Positions 1-64,000 of a stretch of 64,000 nt of DNA are shown here, in pieces. Positions within the stretch are counted from its first letter, which is position 1; the number at the start of each line of letters is the position of its first letter. The translations under genes were made by a program, and so were the position numbers. Below the pieces are notes generated by a model. The model saw only the letters and a list, made by a program, of their open reading frames with translations, had not been told where the DNA came from and ran no database searches. Origin of the DNA: Convolutriloba macropyga (taxonomy: Eukaryota); the NCBI RefSeq assembly GCF_964194025.1, contig NW_027449974.1, positions 1 through 64,000 on the forward strand. The letters run 5' to 3'.

Positions 1-1911
1 CAAATTGTTTTCTTTCAATTGAGTCATAGTGGAAATCAAACGAGAAAAATTTTGTTTTGTCCAATATTATTGCACCCAATGTTGTCTGCTTGTTCCACAA
101 AAATTTGTACCTCCGTATTATAACCACAAAAAATCGTTCTTGAACGCTTTTAAGCGTTTAGCGTTGGTTATTCTGTGTTCGCTCAAATTTTTTCCTCGGT
201 GCAAATAAATGAAATCGACCGATGGTGTTTTGAGTTTTCACAACATTTAAAATTAGCAGAGTTGGACATGAACTTGAAAACCTGTAACCCAAAATTCTAG
301 CTTCATGTTGGCGCATATTGTCACAGAGAAAATCTAAGGAGATAATCGTTTGTATTGGTTAAATTTGTGACACCGAAGAAGTTCTTCTTTTGTGGCATAG
401 TGAGAAATATAGATTAAGTTTAATGTAATGAAACGTGTGGTTCTCATTGTTGTAAAAAGTCTCTAATGTGGGATGCACAGCCTTTTCCCGAACGTTTTCT
501 GACGATACACTAATAAATTTTGAGCCGAGGTAGTATCTTTTTTGTAAAGAAATGCAGTCCGTGTTTTATTGTTTGTCTGGATTCTGTAAACTTGGTAATT
601 ATTGATTCGATTATGTAGATTGGCGTTCTGAGAACAAAATGGTTTCCCATAAAAAGTGATTCTTTCGTTTGTTCTGTGTTCGCTCAAATTTCTTCCTTGT
701 TGCAAGCTAATGAAATCGAGTGATGTTTTTTTGAGTTTTCAGAACTTTTAAAATTAGCACATTTTGACATCACCTTTAACTTTAAACTAACCAAATTCTG
801 GTCTATAATCAAACTTGGTCTACCTTGGTGTCATCATTAGCAGAATTGATTTTGATTGGTTTTTCATATTTTATATCAGTCAGGAGTGACATTAAGGTAA
901 CGCATGGGAGATCCTCGTAAACACAAAATTTGAATACAAAAGTTTCCAAAAAACCTATTTTATCCAATTTTTTTTTTCATTTTTTCCCGTGTCAACTTGT
1001 CTAATTTTACAGAAAAAGCAGGCAAAACAGTCTATGTTTGAAAACGTGCAGATGTTTCTCATCAACGAAAACAAAAGTTTTGGAAAACTTGGATATTATT
1101 TTTTTTTTCTAAGTTAAAAAAACAATATAGAAAAAATAGTACACCGTTAATGTTTTCAAATTATCTGGGCATCAAAAAGCTGTGCTGTTTTATTTATATC
1201 ATGTTTGAACTTCAGAATGGTCAAAAAACAAAAAATTTTGATAGCTTTAAATGGAAATCAAGTAACCGATTACAAAAAATTATCAATTGTTAAACAAAAG
1301 AAATATATTTGATCGGATGTTTACTTCTGTCTCCTACGACTCTCTTGAACGACTCAGTTTGAACGATTTTTGGCTTGCGAAGAATCGTAAGAATTTAAGA
1401 TGTTGGATTTCTTTAAGGTTAAGATATCCGGATCGCCTCGTCTGGGGTAATATGAATAATGTTAGTTGATAACGGGCAGAAATTTTAAAACAAGGCAAAA
1501 TAGATACATTTTATGATGACAAGCTGACGTCTAATTCTGGTTGACTAAGGTCTTGATGGTTCTGATTTTTGCTGTTCTTTGTCTGATTGGGTTTGCCTAA
1601 AAACGCGCCAAAAACGAGAAACTTTTGAAAAAGAGCTAGATACGGATCATGGCTGATTTTGGCCCCGATGGGTGTGATCTTTAACGCGCACCATGTAGGT
1701 CTGATCCTCATCAACTAAGGCCCCAAAAAAATCTCTAATTTTTCATCCTCTTTGATTTGCACACTATATTATTTCCAGGCCAAATCATTAGCCCACTATC
1801 ACATGTAAACATATCCAATTTGTTTCCGAATTGTCAAGTTGCAGCACGAGACGGCCGTGCATGTTACATTTTATTCTTCCAACCAATTTTTTTCGAAATC
1901 AATGCCTTATC

Positions 1912-2145
1912 AGTAGTAACATTTACAGACTGGAACATTGGAGGGGGTTGTCCTACCACGTAAGAGATAGGGTTGCACTGAGGACAACCCAAACTTTTAC
2001 ATTGGATAGGACAAACCAACCGTTTACATGGGATAGGACGACTCAAATTTTTGACGCAAGGACAGCTCCCTCCCAGTTTAAGCCAAGTTAATATCCAGAT
2101 ATTTCCCCCTCTATTTCCCGCTTTCTCCTTTTGAGGGATTTATTT
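1912..2145 (+). repeat. Left terminal inverted repeat of the Maverick
   Basis: Reverse complement aligns with 12865-13053 (e.g. CCCTATCTCTTACGTGG, TTGGCTTAAACTGxGAGGGAGCTGTCC). Carries extra ~26-bp subrepeats (TTACATxGGATAGGAC). Confidence 0.9.
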
Positions 2146-2631
2146 ATGTTTATGAAAGTGTGAAAATAAATAAAATATTTAGACTTATCTGAAAGACTGG
2201 ATATAAATTGTGATCTTATTGTTAAACCAAACCACGCAATATGCTCAAATTCACTATTTAAAATACACCTTAACAACACAAACTTGGGTTGAGAAATTGA
2301 ACCGTAATTTAACAAAAAATCTGTACAATCGGAAATTTACAACACACATTAAAAGCGTTGTTTCTGAAAACAGTATTGAACAAGTGTAGGTTAAACCTTT
2401 GAGAGAGCTTTTGAGTGATAACTGAGCCATTTTTAACAACATATTACAAAAAATACTAAGAAATGAAGAAGAAAAGTTCGAACATTCAATCTTTTCAGTT
2501 ATTAGAGGGAGTATATAAACAAATGGGGATTTTTTGAGAGTGTGTTAAAAGCACTGAATAGTTTTAAATTGAAAAAAAAAATTAAAACTCAATTCTTAAC
2601 AGCTCCAGACATAAAACTACGGCTGAAAATT

Positions 2632-5388
2632 CTAAATTTTTATTTGTCCCTTTTTACATGGTGGTATCATTTCTTCCTCCTCCGAATCGGTGATTTCACC
2701 TCTCTCGTCAGATTCGACAGCATCAAAATCTATGAATAGACAATTGGTTGGAGATTGATTGTCAATTATTGCATTCCAATTGACATTATCTTCACTATCC
2801 AAGTCCGGTTCGTTTAGTTTTCTTTCGATTCCGGGATCGGCTGGCTGCATTTTTTAGTTGAAGCAGGGAGTGTGCTGTCCGACTCGTTATCACGTTCCCA
2901 TTTTTCCTCAACAGATCCTCAATTTGATCTTGAGTCAGTGCTGCCCACTCTGGATCAGTTTCAAGATCAGTGGATTCAATTGCGTCTGCATGACCGAACG
3001 GCAAAGTTTTTATTCTGCCCCAAGAATGAAACGGTTGTCATCTAAGGGACTAAGGAACAGCTTTTTGATTGAAACGGTCTGTAGAAAGTGACGGTCTGAC
3101 AAAATTTTGTTCATTGCTGTTCGTAGTATGGATGACAGGAACAGATGGTCTCGGTATTACTGCTGGGTTAATTGTTCCCAAGCGGCCCCGGTACCACGTT
3201 TTACAGAGGTCGTTTTGGGAGTCTAAATACAAATAATTACGAGAAAGCGTAAAAATTTAAACAATTTTGCGTCAGAAATGTTTTCCAAGGAGATCGTTGC
3301 CGGTTCTTGCTTCTCTCAAAGTTTAGTGTGATAGTTGTGTGATAATGACCAACCAAAATCAAACCAAAGTTATAAAACAAAGTAAACCTGTTTGGCTTGT
3401 TGAAGATAAAGAATATAACTTTGGCTTCAGCGAACCAATTTCGCTGATGAATTTTCTAGCGATTTCTTACTTATATATATGAGAACCACGAGTTTGTTAT
3501 TGTTGTTGAAAAACTAATGCTCCTTAGGGTAATTTAAAAAATCAGACAATGGAAAAATTTTTGGCTGTTGCAGCTAATTCCTTGTAGAAGTCGTCAGATC
3601 GAAATTTATATAACAGACTGTTTGTGTCAGAAAACAGCATGTGACAATCAAAATGCGGCTTTGTTATGGCATAGTGAAACCCATTCATTCGAAATTTATC
3701 TAAATCCGGAATTGTTGCGCCAACAATTGTTGAAATATCCCATTAGATTCTCTTTGGGTCGTAGGTGACTGCAGCCGAAATTTTGCCAAAAAATGGAAGG
3801 GTTCAAAGGTAAAACGTGATACGTTCTTGAGCACCTGATTTTCATTCTACGCTAAAGTGAATTTCATTCTCCGTCTTTTTTACACAGGTTTTACCATAGG
3901 CGCTGTTTGTCATAAGTTTGAACAATTTTTTTCCAAATTGGTTCCTCGAGGTCTGTTTCTTTTCTGCGTTTAGTTTGATTTATGACTCCATCCAGTTAGC
4001 TTTTGAAAAGTGGGGCACGCAAGGTTTTCTTTCAAATATCAGGCCAAGTTTCACATAAAGTTGAATATTCCGATAATGGTGGAGCTTGTAACGTTTTTTT
4101 TCCGAAATGGTTTGTAATAAATTGGGGACAGATGACCGCGTCATGTTTACATTGAACAATATTTCTCTTTGGTAAGTGATGAGCCACTCATCGGGTACCA
4201 ATTTTTGTCATTTCTCCAGAAGCAAATCACGGTGGAGGTGTCGAATATTGTTTGGATACATTAAAATATCTTCAAGGTTGTAACATATTGGAGAATCGAT
4301 TGGAGTTTTGAGTGCCTGCTCGAGTAAGACTTCCAGTTTGAAAATTGATACACGTAGACGATTTGGAGCTCCTGTGTTTCGTGAAATTCTCTGAGTCTAG
4401 AAAACACATCGCGGGGATTGTTAGTCTCAGCTTTCCTGTTTGTAGCTGGTTTAGTCAATTGTGTTCTAATGTCTCGGGAAGAGTCAGCTAAAATTGGTCC
4501 GTGCAGTTCTTGGTACCGTTTTGTGAAATAGTAGTTGAAACAATCTAATTAATCATGGTTGTGTATGTTGAGTAAGTAGCGTTGATTCCGAAGACAAAGA
4601 AGAAGCTCAATAAAAGATGAACCACGTATTGGCGGAAATTTAGCAAGTTTTAACTCAAGCCTTAAAATTATTGGAAGAATCCAACCCTTTTCATTAGATG
4701 CGAGCACGAACAAAACAGTCAGCATCTTTTCCTCCATGCTAAAAAGTGTTTCGTTAGACATTTGATGATGAACAAGTGTCAACTCAGAATTGGCGTAGAC
4801 ACCAATATCGGATGCTTCTCCGTCGTCACGCGCATCTTTATGAACTGTAGCTTCGAGCTGATTTAAAGTTTTGTGAACTTTTGTTCAATGTTTTCTATTC
4901 AAATATGTTTTTGGTTTCCTGTCTCTGAGCAGTCATCAAATCGAGAAGGCCCACGGTGTTGTTACTATCTACAATACGACACGACTGAAGACTCCTTCTA
5001 AAGGCCGACTCTATGAGGGCACTTCGTTGCTCGTGTTGTTGCATTTGTTGCTGTTGTTGTTGTTTTTGATCTCCCAGTTGATGCGCATTGTTGAACTTGA
5101 CAGATACTTGAACTTCAAATGTATTACATGCTATTTTCTGATGTGTTCGTTGAACATGTTTTTATCGTTGAAAGCAAGAATATAATAATGACATTGCTTT
5201 GTTACTGCGGTATGAAAGTCATAGAGTTGACATTGAATTTCAGTTAATTTACTGCAAAAAACTGAACAAATTGAGCAACGTTATACGGTTATACTATTCT
5301 GGTAAGCATGAACACTGCATTCATGACGAGCACTGTTATTACTTTTGTTGCTGTAAAAAGTGTCGCAAAAGTTACACTTTTCTGACAA
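2632..5388 (-). pseudogene. Protein-primed family B DNA polymerase (pPolB) remnant with N-terminal C2H2 zinc fingers; frameshifted, exonuclease/motif A region deleted
   Basis: Motifs occur in the expected order on the minus strand: C2H2-like fingers (~5388-5130), PPIRGSSFIEL..LLNIHNHD (~4640-4550), HYRNIQLYVKLG (~4080-4045), FKLMTNSAYGKT (motif B, ~3925-3890), FSDTNS (motif C, ~3635-3615), LKPKLYS (~3430-3410), LSPLDDNRFIL and TLPFGH (~3060-2990). Confidence 0.9.
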
Positions 5389-5574
5389 ATTCAAGATAAA
5401 ATTTGTCAAACGTTTTATATAAGCAGATTTTTTTTAATTTGGTGGGAATGAAACTTAATTTACCGTAGTGCTGCAAAGTTTGAAACTTTGCGCTCGCAGA
5501 TTTGAATTTGAAAGTAGCTGATCAAATTGAAGTAAACTTGAAAGCGCGACAAAAGTCAAATTTCAACTAGAAAA

Positions 5575-8500
5575 TGTTCATCACTCAATCTTAGGAGAGA
5601 AAGAATTTGAACCACCAAAAAACGGTTTAGAAAGCGGGCAGATTAGAGTGAATGTACCTTCAACTTCTATGATTTTAATTTACAATCAAAAATAAATTTA
5701 GGAAAAAGTTGAAATTTTTGAGCTTGACAGAGTTGTGGTCTAAGGTCTTTTGAAGCTTACAAGCTAGGGAGCTCATGAACACATTTACTCTACGGCTCTA
5801 TATTGAGGTTTATAATACAAAAAAGGTCTCAAGTTGGTTAGGCATCAGTAAGACTATTTAATAAACATCAGTTTAAACTGCATCGAAAGCTGAGTTTTTT
5901 TTCGAAATGACTTTGACGTCTAAAGAAAGAGTTTTGCAAAGATATCAAGCGCTGACGAAAATGACTGAGATCCACAAGAGGCTTTCTATGATTCTATGAC
6001 TTTATTATACAATCAAAAATAAATTTAGGAAAAAGTTGAAAATTTTGAACTAGACAGAGTTGTTGGTTCATGTCTCGGAAGCATGCATGCTAGGGAGCGC
6101 ACGAACGCATTTTATCTACGGCTCTATATTGAGGTATGTAATACAAAAAAGGCTCAAATGGTTAGGCATCAACAAGACTATTAAAAAAACATCAGTTTAA
6201 ACGGTTCGAAAGCTGAATTTTTTTTCAAATTACGGTGGCATCTAAAAAAAGCATTTTACATGGATTCCAAGTGTTGACGAACATGACTGAGATTCAAACG
6301 AGGCTCTCTTTGTTGATGGAATGTTCTTATATAAGAATTTTGTGTAAACAATTCAACGATAATTACTGTGTTTTTTCCATTTTTTAAGTTTTTTTTTGTT
6401 GAAAATGATTAAGGAGTTGAGACTTTTTCTTCAAGAACAAAATAATGACAAACCTAAGTCACTTCATCAGCTCTCTAACAGGTTCCCATTATAGGAAAGT
6501 TTCTGTTTAGTAAGGATAAAACTGCCTCCTCCATGTTACAAAATTGCGATTTTTAGTATTTGGGATTAAGAGGGTTAACTAAAACAACAAACAATAAATC
6601 GCAAAAAAACACTACGTTGCTGGAAATTTTTGGACCTCAGGACTCTGAAGTCTTTGATAGTGGCGAAATTTGTCCGTTGTATGAGCGTATCCCCGATCAT
6701 TTTAGAAAATTGTTTCTTTCGGATCATTGCAGAAAGTTATTTTGTTATTTTTGCAAAAGTTATTGAAAAAAAAATTGTTTTCGATAGGAAATTTGCCCCT
6801 GTTACAGCGATCAAAAGCATGCTGCTCATTGATATCATCGCAAAATCACTTTCGTTTTCGCGGATCTTGAGTCTTGATTTCGCTGATTTGAATCCAAATG
6901 AAAATTTTTATTGATTTTAAGAAAAACGGGCAAGATATGAATGCAAAAATTACAAAGTTGATGTTTTCAGACTTGTGTTTAGTGAAAACAGTAAATGAGC
7001 AAACACTAGAACAATATCACCAGAGCATCAAGGCTGGTAAAACTTCATTGTTTAATGCAAAACACATCAGAAAGTCCATTTCAGTCGTTTACCATTTCTA
7101 CTGGATTTTTGGTTTTCCTCTTATTTTTCGAAATTTCAACAGTTTCTTCAAATTAAGAGCTTTTTATTGCAAAATTAATCTCCCTGGGGCAAACGAATAA
7201 ATGTATCTTTTGTTTTTTTGTTTATTTGTCGTTTTTTTCTTAATAAATAACATTTATCTGCAATCTATAAATTTTTTAAAAATTTTTTTTGTACAAAAAG
7301 CTGCAATATGAAATAGACAAGTCTGATAACTAAAAGCGGTGAAATTTGCTAGTTTGTTATATGAACTAGTCCACACAAGTACTTTTTCAACAAAGTGCGT
7401 TTATTGAAATTCATGTGGAACATGATTGAACTTGTTCAATTCCTTACGAAAGGCTTGAAGGTTTTCATTGTGCATTAATTGTCTATCAAATACACAAATT
7501 GGTTTGTCTACAAAGCCAATCATCACAATTGGACGAATGAAAAAAAATGTCAGGTACAGAATTGTTGAGCAATCTAAAGCACGCAGATGGGAATACAGTT
7601 TCAGTTCTTTTTTAAAATATCAAATATATATCCAACATGTTGTTTTCTGGTCTTCGTTTTTCGGGAGCCGCACAAACTTGCGGTGTCTCAGAGATTTCTG
7701 GCGTTTCAAAAAAGTCTGAAGTTGATTGCTGTGATATATGAATGTTTGTACCGGATAGAATGTTCATGTCGAAATCTTGGTTTGCGTTGCTCAGAATTTA
7801 AATAACAACAAAACGGTTGAAAAAGCAGGCAGTTTAGAGTGAATATATCTTCAACTTCTATGATTTCATTATACAATAAAAAAAAAACTTTAGGAAGAAG
7901 TTGAACAATTCGAACAGGACAAAGTTCTTGGTGCATTTCTCGGATGCATGCATGCTAAGGAGGCATGGACACATTTGCTCTACGGCTCTATATTGAGGTA
8001 TGTGATACAAAGAAAAGCTCAAATTGATTAGGTATCAACAAGACTATTGAGAAAAACGTCAGTTGAAACTGCATCGGAAGTTGAGTTTTTTCGTATGACT
8101 TTGACATCTAGAGAAGGGATTTTACAAGGAGTCCAGTTGTTGACAAACCTTACTGAGATCCACATGAGGCTCTTTGTTGATGGCATGCCCTTTTATAGGA
8201 CTTCCCATTACAGAAAGCTTTCTGTTCAGTAAGGGTAAAAATGCCTCCTTCAAGTTAAAAAAGCAATTTTTTAGTTTGTGGGGACTAAGAGCGATTAACT
8301 AAAATAACAACCATAAAAAGCAAAAAAATTACGCTGCAGGATAATTTTGAACCTTGGGCGTGTGAGATCTTTTATAGCGGAGAAAATTGTCTATCGTATG
8401 AGCGTATCCCCATTCATTTACGACAAATTTTTCTTTGCTTTCGGATCATCGCAAAAAAGTTGTTTTTGTTAAATTTGTTGAAAAAAAGCTCAATAGCATG

Positions 8501-8800
8501 CTACTCATTGCATTGACATCATCGCGGAATTATTCTTCTTTCCGCGAATCATGAATCTCAGCTGATTTGAATCAAAACGAAATTTTTGTTGTTTAAGAAA
8601 ACCGGGCAAGACGTATATGTGAAAGATATAAAGTTGAAGGTTTTAAACTTGTGTTTAATGAAAGCAGTAAATGAGCAAACACTAGAACAATCTCATTAGA
8701 ACATCAAGGCTTGCAAAAGCTCATTTCCAATAACACATCAGAAAGTCCATGTCAGTCGTTTACAATTTTTCCTCTTAATTTTTGGAACTTTAACAGTGTT
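5575..8800 (+). repeat. Internal direct duplications of decayed orphan Maverick ORFs
   Basis: A ~320-bp block (CTACGGCTCTATATTGAGG..AAGACTATT..) occurs three times (~5665, ~5992, ~7856). ~6480-7150 is repeated at ~8200-8800. Confidence 0.85.
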
Positions 8801-8989
8801 TTCAAAATAATGCTGCTTTCAGAGGGCTCCGTTTTGCTGAGTAGAGCTGCAATAGCATTAATAAAGAACTTTGGAATTATACAATGCTGGTATACTGTCC
8901 AAACTTCGCCAACGTTTTTCTGTTGAATCAAAACAACAAAATTTTTGTACGAAAAATTTGTCTAATAAGGAAGCGTTTGTTCTAAAGAA

Positions 8990-9500
8990 ATGGCTGATAC
9001 AGAAAAAATTTTATCAGACATTTTAACAACAAAAATTGAACGAGCACAAACTGAAAAGTCTTAAGTAAAGATTGAAATTACGACTGTTAATCAAGAGAAA
9101 CCGAACGAAATGAACACAATAATTTTAGTGCTAAAAAAACGTAACACACCTTACAGCTCATCTAGGATCCCAATTGTTTTTATTTTTTTTCTTCAGGTTT
9201 TGCGTTATAACGGGCCACCAACCAAGTTAAGCTATGATACACAATACGTTGGACTCTAGGTTATTGCTTATATAGGTTAACATCAGATTTGAGTTTTCTG
9301 TATAAAATTACTAACTATGATGCATGTTTCCAGTAAATTGGAATTCACTTGAACCTCAAGATGTGCTTTTCAGGACTTCAAAAAGCGTACCTAGCGACCC
9401 ATCTGTTTCAAATTGTTGTATACAATCTTTAAAAACGGTCCGCACTTATGATTTCCTTCTATTAAAATTCTTTTTACACTTCCCCTCGGCTTTTTAATTA
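8990..9500 (+). pseudogene. Decayed orphan Maverick gene with two putative short introns (9141-9196, 9276-9333)
   Basis: ATG-led MADTEKILSDILTTKIERAQ...; GTAACA...TTTTTTTTCTTCAG (56 nt) and GTTAAC...CTAAC...TTTCCAG (58 nt). The exon 2/3 junction is in phase. In-frame stops are present. Confidence 0.45.
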
Positions 9501-11010
9501 CACTTGAGGTCACATCCGTTTTGTTTTATGTCACATTTAAGGAAAAGCGAAGAAAACCTTATCTAAGGTCACATCTGAAATTAATTATACAGTCCAATGC
9601 AACAGACAGAGTCAGCTGGATTTAACTGAACAAAATGACTACACTGATTTGAACCCTACTTGCCGCCGCCATTAGTTTGACTCCTTACACATAGCAAAAC
9701 ATTAGAATACTTGAAAGTGATAAAAAAATGCGCACTTTGCCTTTCACTTCCACTAAATATACATAAATTGTTGATTGCTCTTTTGATATTTCCAAAACCG
9801 ATAAGCATTTGATTAAGGCAAAGCGGAATTATGTGATAGTACAGGAACATATGTATTTCTGAAACTGGTTAAAAAGGCAGCAGAAGATTAAGAGTGTGTT
9901 CACAGAATTTCGTTAACTGTGCAAGAATATGGGAGCTTGTTCAATTCGGCACAGAAGATACTTGAATCAGTAGTTCAACAAATGTCAGCAAAGGAGCGCT
10001 CAAGAAAATCACCACCAAATAAAAGGCCTCAACTCCAACACAAAAATGTCAGCAATAATGGTGGAAGCAAGGTACGAACGTTTGCAAAGGTATTTCAAAC
10101 ACTGTCAAACAATTTAAATTCAAAATTGTTGATCACAAGCCAATAGTCATAACGAGTTTGAATAATTATGCAGTTTGTCCTCATTTTGAGTTCAAGTTTT
10201 GCCAGCTAGCAACTAACAAACTTTTAGAAACAAATTTTAATTGATAGTTCAACTGAAATTGGGTCTACAAAGCAAAGCAAATCAATTGCCGTCCCCTCTC
10301 TTTCCCTAATTTCCAAACACCTTTTTTAAATTCTTACAAAATGGAAACGAGTGGAGATATATTTACAAAGCTCAATTTAGCCGTTGACTTCAATGACAAA
10401 ACAGGAGAAGGAATGGACTCAGCAACGGTTCACAAGCGTCTTCCCATTTAATTTTCAGCCACAGCCAAGCCAAATGAGTTGACGACGATAAAACGACGGC
10501 GAAAAAACATCAACTACAGAAACTACACAGAAAACAATCCACAATGGTATCTCAACAGCAACTGGCGATCTCAACAGAAAACTCAAGCTAACCAATTTTG
10601 TACGGAAACTTAAAAACAAGATGAAACACTTTTAAGTGGTCTTCATTTTGGTGCCTTTTGTAAAGGTATGGGTATATTTGAAAGTGGTTGTGGGAAACTA
10701 TTTATTGTGTGTTTGAAGAAAAAATTAATATTAAAAAAGGACATTTTACTCGCCACCTATTATAGTTAATCTTCATTTGAAGTGCAAAGTGAAGCAATTG
10801 AACTTCATTAATTTTTACAATTCGTCTTCCACTAAATATAACATGCTCAAAATAAATATCAGAAAATCCTGAGTTTTGACTCTGAATCGCTTGGTGTTCG
10901 AGAAATCAGCATCTTTGTGCATTATTGCTCTGAGAAAAGAGTCGGTTTTGTACGTCTCTATAAGCAACAATTGATTGTCCCAAGGGGTCGGCAAATACAA
11001 TTTTTTGTTT

Positions 11011-11105
11011 CTAATTCAGTTTGAAAATCAATTCAGTTTTGCCACAATAAGATGGACCAGACACTGCCATGAAGAGTCCTTTGCTCGTTGAAATAGTTTT
11101 TTCAC
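11011..11105 (-). pseudogene. Maverick packaging ATPase (FtsK/HerA, A32-like) N-terminal fragment
   Basis: KTISTSKGLFMAVSGPSYCGKTELIFK: a beta-strand plus Walker A motif (11035-11058), truncated immediately afterwards. Confidence 0.8.
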
Positions 11106-11659
11106 AAATATTGGTTTGGAAGGTCGTAGCAAAGTGCAAGAGAGGCGCAAGAACCAAAATATTGACCCCTCGTAATCCAATTAGGAAAGCACCATCTTGA
11201 TAAGAGATACTGCAATAAGAAAAATTATAAGGAAAATTTGAGTAAAATAAACATCTTCTGATCGTGGAACTCTTGTTTTTCAAAATCTCAATGATTTCCT
11301 TTCTTGTTCGTTCTCATCAAAAACTATTTGGTTATGCCAACCCCCGAATCTAACTGATCCGCAGTTGACCTCATGGGATAACGGTTTCTCAAAAGTGAAC
11401 TCGAACAAAATAATTATTTTTTGAAATCAAATAAAACATGAAAATTATTATTGATAGTCTATTAAAAAATCATAAGTTTTTATCCTATATTTGTGGGCAG
11501 ATGTATGGCATGCTTTCATGCCCTACTCCATCCCGTAACACATAACTGAAAACACGCATCCTTGTTTTACAAGCTGCCTAAATCCATCAGGAAGATTTTT
11601 ATCGTTCAGAGGCACTTGCACTGGAACTGATCTTTTGGGCATAGGTCACGGGGATAGAT

Positions 11660-12354
11660 TCATGCTTTGCATTTTCTCTTTAATAGAAATGATACAGCTG
11701 AATATATTCTAATAGTGATCGATATTTTCGGAAGGGTTCTGTTTTGGTTGATATGCAAACAACTTGCTGTTTCCTCAATACTGTTTGTCCCCGACTGCAA
11801 TTTTTTTTTCTCCTTGACTCGTGTAACAGTCAATTGACTCTCAGCTGTTAAGCAACAGTAAACGATCACATTTGAAGTCAACTTCAGTTGGGGTACAGAC
11901 GGTGCTGTCTTTTCTAATCGACGGTTGTTCCTGGATCATTCAATAGTAGAAAAGTTGAGCCTTCTTCCTCGCACAATGTTTTTTTTCTGTTGCTCAGGGA
12001 AAGCTGTTGAAAGCAAGTCACAGATTGGGGTCTCCCGAAAGACAGTCAAAAAGTTCAATTTTGCGGCATAGCAACTTCTCAATGTTTGTAAATTTTTCTG
12101 AAGCAGTTTTTGCATCGCTTCAGTTTTCTCTGCCCATTTCGAATAAAAATCTGATTGAAGAAATGGAAGCACTACACTCTGTAGAATTGGTTGCAGATAG
12201 CTCTCTGGGTAATCTCCCAATCCAAACTATGAAAAGATTTTGAAACCCACTGATAAGATTTTTGTTCACTCAAAGTAAGAGAATTAAATGGGTGCGGAGG
12301 CGAGAATGAAATTATGCGGATGTAATTATTCGAAGTTATAGCTAGCTCTTTCAC
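11660..12354 (-). pseudogene. Decayed orphan ORF near the right end of the Maverick
   Basis: Abutting minus-strand ORF pieces (12172-12354, 11936-12220, 11660-11881) with coding-like composition; no recognised motif. Confidence 0.45.
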
Positions 12355-12864
12355 AGTAAAATCAGGTTTCTTTTTGCTTCCAAAGCCTTCAAAATAATCA
12401 CTCTTACAGTCAATACTCTAATCGATTGAATAAATGATTTATGAAAGATTTTAAGTATATACAAAAAAGCAATGCCAGTCACATGACCCAGATATTCTTT
12501 TTTGACCGGACAGGGTAAAAATTATGAATAACTGGGTACATTCTCACACTAGTCATTAACGAAACCACAAGTGTCGTGAAGTATAGCTTGCAAACGCAAA
12601 ATTCTAAAATTTTTGTGATAATTTTCTAACAAAGAATTGTCAATCACAATCAATCCACCATACGGCTTCAATTTCATTGCCATTTCCAAATCGAGGCCAG
12701 GATCCAAATACAAACAAGCTGCTAAAAGTTAAAAAAAATCTTCAGCCGTTTTGTGAATATTCTTTTTTTGTCATTGCTGTCATTGCGCACTACTCCAAAA
12801 ATGGCAATTTCTACACAGTTACTCAATCCTCTTGATCCCTTTCAGTCAATTAAACAGTGCTAAG

Positions 12865-13053
12865 TTATAATTACCCCAAAAGAAGAAAACAGGAAATGGA
12901 GGGGAAAATGTCCGGATAATAATTTGGCTTAAACTGTGAGGGAGCTGTCCCTGCATGTAAAAGGTTGGGTTGTACTATCCAATCTCAGGAGAACCCTATC
13001 TCTTACGTGGGAGGACCCCACCCCCGATGTTCCAGTCTGTATATGTTACTACT
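12865..13053 (-). repeat. Right terminal inverted repeat of the Maverick
   Basis: Inverted copy of 1912-2145 ending in ACTACT. Confidence 0.9.
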
Positions 13054-13262
13054 CTTATTTTCTTGACTTTAATACACTTCCATTCCTGTGGATTGATAAC
13101 CCACCCTCCCTTTCTTAGCGCGCTTTTAGTTTACTGCAGAAACAGAAATAATTTTTAGTCTTAGCACTGTATTAGTCTATGCGCATTTCGCATTGCTGTT
13201 TGTTGGAATTTTTTGCTGAATATTAACACACTAAACGCGGCAATGTGCCAAACAAGAATAAT

Positions 13263-13445
13263 ATCTGATCAGATAACTTTGTGCGCTCGAGCGATCAGAT
13301 AACTTTGTGCGATCAGATCATTCACTAGATCCCAGCTCTGATCAGCTTCATGTGCGCTCGGCTCCGCCTCTTACCAGACCATCCTGCGAAGTCGCCAACA
13401 ACCTGTAACTTTGCAGAACTCGAAGTTGTGCGCTCGAGCGATTCT
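13263..13445. repeat. Cluster of GATCAGA...GTGCGCTCGA short repeats (subterminal-repeat relic)
   Basis: Same motif pair as the arrays inside the 40886-41799 element. Confidence 0.6.
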
Positions 13446-14734
13446 AGTGATAAGTCCATTCGGTCCGGCGCCTCGACGTGGGTAACCAGGATTTAACTTT
13501 CGTCACAGCTGACACAAAATATTTGCAAAGTTCTCAATTAATGTGAATGTTTACGGTGAGATCTCAATTATACCAAAACGTCCGAATGTGTTGGTTTGTG
13601 AGGACGGACGAACAGAAATAGTGGTAGATACGGTTATTTAAGGTCAACGTATCCATAAGTTACTGTGACATTAAAAGTTTTAACTGGTTTGTACCTTCCC
13701 ACGTCGAAGTTTAACTTTGTCATCGCCTGGTATATGAGGCAGACCCCTTTTTGAACAAACAGAGGCGGTATGATGCGTTCAAACATACACTTCTTCATAA
13801 GTCATTTTGAACGAGGACATCGACATGGGTTCCCAGCTTTGGGTTGCAATTATTTTCATCAATAAATTTTTGTAACATCCATCGAAATTTTAAATTCATT
13901 TGCATATTAGCGAATTTTAATAACTGATCAAAAACCAATCAAAAGATCCTTGTAAATACAAAAAACAAAACCCCGTCAATTTTTCGTGGTAATTTCATAA
14001 CAGCCCAAGATTTAACCGATGAATCAATTATTGTAAAAACAATGTGATCAAATTAATAGACTGAAAAAAGAGCTCTACAAACACTACATTCATTGTGAAA
14101 GCTATGTTCCTACTATCCTGGTGCAGTATTGTTCTGACATTATAATTTGGATCGCCTGGTCAAGTTATAACAAACATCACAACATCTCTAACTCAATATA
14201 ACTTCATTTTGAAATGCAATTCCCGCAATTGTAATTTTGTTATTTGTAAAATTTCCAGTGGATTTTTCAATTCATGTTAATTTAATTGTCACTTACAAAT
14301 CAGTTTCTGTAAGTTTCTTTTGTCTTGGCTGAGATTTAATTGTAACTCACGCAGAGCAGAACAAAAGGGGTGATTTTTGTCAGCTTGACAAAAATTTGAT
14401 CGAGATGTATTGACGGAATGCGTAGTTTGAACAAATGTACAATTTTTCATAACAAGTTATGATCAAAACGCGATCAAAGCTAGCGTAGAAGAAATTAAAT
14501 AAGTCATAAATTTTGTGCTTTAAGCGAAAAGCTACAACATAATGCAATGAACGCTATGAGAAAAAAATGACTTTGTGAAAATATTCGCTGAGTTTACTAT
14601 AAGCATTAGCTTCATTAGTTCAATAAAAATCATTTGGCACATAGATGAACTTATTCTTACAACTAACATTATATCTTTTTAAAGAAAAGCAAGATATTTA
14701 TTTGAAGTGACAGAATTTTTTCACAGATTGAGTA

Positions 14735-14810
14735 ATGTTTAACAACGCACCTGGACTTAGTGGATCGGAAAGATGGGTGACTAATTACAAAAATGACTAC
14801 CCCTATAACG
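14735..14810 (+). CDS. GST-like gene, putative coding exon 1 ([25 protein letters not shown])
   Basis: Acceptor TTTTTTCACAG at 14726, in-frame TGA just before the ATG, donor G|GTAAGA in phase 1. Confidence 0.55.
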
Positions 14811-17800
14811 GTAAGAAGAACAGAGCAATTTTAACCCAAATTCTGATCACATTTTGAATTTCAAAATTTGAGAATAGTAAATTTCGAGGATAATGGTCCT
14901 AAAAATTTAAAAAGTATGGATGACCGTGTTGATGATAAAAATCAGGATGCCCAACATATATGTTTCTTGTCAAGGGCATCTAGGACGAGCCAGGCGTCGA
15001 TGGAAAATTACAACCACAAAACTGAAAACACAAGTTTCAGTTAGCTGAAAAATATGTGAAAGAGTTTGCAATGGCACGTCTCCATGGACTTACGAATTGC
15101 TATTGATTTTTTTTCAAGGAAACTAATTCCCAAAGCTCCATTGGCAATGGAACTGAGTCGAAAATAACTTATTTCCACGGCCTGTTTTCCGCAGCAACAA
15201 TCTTCATTAGCCTAAATATCCACTTATAGAAACTGTTTCTAATTACTTCAGACCTGATTTAGATACCACAGAATTTTGGAGCCATGATGTATTTGTTAAA
15301 AACTTATTTTACATATATTACTCCATGATTCCTCAATTAGTAGGTTTTAGTTCTGATATTTATTTCACTCTGGCCCTTAGTCCTGAAATCAATTTTATTT
15401 TGTTCACAAAAATAATTAACCCCTAATAGCCAAGATAGCTGATAGCAAAGGTTTAGATTTTTTTGCATAGTTGTACCAATGTTGCTAAGATGAACATCAT
15501 GGATATGCCTACCAAGAAACCATAAAAACTCCGTAAATTTGAGTTTCAAGACTTCCTGCGCGTGTAAAACTTTTCATTAAATTCAGTGCATCCTATGCAG
15601 CCAGTCAAACAGTGTTGGTTGTTTTCAGATAGGTTTATTTTTTACAATCTATGGTCACCCATGGCACCATGGACGTCTATGTTCTTGGATATGGTTGCCA
15701 GGAAACCATAGATTTGATTTTTTCAAAAGGCATTTGAACACTTTTTGGTATATGCAACTGTCAAATTGGTAATTTAGTGCATTCTGAGCCCTGTTTCGAA
15801 TATATGTAAGGTCAGGTGTATGGTTGCCAATCTTTGTAAGACGCCTTATATGGCCTGGATATGATTGCCAAGAATTATCTATGGTGTTCAACCCGGCAAG
15901 TGAAGTTCGCCGTTTTTCCACGTTATAAAGTTTGCGATGAGTGCTCTTTCTTTCTATATCTTTCAATTGCAAGTGACACAAACCTTGAATTCAGTTAAAT
16001 CAATTCCCTAAAAAAGCTGCCTAAATTTTTCAATTTTTTGTATCTATTATCCTATATGGGCCTCAGAGATTTCAAAGTGAAGAAAGCGATTCAAATTCAA
16101 AGTAGTGGCAAAATATTCAAAACATTTGAATGAAAAACATAAGCCAAGAAACTGAAAAAGAACTATTTGCAAAGTTATTATGAAGTAACTTTCGTACGGT
16201 GCTCGTCTCCAACAACGGCCTGCAATGAAATGAATCATAGCAATGGAAGCTGGTATGATTCTTCTCATTGCAAACAATCTTCTCACATATTTATCTCATA
16301 GTAGATAATAATTCGCGTGTATTGATATATGTTTTTCATTTGCATTTTTCCCCAACAGATTGTAAAAAAACCAACCTTTTTAAATTAGTAAAACAAGAAA
16401 AAGAAAGAAAACGCACGATATGCGTTTTCAGAAATAACAAATGCTCAAGACGGAGAACATTGAAACGACGGTCTATTCTTCTTAGTATATTACATTTTAA
16501 ATTATTCCGTCATAGCAGGTGTTGAAGTGCCCTTTATATTTTCTCAGCGTCCTTCTTTCCCACTTTGAAGACATTTCTCACAATATTTTTATAGTGTTGT
16601 TGCCTAACAAAGAGGGAAAACAAAAACAGAATGAACAGAAAGAACTGAGTATCTTCTATAAAAATCTGAAGATTTATTGACCAAGATATCAGCTTTCAAA
16701 ATTTTGGACTATGAAATTATCAGAGGTAATTAGTAGTACCACTCAATTGCTTACTGATTGAGAAAAAACTTTTTAATTTTATACCAAGAGGGTCTAAGAA
16801 TATAAATAATTTTGCTCTGAAATTGAAAACTAAAGACTATCAACAACAAAACTGACAAGGAAACAAGAATTTAAAGGGAATAAGTTTGCTTTGCGACATT
16901 TTTGTGTTGATAAATACTCAATTCAATTTGTCGACGAAAAAATTTCTTGCTTCCTTTTTTAATCAAACTTTTCTATATTTTTGAAACAAAGATTTCCATA
17001 TTTTTGAAACTCAGCTATTGGATATGTTTATGTTTAGAGGCACAGCAATTCAGATGATATATATCGTCTTCCTCTGTAGCAGGAAACCTTCCATAAAAAT
17101 TTCTTGTGTTTTTTTTACCTCAGTTATTTATGATCTCACTCGTCAATTGACTCTGAAAGAGCTATATCGTCAAATTACTTTCTAGTAAATTTAGACCTAT
17201 TGCAAAAATGTCTTTCATTTGCCTAAAAGCGCACAAAACTTTTAGGAGAATATTAACGTAAAAACTTAAAGCATAGCCAAACTCTGTTATAATAAACCAA
17301 ATAGCAGCGCTCAATGTTAGAGGATTAGAAAAAGTGGAAAAAAAATCTGCGCGAATAACAAATTTTAACAGAACAATCAAATTTGTATAAAAAATTTCAG
17401 CCTTCTCTATAAGATACACTATGCGTTTCAAAGCGGGGTATAAAAACACTACTTAAATTTAAGAAAAGAAATACTTATATAATTCTAAACTGATTGGCGA
17501 ACGTAAAAATTCACACAAAGTAGATAAGAAAGGAATTTGCAAAAATGGTATATGTTGCAATAGAAATTTTCTACGTGGACAGCATTTGAAATAATACCGC
17601 GCAGTCAATATAATTTGTAATATAGGGTAACAGAGAAAAGTACTCTAATATCGCCAATTTTTTTATAATTTAACGAATTCACAAGTGCGCAGCGTTCAGC
17701 AGTAAAAAAGTGTTCAAAAAGTCAAGAAATTCCCGTTTTTAAAAAGCGTCATGAGTGTAAAGAAATTGGAGGTCAGTTTGCAGTTTGAAACAGGGCCTAT

Positions 17801-20800
17801 TGCCCGAAAATGGTTAATATTTGTCGATGCACTAAGAAGTATCTGACACAAAGAAAAGAGCAAAAAATTAAAAACAATTTCACTTCGATTTTCAACCTAT
17901 TTTTTTTCTGACAAATTTTATCGAGTAAGCAGAAGAAAAAGAGGACACTTCCATAGAATTTTGTTGGAGTAAATTTCTAGAGGCAAAGAGCCTCTAAGCG
18001 ATCCAACATACATTAGTGTGGGATGGCATAAAATTTCAATAGGCCAGTTCGCTTATTATAAGCATTTCACTAATTATGAATTAAGACAACATTGACAGTG
18101 CACTAACAGAATAGAAAAAAGTGTTTTTAACTTTTCGTTACTCATTCCATTCATTGAAAACTTTTAAACAGTTCTTGCGAAGCGTTATAGTTTCAATTGA
18201 CAGCTTTCGAAAATATGATTTTTTAATTAACCCTTGTTTTGTTATTCCGTTTTCTGCGAAGTTTTTTTTGATACTATAGGTATGTTAAATCCGCGTTGCG
18301 CTCATAAAAAAATCTGCTTACATACAATTTGAGAAATAATGTTGGGAGCTTTTTGCGTCGAAATGTTTTATCACACATATCACAGAAAAATTAACAAAAT
18401 TTAAAAAATTTTGCAGGAATGTAACTAACTTTTGGTTTCATTATTGCTATCGGAAGAGGTAATCAGTGGCAGATTGTGTGAAAATTAGGATACTGAGTTG
18501 AAATAAATTGCCTCTCAGTAAAAAACAGCTTCTCATGGTAGAAGTGATAAGTATCTTTTAGGCCTTCAAAACCAATATATATAGTTCTCTTTTTTTCCTG
18601 AAAAAATTGAATAAAATTATGTAAAAATTTCTTAAAGTTACGAAAGTCAAAAAGGATTTAGAAACTAACTGGCTCCTTTTTACCTAAAAATAATGAGCAT
18701 TGATTTTGTTACGGGCATTTATATTTAACGAAACGATTGCAAGATCCCGTTCTGCAATCTGTCAGCTAATTGTACGATAAAACATTTTGCAAGGACGAAA
18801 TTAAGAAAAACCCACATTTTTGACTATTTGGCCGTCAGCATTTTTAGCCATATCTATTGTTCTCATTATGTCAATTTACTGTACTGCAGCTAATGAGTTC
18901 ACCGAAATAGCAAAACGTGGGAAATCACAATGTAGCAGTTTTTGAAATATCTGGGATAGAATAGAAAAGAATAATAACATGTTCATTCCAGGGAAAAAGT
19001 GGAAAGTTTACGAGTCATTATCTCATCAATAGCTTTTCCGTTGAAATCATAACAAAAACTGATTATAGTGACAACTCTTTGGAACTATTCAACGCTTCAA
19101 AGGAGATAATTTATCAATCATTTTATGGAAGAAAAGAAGAGTTTCACTCCTTTTTCTGAATTTTATGTAATTAGTATGTCCGTTTTCTTTTTCAAAAATG
19201 TTGCATAAATTCTAGAGGCAAAGAGCTTCTAAACAACCCAACATATACTAGTTCGAGGTTCTGCAAGAAGTTAGAAATAGTCTGAAAAAATTCATCGGGG
19301 ACAAATTTCTGATAATCCAATTCACAATTTATGAAATTGCATAAATTTCAGTGTTTTAATGTCAGTGCACAATCAAAGACGTTTGACTGTGCAAAAACAA
19401 AAAGAGAAAGATCCATGTTTTCAAATTTTCTTGACTTATTTCATTCATTCTTACAAACTTTCAAATATTTTTTCGAAGCGCTGTTTTTTCAATTGTCAGC
19501 TAGTAGAACAACATAGTAGAAGTGATCAGTATCTTTTAGGCCTTCAAAACTAAAATTTATGGTGCTGTTATTCATCCTGGAAACTTTGAATAATATGGAT
19601 TGATTTCTTAAATTTAGGAAATTCGAAGACGATGTAGACAATTAGTGGGCTCTTTTTTTACTCAAAAAGTATCAGCATTGATGTTTTAAGTGCATTCAGA
19701 TTTAGTCAATTGATTAGAAGATTCGGTTCTGCAATGTCAGTTAAATTTACTGTATAAACCCTTACTTTTCACATTTTTGTTTAAAATATCTGGAAAGGAA
19801 TAGAGAAGAGAACTTCTGCGTTCATTTCAGAGAAAAATTGGAAATTGTACAAGTTTATATCTCAATAATAGTCTATTTCAGTTGAAATTATAACTAAAAC
19901 TGATCGTAGTAACAACTCTTTTGTGCCATTCAGTGCCTCAAAAGAGATAAAATACCATGGATTTTGTAGAAAAATCACTGTATGTCCAACTAACCACTGT
20001 ACTATTGCATTATGGTGTACTAATTTATGGTTGCGCAAACACAACAGAGCTTAATCATCCTAAAGGATCACAAAACCACATAATCAGGCCAATTTTTGGA
20101 CTAAATAATTTTTATATTGTCTGCCAGATCAAAGAGAAATATACATTACTGACACCTATGGAATTGTATGTGTACAAATTGTTAAATTTGATGAGTAAGC
20201 GTTTGAGACCAAGTTTTGACTGGGGCTTCGGATAACAAACCTTCAGCGATGAAGAACTCCACGATATTCATTCTGATGATAAAATACAAAAAACCGTTAA
20301 GACCTTGAGGTTGACAACATGTCAACGAGAAATTCTCTCGTCTACCGAACAAGAAAATTTTTTAATAGTTTGCTTAATCTAGACAAAAACCTTTTAAGAG
20401 ATTTTTTGTTGTAAGCGACTCTATTCTAGCAAATTATGAATTTTTGTAAATAGCATGTGAATTTTCTTTAAGTAAAAATAATGCATAACGGAAATCTTTT
20501 TTCTCCGAACACAAAATGTAATCATCTTGTGTAAGAAAATCGTCAATTCTAGCGCCTTACTTTCAATTTATCGATCTTAGGTTTCATTCTCAAAAATTGA
20601 AATAGTCCGAAAGTGATCATTCTTGCTCAAGTCTTTCCCCGAATGACTCGCAAATTTTAAAAGCGACATGGCAAGAGCATTGATACAGCTCTGATCCATA
20701 CCTAAAATTAGACTCTATTAATTTAATCAGCGCTATATTCTGGCCAGTCCTTCCGGGCCATACTACATTTATGTCTACGTTTATGTCCCCAAAGCGTGCC

Positions 20801-23800
20801 ATGTTTTGTTGCAGATGTGCGTTTTGTGTCGCCTCGGTATCAACATCGGCCGAAAGAGGGCCAAGTGACACCCTCTCCCAAACATACAGGCAGAAGACAC
20901 TTTCCCAATAGTCAAGTCGCAAACACTTCTCTCAATTTCTCCACAGGTCTGTTCATATTTGGAAAACTTAACGACGTCAGTCTGTGACGTAAGCATTCAG
21001 TCTTTAACGTATATTAGCAAGTTTTTGCTGAATATGAGTTTTCGTATTCTGACAGACACTGGCAGACTTTTTTTCAGCGGAAATCTGACATAATTGTTCA
21101 TCCAATTTGTGGAAAACAACTGACATTATGTAAGAATTGTGATCACAATCCAGCACATTAAGCGGGTATTTACTTAAAAACATATCCGCTGAGATAAATC
21201 TGTATGTTATCTAATTTTCAGATAAAGCCACGACATGGATTGAGGTTACACTTATCTTTTATTTGTTTTTGTTCGTTTTTTTGGAATCAACCGGCTTTTG
21301 ATAAACTATTCTCAATTTAGAGGGAATGGTTGAATTAAATTCCCTAACAGTTACTCTGAACTTCATTTTTTTTCATAATAACAGGTGAGCAAATCCCAGC
21401 AGGTGTTAGTTTGAGTTCAGTACATCAAACTGATTCCCAAGTTGACAGCCAATCAGGATACGGCAGTGGAATCAATTCCCACTTCGCATCTCCTCTGACG
21501 TCACCACGGAAAATGTCCAGGCTAACAGCTCTAGTGCAGCCACCATGGGGAGTGCAGTTCAGAAATGTTAGATTTTTTTCATGTTTTCTCGAACGTTTAA
21601 TCAAAAAGTTTTTCATGTTGTTTCTCATTTAGTGAACTTGCTTAATGTTGAACTAAACCCAAACTGCAGGGTTTACCCTCTCGTGGCTTTAGTACTAATT
21701 CGCAACTTTGTTTAATTTTAACTTCGCGAATTTTGTGTTCGCGAAATAAATTTTGCTTTTAAGAATAAATTTTGTTTTTTTTTCTGCAGAATAAAATGAA
21801 ACCGCGTCCGGACAAAACAGTCCCAGACAAAACAGTTACAAATTGCAAAATATTGCCCGATGATACAGTCCTGGACAATATTTTGTTATTCGGGACTTTG
21901 TCCGGGACTGTTTTGTCTGGGACTGTTTTGTTTCTTGACGTAATCCAAAGTACCTAATGTCATAATATCCAATTTATTCCCTTTTATCATTTTGTTTAAT
22001 CATGAGATTACAAAACAATTGTAGGTAATACAAGACTGATTTATCATACCTCAGCTGATAACTTGGTTGTGGTAGTTAGAGTGCAGCCTCACGGGCTGCT
22101 GAGCTATGGCCACGGTCCGGCAGGAACGGCAAAATGACCTAGTCTTACATTGAAATATTGGTATTTATATTTTATTACATTATGAATTACGTCAATTCAA
22201 TAGGCAATATTTTGCTAAGTTGTTTTTTTATAAATTCACAAAAGGCTACGATATTGGAAACATTTTGGGTGTATAGGTACTGGGTATTTTTGTCTTGACA
22301 CCGTATATACTTTAGTCACCTATACACATCTTTAAATTACTTGTAAACTCTTGTTTTAGTCATCAGTCAAAAAGTGTTCATCTAGATCTTAGCGAGCATT
22401 TTATTTATCAGTGCCAATTTTTGTTTTTCCCTTGCTCAAAATTAAAACTGCAATAACAATTGATTAAAACGGTTCTGATTTTGTGCCCCGGAAAAACAAT
22501 GATGATATTTGTACTTTGGTTGTGGTATTTGGTTGTGGTAGTTATAAGGCAGCCTCATGGGTTGTTGAGCTAAGGCCGTGGTCCGCCATGAACAGCAAAA
22601 TGACCTAGTCTTACATTGAAATATTGGTGATAATACTTTATTACATTATAAATTATGAAACTTCAATCGGCAATTTTTTGCTCAATTGTTTTCATATAAA
22701 ATCACAAAAGGCTACGATATTGGAAACATTTTGGGTGTATAGGTAGTGGGTATTTTTGTCTTGACACCGTATAAATTTTACTCACTTATACATATCTAAA
22801 AGTTTTTGACAGTTATTTTGTATTAGTTATCCGTCAAAAAGTGTCCCTCTAGTTCCTAGCGAGCAATTTATCAACCAGTGCCAATTTTCGTATTTTTCCT
22901 CGCTCAACATTAAAATAGATTAGAATGATTCTATCTTTGTGCCCGGAAAATCAATTATGATATTTGTACTTTGGTTGTGGTAGTTATAGTGCAGCCTCAC
23001 GGGTTGTTGAGCTAAGGCCATTGTCCACCATGAAAGGCAAAATGACCTAGAATTACATTGAAATATTGTTAATTATATTTTATTACATTATAAATTACGT
23101 CAATTCAATAGGCAATATTTTGCTAATATGATTTCTTATAAATTCACAAAAGGCTACCATTATGGAAACATTTTGGGTATATACGCTTTGGGTATTTTGT
23201 CTTGACACCCTATAAACTTTATTCATTTATGCCTATCTGTAAGTTACTTGACAGTTAGCTTGTTTAGTCATCAGTCAAAAAGTGTTCTTCTAGCTATTAG
23301 CGAGCATTTTGTTTAGCAGAGCCAATTTTTGTTTTTTTTTCCCTCGCTCAACATTAAAACTGAAATAACAATTGATTAAAACGGTTCTGATTTTGTGCCC
23401 TGGAAAAACAATTATGGTACTTGTACTTTGGTTGTGGTATTTGGTTGTGGTAGTTATAAGGCAGCCTCACGGGTTGTTGAGCTAAGGCCGTGGTCCGCCC
23501 TGAACAGCAAAGTGACCTACTCTTACATTGAAATATTGGTGATAATACTTTATTTCATTATAAATTATGACACTTCAATTGGCAATTTTTTGCTCAATTG
23601 TTTTCATATGAATTCACAAAAGGCTACAATATTGGAAGCATTTTGGTTATATAGGTAGTGGGTATTTTTGTCTTGACGCCGTATAAACTTTAGTCACCTA
23701 TACACATCTTTAAATTTCTTGTAAATTCTTGTTTTAGTCATCAGTCAAAAAGTGTTCTTCTAGATCTTAGCGAGCATTTTATTTATCAGTGCCAATTTTT

Positions 23801-26800
23801 GTTTTTCCCTTGCTCAAAATTAAAACTGAAGTAACACTTGATTAGATTGGTTCTAATTTTGTGCCCCGAAAAAACAATTATGCTTAAAAAGATTTGGAAA
23901 GCCAATGAGAGATGACGCAGTAAAGCAAAGCCTTACTGAATTCCGAGTCAAGTCAACGAGTATACAACTGATATTAATCGTGCAGTGTAAATATTTACAA
24001 ATTACATATTTTTGACACTCAACAAAAAAATTAAATAAATCGAAATTTTTTCGGAAATTTTAAAGAAGAACGCGTGAAGTTCATACGTTTTTATACGTCA
24101 AACCGACAACAGAAAGTCGATATCATTTCCCCAAATTCAATGTCAACCTATACATATTGTTAGTCCATTCCCATATGATGTCTGCTGAGTAGGTATAATG
24201 ACTCAATACCGGGGCTTTTAAGACGCTCTCAATAGATTTTGTGGAATAGAATTTCTAATTGCATAAATTGTTTCTATTCTTTCGGCCATTTTTCGTAGGA
24301 TATAAATTAACCTTTAAACCTTAAAAGCTGTCTATGTGAACCCATAAATATTTTTAAATAGTTATCTGTTCATTGAAGTCCTTTTTTGATCTTACCGAAT
24401 TTAAAGCTATCCATTATATAAGAGCTAAACTACCCATAACATTCTGTTTGAATTATTAAAAAGTAAAAGTAAAACAAATCGATTATACAGGGTCACTCTA
24501 TCGTGGGAAAAGGAAACAACAAATCCTCTTGTGTTTCTTTCGGTAGGTAGTTCCGATCACAATGTACCAGAGCAGTAGTCGCCCATCGTGTGCAGCAGTG
24601 GGCATGCTGGCAAGACTACTGGGACTGAGGATGAACTACGTAGAGGTCAACACCATCGCTGTAGGTCACACTTTAACCTCTGCTCAGGAAATTCTCGAAC
24701 CACTTTAACTCTTAATCGGATCTAGCAGCTTAGTGGCTTCAAAATTTTCTCAACACACAGGCGCAAACAGGGAGTGTCTAATTGAAGCAAGGCCTAATTT
24801 CGTTCAATATGGCCTGGAAAATTGCCGTAATGAAGCGATTACAATGAGCCTGGTCAAATTTACAAATTTGGGTGGTCATGAAACCAGCTGTCGTGTGTTT
24901 TGCTGCGAAAATTTTTACGAATTTCTCTCTTTACATGACCAATTTTTCAGGGCGAGTAATTTTTGATAAAAATGAAGTTTTTTTTACCGAAATTAGTTCT
25001 TGTTCAAAATGAGATTTGTATCCCAAGGATGAAATTATGCCCGCGTTTTGAACTCTTTTTTGATCACCATTTCAACTCCAATTCGAGCGTTATGTTTCAT
25101 TTACGAGAGACAGAACAGATAATAGTGAAACATTGCGCGGTGGATCTAGAAGAGGCTGCTGAAAATCTTGAATAGACTCTTTCCTCAATATTTCATCACT
25201 TCGCATTTTTTTCAGCGTTATATCAACAGTTTCTATCACTTTTTCTAGTACTAATGGATGCCTAAGTGTTCATTTAACTCGGTTACAGACCGTGCAACGT
25301 TTTTACGTAGCTCCAAAAAAAAATAATTGGTCCAATTGAATTAGTGTTCAAATTTTACCAAGAACGTTTTGTAATAGCGCTGAAGCAAATGCGAGGATTG
25401 TTTTTAATCAGTGCTGAAAAAATTGTTAGAAGAGTTGAAAAGTTCTGAATAACTTACGGTAAATGCACTGCTATTGCGATAAAAAAAATAACTGCGATAA
25501 AAAAAATGCTGAAAGTACTGAATAAGAATTGACAAAATTGGGAAAAGCAGAAAATAATTTAGGCTCTGAGTTTAAGGCATCTAAAAAGATGTTATAAAAA
25601 CACCTTTGGCGCAAAAGAGGAAGAGACAGTCACGACACCACCATAGTGATGAGTGCATTTAAAACTTGCAAGAATCTTGCAAGCTGATTCAAAACTTTGC
25701 AATAGTCTTGCAAGAATCCTGCAAGATGTCAGTCCGGGCAGAAAATAAATCAGGGCACTATTGTTTTAGAAAGCACCTTTGAAGCAAATTTTTGTTCAAT
25801 AAACAAATTACAAAGGTGAAACCCATGGAAAAATGTTTAGTCCTGATTCAAAATCTTGCAGAACTCTTGCAAGTTTTTCAATTCTGGAAAATTTTTCTGA
25901 GTATTTTTGGAAGCCAAAACTAACTGAAAACCAAACGAATTGCTTTTTACAAAAATTTGGAATATCATAACTGATTCTAATTGATTTTTTTCTGAAGTAC
26001 TTCTCGAATGTGGAGTCTGTTTTAAAAGAATTCTAGTTTCCAACAAACAACTAGAAACATCTTAAACCACACCAAATTATCTGTTTTAAATGCAGTTGAT
26101 CAAATAAACGACGAAAACAACCACTTTTAAATTTTTTCTTTGATTTTTTTAATCAAAAGAATTGTTTATAGAGAAATCATTAGTCGGAATTTTTTTATTT
26201 CTGATATTATCGGTATTTGAGGTTGCTTTTGCAGTCGTAAAATTTATTCTGATCAAGGTTTGGTCTAATTGTCTTCTTATTGAGTTGCCAGTGAACCAAT
26301 TTGATGCCTTCATTTGATAGCTATTTGTGTTAATGGCCTTGAAGTTGTTTCAATCAAAAATTATTTTGCAAGTGAATAAAAAAAACTACCAGTACCAAGC
26401 AAAAATCTTGGTACTGGTATGCATTCACTGGCAAAATTGCATTGCAAGATTCCTGCACGTTTTTTGATTCCTCGATCACTAGGGTAGAGCCCGGTCGAAG
26501 ATCTAAAAAGGTTACTGAAAAATTCTCGGGATTTGCTAAATTAGCGTTTACAAATTAGTGAGATTGTTAAACTGAGATCGAAAACTTTACCAGAAGAACT
26601 GAATTAATAAAAAAAACAGAAAATTAAGCGCAAAGTTTCAGGAAAAATCGCGTATAAAGTTAGTGATTAAGTGGAAAGATTTCGCTTTTCAACGCTACTT
26701 ATGAGTTTTTCCACGCAAAAATTCAGAAAAACTTTCTGCCCCGGCAGAAAACCTTTTCAAAATAACACAAATTGAGGATGCCAGCTTTTTTGAATTTTCC

Positions 26801-29800
26801 TTTGAGTACACTGACGATCGGTGTTTTGTCGCTGAAAGTAATAGTAATCATATTTATACGAAAACAGTATAACAAAAAAATTAATTTTTTTGACAAAACA
26901 GAAAAAAAGACAATTGAGAAAACATATACTCAGAAAAAAGTTTTTCCATTTCTTTTCCTCAAAAATGATGATAAATTTCGTTTTATTTTTCTCTACCAAG
27001 ATAACCGATTTATTAAGTTGAAAGCTGTCTATGAGGACGGAAAGTTTAAGTTTTTCAGTTTTATATGGAATAAATTACTTTCGAATAATGCAACAGTCTT
27101 CGACAGTAATTTCTTCGGAGCATTTAGGAAAGATACCATTGGAAGACAATCTGCCCTAATTGAAACCTGAGGTCAAGTTTGCAAAAACTTGCAATTTGTT
27201 TTACATACTCTGTGAAATAATGTATTATATTCGCAAATATTTGCAAACAAGTGTTGCAAATTTGACATTGGTTTTGCAAATTTTTGAAAACTGTCACACT
27301 ACTTTACAAACAATTTTATAACGCTAACATTAATTTGCAACAAATTTGAGATTATCACATTAACTTACTTTTTTTTCAAATTTGACCTCGGATTTTTTAA
27401 TCGAAAATTGCCTCAAAAAATCAGTTAAGTTAGGTTAAGTTGTCTTTTAAAGTAAAATTACCTTAACTTTATTTAGTATGTTCTGAAATATCACCGGGTG
27501 CTTCAGTGGGTTGTTTTGATGTTTTCTTTACGAATTTGAAACTATTTGCAATTTTTGCCTTGGTTTGCAAAATTTGCAAATTTGACCTTCAGCTGTGAAA
27601 GTTTACAAATTTTTGCAAATTTGACTTTGATCCGGAATAATTTGAACAAATTTGCAAATTTGACCTTACGTTTGGACTAGGGTGGGCATGCATTTCGAAT
27701 TCTGGTGACATCAATAATTACACAGTGTCGCCCCATTTTTTGCTATAGAATTTTTTTGTGAACTTTATTTCCAATCAGAGAATTTTTTTTGTCTTTTGCC
27801 TTTATTGTTTTTTGATGCTTGATTTGGTTAATTTTGAAATTTTCGTGAAAAATTAGCACGGGTTGACTCAACGAGTTAGTTTTTTCCATGAACTGATATG
27901 AATAACAGAAAAAATTATTGCAAAAAAGGAGCATAAGAAAGCATTTTTCTCTCCATAATGACAGAAAAGTATAGAGTGAGGTTAATTACAATCAAGTTTC
28001 TCTGCAATAGTTGACAGTGCGGGAATCAGTTTGGCCAACTGCTAATTTCCATTCCGTTTTCCTGTTAATTAATGTTAGCTTCCGAGTTACCTCTAAATTT
28101 ATTTTTATCGAATGGAGCAGAGAAGAAAAAACTTCATTTTATGTTCTTTAACTATTCAAACAATGCGTGAAAAATCGGTTTCTACCTGTTGTTAAGTAAA
28201 ACAACCTATTTTTCGTCGACTACTAAAAATAATCACGTTAACGTTTCAAAAGCTATCGAAATGAAATTCTACAAAACCTAATGAAGTACAAATTAAATCA
28301 GTTTTACACAATTGCACAAAACATTGATTTATTCGATAGTTTATTATTCACTTAGCAATAATGATATATATACTTTTTTTAAACCAAAAGCGTTCAAATT
28401 TGGCATATAAAAGAGCTGGTGATATGACGTTTGCGGTTACGTACACAACAGAAGACCAACACGATAGTTGGCAAAAAATTCAAAATGAAATGTCCAGTTT
28501 GAAAATAAATATTGTTAAGACATAGAAAAATCGGAATAAATGTTTTTTTTCTGCAAAAATGGGGGAACATTGAGAAACGTGGAAATGGTAGACGATAAAT
28601 TAAAATTTGTGCACTTTTTAGAATTAATTTAAAAAAAAGTCTCAAATACTTTTGAGAATAGTCCAAGCGTAACCCAATATCGCCTCAGAATAAGGCAACC
28701 AATTAGAAGTGACTCGATTCTGTGAGGTTTCGAAAAATATCGGCGAAGCGTTATCGCAACATTAATTTCCGGATCGATAACGCACTTCATAAAAATTTTC
28801 CTCGATAAGGATGAAAAAAATTTACCACAAATCCTACTTAAATACCTCCTTATCCAACAATTTTAGTTTTTAGGAGCTTTTTATTGTAAAACACAACATT
28901 TACATCAATCGGTAAAAGACAAGATCAGCCAAAATAGGCCGAAGAAAATTATTCGGACTGGATTTAAATTCATTACCCCCTTTTCATGGCTGGTTGGAGC
29001 AAAACTAAATACAAGAAATCCAGTTTTAGGCCGTTGAAGATGAGTTAAATACGCTTAAAAAATGAAGATGAGTTAAATACGCTTTGGAACGCATTGGGAC
29101 TCTATATTATGGATTGCAGTTCGCTTAAAAAACCCGAGTAAATGCTCATTTCTGGGAGGACAAAATCAGCAGAGGATGATCCGAGGTGAGTTTGAGTTAT
29201 AACCAATTTAACTTATTTAGGGTGAAGAAAAATCGGAAAAGTTTCGTCAGCAAGTTAATCCGGCTGGAACCATTCCTGTGATAAACGACGAAGGATTCAA
29301 ACTGTTTGAATACAGAGCCATACTGAGATACTTAGTCTCCAAATATGGGTACAAAAATAACCCACTCTACCCTGACGATCTTACCACAAGGTTAGATTAT
29401 GTGTCATCAAAGTGCATATTTTGAAAAGCATGAACTTGAATTTGCAATCAAGTTGCAAAAATTCGGTTAACATGAAACATATATTTTCCGAAAACACAAT
29501 CTCGTAATCTTAGTTAAAACCTAAGGTCAAGATTGCAAAAGTTGGCAAAAGGATTTACAAATTTTGTAAAATAACGTATTATATTGTCAAATATTTGCAA
29601 ACAAGTTTTCCAAATTTGACATTAATTGGAATTTTTTTTCAAATTCTCTCTTTAATTTTCAATCAACATTTTTTTCAAACTTTGACATTAATTTGCAACT
29701 AATTTAAAACTCTCAAATTATTTTACAATTTTTTTTACAAAATTGACCACGGGTTTTTTAATCAAAAACTCATTCAAAATCTCCTTCTAATGACCTCTTC

Positions 29801-32800
29801 ACTTTAAAAAAACACAAAATTTTTTGGACATTTAGAAAATTTTGAAAAAATAGTATTTTTAATAAGCATTGCGAAAATACTAATCTGAGACGTCCAGAAA
29901 GCGGTCTTTCCATTTTTTTTCTATTTCCAATTTTTCGTGTGGTTTTTGGAATTTTTCATAAATTTTAAACTCTTTTCCTTGAAACTCTTTCTGAAGTCGT
30001 AACATTTGCCGAAAGTTGAATGCTTGCAGCTGACATCCAAAGGTGGTGTCCTTGTCTAGCAGGCATCTAGTCGAATTGGCTGTAACAATTAACAAAACTA
30101 AAAATCGGTTCAAAAAAGCACAAAAAACTGGGCACGGTGTGCTAAAAACAATTTGTCCTAAAAAAGGGTGTAACGGCTGCTCTCCTTGTGTTTCACAAAG
30201 AAAGTTTTACACCGCCCAGTTCGTTCTGAGTGGTTACAAAAATCTGTCCGGATACTTCGTTGATGCACTTTGCTTTTGTAGCTGTATATCCGCTCTGCTG
30301 TACTTACCGTTGCATTAACTAATTTGACTAACTTAGTTTTGGATTTTTTCTCAATTGAACTGGGTCCACAGATCACACAATACGGGATCTCTTTATGTTT
30401 ACCAGTCCAATCGTTTTGATGAAACAAATCTAAGGCAAAAATATATGCCTAAGAAGTGTTATGAAAATTGGTTTCTAACATAATCCTAGGTGTGTGAGTG
30501 TGTGTGTGTTGCGATTTTCGCAGAGTACTCACGAGTTGAAGATGGGAAATCGGGACACAGAAAATTGAATTCACTGCTCGAGACGTTTTCGATACAAGAC
30601 ACAATATTTGATAGAATATTGCTCAAGGCCAATTTTTGTTATCAAGACACAGGATAAATTTAACAAATATACTGCTCAAGGGTTTCGTTTTAGCAAGACA
30701 CAGTAACAAATATACTGCTCAAGACTATATTATTTCAACAATTTTAATGCTGAGTTTATTTGCTAGTTCGAGTTGCTAGGCTGACAAGATATTGAGTTTT
30801 TTAGTTCTTATTTTTGTTCAGCTTGTTAACAATTTTTGTGCTGACGTGGCATACGTGGCTGTTTCTGATTTGCTATACACAGTTTCCTCGCTAAGGGGAT
30901 GGATAATCGGGATAAAAATAGAACACAGTAATAGTTTTCGTCCAACGCAATTTTGTCATTCCTTAAGCTCAACTCCAACATCGCCGGCCCTGTTTTCCTT
31001 CTTGAAAACATCATCGTCAGTTGGTAGTACTGGAGCGAGCTTCACTACGGGCCTCTTGTAGTATCCATCTTTTGTTCGGATTTTTGCTGATCGAATCACT
31101 CCGTCGAACCCTTCAAACGTTTCGGTTATTTGACCCAGATTGTAATATCCACGTTTGTCACTGTCTTCCATTTACCACACAAGATAACCCTGCTGAAGAC
31201 TTCTGTCTGTTGTGGTCTGCCATTTCTTTCGACTATTCAACGTTGGCAAGTACTCTTTACGGAATCTGTCCCAGATGAGGTCTGCGTAAGCTTGTGTTTG
31301 TCGGAAGAGCTTTCTATGATCAACAAATTGCTCTGCACCTGATAGATACGGTAAACAAAGGTTCTTGTTGCCCAGTAGAAAATGGTTTAGAGTAATAGCT
31401 TCTAAATCGGTAGCATCAGAACTGACTTGTGTCAGCGGTCTAGCATTCAGCGTCTGTTCAACAAGACACATCGTGGTTGACAGATCATCCTCCGTGACTG
31501 ATCGATTACACAGCACTGCATACATTGCCTTCTTGCAACTCCTAACCAGTCTTTCCCACACTCCTCCAAAGTGTGGTGCTGCAGGTGGGTTGAACTTCCA
31601 TCTGATTCCTTGTTGAATCAGATGTTCTTCAATTCGCGCCTTGTTCCATGCTGCTATATACTCTGCCAATTCTTTCTCAGCTCCAACGAAGTTCGTCCCG
31701 TTATCACTAATGATTTTGACCGGTTTGCCTCTTCGAGCAATGAATCTCATAATTGCGTTCAGACATCTATCAGTGTCTAGTTTTGGTACAATCTCTATAT
31801 GTACCGCACGTACAGTAAGGCATGTGAATAGACAGCACCAACGCTTTTCGTTTCTTCGACCAATCTTTACTGTGAATGGTCTGAAATAGTCTACGCCCAC
31901 ATTCGAAAATACTGTTGATGCGACTAATCGTTCTTCAGGTAGATCTGCCATTACTGGTGCCTTTGTTTGGGCTCTTCCCTTTCGACATCTAATGCATTTG
32001 TTTTTGACCGATCTCAAAGCATTTCGTATGCCTAGGATCCAGAATTTCTGCTGAACTAAGTTTCTGACATGTTCAGTACCTTCGTGATGATTATTCTTAT
32101 GTTCTTTTTGCAAGAATAATTCAACTACATGGTTCTTCCAATGTAACAATATTGGATGCTTGGTTTCGAAGTTCAATTGACTTTTTACCTATTCTGCCCT
32201 GGGCACGAATAAGTCCTGGCTGGTCAATGAATGGTGAAAACTGGAGGATTTTGCTGTTTTTTGGAATTTCCTTTTCAGCCTTGAGAGATTTCATCTCTTC
32301 AGCAAACTGTTCTCGCTGCAGTAGTCTGAAGATGCTTGCTTGTGCATCCTCTCCTTCTTCAACACTTAGTTTTTTTGTTACCAGTTTGTGTTTTATAAAT
32401 ACGCGCTGTACGCATGCCATTGTATTTACTAGTCGATTGAAACTGCTATATCGGTCCCACTGAATCATCGGCTTCTTCTCTTCAACCTTTGCCGAGAAGA
32501 CCATTTCGTCGTTTTGTTCGTCTGAAGCAAATGTTGAATTCAACTGTGAGGCCATTCGTTCTCTCGTTGCTTCAACCAGGCCGGCCCAGTGAGCCATTCG
32601 CTTCTCTTAAGTTCGTCAATATTGATCGCTCGTGTCCCGATGTCAGCTGGATTGTTAACACCACTCACATGATTCCACTGTGAAACATTAGTTTTATCCA
32701 AAATCTCAGCCACTCTGTTTGCAACAAACACCTGTTGCTTAGGGTGGGAGCTATGAATCCATTGCAGAACAGTAGTGGAGTCTGTCCAAAAATTACAACT

Positions 32801-35800
32801 GTGAATCTTCGATTCGTGTTCCTTCACTATCTGTTCTTTAAGTCACCACTGCTGCTTGTAGTTCCAAGCGTGGTATGGAAAGGTGTCGCATCGGTGCGAC
32901 TCGGCATTTTCCGATTACAAATGCTAAGTCTGCTGAGTATTCTTTGGGCTTTGAACGTAGGTATGCCACAGCGCACATTGTGTCTTCAGATGCGTCGGCC
33001 AACACATGAAGTTCCCATTTGTCCTTGGCTGTGCTGAAGTATCTTCTATCAATGCTGGTTTCTGCTACTTCTGGAAGCTGCGCCTTCCACTTCAGAAACT
33101 CTTCTTCTGCGTTAGGTTCTACTGAGTTGTCCCAATGTTGTCCATTTTTGGTCCAGATAATCTTCAGGAGTCGTCTCATATGAACACTGAATGGTGCAAA
33201 CAGTCCAAGAGGATCAAACACTGAAGAAACTAGAGATAAGATCTTCCTTTGGGTGATTGGGTTCTCAACTTTTTTGCTCGTACCTCTACAAACCTGTAGA
33301 CTATCATCGGTAATCGTCCACTGAAGCCCAAGCACCGATGACCCTTCCTGGCTGGGTTCTACTTCAACATGCTTTGTTTTGCTGATTGATCTTAAGTCCT
33401 CTGGGATTGCGTTGGTTACCACATCGCTGTTGGTGATCCACGTCTTCAGTTCAAATCCATGTTTTGAGAGAAGAGGTTGCAGTTGTTTGAAAACCTTGAT
33501 TGCTTCTTCAGGTGTTTCAACTGACTTGATGAAATCGTCCATGTAGAAGTTGTTTTGGACTGTTTTTGCTGCAATTGGGAACTCGTCCTCGTTATCGATC
33601 GCTACTCGCTTCAGAGCATAGTTGGCACATGTTGGTGAACTCTTGGCTCCGAAAACACGACGCTGATACTCGTAAATTTGCACAGGTTCGTTCATTGTTG
33701 GTCGCCACAGGAATCTCAAGCAGCTTTTATCCCGATCAGGAACTTGCACTTGAAGAAACATTGATTCAATATCTGCGGTTAAGGCAATTGGTCCTCCTCA
33801 AAATCTGAATATTGTTCCGATCAACCCGTGTAGCAGATCGGGTCCGGCTAGCAACTTGTCATTTAGGCATACATCCTTGTATTTTGCTGCAGCGTTGCAA
33901 ACACGGCGAACTTTACCCGGTTTGTTGGGGTTTAGTACTGGATGGTGGGGCAAATATCATTCCTTTCCGAAAGTGCCTTTGACTTCTGATTTGCCAAGGA
34001 TCTTCACAAATCCCTTTTCAACATCTGTATCAATTGACTGTTGATACAATTCTTTTAACTTTGGGTCTCGTTGGAATCTTCGTTCCAGTGAGTAGAGCTG
34101 ACCAAGGGCTGAGCTGTAATTGTTCGGAAGATTGGGTTCTGGTTCATTCCAGAGCATGCCCACTTCGTACCGCCCCCTGTAAACTTCGTTGTGCTCTCTA
34201 GAAACTTCTGAGCTTGTTGCTCTTTCTTTGATTGACTTAGAACATTTATTTTGGAAGCATAAGTTTCTTTGTCCCACCATGATTGGATATTTTCTGCCAC
34301 TTTCACATCTTCTGTGAAGGCGAAATGACAAACATTTTGACTTTTCTTGCCTTTCATGGGACAACTGACTACCCATCCTAATTCTGTTAAGACGGCGAAA
34401 AGCTCACTTCGTGTTCCAATCTTATAGTCCAATAGACGTTGAATTTCGTAGGCATCTTTTCCAAGTATGATGCCTACTTCCATCAGGTTGAATGTTCTGT
34501 TAGTGAGAACATTCAGGTGTCTGAAGCTGTTCTTCAGTTCCTTTTAGTCATATGTCGTGTTTCCCAACGAGATTGATGGGTGTGCAAACGCTTCGATCGA
34601 ATGCACCTTTGAATGTTGTCCTTTATTGTGATAGGAACCTTCTCGGTCCTCAAATCTTGCGTCCCATGTATACCAGCTATGTTCAAGGTAACGTCCGTGC
34701 CATTGGCTTGTAGTTGATCCTTGACACTTTGATCGATGAATGATACTGTTGACCCACTATCGAGGAAAGCGTAGGTAGTCAACCTGTTACCACCTTTCTG
34801 AACCGATACCGGAACGATTTGAAGAAAACTAGTAACTTGGTTACTCTGGTTGATTGTTGCCGCGCTTACATTAACTACGTGACTACCCTCGTCCATTTGG
34901 TTTTCTGAGTGTAGCAGTCTGTTGTGTTTTTTGTTACATCCATTTATACTGCACGGGTGGACTTTACAATCTTTGATTGCATGCCCTTTCCCCAGACATC
35001 CATAACATAAGCGTTCTTTTCTCACTGCTGCATAGCGATCGGTGACATAATCTTGAATATTGGACAGTTCCATATTTTAAGAGTGCCATCCGCTAGTGGA
35101 CAGTGGTTGTTTTGCGTCTGCTTGGTTTCTTGCAGGTTTGAACTTGCACTGAAGTTCGATGTCTTCGAGAATCGTTTTTCTCTATTTGTGTTGCGTCGGT
35201 CTTCTTCTTTGTGTTCCCCTTTAAACGATGAAAACCCTTCATGCACGAATGCCATTCGTGATAGCCATTTTTCAAATATGATTAGATCAGGCCAGTCCTC
35301 GTCTTTGTCATCGACGTAGAACCACCATTTTTCTTTAAGAACTTGAGGCAGCTTATCAACTGCCATGTACAATGTCGAACTTGATTGCAAATCACCAATA
35401 TGTTTGTACTCTTTGAGCAAGTTCACGAAGTTAGATACAATAACAGAAAAATTAATCAGGCTGGTTGAATCACGAGTTTTCACTTGATTAGCTTTTCGTA
35501 GGCTCTCGAGCTGCGCATCTATAATTACATGCGGTCTTCCAAATTTTCTTTCTAAAATGTTCCAGGCAGCACTATAAAACTGTCCAGAATAGCCCATTCC
35601 CGAGATTGCAGATTTTGCTTTGCCTGATAGCAGAGTCTTCAAATGACTCATTTTATCTGAGTCGGGAATCATGCGTTTATCTACTGTTGCTATGAACATG
35701 CTAGACCACTCAGGCCACTCCAGCGGGTTTCCGTCAAAATTTTTCAACCTCAATTTTGGTAAACTACTGCTTGAATGTCCAGTGTTGTAGTGCCTTCCAG

Positions 35801-38800
35801 CTATCGGCGATATATCCCGCTCTTCAGCACTTACTGAGCGTTCACGAGAGTTTGGGTACCATGGGTAATGTCTATGCTTATTTCGTTCAGGGCTGACGTC
35901 GAATCGAGCTCTTGGTCGAATTGGTGTTTGCGTGTCGTTCATCGAATTCGCCCACTCCGAGACATCTCTCCCTTTTGGGGTTCAATTGAAAGGTGACTTT
36001 TCACGCGCCTTAGTCGATTGAGAACGTAAGTCATCTTTCTCCAATGCTGTTCTTTGCAATTGGCGCTCTAGGTCTCGCTCCTTTTGCCGAAGCTGATGTT
36101 GCATCTCTAGTTCTTTCATTTGAATTTCTAGCTCCAACCTCTTTCGATCAAATTGGGCTCGTTCGATTTGCAACTTTCTCTCAAGTTCAATTTCAAATTC
36201 CTTTATTCGTTCTGCAACCCGACGTTTCACTGAAGACGTTTCCGAAACGTTTTCTGTATCCTGGTTGATTGTCTGCGCGATTCGTGTAACCGTATTCGTC
36301 GATGCATAGCTTGTGCTATCATGGTTTTGGTTAAACTCTGGAATTCCAACATTTTGTTCTATCTGATGCACATTATTTGCAGGCGGTTGCTCTTCATTGG
36401 CATGAAGAGTTGACTGGCTTTGCTGGCTTGACATGTTTGTCTCTCCGTGGATATACGGTAACCACTCTGCGTTCAAATATTAATAGTATTTTTCTGTCTC
36501 AAGTTTGCGTTTTAAAGAAATATCTGGGCCTCGGAGAGTCTCAGCTTTCTTATTCACGAGTTTTTGAACGCTGTCGTCCAATTGCAGTATCTGCTGATAA
36601 AGAGTCTTGAGCTTGCTTGGTCGATCTCGATTCTTAGTGAGCTCAAAGCCTTCTTCCTGCTTCTCAATCCAGTTGTTTCGCAAGTCGTTGATCTGTCGAT
36701 CCAAAACGCTCTGACTCTGTGTCGGAGTCACTTCTTGTGTACTTCGGGACTGCAGCTTGAATCTCTACAGCTCCTTTGTTTGTTTGCTTTAATTGAGTTA
36801 TGCTTTTCAACGTTCCCATCTGCTTTGCCTAATTGGCTTTGCGTTGTTGAATTGCTCGTTGAGTTTTGTTCTCGTTAGTCGATGACTTCGTCACTTCGAC
36901 TGTTGTGTTGGACAGCAGTTTATTCCACTGTCCAGGTCGGCGGACCAAATGTAACGTCTGCTCTCGAGTTGAAGACTGGAAATCAGGACACAAAAAATTG
37001 AATTCACTGCTCGAGACGTTTTCGATACAAGACACAATATTTGATAGAATATTGCTCAAGGCAAATTTTTGTTATCAAGACACAGTTAAAAATTTAACAA
37101 ATATACTGCTCAAGGGTTTGGTTTTAGCAAGACACAGTAAGAAATATATTGCTCAAGACTATATTATTTCAACAATTTTATTGCTGAGTTTATTTGCTAG
37201 CTCGAGTTGCTAGGCTGACAAGATATTGAGTTTTTAGTTCTTATTTTTGTTCAGTTTTTTTTAACAATTTTTGTGGTGACGTGGCATACGTGGCTGTTTC
37301 TGATTTGCTATACATAGTTTCCTCGCTAAGGGGATGGATAATCGGGATAAAAATAGAACACAGTAATAGTTTTCGTCCTACGCAATTTTGTCATTCCTTA
37401 AGCTCAGCTCCAACAAAGAGACAAGCTGTGCCCAAAACAAAAAAAATTGAGTAATTGGCAAGGGGAACAATTTGTCGAAGGGGGCATTGTGTATCCAAAA
37501 CAAAACAAAAAAAACAAAACGCGAATTTTCTGAAAAAAACACTTTATCTCAATATTTTCATTTCAACAGAAATTTTGCAAGAAGTCCAATTGATATAGTT
37601 GATACAACCTAGCGAACTACAAAAAAACAAGGAAAAATCAAAATTAAACCACTTCTACGAGACCTTGAAAATTAGAAGACTTTCGAAAAAAATTTTTTTT
37701 GATACACAAATTTCATTTCACAGGACACGAGTATGCCTATACTCTGGTTCTCTTTGCCGAAAGAGACGTCTACTGGTAAAAAACATCGGTTCTTGATCAA
37801 CAGGGGCCAAAAAAACCAATTAAGGGAAATGTTTACAAAAATGCGGTACTTTTGAAGAAAAAGTAGGCTGAAATCTCCTGACTACGAAATAATGCAAAGG
37901 GATCGCACCACTTGGAAAAGTAATAAACGATTGTTTTAGTTATTCATGCTGACCAAAAAAGCGAATAAGTTGGTAAGCACGACCAAGGTTAAGAAAAGCC
38001 TCCAATGCCTTCCAGCTTTTGATATAAATTGTTTCATACATTTTTTCTAATTGAGTCCTTTAACTGACTTCAGTCACATTGAATTATAAAAAGGGCTCAA
38101 ATACCATAGCAAATAATTTAAAAAGTGAATTCAATTGGACCATACACTTAAAAGACGCAGAAAAGTTTGAGCAACCAAAAGTGAGGTCTTTTCAGATTAA
38201 ATGGGTAAAAGGCATCGATTTCCTTTTAAATAGTAGCTGTTTCTGAAATCTTTTGTGAAAGGCGCAGTGACTCTTCACATTTTTTGGTATAAAGTCATGT
38301 AGACAATTTTGCTAAGATTAACAAATTGTCCTTTTTTAAACAGTTTAAGCATGCTATGGCCTCCTGGAACATTTAGCGCAAGACTAAAGGTTGTTGAAAT
38401 CAATTTTATGAACAGATTATATAAAATATGCTAGATGAAATATTTTAAAATGTCCTCCTACAACTCTCAAAGATAGCATATTCTAATTTCCACCTTGCGG
38501 TCTGTTCAAGGATGTAAATTATGTTATCATTACCAGCATTGGAGCCACATAGGTTTTGTTTTAATCCATTTTTTTAAAGGTGAAAATCGTAAATGGTCAA
38601 TTTGTAGGCTTCTAATCCTTCAAAAAGTCTTCATACAGTTGAACGACACTTCTAATGAACAAAATACAAAGTTAAATTTCAGAAATTTGGGTCTAATTTT
38701 TTTTGCCTCAAACCAATTTTTGTCTCGAGCCTAAACAGAATTTGTTATGTCAATTTTAATAGTTGACGTGAGTTAAGTTGTTTTTTAAAGTACGATCATC

Positions 38801-40705
38801 TTAACTTTAATTTTTGCGTATCTTGAAGAAGTACTGGGTCCTGCAATGTGATGTATTAATGTTCATTACGAATGTGCAACTATTTGCATTATTAGCCTTG
38901 GTTTGCAAAAATTTGCAAATTTGACATAAATCGGGAAAAATTTGCAAATATTTGCAAATTTGACATAATGTTTGGACTAGGTAACATGATAATCTCGTAA
39001 TTGAAACGGAGCATCAGAGAGGATAGACTAACAGGAATAAACAATTTCTGGATCTTTTCCGTTTGTGCCCCCCGCGCAGTTGGCGCATGTTATTTGCACC
39101 CCCCCCCCCCCCGACGCACGTGCCATATTTTTTACAATGATTTACTATGCAATGGCACGTGCTCTATAACGGGGGGGGGGGGGGGGCATAACGTACTGGG
39201 GGACACAAACGGAAAAGCTCCTAATTTCTTTAGTTGGAGTCCTTTTTCTTGTCCCCAAAATCTAAACGTGCTAACTTCTGCGGAGACACATATATTGATT
39301 ATTTCCATGAAAAATCTAAGCCTCAAATAGTGAGCCAACTATATCTAGTTCAAATAGTGAACAAATCAATCGACTTGCTGTGCAAATCTTCAACGTGACC
39401 TTTCCGGAAAGGACTGGAAAATGAAGCAAGGATTGGGGTAAATTGTGAAGCAAATTGATAGTTTTCACCGTAAAGCATCGACACAATTTGAATGTGTTTC
39501 GGAGAGAATGAAAAGTTTTCAGAGGTTAAATTCTATTTTTGACCGCACTGCTCGTAAAACCTACGCAACATTTTTTAAACCTTCCGCGAATTACAATAAC
39601 TGTTTGCTCTTACCAATGACCCGCAGATTGGTGCGATGTAGAATCGTAGAACTATACACCTAAAAATATACATCAGAATCTAGAATTTCCCGTACTATCC
39701 TCACAGAGGATTCGCATTCTGTTTTTTGGCCTGACCCTATCTACGAGCATGTCATACATTTTAAATATTATACATTAGGAGCTTTGCCACTTCTAATATT
39801 TGACGTTTTCTGTGACGTAATTGCTTGTTAATTGTTCTACAGAGCCCGAATTGATGCATGGCTCGATTACGACATCTGTACTCTAAGCCCTGCTGTAGAT
39901 GAGTTTGTGGCACCATCTCTCATCAGAAATCATCAACAATCATTCAATTCCGATCAGCAACAGCACCCAAACGACGCAGCCGAGGAGCGACTGAAGAAAT
40001 TAGAAGTAATTAATTTTTACTATGATAGTATTTGCCATATAGATTTAAGTTCAGAGTATCATACCACAAGTTGGTTTATAAAAAAAAGTTGCTCGACGGT
40101 GATAATTTTGCTTTTGTGGCCGGTGTAGGTACCAAATTGTGAATAAATTTACTCATTTTAAAAGCCCCAACTTTATTTTTTAAATCCGGATTCCAGTTAA
40201 TCTTGCGGTTATATAATTTTTCTGTACGTAAAAACATTTCGGTACCAAAATTGACTTGTAATGCAATGGTTATTCGACTTTGCTCTAAAATATTTTTTGC
40301 AGCCTAACAAGAAAATGGAATGGCCATGGGCAGTTTATAATTTCAAATTATAAATTACTATGACTATTGTAATGTTCACACACTTATAATGGTAAATATA
40401 AGTTATATTTACCATTATAAGGGTGTAAAAATATGAATTATAGAGGAACCCAATATTTTTGGTCGATTTAGGCAGCCCTTGACACAGTCAACGCCCATGT
40501 TCAAGTTTCAACCTACCTTTGTGGCTCCCATCTCACTCTAGCTGACCTAAGTGTTGTAGCATCGCTGGCTATTCTCGACTCAACTAAGTTCAACTTCGGA
40601 CCAAATCGTGCGTCGTTGACCAATTGGATGCTGAGGATGAAGGGCTTGCGACAGTTTCAAGACAGTTTTGGAGCATTCTATGCGATTATGGGAACTCTTA
40701 AATAA
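14735..40705 (+). CDS. GST: Glutathione S-transferase-like protein (delta/theta-type fold) with N-terminal extension; join(14735..14810,20815..20946,21385..21566,24547..24660,29221..29390,39843..40005,40472..40705), ~356 aa
   Basis: All junctions are GT-AG and phase-compatible (1,1,0,0,2,0); total 1071 nt with no internal stop. GST motifs: [43 protein letters not shown]. Exons 4-7 are firm; exons 1-3 are inferred from splice sites and phase. Confidence 0.85.
17930..19950. repeat. Old degenerate tandem duplication (two copies ~1-1.2 kb apart)
   Basis: TTCTAGAGGCAAAGAGC at ~17977 and ~19210; GTAGAAGTGATxAGTATCTTTTAGGCCTTCAAAAC at ~18538 and ~19516. Confidence 0.75.
19957..20420 (+). mobile_element. 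Non-LTR retrotransposon (LINE, CR1/L2-like) 3' fragment
   Basis: [39 protein letters not shown] resembles the post-RT C-terminal region of LINE ORF2. Confidence 0.65.
20815..20946 (+). CDS. GST-like gene, putative exon 2 (basic, Pro/Ser-rich)
   Basis: TTTTGTTGCAG acceptor, ACAG|GTCTGT donor, phase 1-1, open frame, GC-rich relative to flanks. Confidence 0.6.
21385..21566 (+). CDS. GST-like gene, exon 3 (Ser-rich linker)
   Basis: Poly-T..ATAACAG acceptor, AAT|GTTAGA donor in phase 0, matching exon 4. Confidence 0.7.
21803..21940. mobile_element. Small foldback/MITE built from 15-bp GACAAAACAGTCCCA units
   Basis: Left units GGACAAAACAGTCCCAGACAAAACAG are mirrored by CTGTTTTGTCTGGGACTGTTTTG on the right. 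Confidence 0.75.
22061..23882. repeat. Tandem array of four ~455-bp units in GST intron 3
   Basis: Units start near 22061, 22513, 22968 and 23426 (TTGGTTGTGGTAGTTA..GCAGCCTCA..). Confidence 0.95.
24547..24660 (+). CDS. GST-like gene, exon 4 (start of thioredoxin-like N domain)
   Basis: [38 protein letters not shown] aligns without gaps to the start of delta-class GSTs; donor GTAGGT. Confidence 0.88.
25641..26484. mobile_element. Non-autonomous TIR DNA transposon (CMC/EnSpm-like) with CTTGCAAG subterminal repeats
   Basis: CCATAGTGAT..AAAACTTGCAAGAATCTTGCAA matches the inverted right end ..TTGCAAGATTCCTGCACGTTTT..ATCACTAGGG; flanks CA/TA. Confidence 0.7.
27154..27682. mobile_element. MITE, CMC/EnSpm-like, with TTTGCAAA subterminal repeats
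   Basis: CCCTAATTGAAACCTGAGGTCAAGTTTGCAAA / TTTGCAAATTTGACCTTACGTTTGGACTAGGG TIRs; 2-bp TSD TG/TG. Confidence 0.85.
29221..29390 (+). CDS. GST-like gene, exon 5 (G-site region)
   Basis: [56 protein letters not shown]; TTATTTAG acceptor, AG|GTTAGA donor. Confidence 0.93.
30457..30980 (-). repeat. 3' LTR of BEL/Pao element
   Basis: 30530-30980 is closely similar to 36965-37415. Begins TGTTGGAG on the minus strand after the purine-rich GAAGGAAAACAGGGCCGGCGA. Confidence 0.9.
30956..36830 (-). pseudogene. BEL/Pao gag-pol polyprotein (DUF1759 gag, CCHC knuckles, aspartic protease, RT, RNase H, integrase), broken by stops and frameshifts
   Basis: [16 protein letters not shown] (gag), [80 protein letters not shown]. 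Confidence 0.95.
36931..36947 (-). promoter_or_regulatory. Primer-binding site (TGGTCCGCCGACCTGGA), probably tRNA-Tyr type
   Basis: 2 nt downstream of the 5' LTR; starts with TGG, complementary to tRNA CCA. Confidence 0.75.
36950..37415 (-). repeat. 5' LTR of BEL/Pao element (466 bp, TG...CA)
   Basis: TGTTGGAG...GTTACA on the minus strand, followed by the PBS; internal ~50-bp TGCTCAAG..CAAGACAC repeats. Confidence 0.93.
39050..39221. mobile_element. 172-bp palindromic MITE with GG termini and 8-bp TSD
   Basis: GGATCTTTTCCGTTTGTG / CACAAACGGAAAAGCTCC TIRs; flanks CAATTTCT / TAATTTCT; internal poly-C and poly-G arms. Confidence 0.85.
39843..40005 (+). CDS. GST-like gene, exon 6 (C domain, helices 4-5)
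   Basis: (R)[24 protein letters not shown]...EERLKKLE; TTCTACAG acceptor completes AG|A = Arg; donor GTAATT. Confidence 0.9.
40472..40705 (+). CDS. GST-like gene, terminal exon 7
   Basis: [35 protein letters not shown]...[10 protein letters not shown]...LK*, containing the GST N-capping box (TxxD). Confidence 0.92.
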   Translation, partial: AALDTVNAHVQVSTYLCGSHLTLADLSVVASLAILDSTKFNFGPNRASLTNWMLRMKGLRQFQDSFGAFYAIMGTLK

Positions 40706-40885
40706 ATTATATGTATTATAGTCCAAAACAAAAGAATTATAATTAAACAAAAATTATACCGCAACTTTTTTCCGTATCCGATAATATTTTTTCTACATTT
40801 ATCCAGAGATCGGGATAAATAGGCATGAATAAGGACGCAGCCTATGATTGAACTCGATGAATCCTTTTGAAAAGATCAATACTAG

Positions 40886-41799
40886 CCAGGTTGAGGTCCA
40901 GACCCAAATTTTCGTCTGATCAGACTTTTCAGACCGAAATTAACTCTGATCAGACTTTCCAGACCCAAGTTATCTCTGATCAGACTTTCCAGGCACAAAG
41001 GGTCTCTGATCAGACCTTTCAGACCGAAAAAGTTCTGATCAGACCATCTTCAAACCATGGTCCAGACTCAAATTCAGACCATTGCCCAGACCTTAACCAG
41101 ACTAAGATCAGACTTAAGTGCGCTCGAAATAGTTTCATCTGAGAAAGATTTTACTTATGAACAAATCTCTTAATTTTGCTATAAAATATTCATTTCATAA
41201 AAACTGATGTTTGCAGTATTTAATTCATCTAAGGAAAATTTAATTATAAAAGTATTGCCAAAGAAAACGAAACCCAATTGTTGAGAACAAATTTTAATTA
41301 ATGTACCGTTTAGTGTATATTTCTAACTCAATGGATGACAACTTTTCATAAGAAACATCGCGGTCTCCAGTTGATCAAAATTTCCTCTGAAGGGGACCGG
41401 CCTTTGCTATCAGCTGGACTTCTTTTTCCAATCAGAGCTATTGAGCTTTAGATGGGTCTCTGATCAGAACGCTGCTTTGTTGTTGCCTCTTGGCAGAGCC
41501 AACATCTGCCAGGAAAAAAAATGAAAAAATAAGGCGCTCGAAATGGTCCCTAATCAGACCCAATTGCGTTCGAACACATTTCTGGTCAGACCCAAGTGCG
41601 CTCGAAAATGTTATGATCAGACCCAATTGCGCAGGAATCCGCCTGTGATCAGACTTGTCATACCAAATTGGGATCTGATGATCAGACCATCTCCAGGCCA
41701 TCGTCCAGACTGTAGTGCGCTCGAGCTTCCGTCCAGACCCTGTTGTGCGCTCCACTGGGTGTGATCATAAACCAATTTGGTTCCGGAACTCAACCTGGG
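40886..41799. mobile_element. Non-autonomous CMC/EnSpm-like element with 30-bp TCTGATCAGAC subterminal arrays
   Basis: CCAGGTTGAGGTCCAGACCCAAATT / AATTTGGTTCCGGAACTCAACCTGGG TIRs; 2-bp flanks AG/AG; 30-bp repeats at 40913-41045. Confidence 0.82.
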
Positions 41800-42659
41800 A
41801 GTACGGGGGGGGGAGGGGAGGGATAAATTGTCCAATTTAATTTTTGAGCATCCTATTAAGATCATACTAGATTGGTATTATAACCAGTCTCGGTCAAGCA
41901 TGGTCTATTCATGTTCGGAACAGAAGCCATTTTTGACAGTTTTTATACCCAAAGGTGATTATTGTTGCGTTCAAAAAAACAGACGCACCCGTATTCGCAA
42001 ATTCGCAGCCTTACAGAATCACAGAAATGCAATTCGTGAGAGAGCTAATTACGAGATTGCAAAAAGTTCAACCGTGTTGCCCAAAATAGGGAAGCAAAAT
42101 AATAAGTTAATTCAGTATATTGCACATAAAAAAGCGCGAAAAAATAATTTAAAATCAAGTATGCACGGCTATAATACGTAAAACAAGCGCGTTTATTAGT
42201 TAGTTTAATTGCTGGATTCTGTAATATAAAATCACATAAACATATAGCCCTCAAAAAACATGTTTTTAAGAAATAACTAATTGATTAAATAAACATCAGT
42301 TAACCTCTCTGTTATTTTTTTCCACAGTTGTCATCCGCATAATCTTTTACATGGTCAATTTATTATCATTAGAAATGATTTAAATGAAACTCTAGGCAAT
42401 TGTATTGCTAAGTAAAAGGAACTTCGGTGATTGTTGTTCTTAAAAAAATTGTTAACCAAGCCACAAGAAAGCACCTAGTTACATTTCTAGTCGCCCAGAA
42501 AACTGTCTCTGAAAAGGTGCACGGTGACGTGTGCCTAGTATTTTAATTAATTAATGTACTCAAAAAATTTGCCATTTCACCAATTAAATGTGAATTTAAA
42601 AACCCAACTTAATGTCAATTTGTCCATCCCAAAAAGTATACGAGTCACAGTTACATGAC

Positions 42660-43010
42660 ACTATAACCAATGCCAAATTACCAACGCGCGATTTTACCCA
42701 ATGCCATTATACATAATTTATTCCCTTCGATCTTTTCTTTCAATAATCCTTATTGATTATTATGGTACTTAAGAACTTTTTATAGTACTTAACCGGACAA
42801 TTTAATCTCAGATTTGGTTGTGCTGGTTTCATATGAAGTCCCACATGCGGCTGAGGCAATGCCATGTCTCATCAAGCATGACCAAGTGCACTAGCTAAAT
42901 ATTGTGCTATACAATCCTTCTGGTAATTTCAAATTCAAGATAAAATATATGGTATATTTCGGGTATTTTGTTACATTGGGTATATTGGCATTGGTTATTT
43001 TTTCCTGACG
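42660..43010. mobile_element. Degenerate foldback/MITE
   Basis: ATAACCAATGCCAA at the left is mirrored by TTGGCATTGGTTAT at the right. Confidence 0.55.
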
Positions 43011-43799
43011 CTAATTAAATAATTGCGAATAAACAAGCCTGCACGGCTATAACACAATTAAAAAGTACGTAAAGTAACAGAAATAGTTTGCAACTATTGT
43101 GTAAATTCTTCTGCTCAAGAATCTATTTTTTGTCAACAATTATTCTGTCACCCAGAAGAAACAAATTTTACCTTATGGGAATTTTTTACCGTTCATTACT
43201 CCTCTTAACCCCTATACAAAAAGTTGGTTTGTGTTAAAAGCCCTTCAGCGAAAAAATAAGCCTGCATAGCTGTTTTGGTTAAAATTCTTTATCTATTTTC
43301 TATCGTTTGGTTTATAGCATCTATGCAATTTTTTGCAGTTCAAAATCCTTTATGATGTGGGCTGGTTTTATAATAAAAAATATTATGTGAAGAAAAAAGT
43401 AAGTTTTGCTCACAGAAAATATTTTCAAACACAAAGGGTAATTTTTTGGCTATATGTCTTTGGGAGTAGCGTAACGCCACTTTTGAACTAATACTGCCCT
43501 GTAAGTCTTCAGTTCTGGGAAAAAAAAACTTTGATATCAATGCAAAAATCGAAACATGCTTCTACGTAGCTATTATAGTTAAAAACTATTGGCAAACATA
43601 ATTTTAGAAGTTCTGTCCTGAAATCACAAAGATTTGGGGTTTTTATTTTTGATATCATTTCTTGTCGATGCCATTTCCAGTTTTCGATTTTAGAATAATC
43701 AATCTTGTTATCTACGCGGGTTGGCAAAAAGTTTTAATCTTAGAGCTTTTTTATTATGGAGCATCAACTTCATACATTCAAAAAGTTGTAAGAAATTGG

Positions 43800-43942
43800 A
43801 AGACTACGACTTTGTCATAAATGAAAGTATTATGACTATAACTTTTCTATAATGAGAGCTCTATGGCTACAACTTTTTCATAAATGGAAATTCTAGGATC
43901 ACAACTTTTCCACAAAAGGGAGTTCTATGGTTACTACTTTTG
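43800..43942. repeat. Degenerate ~31-bp minisatellite
   Basis: About five units of CTATGxCTACAACTTTTxCATAAA-like sequence. Confidence 0.7.
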
Positions 43943-44939
43943 CATTACAACAAACTTGAGTCATTTAAAGAGTGTTGGTTTTTTTTCGTGAGTTCTCATG
44001 AGCTTCGTACGCTACAAGGGAAAACAGTTGCTCATATTAAATGTCGGTTCTTTCCCACTTTTAGTAATTTTTGCAAAAAAATAGATAGTTCTGAAAAAAG
44101 ATCAACTACCCCTTTGATGATTCTTTTTATTGTTTTGGTTTCTATTCAATTTGTTCACAACTAGGAAAATCGGATTTGAGGTAGGATTTGATCAATTTCT
44201 TTTAGCATTATTTAATTTTATTACTTTTCTGAAAAATTCTACAATATTAATTCTTTAAATCTTATAGGAATTTTATTTTAAAGGTATTGAGATTTTTGAT
44301 AGTTTTTGAGCGACGAGAAGAAGAAGGTATTGAAACTTTTCATTAACATTGTACGATAATACGAAGAAACAATATCTTTGCAAGAAGGGAAAACTAAAAA
44401 AGCAGCTGCAGTAAAGGAAACAGAATCAATTCATATTTGTGCTCGATAAAGTCTAGAACAAAGTGAACCTTGTCTTCATTTAAAGTCAATCTTGTTGTTT
44501 GTAGTGCAAAAAGGAAATCTTTGAGACTACAATTGAAACCGACAAATCGGCTAAAATTGTTTCTATAAAAACTATACGATAGGACAACATGAAAACATCA
44601 AACGTGAGAAAAGGTAAAATTTTAACAACCTGTTTTGGAAAACAACTAATGCTAAGGACCTTGTCACCATTAACTCTTGATAAAAACTCACTTTTTCTTA
44701 TAATTGAACCGATAAGACTTGAGTTTCTTGATATGAAACAACAAGAAATTGTGATAGATACAGGTAATGGAAAAATAGATACCAGGTCTTGAAAATTCAA
44801 GACCTTGAATTTGTCAAAAAATTGAATTGTAGATACTCTAGGCGTTATTATTTCAACAGAGAATATGTTTGGACATGGGAACAGGTTTCTTAGTAGGAAC
44901 CGAAAAGTTTGCATAGTTTATCTTAAATTTCTTTTTTGT

Positions 44940-45100
44940 AAGCAAGCCAAGCAAAAGTAAATGTCAAAAAGCATTAAGTAATATTAAGCATTAAACTGTC
45001 AAAAAGCATTAAAAACTGTCAAAAAAGCATTAAGTAAAGCTGTCAAAAAGCATTAAGTAAAAGTTATACTGTAAGCAAGCAAAAGTAAAACTGTCAAAAA
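44940..45100. repeat. Short tandem repeat (CTGTCAAAAAGCATTAAGTAA)n
   Basis: Directly visible repeats. Confidence 0.75.
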
Positions 45101-47309
45101 CTAGCAAAGGACTTTGAATGTTTATAAATAGCAAAGGACTTTGACTGTTGGAAAGGACTTTGAAACAAAACCTAAAATGAAAATTAAAGCAAAATGGCAG
45201 AAAAAAAGAAATCTGAAAACAATTTCAATTTTCTGTCTAAAAACTGACCCTTCAAACTTTTGTTTTTTCAAAAGTTTGGTTTTTCTTCTGTTTTTGGTTT
45301 TTCTTTTGTTTTTTAAAATAACCCTACAAAGTATTTCAAAAGACAGCTTCAAAATAGACAAAAACAGTTCAAAACTCTTTTAGTTCTAAGAAAATTCTTT
45401 GAACAGGGAAATTGAAGTTGCTGCAGCCAAGAATACCAACTGCAACAAACAATTCCATAAGCTTTTAACACCTGAAGAAGCTGTTGAATTTCTTCAAAAA
45501 TATGCCAAACTTGAAATTGATTGTCAATAAAAGTATAAAAAACAACTTGAAAACTTTTAAGTTAAAAACGAAGAACTGGCGTGGAAGAGCGGCATGTAAA
45601 CCAAAGTTTTTTTCACTTGGCAAGAAATTTTAGCAAAAATTGCGCACCACTCTTTTCGTTTTCTTTTATAATAATGCATAAGCAAAAACATATAATTTCA
45701 GTTTTAGATCACGTTTAGGTGTCTTTGAATAATGGAATATCACCCTAACTCCTCTGTGAGACGTAAAAAAGAATCTCAAAGGGGGTCGAAGTTGCTGATT
45801 TCACCCTAAATCCACCCCTAATTTGTGGGGATTAAGGTAATGCGTATTCCACTCTATTTTATCGGGGGAAAGAGTGTAATTTTTAAAGTATTTTTTACAC
45901 TCTTTTCTCCACTCTTTTAATACTCTTTGAAGAGAGTGTAATTTAGTGTGGACTGAAAAAAAATAAATTCTTAAACAATTACCATTATAACCAAATTGAA
46001 ACTTCGGATGCTAGTAGCAGTTGGCGCAATCGGTGAAGGCACAAAGTGAACGTAATATGTTCCACAGAGGATGCTGAGGGGATCAATTCTCACTACCTCC
46101 TTCCGCGTTATTTTTTTAAAGTTATACTCTAAAAAATACACTCTTCCACCCTTAATTAAGCGGAGTAATACAGTTGTATTTTCCTTTTTAATTTTTCTAC
46201 TCTTTACACTCTTTTCCCCGTTATTTTTGGGGAATCATCGGCCTGGGGTGCTACGGGTGGATTGACGTGGTTGGTGAGGTAAGTGGACGATTGGAGTGGG
46301 GGCAGCATTTGGAGGAGTAGAAAGAGGGGAGTGAGGTGTAGTCTAAACTGCCCAAAAAACTTTCAAGATTACACCATGAATTTAAGTCTTCTCAGCAGTT
46401 TTGATGAACAGAGATGAGCAAATTAAATTGGCGACGACTACAATGACAGATCCGATCACTAACACAATGTCCCTCTATATAGCTTCAATTATAAATAAAC
46501 TAAAACGCGACTTGAAATTATAACGCGAGAATTGCAAAATCATCACAGAGCATGCAAATGAGCATCATCACATCACAAAAATAAATCCCATCTAGCAAAC
46601 ACAAACGAAATAGACTCAAGGCACAGCATTATTCAAAGCACTGAACAAAACAACAAAAATTCAAACCGACCGTCCGAGGACAAATTGCTCCCGAAATACA
46701 TGCAAGCCTTTGGCCTCAATCATAACTAGCTAAAACTCATAGCAGTCATGGCAGTAAATAATGGGGTAGAAAGTAGGATAGTGGGTGGGGAAGAAAGTTA
46801 TGGGGGGGGGGTGAGAGGCGGAGGGGGACGAGGATAAATCTTGGGGGTTTGAGTAGAAAAAAGTTCAAATGGTCAAACAAAATTTTGAGAAATAATATGT
46901 TTACAATAATTGTTTTTTTTCGAGAGTTGTAAATAAAAACCATAAAACACGTTTTCAAATTCCCTGATTTACCTATCACTCAAGCATGAAAACCGCATCA
47001 TATAAGGACCAGTTCAGTGTACAATCTAGGTACCCTTCATATTTCAGAACAAATATGATGACAAACAAGATTCAGTGACTCGGCAATCTAAACCGGACCG
47101 AATTCACTCCCAAATATAAGAAGAAGCAAATTCAATCAAACAAACTCAGGATTTTGCTTATGAAAACACAAGGGTGAAAATGAACAATTTCATTGTTAAA
47201 ATCCGAGAAACGGAACGAATCCATAAAAATGAATTTTCATAAAAAGTGAAAACTTTTAATATGAACAAAGTTGGTGCAAACTTCGCCTGAGACTCCAGGA
47301 AGTGTTCCG

Positions 47310-47500
47310 TAACACTTTTCAAGTTTTTTCGGCTATTTTTGACGTTCTTTTAGCTATTTTTGACGTTTTTTTTGGCTATTTTTGACATTCTCCCGGCAAC
47401 TTTCAACGCTTATTTTTGCTATTTTTGACAGTTTTTCTGCTAGTTTTCACGTTTTTTTTCGACAATTTTTGACGTTTATTTCGGCTATTTTTCACGTTAT
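47310..47500. repeat. ~21-bp minisatellite (GGCTATTTTTGACGTTTTTTT)n
   Basis: About eight degenerate units. Confidence 0.8.
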
Positions 47501-48089
47501 TGAGACGTGCCAAGTCTTGGCCAAGACTTGTATTTAGACTGATAAGTGTAAAAAGTGACATGATCATAGCTCTGAATCAGTACTGATATAAGACTTGCAA
47601 TTAGACGTGCGCAGTACTGATATCGACTTGGCGTTCAGTCGGGGCCGGTATGTTAAATTTTGATTTAGTGGCGTGATTCGTTAGGCATCAATTCATTCAT
47701 AAGAAATATTGAATTTTCTCTTGAACACGTTCTATAACAAACCCTGCACGATGATAATTGGGCGATCATGAACGATAACCTCAACTTTATCATCTCCATC
47801 ATATTTTTTACTGTAATTAAAATATTCGTGCAAAGGTTTATCCGCTCAGGACATAGATTTGTGTCCACCAATTATACTATCATTTGATTGTTTTCAAGAG
47901 GTGGTTGATAATAATCGCTGTATGAAAAACAATCTCTGCCAAATTTTATTCTCAATCAATCGATTCTAAATTACTTTCATCTCTCTTAGTTCTGGCCTCT
48001 CTAGTTCAATATTTAGACGTTCATAACTACATCTAAGTTACTGTATAATCACAATTCAAGCAGTTTTCAAAAGAGATCAGCGGTTTCAG

Positions 48090-48274
48090 CTAAGCGGTTT
48101 CCGGTTCAATTCTGTTTGGGGTCACCAAGTGGTTTGAATAAGCACGGGTGGAGAGGAAATTCGCGATGACCAGAACGACAGATCCGACCACTGTCACAAT
48201 GTCCAACTCGGGGTGGGGTCCCAACTCGCAATCTCCCTCTAATGTCTCCCCTTTAAATGAGAGAGTCAATTGAG
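48090..48274 (-). CDS. Terminal exon of a probable CD20/MS4A-like multi-pass membrane protein
   Basis: TTTTTGTTCAATTTCAG acceptor, phase 1; (A)QLTLSFKGETLEGDCELGPHPELDIVTVVGSVVLVIANFLSTRAYSNHLVTPNRIEPETA*; contains one hydrophobic helix. Confidence 0.65.
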
Positions 48275-49559
48275 CTGAAATTGAACAAAAATACCGTACA
48301 GAACTATGCAATAAAACGAAAATGGTTTCCTTCGTAAGAAGAAAAAATCATGACCGACTAGCGTCGAGCGAATTGCTCTCAAACGACCGGCAGAGGTTAG
48401 CTGAGGTAGTAGCCTGAGAGATGCTAGCATTAGGGGGCGTGAGTGGAGGGGGGTCAAGTGTTGAAGTGATAAACGGGGGTGGTGGGGTCAAGCGGGCGGG
48501 TGCACGGCGGGCGACTGAAGAAATTACCTGAACAGTTCAGGTATTTTTTTTCAGGTAAATTTGCCAGAACTTTTTTTATGTGTACTCAGATTATCAAAAC
48601 ATCTTACACTATTCCATTTCGATTCTATGCATAAAGAAGAAGCTAGAGATAATTGCAAATAAGGACACAATGAAGTTAAAGATTGATTGCGTGTATTTGG
48701 GTTTAAATAATACTACACCTTCAACATTCATCATAATAATATCAACAAGAAAGTAATGGTTAATGGTGAAAACATTTAACCTTCGTATACCTTATTTCAT
48801 TGTCAAAAGTGAATAATTGAGTGATATGCGCAGTAACCAAGGAGACATTATATTATGATTAAATTTAAATCAAATATAAAAATTTCATCGTAAAATTTTA
48901 GTGTCATTTCAATATCGTTCTAGTTCTTTGTAAATTTAAGTTGACTGACTCTTGTTATTTATACGTTTGTCTTCAGGATAAGTTTATTCCATGAAAAGTC
49001 ATTTATGAACAGTGTTTGAAACATCAACCAAATCTGAAAAAATAGGTTGTGGTAAACAAAAAAACTTAGCACGACAATTACTGAATTACAATCCAAAGAA
49101 TTGAATGGAAACCGTGCCAACGCCTCAATTGACTAACAGAAGAATTGGACAGCACCAGCCAAATAAAAAATTATACACAAAAATTATAATTAAAACAGAA
49201 TTTAAATGGTACATAATTTGATAGTTAAGATAACGAGAACCAAAAAAAGTTATACATTATACATAAAAAATTAGAATTGGCGTTCCGCGAACATCTTTCT
49301 GGACGCACAAACGACAAGCAGAAGCAAAAACCACAGGAAGTTTTTTTTTGTAAAATCAAATTTTTACTATAATCTGCTAATATTATTGTGTTATTCACTT
49401 CTTAAATTTTTGATTCTTAAAATTGATTCAAGAACACAGCAGCAAGGTAGGCTAATAACTGGCAGCTTTCACAAAAACGACGGACGTTTAAAACTTTTAG
49501 TTAAAGAACTAAAATAAAACATAAAATTTTACATTAAAATTTATAATTAATACTACTTT

Positions 49560-52110
49560 AGTTACATTCAAAGACACTAATTTCATCAAAATCCCTTTTT
49601 TTCTTACCAACAACTACAAAATGGCACATCTGAGGGCTGCAATCAGATTTCGGGTTATATACAAGCCAACGAGAGGATAGAAACCCATCAGAACACCGAA
49701 AAATATTACATAATTAAAGAAGTGCTAAAAAAACATTCAAAAATCTACTGCAATGCTGATATCTATTCTTTGTCAAAGTTTGAAGCTTTGACAAAATTCG
49801 TTGAGCCTTACGCTAAAAGAAAGTGTAAATGAACAAAAAAACTTCGAAAATAAAAAACTTGAAAAATAGCGCAATACAGTCAAAAGTTGCTGAAAATTGT
49901 GATGCTCAAAAACGTATCTGGGTCACTCAACAAACCCAAATATGAGCCTCAAAACCTTTCAAATAGTCAGTATTAGTAAATAAAATTAAAAAATTAAAAT
50001 CGCAAAAAACGAGGTCAAAAAAATTTAAAATAATTAAAAATTAGTAATATTAGCAAAGATTAACTAAAAGTTAAGATTAATAATATCCAAATTGTCAATT
50101 TCAATTTTATTTTGTTAAAAAGTTATCAATAAATCCATTTTTACGCCTCAAGAAGCTTCTTTGCTCTATAAAATTGAAAACAACTGATAAACAAAGAAAG
50201 CAGATTAGCGAAAAAGCTTAGACTCTGGTGCTAATTTTGGCGTAAACAACAACAAAACCAGAACATTAGAATACAACGAAAATTTAAATATCAGTATAGG
50301 TATTCCAACATTGACCCACCTTGAAGAAACACAAACTCCAAAAATCAACTAACAAGTTAGAGAAAATTGCGACCAGTAAAGAAAAGTTGCTGCATTCAGT
50401 GCTCAAAAACAGCAAAAACTGACCTTTTCACCTTGAATTAACGCTTTACATCAGATTCAGTACTTTAAACACCCCAGAAAATAGTAAAACCAGCTGAGAT
50501 TCTCTATGGCCCGCCGAGTTTTACCTGTTCATCCCGTTTCAAAAGCTCAAAGTCATGGAAAGTATCTTAAAAAAACATAGTAGGACATGTTCTGAATTAC
50601 AAGCCAGAGAATTGAATCACCCCTTGACCTCACAATTAGAAAGTTTTCACATCAACATTACACTTAGACAGTCAACATACACTTCAAGAAAGTATTGACT
50701 CTAAGCATCCTTAGAATGAGTACATCATAAGACGACCTTATGGGTATCAAATACAGACAAAGCAAAAATGAGGCGCAACGAAAGAAAATTGCGACAATCA
50801 GAATATTTTTGAAAACCAATACTATCAAAGTATGACAACCACATAGGTTCAAATCAGAATCCTGAGCAAAGCGAACAATAAAACGTTTATAGTCATAAAA
50901 ATCATTCAGCAAATCTTGGAACCAATAAAATCAAAATTCACAAATTCACTTAAAATGTCCTAAATCTAACGGCATCTCATTAAACAAAGTGAGTTTTAAA
51001 AAATCTACCGCCAAAAATTAATAGAAGGGCAACCAGAAATGTTTTTTTGCGACTAAGCGATAAGACCACAAAAATATCTTTTTTTTCAACACTTCAAAAA
51101 TCTTTTGAAGTGTTGAAAAAAGCAGCTATGAAGTGGAGAAACAACTAAGGATAACCTATGCCTCATATGCAAGCAAAATTTTCAAGAATGAAACTAGGCT
51201 AAATGATGAGACCACAAAATTGCAGTTAAAAACCAGTTACGTTGAAAGACACTAATTTCAAAACCGGCAATTTCATGCCAAGAGCTGCATGGCAGAACTG
51301 CAGACTGCAATAAAAATTTGGGTTATATGCGATTCAAACGGAGGGCAAAAACTGATCCAATCCCAAAATATTAAAAAAAACAAATTTCTAAAAATTGTTT
51401 CAAAAAATTTCAAAATATCTTTCTTAAGGCTCACATCGATCCATTGCCATGTTTTTAAGCTTTGGAAAATTTTCGTTGACCACTTAAAGTAAAACAGCCT
51501 GAAAATGATAAAAATTTTCGAAAAATTGAAAAATTTGCTAAATTTGTGATGTTAACATCCTCAAAATTATTTCTGGGTCAACAAAGTTGCATCATCCATT
51601 ATTGTAAAGTTAGGCCTGAAAATGGTTTCATTGGTCCTTAAAAGTAGATAAATCCTTCAAAGATGATTAAAAATCTCAAAAATTGAAAAAAAAAATTAGC
51701 AGTAATTAATTGAATGTTATGATATCCATATCATGAAAATTAATCCTGTAATGTTAAATTAAACCTCTTAACCCATTTTCAGAAATTAAAAACGTTGTTT
51801 AGGCCTATAAAGGTAAAAACGGCCGGAAAATGACAGAAATGGCCAAAAATTTGAATAAAATAGCAAAAAAGGCTTTGACTATAGTGTTAAAGTTGGCATA
51901 AACAACAAAAAGAAACCAACTATAGTACCATAAAGGACTATATCGTATATCATAATAGCCATATAAACTATGAACGACCTTGAAAAGCCAGTTTAGAAAA
52001 CTACTCTTCCGTTGCAACTAAAAGTCTTCTATTGCAACTTAATGCCTGCCGAGCTCCACCTGTTTATCCCGTTTCAAAAGCTCAAAATAATTGAAAAAGA
52101 TTTTAAAAAA
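49560..52110 (+). repeat. Two diverged direct copies (~49560-50580 and ~51240-52110) of an unclassified repeat with a decayed ORF
   Basis: Shared AAAGACACTAATTTCA, MAHLRAAIRF/MAELQTAIKI starts and GCCGAGxTxxACCTGTTxATCCCGTTTCAAAAGCTCAAA ends. Confidence 0.65.
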
Positions 52111-54500
52111 ATTTAACAGAGCTTAGCACGAAGATTCCAAAACCTACTCAATGCACATATTCGCTCATATCATAGTCAATTACTGATCAACCAAAACGTG
52201 CCTCTACTCATTTGTGGTATTTATAAAACAGAAATAAAATAAAAAACAGTGAGGGAAACATGAGAAAAACAAAATATGTATAAACATGATACAAAATCTG
52301 ATTCGTCACAAGTTGCGACCCTAAAAAATATTGGCAAAAATTTTAACTAGCAAAGATAAAAAATCAAAGATTAGAAATCAAAAAATCGCAGAATACTTTC
52401 ACGCTCACTTTATTCGCTCTCTTAGAAAATTGCACTAACAAAAAGCACTCTCTCTCCATTGCTCTGCTCTTCATTTTTGTTCAGCAGTTTGACCTAAGCA
52501 ATTGTTTTTACGTGCGCTATTTGACTTTTCATCCTATGAAAAGAGAAGTCACCGATTAAAAATATAGATCACCTTAACTCCTCTTCGAGTAATAAAAAAA
52601 GACAGAGCACCAATACAATCGAAATTATTTCGAGTGTAAAAGCATTGGTAAGCGTTGAGTAGCAAGGAAAAAAGTTCTAATTTGACACGAAAAACTCATT
52701 GATTCTCATTGATGATTAACACAATGGGTTTGACATTATCTTCAGAATTATCTTGTGAGCACGGAATTATCTTGTGAGCACGGAGTCACAAATACATCAA
52801 GCAGGTCGCATTACGATAAAAAACTCATAACAAGCAATCCGAATCTTAAAATTATGTTGTTATTTTGTTTCTGTTTTCTTACCAATTTAGAATATATACC
52901 CTCAAGAAATCAGAACATTCTAAGTTAAACATGTTAAAATTGTTATAATATTTTCTATGACTAGCAGCTCATTATGAGTATTTTACCTTTTCAGCTAAGA
53001 TAAAATTAGTCAGGTTTGTCTAATAAAAAATTAATTCAAAACGGAAAATCGTCGTCACAGCTTTCTAGAGATATTATTCACATTGCTATCCAAAAACTTT
53101 ACCAAAGATTGAAAAATAGGGAAGCAAAGGGTCATGCACTTTTAGGTTTAAAATCTAAGTCAAGTATTTCGGAACAAAAATTGTGTTTATCAGTTGAGAA
53201 ATTGTGAATACTCGATTATGCTTATTATCGTTAAACGAAGTATCTGTTATACTGAAATCTAAGCCGGGAGAATTGAATGTGCTCAGTGGCCGGAAATTGT
53301 AATTACTCGAGATTCACATACCATTCTCATTTGAAGATCAGGTCTGCATTATATCTCTAAACTCAGTAAATTACAAAAATTTTATAGACGTTAAAGTTAA
53401 ACCAATTATTGGTCTAAAAATTGTACGATTTAAATTTAGTTAGAATGCTTCAAGTCACCGATTTAAACTATTCGCTCAGAACTTAAGTGTTGAATAATTA
53501 CTTTCGTTACTCTTCTGGATAAATTCGCTTTTCAAAGTCACACATTACATTAAAAATTTTTGCAGCTTATATTTTAAATTCAATTACACCAAACTGAAAA
53601 GAGAACAAGATTTGAATAAGTATCAATTCTTAATTTGAAGTAGAGCTCAAAAAATGTTCAAGTAGATATTTTTCAACGTTTCAATACCGTTTGTATGTAA
53701 TATATCTTTACACAAGCTGAATTGTAACTTTGATTAAAATCTACTTCAATACTATAGGCAAGAATAATTTGATGAAAATAACTTGGACTGCGAACAAAAG
53801 TTCATAAAAAGATTGTTAGACTTTCTGCTGCTAGATTTTCATATCAGGAATTAGTATTCGAACTTACTAAAAATCAACCAATATTATTCACATTATATTA
53901 TATTATTCGATTAAATATTAATACTTAATAATGTTTAATTATTTCAATTAAATGTAAAAACATACCCGGCATATTGCCGGAAAAAAAGCCGACGTTGATT
54001 CCCATAACTCTATTGGGATTGAAAGAAAAGAAAATATCAACAAAAATTGATTTTTGTATAAAAAAACACTTTTAAGTGCGATTTATTTTGATGTCATTTC
54101 GTAATTGAAAATACTCCTGTCTTTCAGTGAGAGGCTACAGGGTCTAGTAAAAATACCAATGAGCATTATAGATAGTAACTAAAATTTATGAGAACAAAGT
54201 TCAAGTACCGGGCCTCTAAAAATGGGCTTCATGGGTTTATCCCGTTTCTATTTCTGAATTTGAGTTTTTTATACTAGCTCTCTTCATTTTGAATTGCTTT
54301 GCTGATCAGCTGCTGTTTAAAAGAACTTTGAGCAGAATGACAGAAGAGTGAAACTAGCCTAGAGAAGTCAAAAAGATTTCACGCAAATGTCGAAAAAGCG
54401 GCAAAATGGGTAAAGCGAAAAAAGTTCGACGAAGTAAAAAAACATAGCAGGACAAGTCCTGACGTACAATTCAAAGAATTTTCATTGACTTAACAAACAA

Positions 54501-55595
54501 CTAGACCTAGAACGGACAATGGGTGAATTGGGAAAACCATTTCTAGAAAAATCAGATGAAAAAAACAAAAAAAAGAAATCAATGTCAAAATGCTGCTAGG
54601 GAGAACAAAAAACCACTAGTGAGATATGTAATTTTGATTCTAACAAAAAACTAGGTCCAGAATGAGCTGTGAATGGATTGGGAAAACCATTCAGAAAAAA
54701 AAACCGATCCAAAAAATCGAAAAAAACAGTAAAAATCAGAGTGAAATTGCCGCATGTGAACAAAAAACCACTACCGAGAAACCGAACTTTTGTTCAAACA
54801 CTGTTTTCTCACTTTACTTTAAAATTAGATCAAAAAAAATTCACGCCGCAAAACCACTCGCCTTTTCGCTTCATTTCCTGTTTTGGCGTGACCAAAATCA
54901 ACACTCCAATTTGACTTCAAAAATCATGAAAATGTGTGAACAGATCTTAAAAAAAAAAAAAAGACAGCGCCCCAATACAATTCAAATTCTTTGAATTGTA
55001 AAAATAGGAGCGCTATAATAGCCGGCTGAGAAGATGAAGGCGGCTAATAACTAGACCAAGAACAGACTATGAGTGAATTGGGAAAACCATTTCTAAAAAA
55101 GATTAGATGAAAAAAAAAACAAAAAAAAAACAGAAAATCGAGAAATTCGATGTCAAAATGCCGCATGTGAACAAAAAAAACCCACTGACGAGAAATGGAA
55201 ATTTGGTTCAAACTAAAAACTAGGCAGAGAATGAACTATGAATGGATTGGGAAAACCACTTAGAAAAAATCCGATCCAAAAAATGGAAAAAAAACAGTAA
55301 AAATCAAAGTGAAATTGCCGCATGTGAACAAAAAACCACTAACCAGAAAGCGTATTTTTGTTCAAACACGGTTTTCTCACCCTACTTTTAACTTCACGCC
55401 ACAAAACTACTCACTTTTTTGCTTCAATTCCTGTTTCGGTGTGACCAAAATCACTATTCCGATTGACTTCAGAAATCATGAAAATGCGAGAACAGATCTT
55501 TAAAAAAAGACAACGCCCCAATACAATTCAACTTCTTTGAATTGTAAAAAAATAGGAGCACTATAGTAGCCGGCTGAGAAGCTGAGGCGGTTATT
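54501..55595 (+). repeat. Head-to-tail dimer of a 550-bp element with 3' hairpins (Helentron/HINE-like?)
   Basis: Units start CTAGACC at 54501 and 55051. Each ends with a TACAATTCAA..TTGAATTGTA palindrome and a TAGCCG..CGG(C/T)TA stem. Confidence 0.8.
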
Positions 55596-56825
55596 AATAA
55601 CAAAAAAGTATTATTACTATCAAATATTTTGATAATTATTGTTTAATTAGAATTAGTAATAATTATTAAAATTATTCAATTATTACTAAACATATAAAAA
55701 AAAGAAATCAAATTTCGTATTGATTGCGAAGAACTTTCTTTTGACTGATTTGTAATTTAAAGCGGAGGAGGGGTATCAGTATTGTGGGTTTTGTACAAAA
55801 TTTTCAGGCCGTTAAAAGCAAGAATTCAGATATGATGGATTTAAAACTTAAGTTTTGAATTTCCTATATGAGCATCTCAAATACAGAATTCAGCCAAACC
55901 ATCGTGTTTTTATTGCTCAACAAAGTTTTTCACGAAAACGAAAAGAGCAGTGAACCATTGTTAAATTTAAAAAGTTTCTTATCGTTAACAAACACCTGCT
56001 TTTCCAGGCTCTGAAGACTAGTAAAAAAGCATTACCAATAGATTGAAAGTATAATGCAGATTTAGTTTATAATCGTTTTTCAATAGTTTGTCCTCTGCTA
56101 CTTTGAACATGTGAATTTCAGATGCGAATATATTTACATTGGCAGATTTGAAGCGATTGTGACGTCATATGGTCGTAACAAAAATCGCGACGACGAAATA
56201 AAAAATACCAAGAGAAGGCCAATAATAGCCCCAGCTATTGCTGTGCAGCTATTAAAAATATTATGTACAAAGTTTTCTTAAAATTTGAGAATGAATAAAG
56301 GAACATTGGTTTTTCTAAATGAAAGTACAATGAATCTTAATTTTACAGATTATTTTACGACCAAAAAAGCAACTGTCGATAAGCCCCATTACAATTGGCA
56401 TTTTAAGAACAAATCAAACATTATCATAGAAAAAAATAATCAAAATTTAGATAAAGGAAGTTCAATAAACGATCATTTCTTAAAATAAATGTCAAAGAGA
56501 TGTCTCGACTAAAGTGTTTTTTTTTTTCAAACTATTTTTCACACTGATAAAACTTTTTTCCAACAATGTTAGGATAAAAAATTACGCTTTTTTGCTTCAT
56601 TAACTTAACAATAGTTTTTCTTTAGTCTTCTGGATTCATAGTTTCTGAATTCAATTTTGAAGTCACACATTTAAATATTATGATGTTGGCATTGTAAGTT
56701 CTGTCACATGAAGCGGGGAAAAACGTGAAAAAAACAATTGCTCCTTATTGTGACGCAGAGCTTGAAATTCGATTATGAAAGATTTTTGTCGATGACTTTA
56801 TCTAAATTGAAGTAATTATTTTGTA

Positions 56826-57020
56826 CACCAGAGTGGAAAACAGAAGTTAATCTTGTAAGATCTTGTAAGATTCTTGTATGATTCTTACAAGACGTTGTTA
56901 AATCTTACAAGATTCTTACCAGGTTCTTAAAAGACCTTACAAGATTAATTTTTTCTTACAAGATTCCTACAAGATTCTTACAAGATTAACTTTTTCTTAC
57001 AAGATTAATTTTTTGCGAGA
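56826..57020. repeat. (TCTTACAAGA)n / (TCTTGTAAGA)n inverted-oriented short repeat array
   Basis: Directly visible. Related CAAGA/TCTTG arrays lie at ~58960-59100 and ~60630-60830. Confidence 0.75.
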
Positions 57021-60000
57021 TTTCAAATAGTAGACGCAAGTTTACAGTGAATACATTAAGTATAGTGACTAAAAACAATAATGTTAACTGCTAGATTTTT
57101 CATAAAAGGGGTATTAGTATTCTCACCTCACAGTTATTGTAGAGAGCACCGTGTTGACTGATTTAATTAACGTGGACGCAGAGCAGGTTCAGGAAAATAC
57201 TTTTACAAATAATGCGCAATCTGTTCAATGCCAAAGATTTTTTATGTTTTAATGAATAAAATTTTTTTAATTTATAAGACTCAAGTTATAATGTTGAATA
57301 CGGTCATTATTGCGTCTAAGGAGGAATTAACCACTAGCAAGATTCAATTTAATTGTCAAAAAAATGAATACTCTGAAACTTTTGAAAATTGTTTCAATTC
57401 AATTCAGCAGCTCATCATTTTTTGCTCTTCAACATAGATAAAATATATTATAAATAGATTTATTTTGGATCAAACATCTTGCATGATTCGTATCCTCCTC
57501 TGTAGGTAAATTTGATTGTTATCTAGAGATTCAAGCAAGACCGAATGTGTGAAATTGTGATTTTGTTCTTCGCATTAACTTCTAGTAACAGTGGTTTTTA
57601 GTTTAGTGTCCGAAAACACATAATATCAGTAGAGAAGTTAATGTAGAAATGTAGATCGCAGATTGCTAGAAAACATCTGAGAACATAGACATGAAGTCTC
57701 AAAATAATGATAGAATAAGAAGAACTTCGGCTTATTCAAAATATGTAAAATTTTGATTTTGAAGAATTTAGTATTTACTTAAGCCTTTTTAATTTTAGCT
57801 TCCCTCAAATCAGCTTGAATTAGACTGAGACATTTTCCGTTCACGTTTTTTCATTAATTTAAAAATAGCAAAAATGCGTGAATGAATGAACGAAAAATAG
57901 ATTTGATGTGAGCGTGACGTCAAATGAGCGCAACAAAAACTTGACGACGATTTAAAAAACATAGTAGGAAAAGCCTGGAGCCGACTCCACGTAAAACTTG
58001 ACTGAGGCAAAAACTTGGCAGCTTAAATTTTTGAGTTAAGTTCCAAAAGTTGTTTTTCAAGGCTCATTTAATATAAATTCAGATTGTTCAGTGTTTATCA
58101 ACACAACAACAACTCTATAACAATAAAAAAATACCACAACAAAATAAACAAATATTTCAAAAAACAAGAACTTTTTTTTCATTAATTCGAGAGTCATAAG
58201 GCCAATCAAAGATCTAATAACCACACCACAGACCATTTAAAACATAGCAATTAAATAGGAAAAAAACATCCAAAATAAACGAAAATCAGGACGAATAGTC
58301 AGAAATAATTATAAATGGACAAAAACAGATTTGACTTGATTAAAAAAAACTTTTCTAATACATACACAATTTACTACTGTTACCAATCAATCGAAAGATA
58401 ATTTTGGCGGGCGTTAAAACTAATTATATTTAATTAGTCCCCCTAGCGTGTGAAATCTTTAACCGTAACGTATACACCTCCTCCCAAACGTACAAATATT
58501 TCTCCCAAATGTATGAACATTTTTTAACATAAGAGCAAATAATTGGTTGGAATGTCAAAATTTATGTCAAAACTAAAAAATGCTTTAAAAGTCTTACGTG
58601 AAAAAAATTTTGGTCTGAGCAGCGTCCTAGAGAAAAAATGAAAAAAAAGATGTGAAAAAAAAGAGAAAAAAAGAGTAATTAAGAAGAATACAGAATTTGT
58701 GATTTTGTTTTGAAAAGATAAAATGCCTATAGCATGCTGCTAAGTAATTCATCTGAATTTCAACTGTAAGTTTTGAACTAACTGACATTAATTGCTTTTA
58801 TTCTGTTTGTGGTTCTGTTTCCCAGGATTCTAGGATTTCTGTTTAAAGCAATTAAAATTTATTTTTTGGGGGCAGTCAAGTTTATGATCGATCTGACTGC
58901 AATAAGTAGTTATTACAACAAGAGCAGTAGCCTATTTCGAGACCAAATGTTTATCTTTCAAGATATTACAGGATTCTCGCAACAAAATGGTTATAATGGT
59001 TATCTTGCAAAACTATGGTTATCACGCAAGATCTTGCAAGACGATGACTATCTAACAAGATCTTACAAGATTAATGATTATCTTGCACGATTCTTACAAG
59101 CTCGTTTCGGTGAGGCCCTGACTCTCATTGGTTGTTTTAGTCGCATTATATTTCGTTTTAAGCGCACGATATAGATTAGGCGCCTGATATAGTTTCGTGT
59201 TTTACAAGATGTAATATGCAGTAAAATTACTTTAGATATACGTGTTCTATTAATGAACAACCTAAGTTCAGCCAGCTGAGCAAAAAATTAATAACTGTTT
59301 CGTTGAGCACTGCAAACACAAATTCAAAACTTGCCAAAAATTTGAACTATTCCTTTAACTTTCTGGGACCCCAGATTTTACATTTCTCAAAATAAAGTTT
59401 TGAAGTTTTACCGATATATTTCTTTCAAAACGCTTTTCTGCTTAAAATTATTATTTGTTGCTATAAATTGCTAACAAGTTTTCTAATTTCATTATTTATT
59501 TCAACATTTTCAACTCTCTATTGTAACATTTTTTTTCTCAGTTTTTTAAATTTTACTCTGAATTTGAAACTGATTCTGCATTGAAATACAACTTACGTTC
59601 TTCTAAATTACCGTCCCTGCAAACGTACTTAAACTTCTTTACGAAATCACTTTATCTTTACACCCTAATCTATATGCATTTAAAACAATAGATTGTCTTT
59701 GAGTATAGTTAAGAAATATAATGAATTGTTTGGTATAATTAAAAGTTATCCCCATAACAGTTCTTAACCAGAACATTGTAAGGTAAATAACTCTATAACT
59801 ACTTTTTTGGATAATTTCTCTAGCGAAGATACACTGTTTCCCAAAGGCAGCACCCGACTAGGCTCAAAAAGGCTTCTTGGTGTCCTTTGAAGTGTGTATG
59901 TAAATTAGTTCTATCAAATAATTGTTTTATATACATACTTGAGAACAATATATTTTTTATTATTGATTTGTTTCGCAATTGTCTGACATGAGCTGAACAA

Positions 60001-60885
60001 AAAGGAGTTGTTTCGTAACTTTATTCTGTGCATGTTTGCATAATTTATTACTATATACGAATTTTGGGCTGTTAGTTTTACCAGCTGATCTTGGTAATAT
60101 TTTAAATGCGTTTTTAATTCGACTATTACTAAAAAAACAACGAAAAAAGCAATTAGTTCAGCTTAATGAGCTCACGAAAGCACAAAGCTACAATGCAATT
60201 GTTCAAACATGATCTCATGCAAAGAATCAAAAATAAATTCAATTGTTTCTACGAGTTAGAAGAGTTCAAAATGAACAATTTCTATGCTTGCTATATGAAA
60301 ACTCTACTCAGATAATCTACTTTGAGTATTTGCAACCATATTATTCAAAAGTATTACTAAAATTATTTATTATTATTATATTGATGAATTTTTAGCCAAA
60401 ATTCACACAAGCAATGAATGGTCACAGATATATACATATTTGCAACGGTGAAATAATCGCGAAAATCGAGTTGCTGCGAAGACTTTCATAGTCCCCCCCA
60501 ATAGCCGATCAACAGATCATTTTTTCTTTTTCTTGGGCAAAATTTCATCCATTGATCAACAATAATGGATCATACGGGCATTTCAAACTCTAAAGCATGT
60601 TTAAAGCATTATTCTAAAACTATTTTTCTGTGTGTCAAGATTTATCAAGATCTTAGCAAGTTTTGCCGAGAAAATTTCTTGCCATGTCTTGATAAGATCT
60701 TGTCAAGATCTTACCAAGATGATGCCAGAAATTTTTGCCTATCAAGATCTTGGCAAGATGTTTCAAGTTTTGCAAGAATTATCAAGATCTTGCATGACAT
60801 GGCAAGGTGTATCAAGCTTCGTTTCACTGGGCGTTTTGTCTTTGATTAGCTTCAGACATATATTGCTAATTGAATAAGAGCTTAC

Positions 60886-61066
60886 CAGCAGCGAAGCAGA
60901 GTTGTACGAATGAAATGAGGGTTGCGAATGAGGACATGACCATAGAGGTAGTCACTCGACACCAAGTTGGGTTAAACAGAGAGTGTTGCATGTGGAAGAG
61001 GGAGAAGCTGGCCTCAACCAGTGGGCACCAGATGATCAACCCTGTCGATCGGAATGCGTGGCAATA
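60886..61066 (-). CDS. Internal exon of the same probable multi-pass membrane protein
   Basis: TTACTTCAG acceptor, CTG|GTAAGC donor in phase 1; only one open frame: YCHAFRSTGLIIWCPLVEASFSLFHMQHSLFNPTWCRVTTSMVMSSFATLISFVQLCFAA. Confidence 0.7.
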
Positions 61067-61575
61067 CTGAAGTAATGGGAACAACAGTAATCAGAAATAT
61101 TTATGAACTAATTATACTTTTCCATCGGGTCATCAGAGGATCCCGGGATCACATATAATTAACTTTTTACACACATTACGAGCCAGCGTCTCTATCTTAA
61201 GATTTTAATTCACACTTCCTCCACGCTATTTTTTGGAAATTTGAGACAAAGGTATTGTAAATTATAATACCGAAGAATAATAATAAGATTGTAATGTTTT
61301 ATAGAATAATTTACTATAATATATGGATTAACAGTACAAACCAATAATCGTTCCTTCTGTTGCCATATCCCAAAAAGGTATGCACTTTTTCAAAATGTAA
61401 TAGGATACGTTAATAAAACTGAAGAGAAAAAATGGACCAAATGGTCAACTTTATTTGGATGGCGACGCCGGCTCATAATGCACTTATGAAAATCGTTCTT
61501 AGTAATGGCTAGTCCAACCTCTGCCATAAGGACGTGTTGAAATACCCTCAACATTTCCCAACAAGTATTTAATAT

Positions 61576-61860
61576 AACCGACTAACGTCGGCGAATTGCT
61601 CTCAAACAACTGGCGAGCAGTTGGCTCCGTCAGTTTTTAGTTGCGAGGGGAGGCTAGCTTTAGCTGAATTAAGGGGGAGGGGTTGGAAGTGGAGTGAGCA
61701 AGAGTGGGGAGGCAGGACGAGTGTTCGGGGTTGCGGATTGAATGAGATGGAGTGAAGAGTGGTGGAGAGAGGAGGGAGTGTGAGAGGAAGGTAAGTGTGT
61801 GTAGGTGTGTCTGTGTGAGTGGTTGTGGTGGGGGTTAAAGGGGGAGGGGTCAAGCGCTGA
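61576..61860 (+). repeat. Dispersed repeat: ACCGAC..AATTGCTC head followed by a G-rich tract
   Basis: Similar heads at 48353 and 46664, each followed by G-rich sequence. Confidence 0.6.
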
Positions 61861-64000
61861 GAACCTATCATGAATTTATGTCGTGCAAACTGCTTCGTTT
61901 AATCGCATCGTTAGAGACTAGTGCGCCCTAAGGCTCCGAGAGAACTTAATGTCATCCGGGCTTTACCTGTTTATACCGATCTTGAGGATGACAAGTGAAA
62001 ATGGTTAGAAGAAAAATCGGTCGAGCGAAAAATGGGATAAAAAACATAGCCGGTACTGTAACACATTCGAAGAGTCTAGAAATATCTTTAAAGTAACCCT
62101 ACTCAAATCAGAAAACTCAAAGAAAGAAAGTAAACAAAAGTGACTAATAAAACTATACAAAACTGTTATTAGAAAATGTTGATAAAATTTTTAGATTAGA
62201 GGCGCGGGTGGAGGGGGGAGTAAGTAGATTGGGTCCAATTTCCGAAAACAAAAGTCAAAGTTCAGGTCATGAACAAACTTGCTTCAGCTAACTTGCTAAA
62301 CCTGTAGAATACGGATAGATGCATGTCTTCTCGTCGTAAATAGACCACAATACGAATATATTTGGTATCAAGTTCGTTTGAGAGCAATTATTAAGAGTAG
62401 GGAGAAATCTGGTCAAAGGGAACTTCATCATGGCTGTCTCTAAAATTACCCAAGAGATACTAGAATTAAAAAGTCATCTGGATCGGAAATTAAATAATTG
62501 GGACCAGAAACGACTCTCAAAGGAAATAAATTAGTCTGTCCACATAGGTATGTGAAAGCAAAATTTTTGCCGCGTGACAGAAGAAACTTTCAATCAGATT
62601 ATACAGTTATCTCATACGAAGAAGTTTTTTCTGGCATCGTCATTTTGGATTTGTTTTAGAACAGAATCGTAGTTTTCTTTAGCGGAATTGCCTTTTAAGC
62701 GAATCAATTAATCCGTAGTATATCCGGTAGTAAATAGAAAACTTTCATAACTTTTTTATATGCACGAATAAAGATTCTCGTTGCGCAAGCAAATTGGTTT
62801 TACGATCCCAAGACTGCAATTCCAAGTAAATCTGGATTACCCATTTTGCAATGCCAGAGAGGTGAGTTGATGGATTGCAGTAATGTCATGGAAATCACGG
62901 ATGAATTAAAATATGTTCTTTTTCATCTAATGTTTATCATAGAAATTGGAGTTGTTTTCTATGAAATTGCGTCAAAAAGTTTGATGCATAAGCTATTTTT
63001 ACGGTATCTGAAACGCGAATTAGAATGGATCCGAGAAATCATTTGACAAGTTTTGCATTTTGCAAGTGCCCCCTCATTAATTTTGCAACCTTTTAAGATC
63101 CAAACATCGTACTACTGGGGTAATTGAACAAAATGCTGAGATTTCATTAAACAGCTGCTCAATTTCCAAATTTATCTCAAATCAATTAAGTTTTCAGGCA
63201 ACAGGAATCATTTGATTTTCTTGCAACAGGCAAAAGATTTTCTTGATTTGATCAGGCAACATGGATCATTTGATTTTCTTGTATAGTCGATAGAATTCTT
63301 TTTATACAACTTTCCTTTTAAAGCGAATTTATCATCAGCTATGGACCACAAACATTCGGAGCATTTTTACATTACTGACGAAGCTACACGTACAACTCTA
63401 CCCTTATACACGATTCATAGCAACAATTCACGTTCAAAACTACTCTTTTTCTGCAGTTACATATTAAAACACTCACGTGCACATTTTGAAATGCCGAAAA
63501 TCGGCAGTGCCAGAAGTTAAATTGACAGAAGTTCCTACTTAGCTAGGAGTTGAATTCCATTGATTTTCGTCATTTTAAAATGTGCGCGTTTCGTGTCCTA
63601 AGCATAGTTACGTTACTCTGTAGAAGTCACCTCGAAGGTCTGATTTAATATCTGGATCCGCTTCGTGGATCTCGATAAACGCCAGAAGTTCTCAGTGACT
63701 TCAAGAAGCGAAGTGTTACGTAATCATTACTTCTTCCTGACAGATTTCAATCTGAACTAGTTTTATAACCATTCTAGACGGCCTATCAGTAAAACCAGAT
63801 TACTTTGTTTATTTTTTTCTCAATTTTGTTTAATTAAGGTTCTGATAAGGTCGAAAGAAGGTTCTGACAATAAAAAGAGACAATTCCTGGAATTAACTTT
63901 TTTCTCTTGCTAAATTGAATGTAAGAATTCCAATCATAACGTACAAGTTTAATTTGTAAATCGGCTATTTATAATAAAAATCCAATTAACTTCTAAATAA

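Follow-up and report, generated by a model that had tools for sequence, protein, structure and literature searches.

A probable spliceosomal intron conserved at one site in the DNA polymerase gene of Maverick elements

A short interval with the ends of a spliceosomal intron interrupts the protein-primed DNA polymerase (pPolB) gene of many Maverick families, and on the sequence evidence we give a probability of about 0.9 to its being a real, old and conserved intron of the replicase, likely spliced by the host. It came to light in the window, the 64,000-nucleotide stretch of Convolutriloba macropyga DNA analyzed here (contig NW_027449974.1), where it lies inside a decayed Maverick copy. In the model proposed, many Maverick families would have inherited the interval as a component of their pPolB gene. 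The host would excise it as a U2 intron from a nuclear RNA polymerase II transcript, and excision would join the K-x-YS motif to a downstream exon predicted to carry the thumb and the final strand of the palm. Both ends of the intron would be maintained by selection for polymerase function, leaving the interior to drift freely. Mavericks replicate as DNA and do not pass through reverse transcription, so any intron they acquired would be handed down passively, and no special function is necessary to explain its persistence. Splicing itself we infer from the pattern described below.

The Maverick copy in the window and its interval

The element (1912 to 13053) is a decayed, internally deleted Maverick/Polinton copy of 11.1 kb, recognized by its terminal inverted repeats and by its collinearity with a long copy. 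The long copies of its family measure 16.1-17.4 kb, and the window copy aligns collinearly with one of them at 72-80% identity, with large internal gaps. One terminal repeat starts with AGTAGTA (1912-2143, plus strand; inverted repeats I1, I3 and I4) and the other ends with TACTACT (12867-13053, minus strand). Outside them, the left and right 6-bp target-site duplications (1906-1911 and 13054-13059, both on the plus strand) agree at five of six bases; these duplications are perfect in all five of the long copies inspected. The long upstream exon of pPolB survives as a remnant at 3397-5388 of the minus strand, found by tblastn and by blastn against the long copy; it has many stops and frameshifts and has lost about 1.6 kb internally, near 4336. 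The homologous ORF of the long copy matches Pfam PF03175 above the cut-off. Within this exon, the K-x-YS motif (L-K-P-K-L-Y-S; 3410-3430, minus strand) serves as the anchor upstream of the intron. The downstream-exon remnant (2644-3222, minus strand) also has stops and frameshifts; it holds A-K-G, the predicted thumb, the D-D-K-R and T-L-P-x-G motifs and an acidic tail, as placed by aligning a relative's model to phi29 polymerase. Further along, a 5' remnant of the packaging ATPase gene (11017-11313, minus strand; Pox_A32 on the long copy's ORF) is truncated by the loss of about 5.3 kb, in which the integrase and the capsid-sized ORFs have also gone. Among 11 ORFs of the long copy scanned with Pfam, eight are without a match, the others matching PF03175, rve and Pox_A32: the ATPase matches PF04665 above the cut-off, and the integrase is a 352-codon ORF that matches PF00665 with an E-value of 2.4e-7 and 31.4 bits (cut-off 32.6). 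The ORFs of 437, 297 and about 160 codons have no Pfam match and are of a size that fits the major and minor capsid proteins and an adenain-like protease. The window copy is a fossil.

Several other features surround this gene. Between 5688 and 8725, within the Maverick, the window holds repeats of a few hundred bases (families D9, D10, D14 and D16), which show as overlapping matches against the long copy. Another and more decayed pPolB remnant lies outside the element, at 1-500 on the minus strand. At L035:2269-6048, the pPolB of the window's family has at its start a C2H2-like zinc finger and an extended run of glutamines, both missing in uninterrupted relatives; the glutamine run is the sole insertion in this family's upstream exon relative to three such relatives, and no further intron was found in that exon. 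Elsewhere in the window, 30528-37415 is presumably an LTR retrotransposon of the BEL/Pao type, judging from gene order and motifs; its direct repeats lie about 6.43 kb from each other and share 93-97% identity, and its gag-pol frames, on the minus strand, are broken. At 22063-23882 there is a tandem array of four units of about 460 nt, 74-93% identical to one another.

A sequence-only reading of the window had proposed a spliceosomal intron of 165 nt, running on the minus strand from a GT at 3387 to an AG at 3223. The stretch is as described, T-rich (39% T, 32% G+C), with a stop in the upstream frame and a TTTAG 3' end, and the polymerase C-terminus resumes directly after 3223. The proposed acceptor stood and the proposed donor did not. 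When the window copy is aligned with 29 other loci of its family, AG occupies the 3223 column in 30/30, but the GT at 3386-3387 (minus strand) is present in only 3/30 and is internal to the intron. The family donor sits 9 nt upstream, in the column of position 3396, where 29 of the 30 loci have GT, each as GTAAAA, and the window copy is the sole exception. Since all the others have GT at 3396, the homologous interval runs from 3396 to 3223, and the donor of the window copy has decayed. Delimited in this way, the phase-1 intron (3223-3396, minus strand) has a T-rich tract and a TAG acceptor ending at 3223, and is 174 nt long here; counted from the same column, its length is 156-175 nt over the 30 loci and 159 nt in 14 of them. 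The sequence-only reading had noted that a one-base indel was needed to restore the frame and had called it plausible in a decayed copy; the offset lies a few codons past the acceptor and is a private lesion, which the other 29 loci do not have.

In principle, the interval could come from a small transposon or introner nested in copies that were already dead, and a precedent exists in the introners of dinoflagellate Maverick-like elements, which the accessible text reports as mostly gained after integration (PMC11957031). The distribution of the interval makes this very improbable. A genome search with window positions 3000-3650 gave 114 candidates, of which 40 were scored; each of these, younger copies included, covers the interval over roughly its full length. 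It is found in near-identical young copies on many contigs, which means that it was copied along with the element. When the interval alone was the query (105 candidates, 40 scored, 30 fetched), 29/30 fetched matches lay between both pPolB flanks and the remaining one had the upstream flank only; no copy was seen in unrelated host genes among these 30, so a mobile sequence with near-identical copies at unrelated sites was rejected. The interval also occupies one position common to 19 families in which the interiors are unrelated. Among the 30 best uninterrupted matches (150 scored of 5938 candidates), none is an interval-free copy of the window's own family, although such a copy, if present, should rank first. 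In each genome search, 40-150 candidates were scored out of hundreds to thousands. A search of Rfam with the interval returned no match at E <= 1.

The same site in other polymerase families

To return to the probable spliceosomal intron, its site can be followed into other pPolB families. A query spanning the site, taken from an uninterrupted relative, returned both split and uninterrupted matches. In 28 of the 30 best uninterrupted loci, 17 or 18 residues separate the start of L-K-P-K-x-YS from A-K-G; the other two failed the motif filter. Both motifs are present in 49 of the 53 split loci fetched, and in 47 of these 49 a phase-1 GT/GC..AG pair can be removed to leave, by length arithmetic, the same 17 or 18 residues to A-K-G. 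All lengths in this first set were multiples of three, which would favor translation of the interval, and the search was therefore redone with the upstream exon as the only query. Seventy loci were then examined (30 returned and 40 picked for varied length, some of them fetched earlier): 64 are split, six lack a motif, and the GT/GC..AG pair is present in 58/64. The commonest lengths become 97, 158, 153, 159, 110, 139 and 173 nt, and 97, 158, 110, 139, 131 and 173 nt among the split loci shift the frame. A rule that all intron lengths divide by three was rejected as a bias of the query spanning both exons.

These lengths bear on the proposal that the interval is translated, with ribosomes reading through one stop and adding a loop of 53 residues to the polymerase. 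The form commonest in the window's family would allow it, since 159 nt keeps the reading frame and contains one stop in that frame, and in two related proteins, P0011 and P0042, an insert of about 21 residues with no stop occupies the site. The divisibility seen in the first sister-family set, which pointed the same way, was the artifact just described. Sister-family lengths of 97, 158, 110 and 139 nt break the frame, the modal lengths of 19 families fall into the three frames as 10, 4 and 5, and the splice-like ends are conserved when the interiors are not. The observed lengths refute read-through for the frame-shifting families, and as a general account we consider it scarcely credible. Three findings had been named beforehand as contrary to a spliceosomal intron, namely younger copies lacking the interval, a match to a separate transposable element, and a consensus that reads through it as coding sequence; in all three respects the outcome was the opposite.

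For comparison between families, 149 of 219 loci had at least 230 open upstream codons and were clustered at 88% identity into 26 families, of which 20 have the insertion and six do not (three from this genome, three from the metagenome). At the shared phase-1 site between K-x-YS and A-K-G, 19 of the 20 insertion families have the GT/GC..AG pair (15 in this genome, four in the metagenome). The intervals of these 19 families are 60-208 nt long with 24-38% G+C. Of 171 family pairs, only 4, all of them close relatives, have interiors whose alignment scores exceed those of every one of 100 shuffles; in the flanking protein, identity ranges from 40 to 88%, with a median of 54%. At 18 examined metagenome loci, of 20 found, the intervals at the intron site measure 57-101 nt and five loci are uninterrupted. 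The viral contigs searched held no relative. Three related families of the same genome are uninterrupted at the site. Dependence of the replicase on the host spliceosome, as first suggested, is thus a reasonable reading of the interrupted families and does not extend to all of them.

Some neighboring observations can be added. One family uses a GC donor for the same intron, with GCAAGT in 21 of 25 clustered loci (L125-L131 and related loci). A second and distant pPolB group (L051-L080) is abundant in the genome and uninterrupted through the equivalent region, one of its subfamilies having an 8-residue in-frame insert after the motif; a Pfam-driven genome search brought up an uninterrupted pPolB group other than that of the window's element. 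Precise intron loss at locus L084 was considered and rejected: part of the acceptor T-tract remains there, and the locus looks like an imprecise deletion. In the metagenome sequence JAAUXW010092638.1 (L167:756-830), a second candidate intron lies in the N-terminal part of a pPolB (phase 2, GT..CAG, about 73 nt, frame-shifting), and its removal would yield the 12-residue spacing found in most relatives.

The GT/GC and AG counts in the 19 families are set by the search rule and are no evidence in themselves. Background frequencies (0.076 for GT plus GC, 0.058 for AG) give an estimated chance of about 2% per family for such a pair at the site, and with the pair present in 19/20 families the site is more than chance. 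Positions outside the rule also fit the U2 consensus, the donors resembling GTRAGT: at the donor, +4 is A in 17/19 families, +5 is G in 13/19 and +6 is T in 16/19; at the acceptor, -3 is a pyrimidine in 19/19 and -5 is T in 18/19. All 19 families have 5-12 pyrimidines at positions -15 to -4. A branch-point-like YTRAY lies 12-60 nt upstream in 11/19 (with no control set). No family lacks both the -1 and the +5 G (0/19), a compensation that is not significant (p = 0.13). Donors are weak in several families (GTAAAA, GCAAGT, GTTAGT), that of the window's family, GTAAAA, being weak at +5/+6. Self-splicing introns of group I or II, with a conserved RNA of several hundred bases, were rejected because the intervals are 60-208 nt long, have an unconserved interior and give no Rfam match. 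Four contig-only runs of unspecified kind, compared with a copy of one family, contained no junction at the predicted sites, a result with no bearing on expression. The interval is likely a spliceosomal intron, probably of the major (U2) class.

The predicted product and the history of the intron

What the downstream exon adds can be judged from the uninterrupted relative P0007, modeled with AlphaFold2 from a 46-row alignment (mean pLDDT 82); sequence searches of solved structures gave nothing useful. Structurally the model best matches phi29 polymerase, with 531 residues aligned at an rmsd of 3.0 and a Z of 19.5 against 13.0 for the next family; residue 826 of the model aligns to phi29 residue 575. 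We take phi29 residues 531-575 to be the thumb. Two strands, 762-767 and 770-775, form a hairpin in the model, and the intron site lies at the turn that connects them. By this prediction the thumb and the final palm strand come from the downstream exon; an unspliced product would lack both, and pPolB would likely be inactive if the interval were retained.

The same model argues against a polymerase split into two genes, with the thumb part made separately from a start of its own. The downstream part is open for 234 codons in long copies, as a separate gene would be. However, the break would fall within the hairpin, there is no methionine before A-K-G in the downstream frame of the copy that was translated, and two separate genes would not retain GTRAGT and YAG at the exact spacing of uninterrupted relatives. 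We regard a split gene as most improbable.

Among the 46 best of 120 listed matches to deposited proteins, 24 end within 65 residues past the motif, with unrelated tails, 15 are uninterrupted, five are without the motif and two are those with the stop-free insert. More distant proteins (listed ranks 57-120) have a spacing of 14-23 residues in 61/64. Two RefSeq models of the acoel Convolutriloba macropyga (XP_075239384.1 and XP_075254871.1), which are automated predictions, join across the interval with a change of frame, giving spacings of 17 and 18 residues; they are 91-98% identical to two families of this genome. As a separate matter, seven related pPolBs from other assemblies (P0050-P0056) stop a little past F-H-Y/S-K-V and immediately ahead of motif C, the outcome expected if a phase-0 intron lay at a different site. 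This second site is a candidate; the family was not found in this genome, where the best match is 62%.

An intron that removes the thumb when retained could also double as a switch, with tissue-specific or small-RNA-controlled retention giving a thumb-less polymerase and limited copying. This proposal is nested within the preferred reading, and its low standing applies to the switch and not to the intron. A single intron held at one site over deep divergence would suit it, as would the weak donors of several families and the predicted loss of the thumb. Against it, the tails that retention would yield show no relationship from one family to the next, either in sequence or in length, three families of the same genome have multiplied without the intron, and a DNA-copying element needs no function for its intron to persist. 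In its fullest form, an ancient marine-invertebrate Maverick lineage would have used the intron ahead of the thumb as an on/off switch confining its copying to permissive cells, and the sister families in the same genome would have escaped by losing the intron through a reverse-transcribed message. We hold both the switch and this scenario to be unlikely.

The conserved intron itself may go back to one old gain within this clade of pPolBs. In a quick tree, to which proteins lacking DNA evidence were also admitted, the insertion rows are spread over a single, strongly supported clade that has uninterrupted rows nested in it, and seven changes are needed. A careful tree of 26 DNA-checked families and 10 distant proteins needs two changes, and the AU test does not reject grouping all 20 insertion-bearing rows into one clade (p-AU 0.295), which fits a single gain. 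Repeated intron loss, hinted at by the quick tree, is unsupported by the DNA-checked one; losses in some families are possible. The first gain, long ago, may have come from an introner.

Comparison with known systems

Introns in DNA-copying elements are already known. The Drosophila P element, a selfish element that copies as DNA, depends on host splicing for its key enzyme, and regulation by retention of its third intron has been demonstrated. The Maverick replicase would likewise require host splicing for a key enzyme, but the pPolB intron is without sign of regulation.

The elements described here resemble animal Mavericks/Polintons (polintoviruses, with adintovirus-type pPolB, PF03175) in their AGTAGTA..TACTACT inverted ends, their 6-bp target duplication, their length of 16-17 kb, and their complement of a pPolB at one end, an rve integrase and an A32-like ATPase. 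They differ in that the core genes of animal Mavericks are described as intronless in the text available, whereas here pPolB is interrupted inside its catalytic core. In the parts of these papers that are accessible, no introns were found in intact vertebrate Mavericks and large insertions were treated as decay (PMC8097293); nematode Mavericks have intronless core genes, with introns only in host-derived cargo genes (bioRxiv 2022.07.12.499685); and protist endogenous viruses are stated to be without introns, their genes having been called with intron-blind tools (PMC10120064). No description of a spliceosomal intron in a Maverick polymerase was found in the literature searched, mostly open full text, and a prior note is possible. 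Term look-ups in the text available for PMC10748475, PMC11296320, PMC8502044, PMC12220804, PMC5718144, PMC11161782 and two 2026 preprints returned no Maverick-polymerase intron.

If the intron is real, the intron-free assumption for Maverick core genes would have to go. Intron-blind gene calling, or the treatment of insertions as decay, would mislabel whole active-looking families as truncated, as the 24 of 46 best proteins that end near the site suggest. Retention of the splice site across families at about 54% identity would be sequence evidence of long-term transcription and processing in the host nucleus, which bears on the replication mode of Mavericks. Intron-bearing and intron-free families in one genome provide a built-in comparison for effects of the intron on silencing or copy number.

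Two viral systems are also close. The adenovirus E2B unit (Ad-pol and pTP) encodes a related protein-primed polymerase and its mRNA is spliced by the host, but, in the accessible text, its upstream exons are joined to a long terminal coding exon and the choice selects pTP or Ad-pol (PMC11304566). In the Maverick gene, a single short, host-style intron would instead split the C-terminal palm/thumb region. Dinoflagellate Maverick-like proviruses also contain spliceosomal-type introns inside the elements, but these introners are described, in the text available, as young, repeated, mobile and mostly gained after integration (PMC11957031). The pPolB intron, by contrast, appears to be old, confined to a single position, diverged beyond alignment, and inherited through replication of the element itself.

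What the first reader, a model, noticed from the sequence alone, without database searches (positions are those of the whole stretch)
24547..29390. GST with a rewired glutathione site: candidate pseudo-enzyme
Seen versus delta/theta-class consensus, by ungapped manual alignment: the catalytic S-x-P-C-R segment reads R-P-S-C-A, so the catalytic Ser position is Arg and the conserved Arg is Ala. GEH reads GEE, and the glutathione-binding ES(R/N)AI motif reads EYRAI. The structural cis-Pro (TIP), LYP linker and TxAD capping box are intact, and the frame is open across seven exons. Inference: the fold is maintained but GSH conjugation is probably lost or altered, as in S-crystallin or other non-catalytic GST-fold proteins.
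Basis: partly seen in the sequence, partly recalled or inferred. Interest (0 to 1): 0.7.

Follow-up and report, generated by a model that had tools for sequence, protein, structure and literature searches.

The report
Acoel GST-like gene, degenerate glutathione site
This is a real, conserved gene of the acoel worm Convolutriloba macropyga that keeps the glutathione-transferase fold, has lost four of the seven residues that normally hold and activate glutathione, and carries a floppy 131-residue head, so it is probably a repurposed, non-classical member of a very common enzyme family.

Summary

- **Gene.** The window is positions 1-64000 of an 87-kb unplaced contig of the Convolutriloba macropyga (acoel) assembly. 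The gene has seven GT-AG coding exons (14735-40705) and encodes a 356-aa protein, annotated at NCBI as "glutathione S-transferase 1-1-like".
- **Glutathione site.** Against delta-class enzymes, the catalytic Ser is Arg142, GEH is GEE, and ESRAI is EYRAI. The cis-Pro, LYP and TLAD motifs are intact.
- **Extension.** Residues 1-131 are a predicted disordered extension with no known relatives.
- **Orthologue.** Only one close relative turned up, an intronless (mRNA-like) contig from another sequencing run. It shares NPAG and has EFRAI, but keeps the catalytic Ser and NEH.
- **Selection and fold.** The glutathione-binding domain is the best conserved part (80% identity, dN/dS about 0.09, dS saturated). 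The model is confident (pLDDT 91) and closest to insect delta GSTs.
- **DNA check.** DNA contigs from two samples confirm the Arg and Tyr codons.

Best reading: a functional GST-fold protein that no longer performs classical Ser-dependent conjugation. Activity and transcription in this species were not testable. Interest is modest: a new variant of a known kind.

The parts
14735..14810 (+). Coding exon 1 (start codon; residues 1-25 of the N-terminal extension, with the conserved S-G-S..W.T-N-Y-K-N-D-Y motif)
   Evidence: tblastn of P0015 100%; unique GT-AG solution; motif shared with P0001
20815..20946 (+). Coding exon 2 (extension; conserved D-V-R-F.S-P-R-Y-Q and T-G-R-R-H-F-P)
21385..21566 (+). 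Coding exon 3 (extension; conserved S-P-L.S-P-R and Q-P-P-W-G.Q-F-R-N just before the GST domain)
24547..24660 (+). Coding exon 4: strand beta1 and helix alpha1 of the GST domain. It holds R-P-S-C-A (24580-24594), with Arg142 (CGC, 24580-24582) at the catalytic-Ser position.
   Evidence: DNA confirmed in 4 runs
29221..29390 (+). Coding exon 5: the rest of the thioredoxin-like domain. G-E-E 29221-29229; N-P-A-G-T-I-P 29257-29277 (cis-Pro187); E-Y-R-A-I 29308-29322 (Tyr199 TAC 29311-29313); L-Y-P 29365-29373.
   Evidence: Pfam GST_N; PDB alignments; DNA confirmed
39843..40005 (+). Coding exon 6: helix alpha4 and a lineage-specific Q/N-rich insertion (low-confidence loop in the model)
40472..40705 (+). 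Coding exon 7: C-terminal helices, T-L-A-D capping box (40535-40546), stop codon
   Evidence: Pfam GST_C; all sampled words of 39800-40900 held by 4 DNA runs

Best explanation
The locus is a functional, lineage-restricted GST-fold gene of the acoel Convolutriloba macropyga.

Its 356-residue product has two parts. Residues 1-131 form an intrinsically disordered, Ser/Pro-rich N-terminal tail with a few short conserved motifs. Residues 132-356 form a complete cytosolic-GST domain, closest in sequence and predicted structure to the insect delta and epsilon classes.

The glutathione site is degenerate:
- The Ser that activates the thiol is Arg142.
- The His of GEH is Glu171.
- The His that binds the glycine carboxylate is Gly184.
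- The Ser of the E-S motif, which binds the gamma-glutamyl carboxylate, is Tyr199.
- The backbone contact next to the cis-Pro, Glu198 and Arg200 remain.

Most likely mechanism (inferred): the protein no longer carries out classical Ser-dependent glutathione conjugation, and binds glutathione weakly or not at all. Its strongly conserved thioredoxin-like domain is kept as a binding surface for another ligand or partner, and the disordered tail provides docking or regulation.

The change appears to have come in two steps. His-to-Gly and Ser-to-aromatic are shared with the only known orthologue, so they are older. Ser-to-Arg (one base, AGC to CGC) and His-to-Glu are specific to C. macropyga.
For: - **Gene model (shown).** Seven GT-AG exons reproduce P0015 exactly.
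- **Source (shown).** The contig is CAXMKX030000863.1 of GCA_964194025.3, labelled Convolutriloba macropyga.
- **Family (shown).** Pfam GST_N 4.7e-9 and GST_C 2.8e-8. The best solved relatives are delta GSTs at 2e-29, against about 1e-12 for theta.
- **Register (shown).** Arg142 aligns with the catalytic Ser in HMMER and MAFFT alignments and is the helix N-cap in the model.
- **Fold (shown).** The model has pLDDT 91.3, and the top fold matches are all delta GSTs, TM 0.85/0.91.
- **Tail (shown).** Residues 1-118 have pLDDT below 50. There is no Pfam or PDB hit, and the only relative of the tail is P0001.
- **Orthologue (shown).** P0001 has S-S-S-S-P-S-S-A, N-E-H, N-P-A-G and E-F-R-A-I.
- **Selection (shown).** GST_N is 80% identical with dN 0.16, dS 1.7 or more, ratio about 0.09. 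Identity is 60% in GST_C and 47% in the tail.
- **Tree (shown).** The pair sits on a long stem (1.23) with short tips (0.23, 0.18).
- **DNA (shown).** The exon 4 and 5 letters are confirmed in two samples.
- **From the literature.**
  - Ser65 OG and N contact the glutamyl carboxylate, and Ser65/Arg66 belong to the electron-sharing network (PMC4660579, PMC7691559).
  - Replacing the glycyl-binding His in a delta GST lowered catalytic efficiency about 5200-fold (PMC4660579).
- **Small sample.** In 17 GST domains fetched here, the E-S position is Ser in 15, Ala in 2 and never aromatic.
Against: - No activity, binding or expression data exist for this protein.
- No RNA run of this species was served.
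- The orthologue keeps the catalytic Ser and the GEH His, so the ancestral protein may still have been an enzyme.
- Glu198, Arg200, the cis-Pro and Asp of the R-D pair are kept. That is more than pure fold maintenance would need, and could mean that some glutathione-like ligand still binds.
- I could not inspect side-chain geometry in the model.
- dS is saturated and there are only two sequences, so selection cannot be assigned to one lineage.
Confidence: 0.55

Rival explanations
1. It is still an active glutathione transferase or peroxidase with an unusual site. Arg142 could stabilise the thiolate electrostatically, or Ser141 could reach it after a local loop shift. The Tyr199 hydroxyl or the residue 199 backbone NH could replace the Ser contact.
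For: - Glu198, Arg200, the cis-Pro and the Asp partner are conserved.
- The site region is nearly invariant between the two species, as expected if a small-molecule pocket is still in use.
- A run of three Ser precedes Arg142.
- The orthologue keeps a canonical Ser and His.
Against: - Four of the seven contacts are changed.
- Loss of the glycyl-binding His alone cost about 5200-fold in a delta GST (PMC4660579).
- The orthologue has Phe, not Tyr, at the E-S position, so a hydroxyl is not what is conserved there.
- The model's register puts Arg, not Ser141, at the N-cap.
Confidence: 0.25
2. The gene is functional in the sister species but is drifting toward a pseudogene in C. macropyga. The Ser-to-Arg and His-to-Glu changes and the Q/N-rich insertion would be early signs of relaxed constraint.
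For: - The two most damaging changes (Arg142, Glu171) and the longer alpha4-alpha5 insertion are specific to C. macropyga.
- A roughly 6.9-kb LTR retroelement sits in intron 5 and makes that intron 10.4 kb.
- No RNA evidence was available for this species.
Against: - All seven exons are open, with consensus GT-AG sites and no frameshift.
- The tip branch of P0015 (0.23) is about as short as that of P0001 (0.18).
- GST_N is 80% identical at saturated synonymous divergence.
Confidence: 0.12
3. The contig is not acoel DNA. It would come from an arthropod (food or contaminant) or from an arthropod-to-acoel transfer, which would explain why the nearest characterised GSTs are insect delta enzymes.
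For: - The contig is a small unplaced piece (87 kb) of the assembly.
- The best solved and best named relatives are insect delta GSTs.
- Delta GSTs are described as insect-specific (PMC9318439 summary).
Against: - Identity to any arthropod GST is only 26-37%, far below within-class values.
- The single-copy depth of about 50-75 is even across the region in both samples.
- The tree does not place the pair inside any arthropod group.
- The organism of the only orthologue is unknown to me, so this reading is not fully excluded.
Confidence: 0.05

Closest known systems
Insect delta-class glutathione transferases (e.g. AmGSTD1 7RHP, BmGSTD 3VK9, DmGSTD1 3MAK, AdGSTD3-3 1JLV)
   Same: - Same two-domain fold; these are the best sequence matches (2e-29) and best fold matches (TM 0.85/0.91).
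- Same register of beta1, alpha1, cis-Pro, LYP linker and TxAD capping box.
- Glu64, Arg66 and Asp100 equivalents are kept.
   Different: - Only 26-37% identity.
- The host is an acoel, not an arthropod.
- Catalytic Ser is Arg, His38 is Glu, His50 is Gly, Ser65 is Tyr.
- It has a 131-residue disordered N-terminal extension and an extra loop between alpha4 and alpha5.
Yeast Ure2p (GST-fold nitrogen regulator with a disordered N-terminal prion domain)
   Same: - Same architecture: a disordered N-terminal extension followed by a complete GST fold.
- The usual catalytic residue is absent and the role is regulatory. This analogy rests on my own knowledge plus PMC3227518.
   Different: - Independent origin and a different GST class.
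- The Ure2p tail is Gln/Asn-rich, whereas this one is Ser/Pro-rich.
- Ure2p keeps its Glu180-Ser181 glutathione contacts (PMC3227518); this protein has lost that Ser.
Cephalopod S-crystallins
   Same: GST-fold proteins that have lost most enzyme activity while the fold is maintained (my own knowledge).
   Different: - S-crystallins derive from sigma-class (Tyr-type) GSTs.
- They are a large, highly expressed lens family.
- They have no disordered N-terminal tail.
- Nothing here indicates a bulk structural role.
Degenerate or truncated members of insect GST families (e.g. annotated forms lacking the catalytic Ser region)
   Same: Members of large GST families that lack the catalytic Ser are documented and are suspected to be inactive (PMC4195677).
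   Different: Those are recent paralogues or annotation variants inside a class. This one is an old, separately conserved lineage with its own extension.

Membership tests
Cytosolic (soluble) GST superfamily | Thioredoxin-like N-terminal domain plus all-helical C-terminal domain (Pfam GST_N + GST_C) | tested here: met
   GST_N 36.9 bits (cut-off 20.9) and GST_C 34.4 bits (cut-off 20.7). AF2 model pLDDT 91.3 with beta-alpha-beta-alpha-beta-beta-alpha plus helices. Fold matches TM 0.85/0.91.
Cytosolic (soluble) GST superfamily | Structural landmarks: cis-Pro before beta3, LYP linker, N-capping box S/TxxD in alpha6 | tested here: met
   P187, L217-Y218-P219, and T301, A303 and D304 of the T-L-A-D box are invariant columns in the 16-sequence alignment.
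Delta class GST | Sequence identity of roughly 40% or more to class members (conventional class rule, my own knowledge) | tested here: not met
   26-37% identity to the nearest GSTs; 25-29% in structural alignments.
Delta class GST | Arthropod/insect distribution | tested here: not met
   The record is labelled Convolutriloba macropyga, Acoela. The tree leaves the pair unplaced on a long stem.
Catalytically competent Ser-type GST (delta/epsilon/theta) | Ser at the N-cap of helix alpha1 that activates the glutathione thiol | tested here: not met
   Arg142 holds this position in the HMMER and MAFFT alignments and in the model. The orthologue P0001 does have Ser.
Catalytically competent Ser-type GST (delta/epsilon/theta) | His binding the glycyl carboxylate (N-P-x-H before the cis-Pro) | tested here: not met
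   N-P-A-G in both P0015 and P0001. Role of the His from PMC4660579.
Catalytically competent Ser-type GST (delta/epsilon/theta) | E-S pair at the start of helix alpha3 binding the gamma-glutamyl group | tested here: not met
   Glu198 is kept, but Ser is Tyr199 (Phe in P0001). Role of the Ser from PMC4660579 and PMC7691559.
Catalytically competent Ser-type GST (delta/epsilon/theta) | Measured glutathione binding and conjugating activity | not testable with these tools
   Needs recombinant protein and assays.
Non-catalytic GST-fold proteins (Ure2p-like architecture) | Disordered N-terminal extension in front of an intact GST fold that lacks the catalytic residue | tested here: met
   Residues 1-118 have pLDDT below 50, while the GST domain scores 93-98. 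Arg is at the catalytic position. This is an analogy of architecture only; no homology of the tails was found.
Processed or decayed pseudogene | Frameshifts, stops, lost splice sites, or neutral evolution | tested here: not met
   Open frame, seven GT-AG introns, dN/dS about 0.08-0.09 over the GST domain.

The most novel reading that the evidence does not exclude
An acoel-restricted adaptor built from a GST fold. The former glutathione pocket is almost invariant between the two species despite saturated synonymous divergence. It would have been repurposed to bind a non-glutathione ligand or a peptide, possibly a motif of the protein's own conserved, Ser/Pro-rich disordered tail, giving a phospho-regulated switch. 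A side implication is that delta-like GSTs are older than arthropods.
Probability: 0.15. Interest if true: 0.5.

Novelty: new variant of a known kind. Interest (0 to 1): 0.3.

Why it matters
GST-fold proteins that have given up catalysis for binding or regulation are a recurring theme; Ure2p, eEF1B-gamma, CLICs and crystallins are examples.

This one adds an animal case from an early-branching bilaterian lineage. The loss can be ordered in two steps by comparing two species, and a new disordered tail has been added.

It is a clean, testable example of enzyme-to-pseudoenzyme evolution. It is also a caution for automated annotation, because the public record calls it an ordinary "glutathione S-transferase 1-1-like". 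It does not open a long-standing question.

Tried and rejected
1. **One-residue-gap alignment.** I first suspected that a gapped alignment (S-R-P = S-x-P) would put Ser141 at the catalytic position. I rejected this: HMMER, MAFFT and the model's secondary structure all keep the ungapped register.
2. **Insect genome.** I first took the window for a dipteran genome with a four-exon gene starting at the internal Met136. I rejected this: the orthologue has Leu there, and three upstream exons are conserved.
3. **RNA evidence.** No RNA run is served for this stretch. The four holders are DNA contigs from one study, so transcription and splice junctions in this species remain untested. RNA data do exist according to PMC12849515.
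5. **Relatives of the tail.** No Pfam hit, no PDB hit, and no relative other than P0001.
6. **Alternative canonical exons.** A search for alternative exons or tandem GST copies in the window found none.
7. **Organism of run SRR19329409.** Not found in the paper library.
8. **Class placement by tree.** Unresolved, because only 16 sequences were available.
9. **Side-chain geometry or docking.** Not possible, because model coordinates are not exposed.
Full report
**What is there**

- Reading the frames gave four GST-like exons. An exhaustive profile search with the last exon then found one strong relative, P0001 (339 aa, 66% identity over that exon, E 6e-25). Nothing else was close among 1.84 billion representatives.
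- P0001 has about 125 extra residues before the GST domain. tblastn showed that the window encodes matching pieces upstream, at about 14.7, 20.8 and 21.4 kb.
- A word search with P0001 returned P0015 (356 aa), named at NCBI 'glutathione S-transferase 1-1-like [Convolutriloba macropyga]'. P0015 matches the window at 100% in seven blocks.
- A brute-force search over GT/AG sites found exactly one exon set that reproduces P0015: 14735-14810, 20815-20946, 21385-21566, 24547-24660, 29221-29390, 39843-40005 and 40472-40705.
- The record is contig CAXMKX030000863.1 (86,986 bp, unplaced) of assembly GCA_964194025.3, and window coordinates equal contig coordinates.
- The species is an acoel. Its genome note describes a 1.18-Gb assembly with 88% in 15 chromosomes (PMC13650328 abstract).

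So 'seven exons, open frame' is right, but the finding's coordinates cover only exons 4 and 5.

**Checking the motif claims**

| Canonical delta motif | This protein | Window coordinates |
|---|---|---|
| catalytic S-x-P-C-R | Arg142-Pro-Ser-Cys-Ala146 | 24580-24594 |
| G-E-H | Gly169-Glu-Glu171 | 29221-29229 |
| T-I-P (cis-Pro) | Thr185-Ile-Pro187 | 29269-29277 |
| E-S-R-A-I | Glu198-Tyr-Arg-Ala-Ile202 (Tyr codon TAC 29311-29313) | 29308-29322 |
| L-Y-P | Leu217-Tyr-Pro219 | 29365-29373 |
| T-x-A-D | Thr301-Leu-Ala-Asp304 | 40535-40546 |

My first suspicion was that a one-residue gap would align Ser141-Arg-Pro with the canonical S-x-P and rescue the catalytic Ser. The tools say otherwise.

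- HMMER aligns the protein to honeybee AmGSTD1 and other delta structures without a gap through this region. P-I..Y-Q matches before the motif and C-x-A-V after it. Arg142 then sits opposite the catalytic Ser, and Pro143 opposite the first Pro of S-P-P-C-R.
- MAFFT with 14 other GSTs gives the same columns.
- In both AlphaFold2 models, strand beta1 is residues 134-138 and helix alpha1 begins at Pro143. Arg142 is therefore the helix N-cap, which is the place of the catalytic Ser in delta enzymes.

The N-P-Q-H segment before the cis-Pro reads N-P-A-G, so the His that binds the glycine carboxylate of glutathione is Gly184.

**Roles of these residues, from papers**

- The equivalent of Ser65 contacts the glutamyl carboxylate with its side-chain oxygen and backbone nitrogen. 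With Arg66 it belongs to the electron-sharing network described for AdGSTD3-3, and Glu64 pairs with the glutamyl amino group (PMC4660579 and PMC7691559).
- Replacing the glycyl-binding His in a delta GST lowered catalytic efficiency about 5200-fold (PMC4660579).

Seven residues are usually listed for delta enzymes: Ser9, His38, His50, the backbone at Ile52, Glu64, Ser65 and Arg66 (that list is from my own knowledge). Of these, C. macropyga keeps three and has replaced four.

**Is the sequence right?**

Four public DNA runs (two samples, one study, possibly the source of the assembly) hold the region at an even depth of about 50-75 (about 7 in the fourth run). Their contigs show no differing letter in exon 4 or exon 5; all differences are intronic. 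The same runs hold all sampled words of 39800-40900, which covers exons 6 and 7. The Tyr and Arg codons are not assembly slips.

**Is it a live gene?**

- No RNA run was served for this species, although RNA data exist (PMC12849515). Transcription here is therefore untested.
- The orthologue P0001 comes from a 1331-base Logan contig of run SRR19329409. That contig carries the whole 339-codon frame without introns, plus untranslated ends, so it looks like an mRNA. I could not learn which organism that run is from.
- Codon comparison of the two genes:

| Region | Amino-acid identity | dN | dS | dN/dS |
|---|---|---|---|---|
| GST N-terminal domain | 80% | 0.16 | 1.7 | about 0.09 |
| C-terminal domain | 60% | 0.32 | saturated | not computable |
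| N-terminal tail | 47% | 0.53 | saturated | not computable |
| Whole GST domain | 67% | 0.26 | 3.3 | about 0.08 |

- Synonymous differences are at or beyond saturation (pS 0.68-0.79), so these ratios are rough.
- Purifying selection is plain, and it is strongest on the very domain whose glutathione contacts have changed.
- A maximum-likelihood tree puts the two proteins together (100/100) on a long stem (1.23) with short tips (0.23 and 0.18). It does not resolve their place among the other GSTs.
- There is no tandem copy and no alternative canonical exon in the window.

**What the orthologue says about history**

P0001 reads S-S-S-S-P-S-S-A, N-E-H, N-P-A-G and E-F-R-A-I.

- His-to-Gly and Ser-to-aromatic are shared, so they are old.
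- The catalytic Ser and the GEH His are still present in P0001. Their loss in C. macropyga is lineage-specific. Ser to Arg takes one base (AGC to CGC); His to Glu takes two.
- Because the partner has Phe, the hydroxyl of Tyr199 is not the conserved feature at that position.

**The N-terminal tail**

- Residues 1-131 have no Pfam hit and no match among solved structures, even at E 10.
- Among proteins of 196-623 residues, the only relative is P0001.
- The tail is predicted disordered, with pLDDT below 50 for residues 1-118.
- Short islands are conserved: W.T-N-Y-K-N-D-Y, D-V-R-F.S-P-R-Y-Q, T-G-R-R-H-F-P, S-P-L.S-P-R and Q-P-P-W-G.Q-F-R-N-V-V-P-I-T.
- Several of these islands are Ser/Thr-Pro sites. 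That they are docking or phosphorylation motifs is my inference only.
- The internal Met136, which I first took for the start, is Leu in P0001, so it is not a conserved start.

**Fold**

The GST domain model is confident (pLDDT 91.3, pTM 0.88). The only weak stretch is the lineage-specific Q/N-rich insertion between helices alpha4 and alpha5. The best fold matches are all insect delta GSTs, followed by epsilon. This mirrors the sequence ranking: delta 2e-29, epsilon about 1e-19, plant phi about 1e-16, theta about 1e-12.

**Interpretation**

- The gene is real, conserved and encodes an intact GST fold.
- Its glutathione site lacks the residues needed for classical catalysis in this species, and was already impaired in the common ancestor of the two species.
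- The best-supported reading is a GST-fold protein that has left classical conjugation and is retained for another role that depends on the thioredoxin-like domain. Binding of another ligand or a partner is most likely, with the tail supplying docking or regulation.
- What is shown: the anatomy, the register, the conservation pattern and the fold.
- What is inferred: loss of glutathione binding and activity, and any role of the tail.
- Rivals:
  - an unusual but active enzyme (about 0.25)
  - early decay in C. macropyga only (about 0.12)
  - non-acoel origin of this small unplaced contig (about 0.05)
- The last rival is not fully excluded, because the nearest characterised relatives are insect enzymes and I could not identify the organism of the orthologue. 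Against it, identity to any arthropod GST is only 26-37% and read depth is even.

**Comparison with the known**

- It works most like the non-catalytic GST-fold proteins.
- The closest in architecture is yeast Ure2p (disordered N-terminal domain plus a GST fold without the usual catalytic residue). That is analogy, not homology, and Ure2p keeps its Glu-Ser contacts (PMC3227518).
- It is a member of the cytosolic GST superfamily.
- It does not meet the tests for the delta class: identity is below the usual threshold and the host is not an arthropod.
- It does not meet the tests for a catalytically competent Ser-type GST.
- The S-crystallin comparison is only a loose analogy.

**Limits**

- All three word searches and the single exhaustive search were used.
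- Model coordinates cannot be inspected.

**Verdict**

This is a new variant of a known kind, of modest interest.

Noticed in passing
window 30500-37420 (minus strand), inside intron 5 of the GST-like gene: An LTR retroelement of about 6.9 kb. Its direct terminal repeats lie at about 30528-30980 and 36961-37415, are 93-97% alike and start about 6434 bases apart. The pol-like reading frames on the minus strand appear broken into several pieces. GC rises to 0.42-0.44 here against about 0.33 around it. The element makes intron 5 10.4 kb long.
   Followed up: partly
window 25597-25940 and 27136-27820 (intron 4): Short repeats rich in 'ttgcaa' words reach summed contig depths of about 2,000-20,000, against about 50-75 for the flanks. 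They are very high-copy dispersed or MITE-like families of this genome. Similar 'ttgcaaa' blocks recur at 29430-29760 and 38800-39000.
   Followed up: no
window about 48090 to beyond 50705 (minus strand): The next called gene downstream encodes a 528-residue product with RING-finger Pfam hits (zf-C3HC4, zf-RING_2 and relatives), according to the gene table of the public record.
   Followed up: no
window 1912-13053: An earlier first-stage note of this scan describes a deletion-derived Maverick/Polinton element just upstream of exon 1 of the GST-like gene. I did not examine it.
   Followed up: no
P0002, P0003, P0005, P0007 (hits): Several long proteins (642 to 5511 residues) in public data carry 5-8 GST-C-like stretches each. 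They are either tandem multi-GST fusions or run-together gene models. Their origin is unknown.
   Followed up: no
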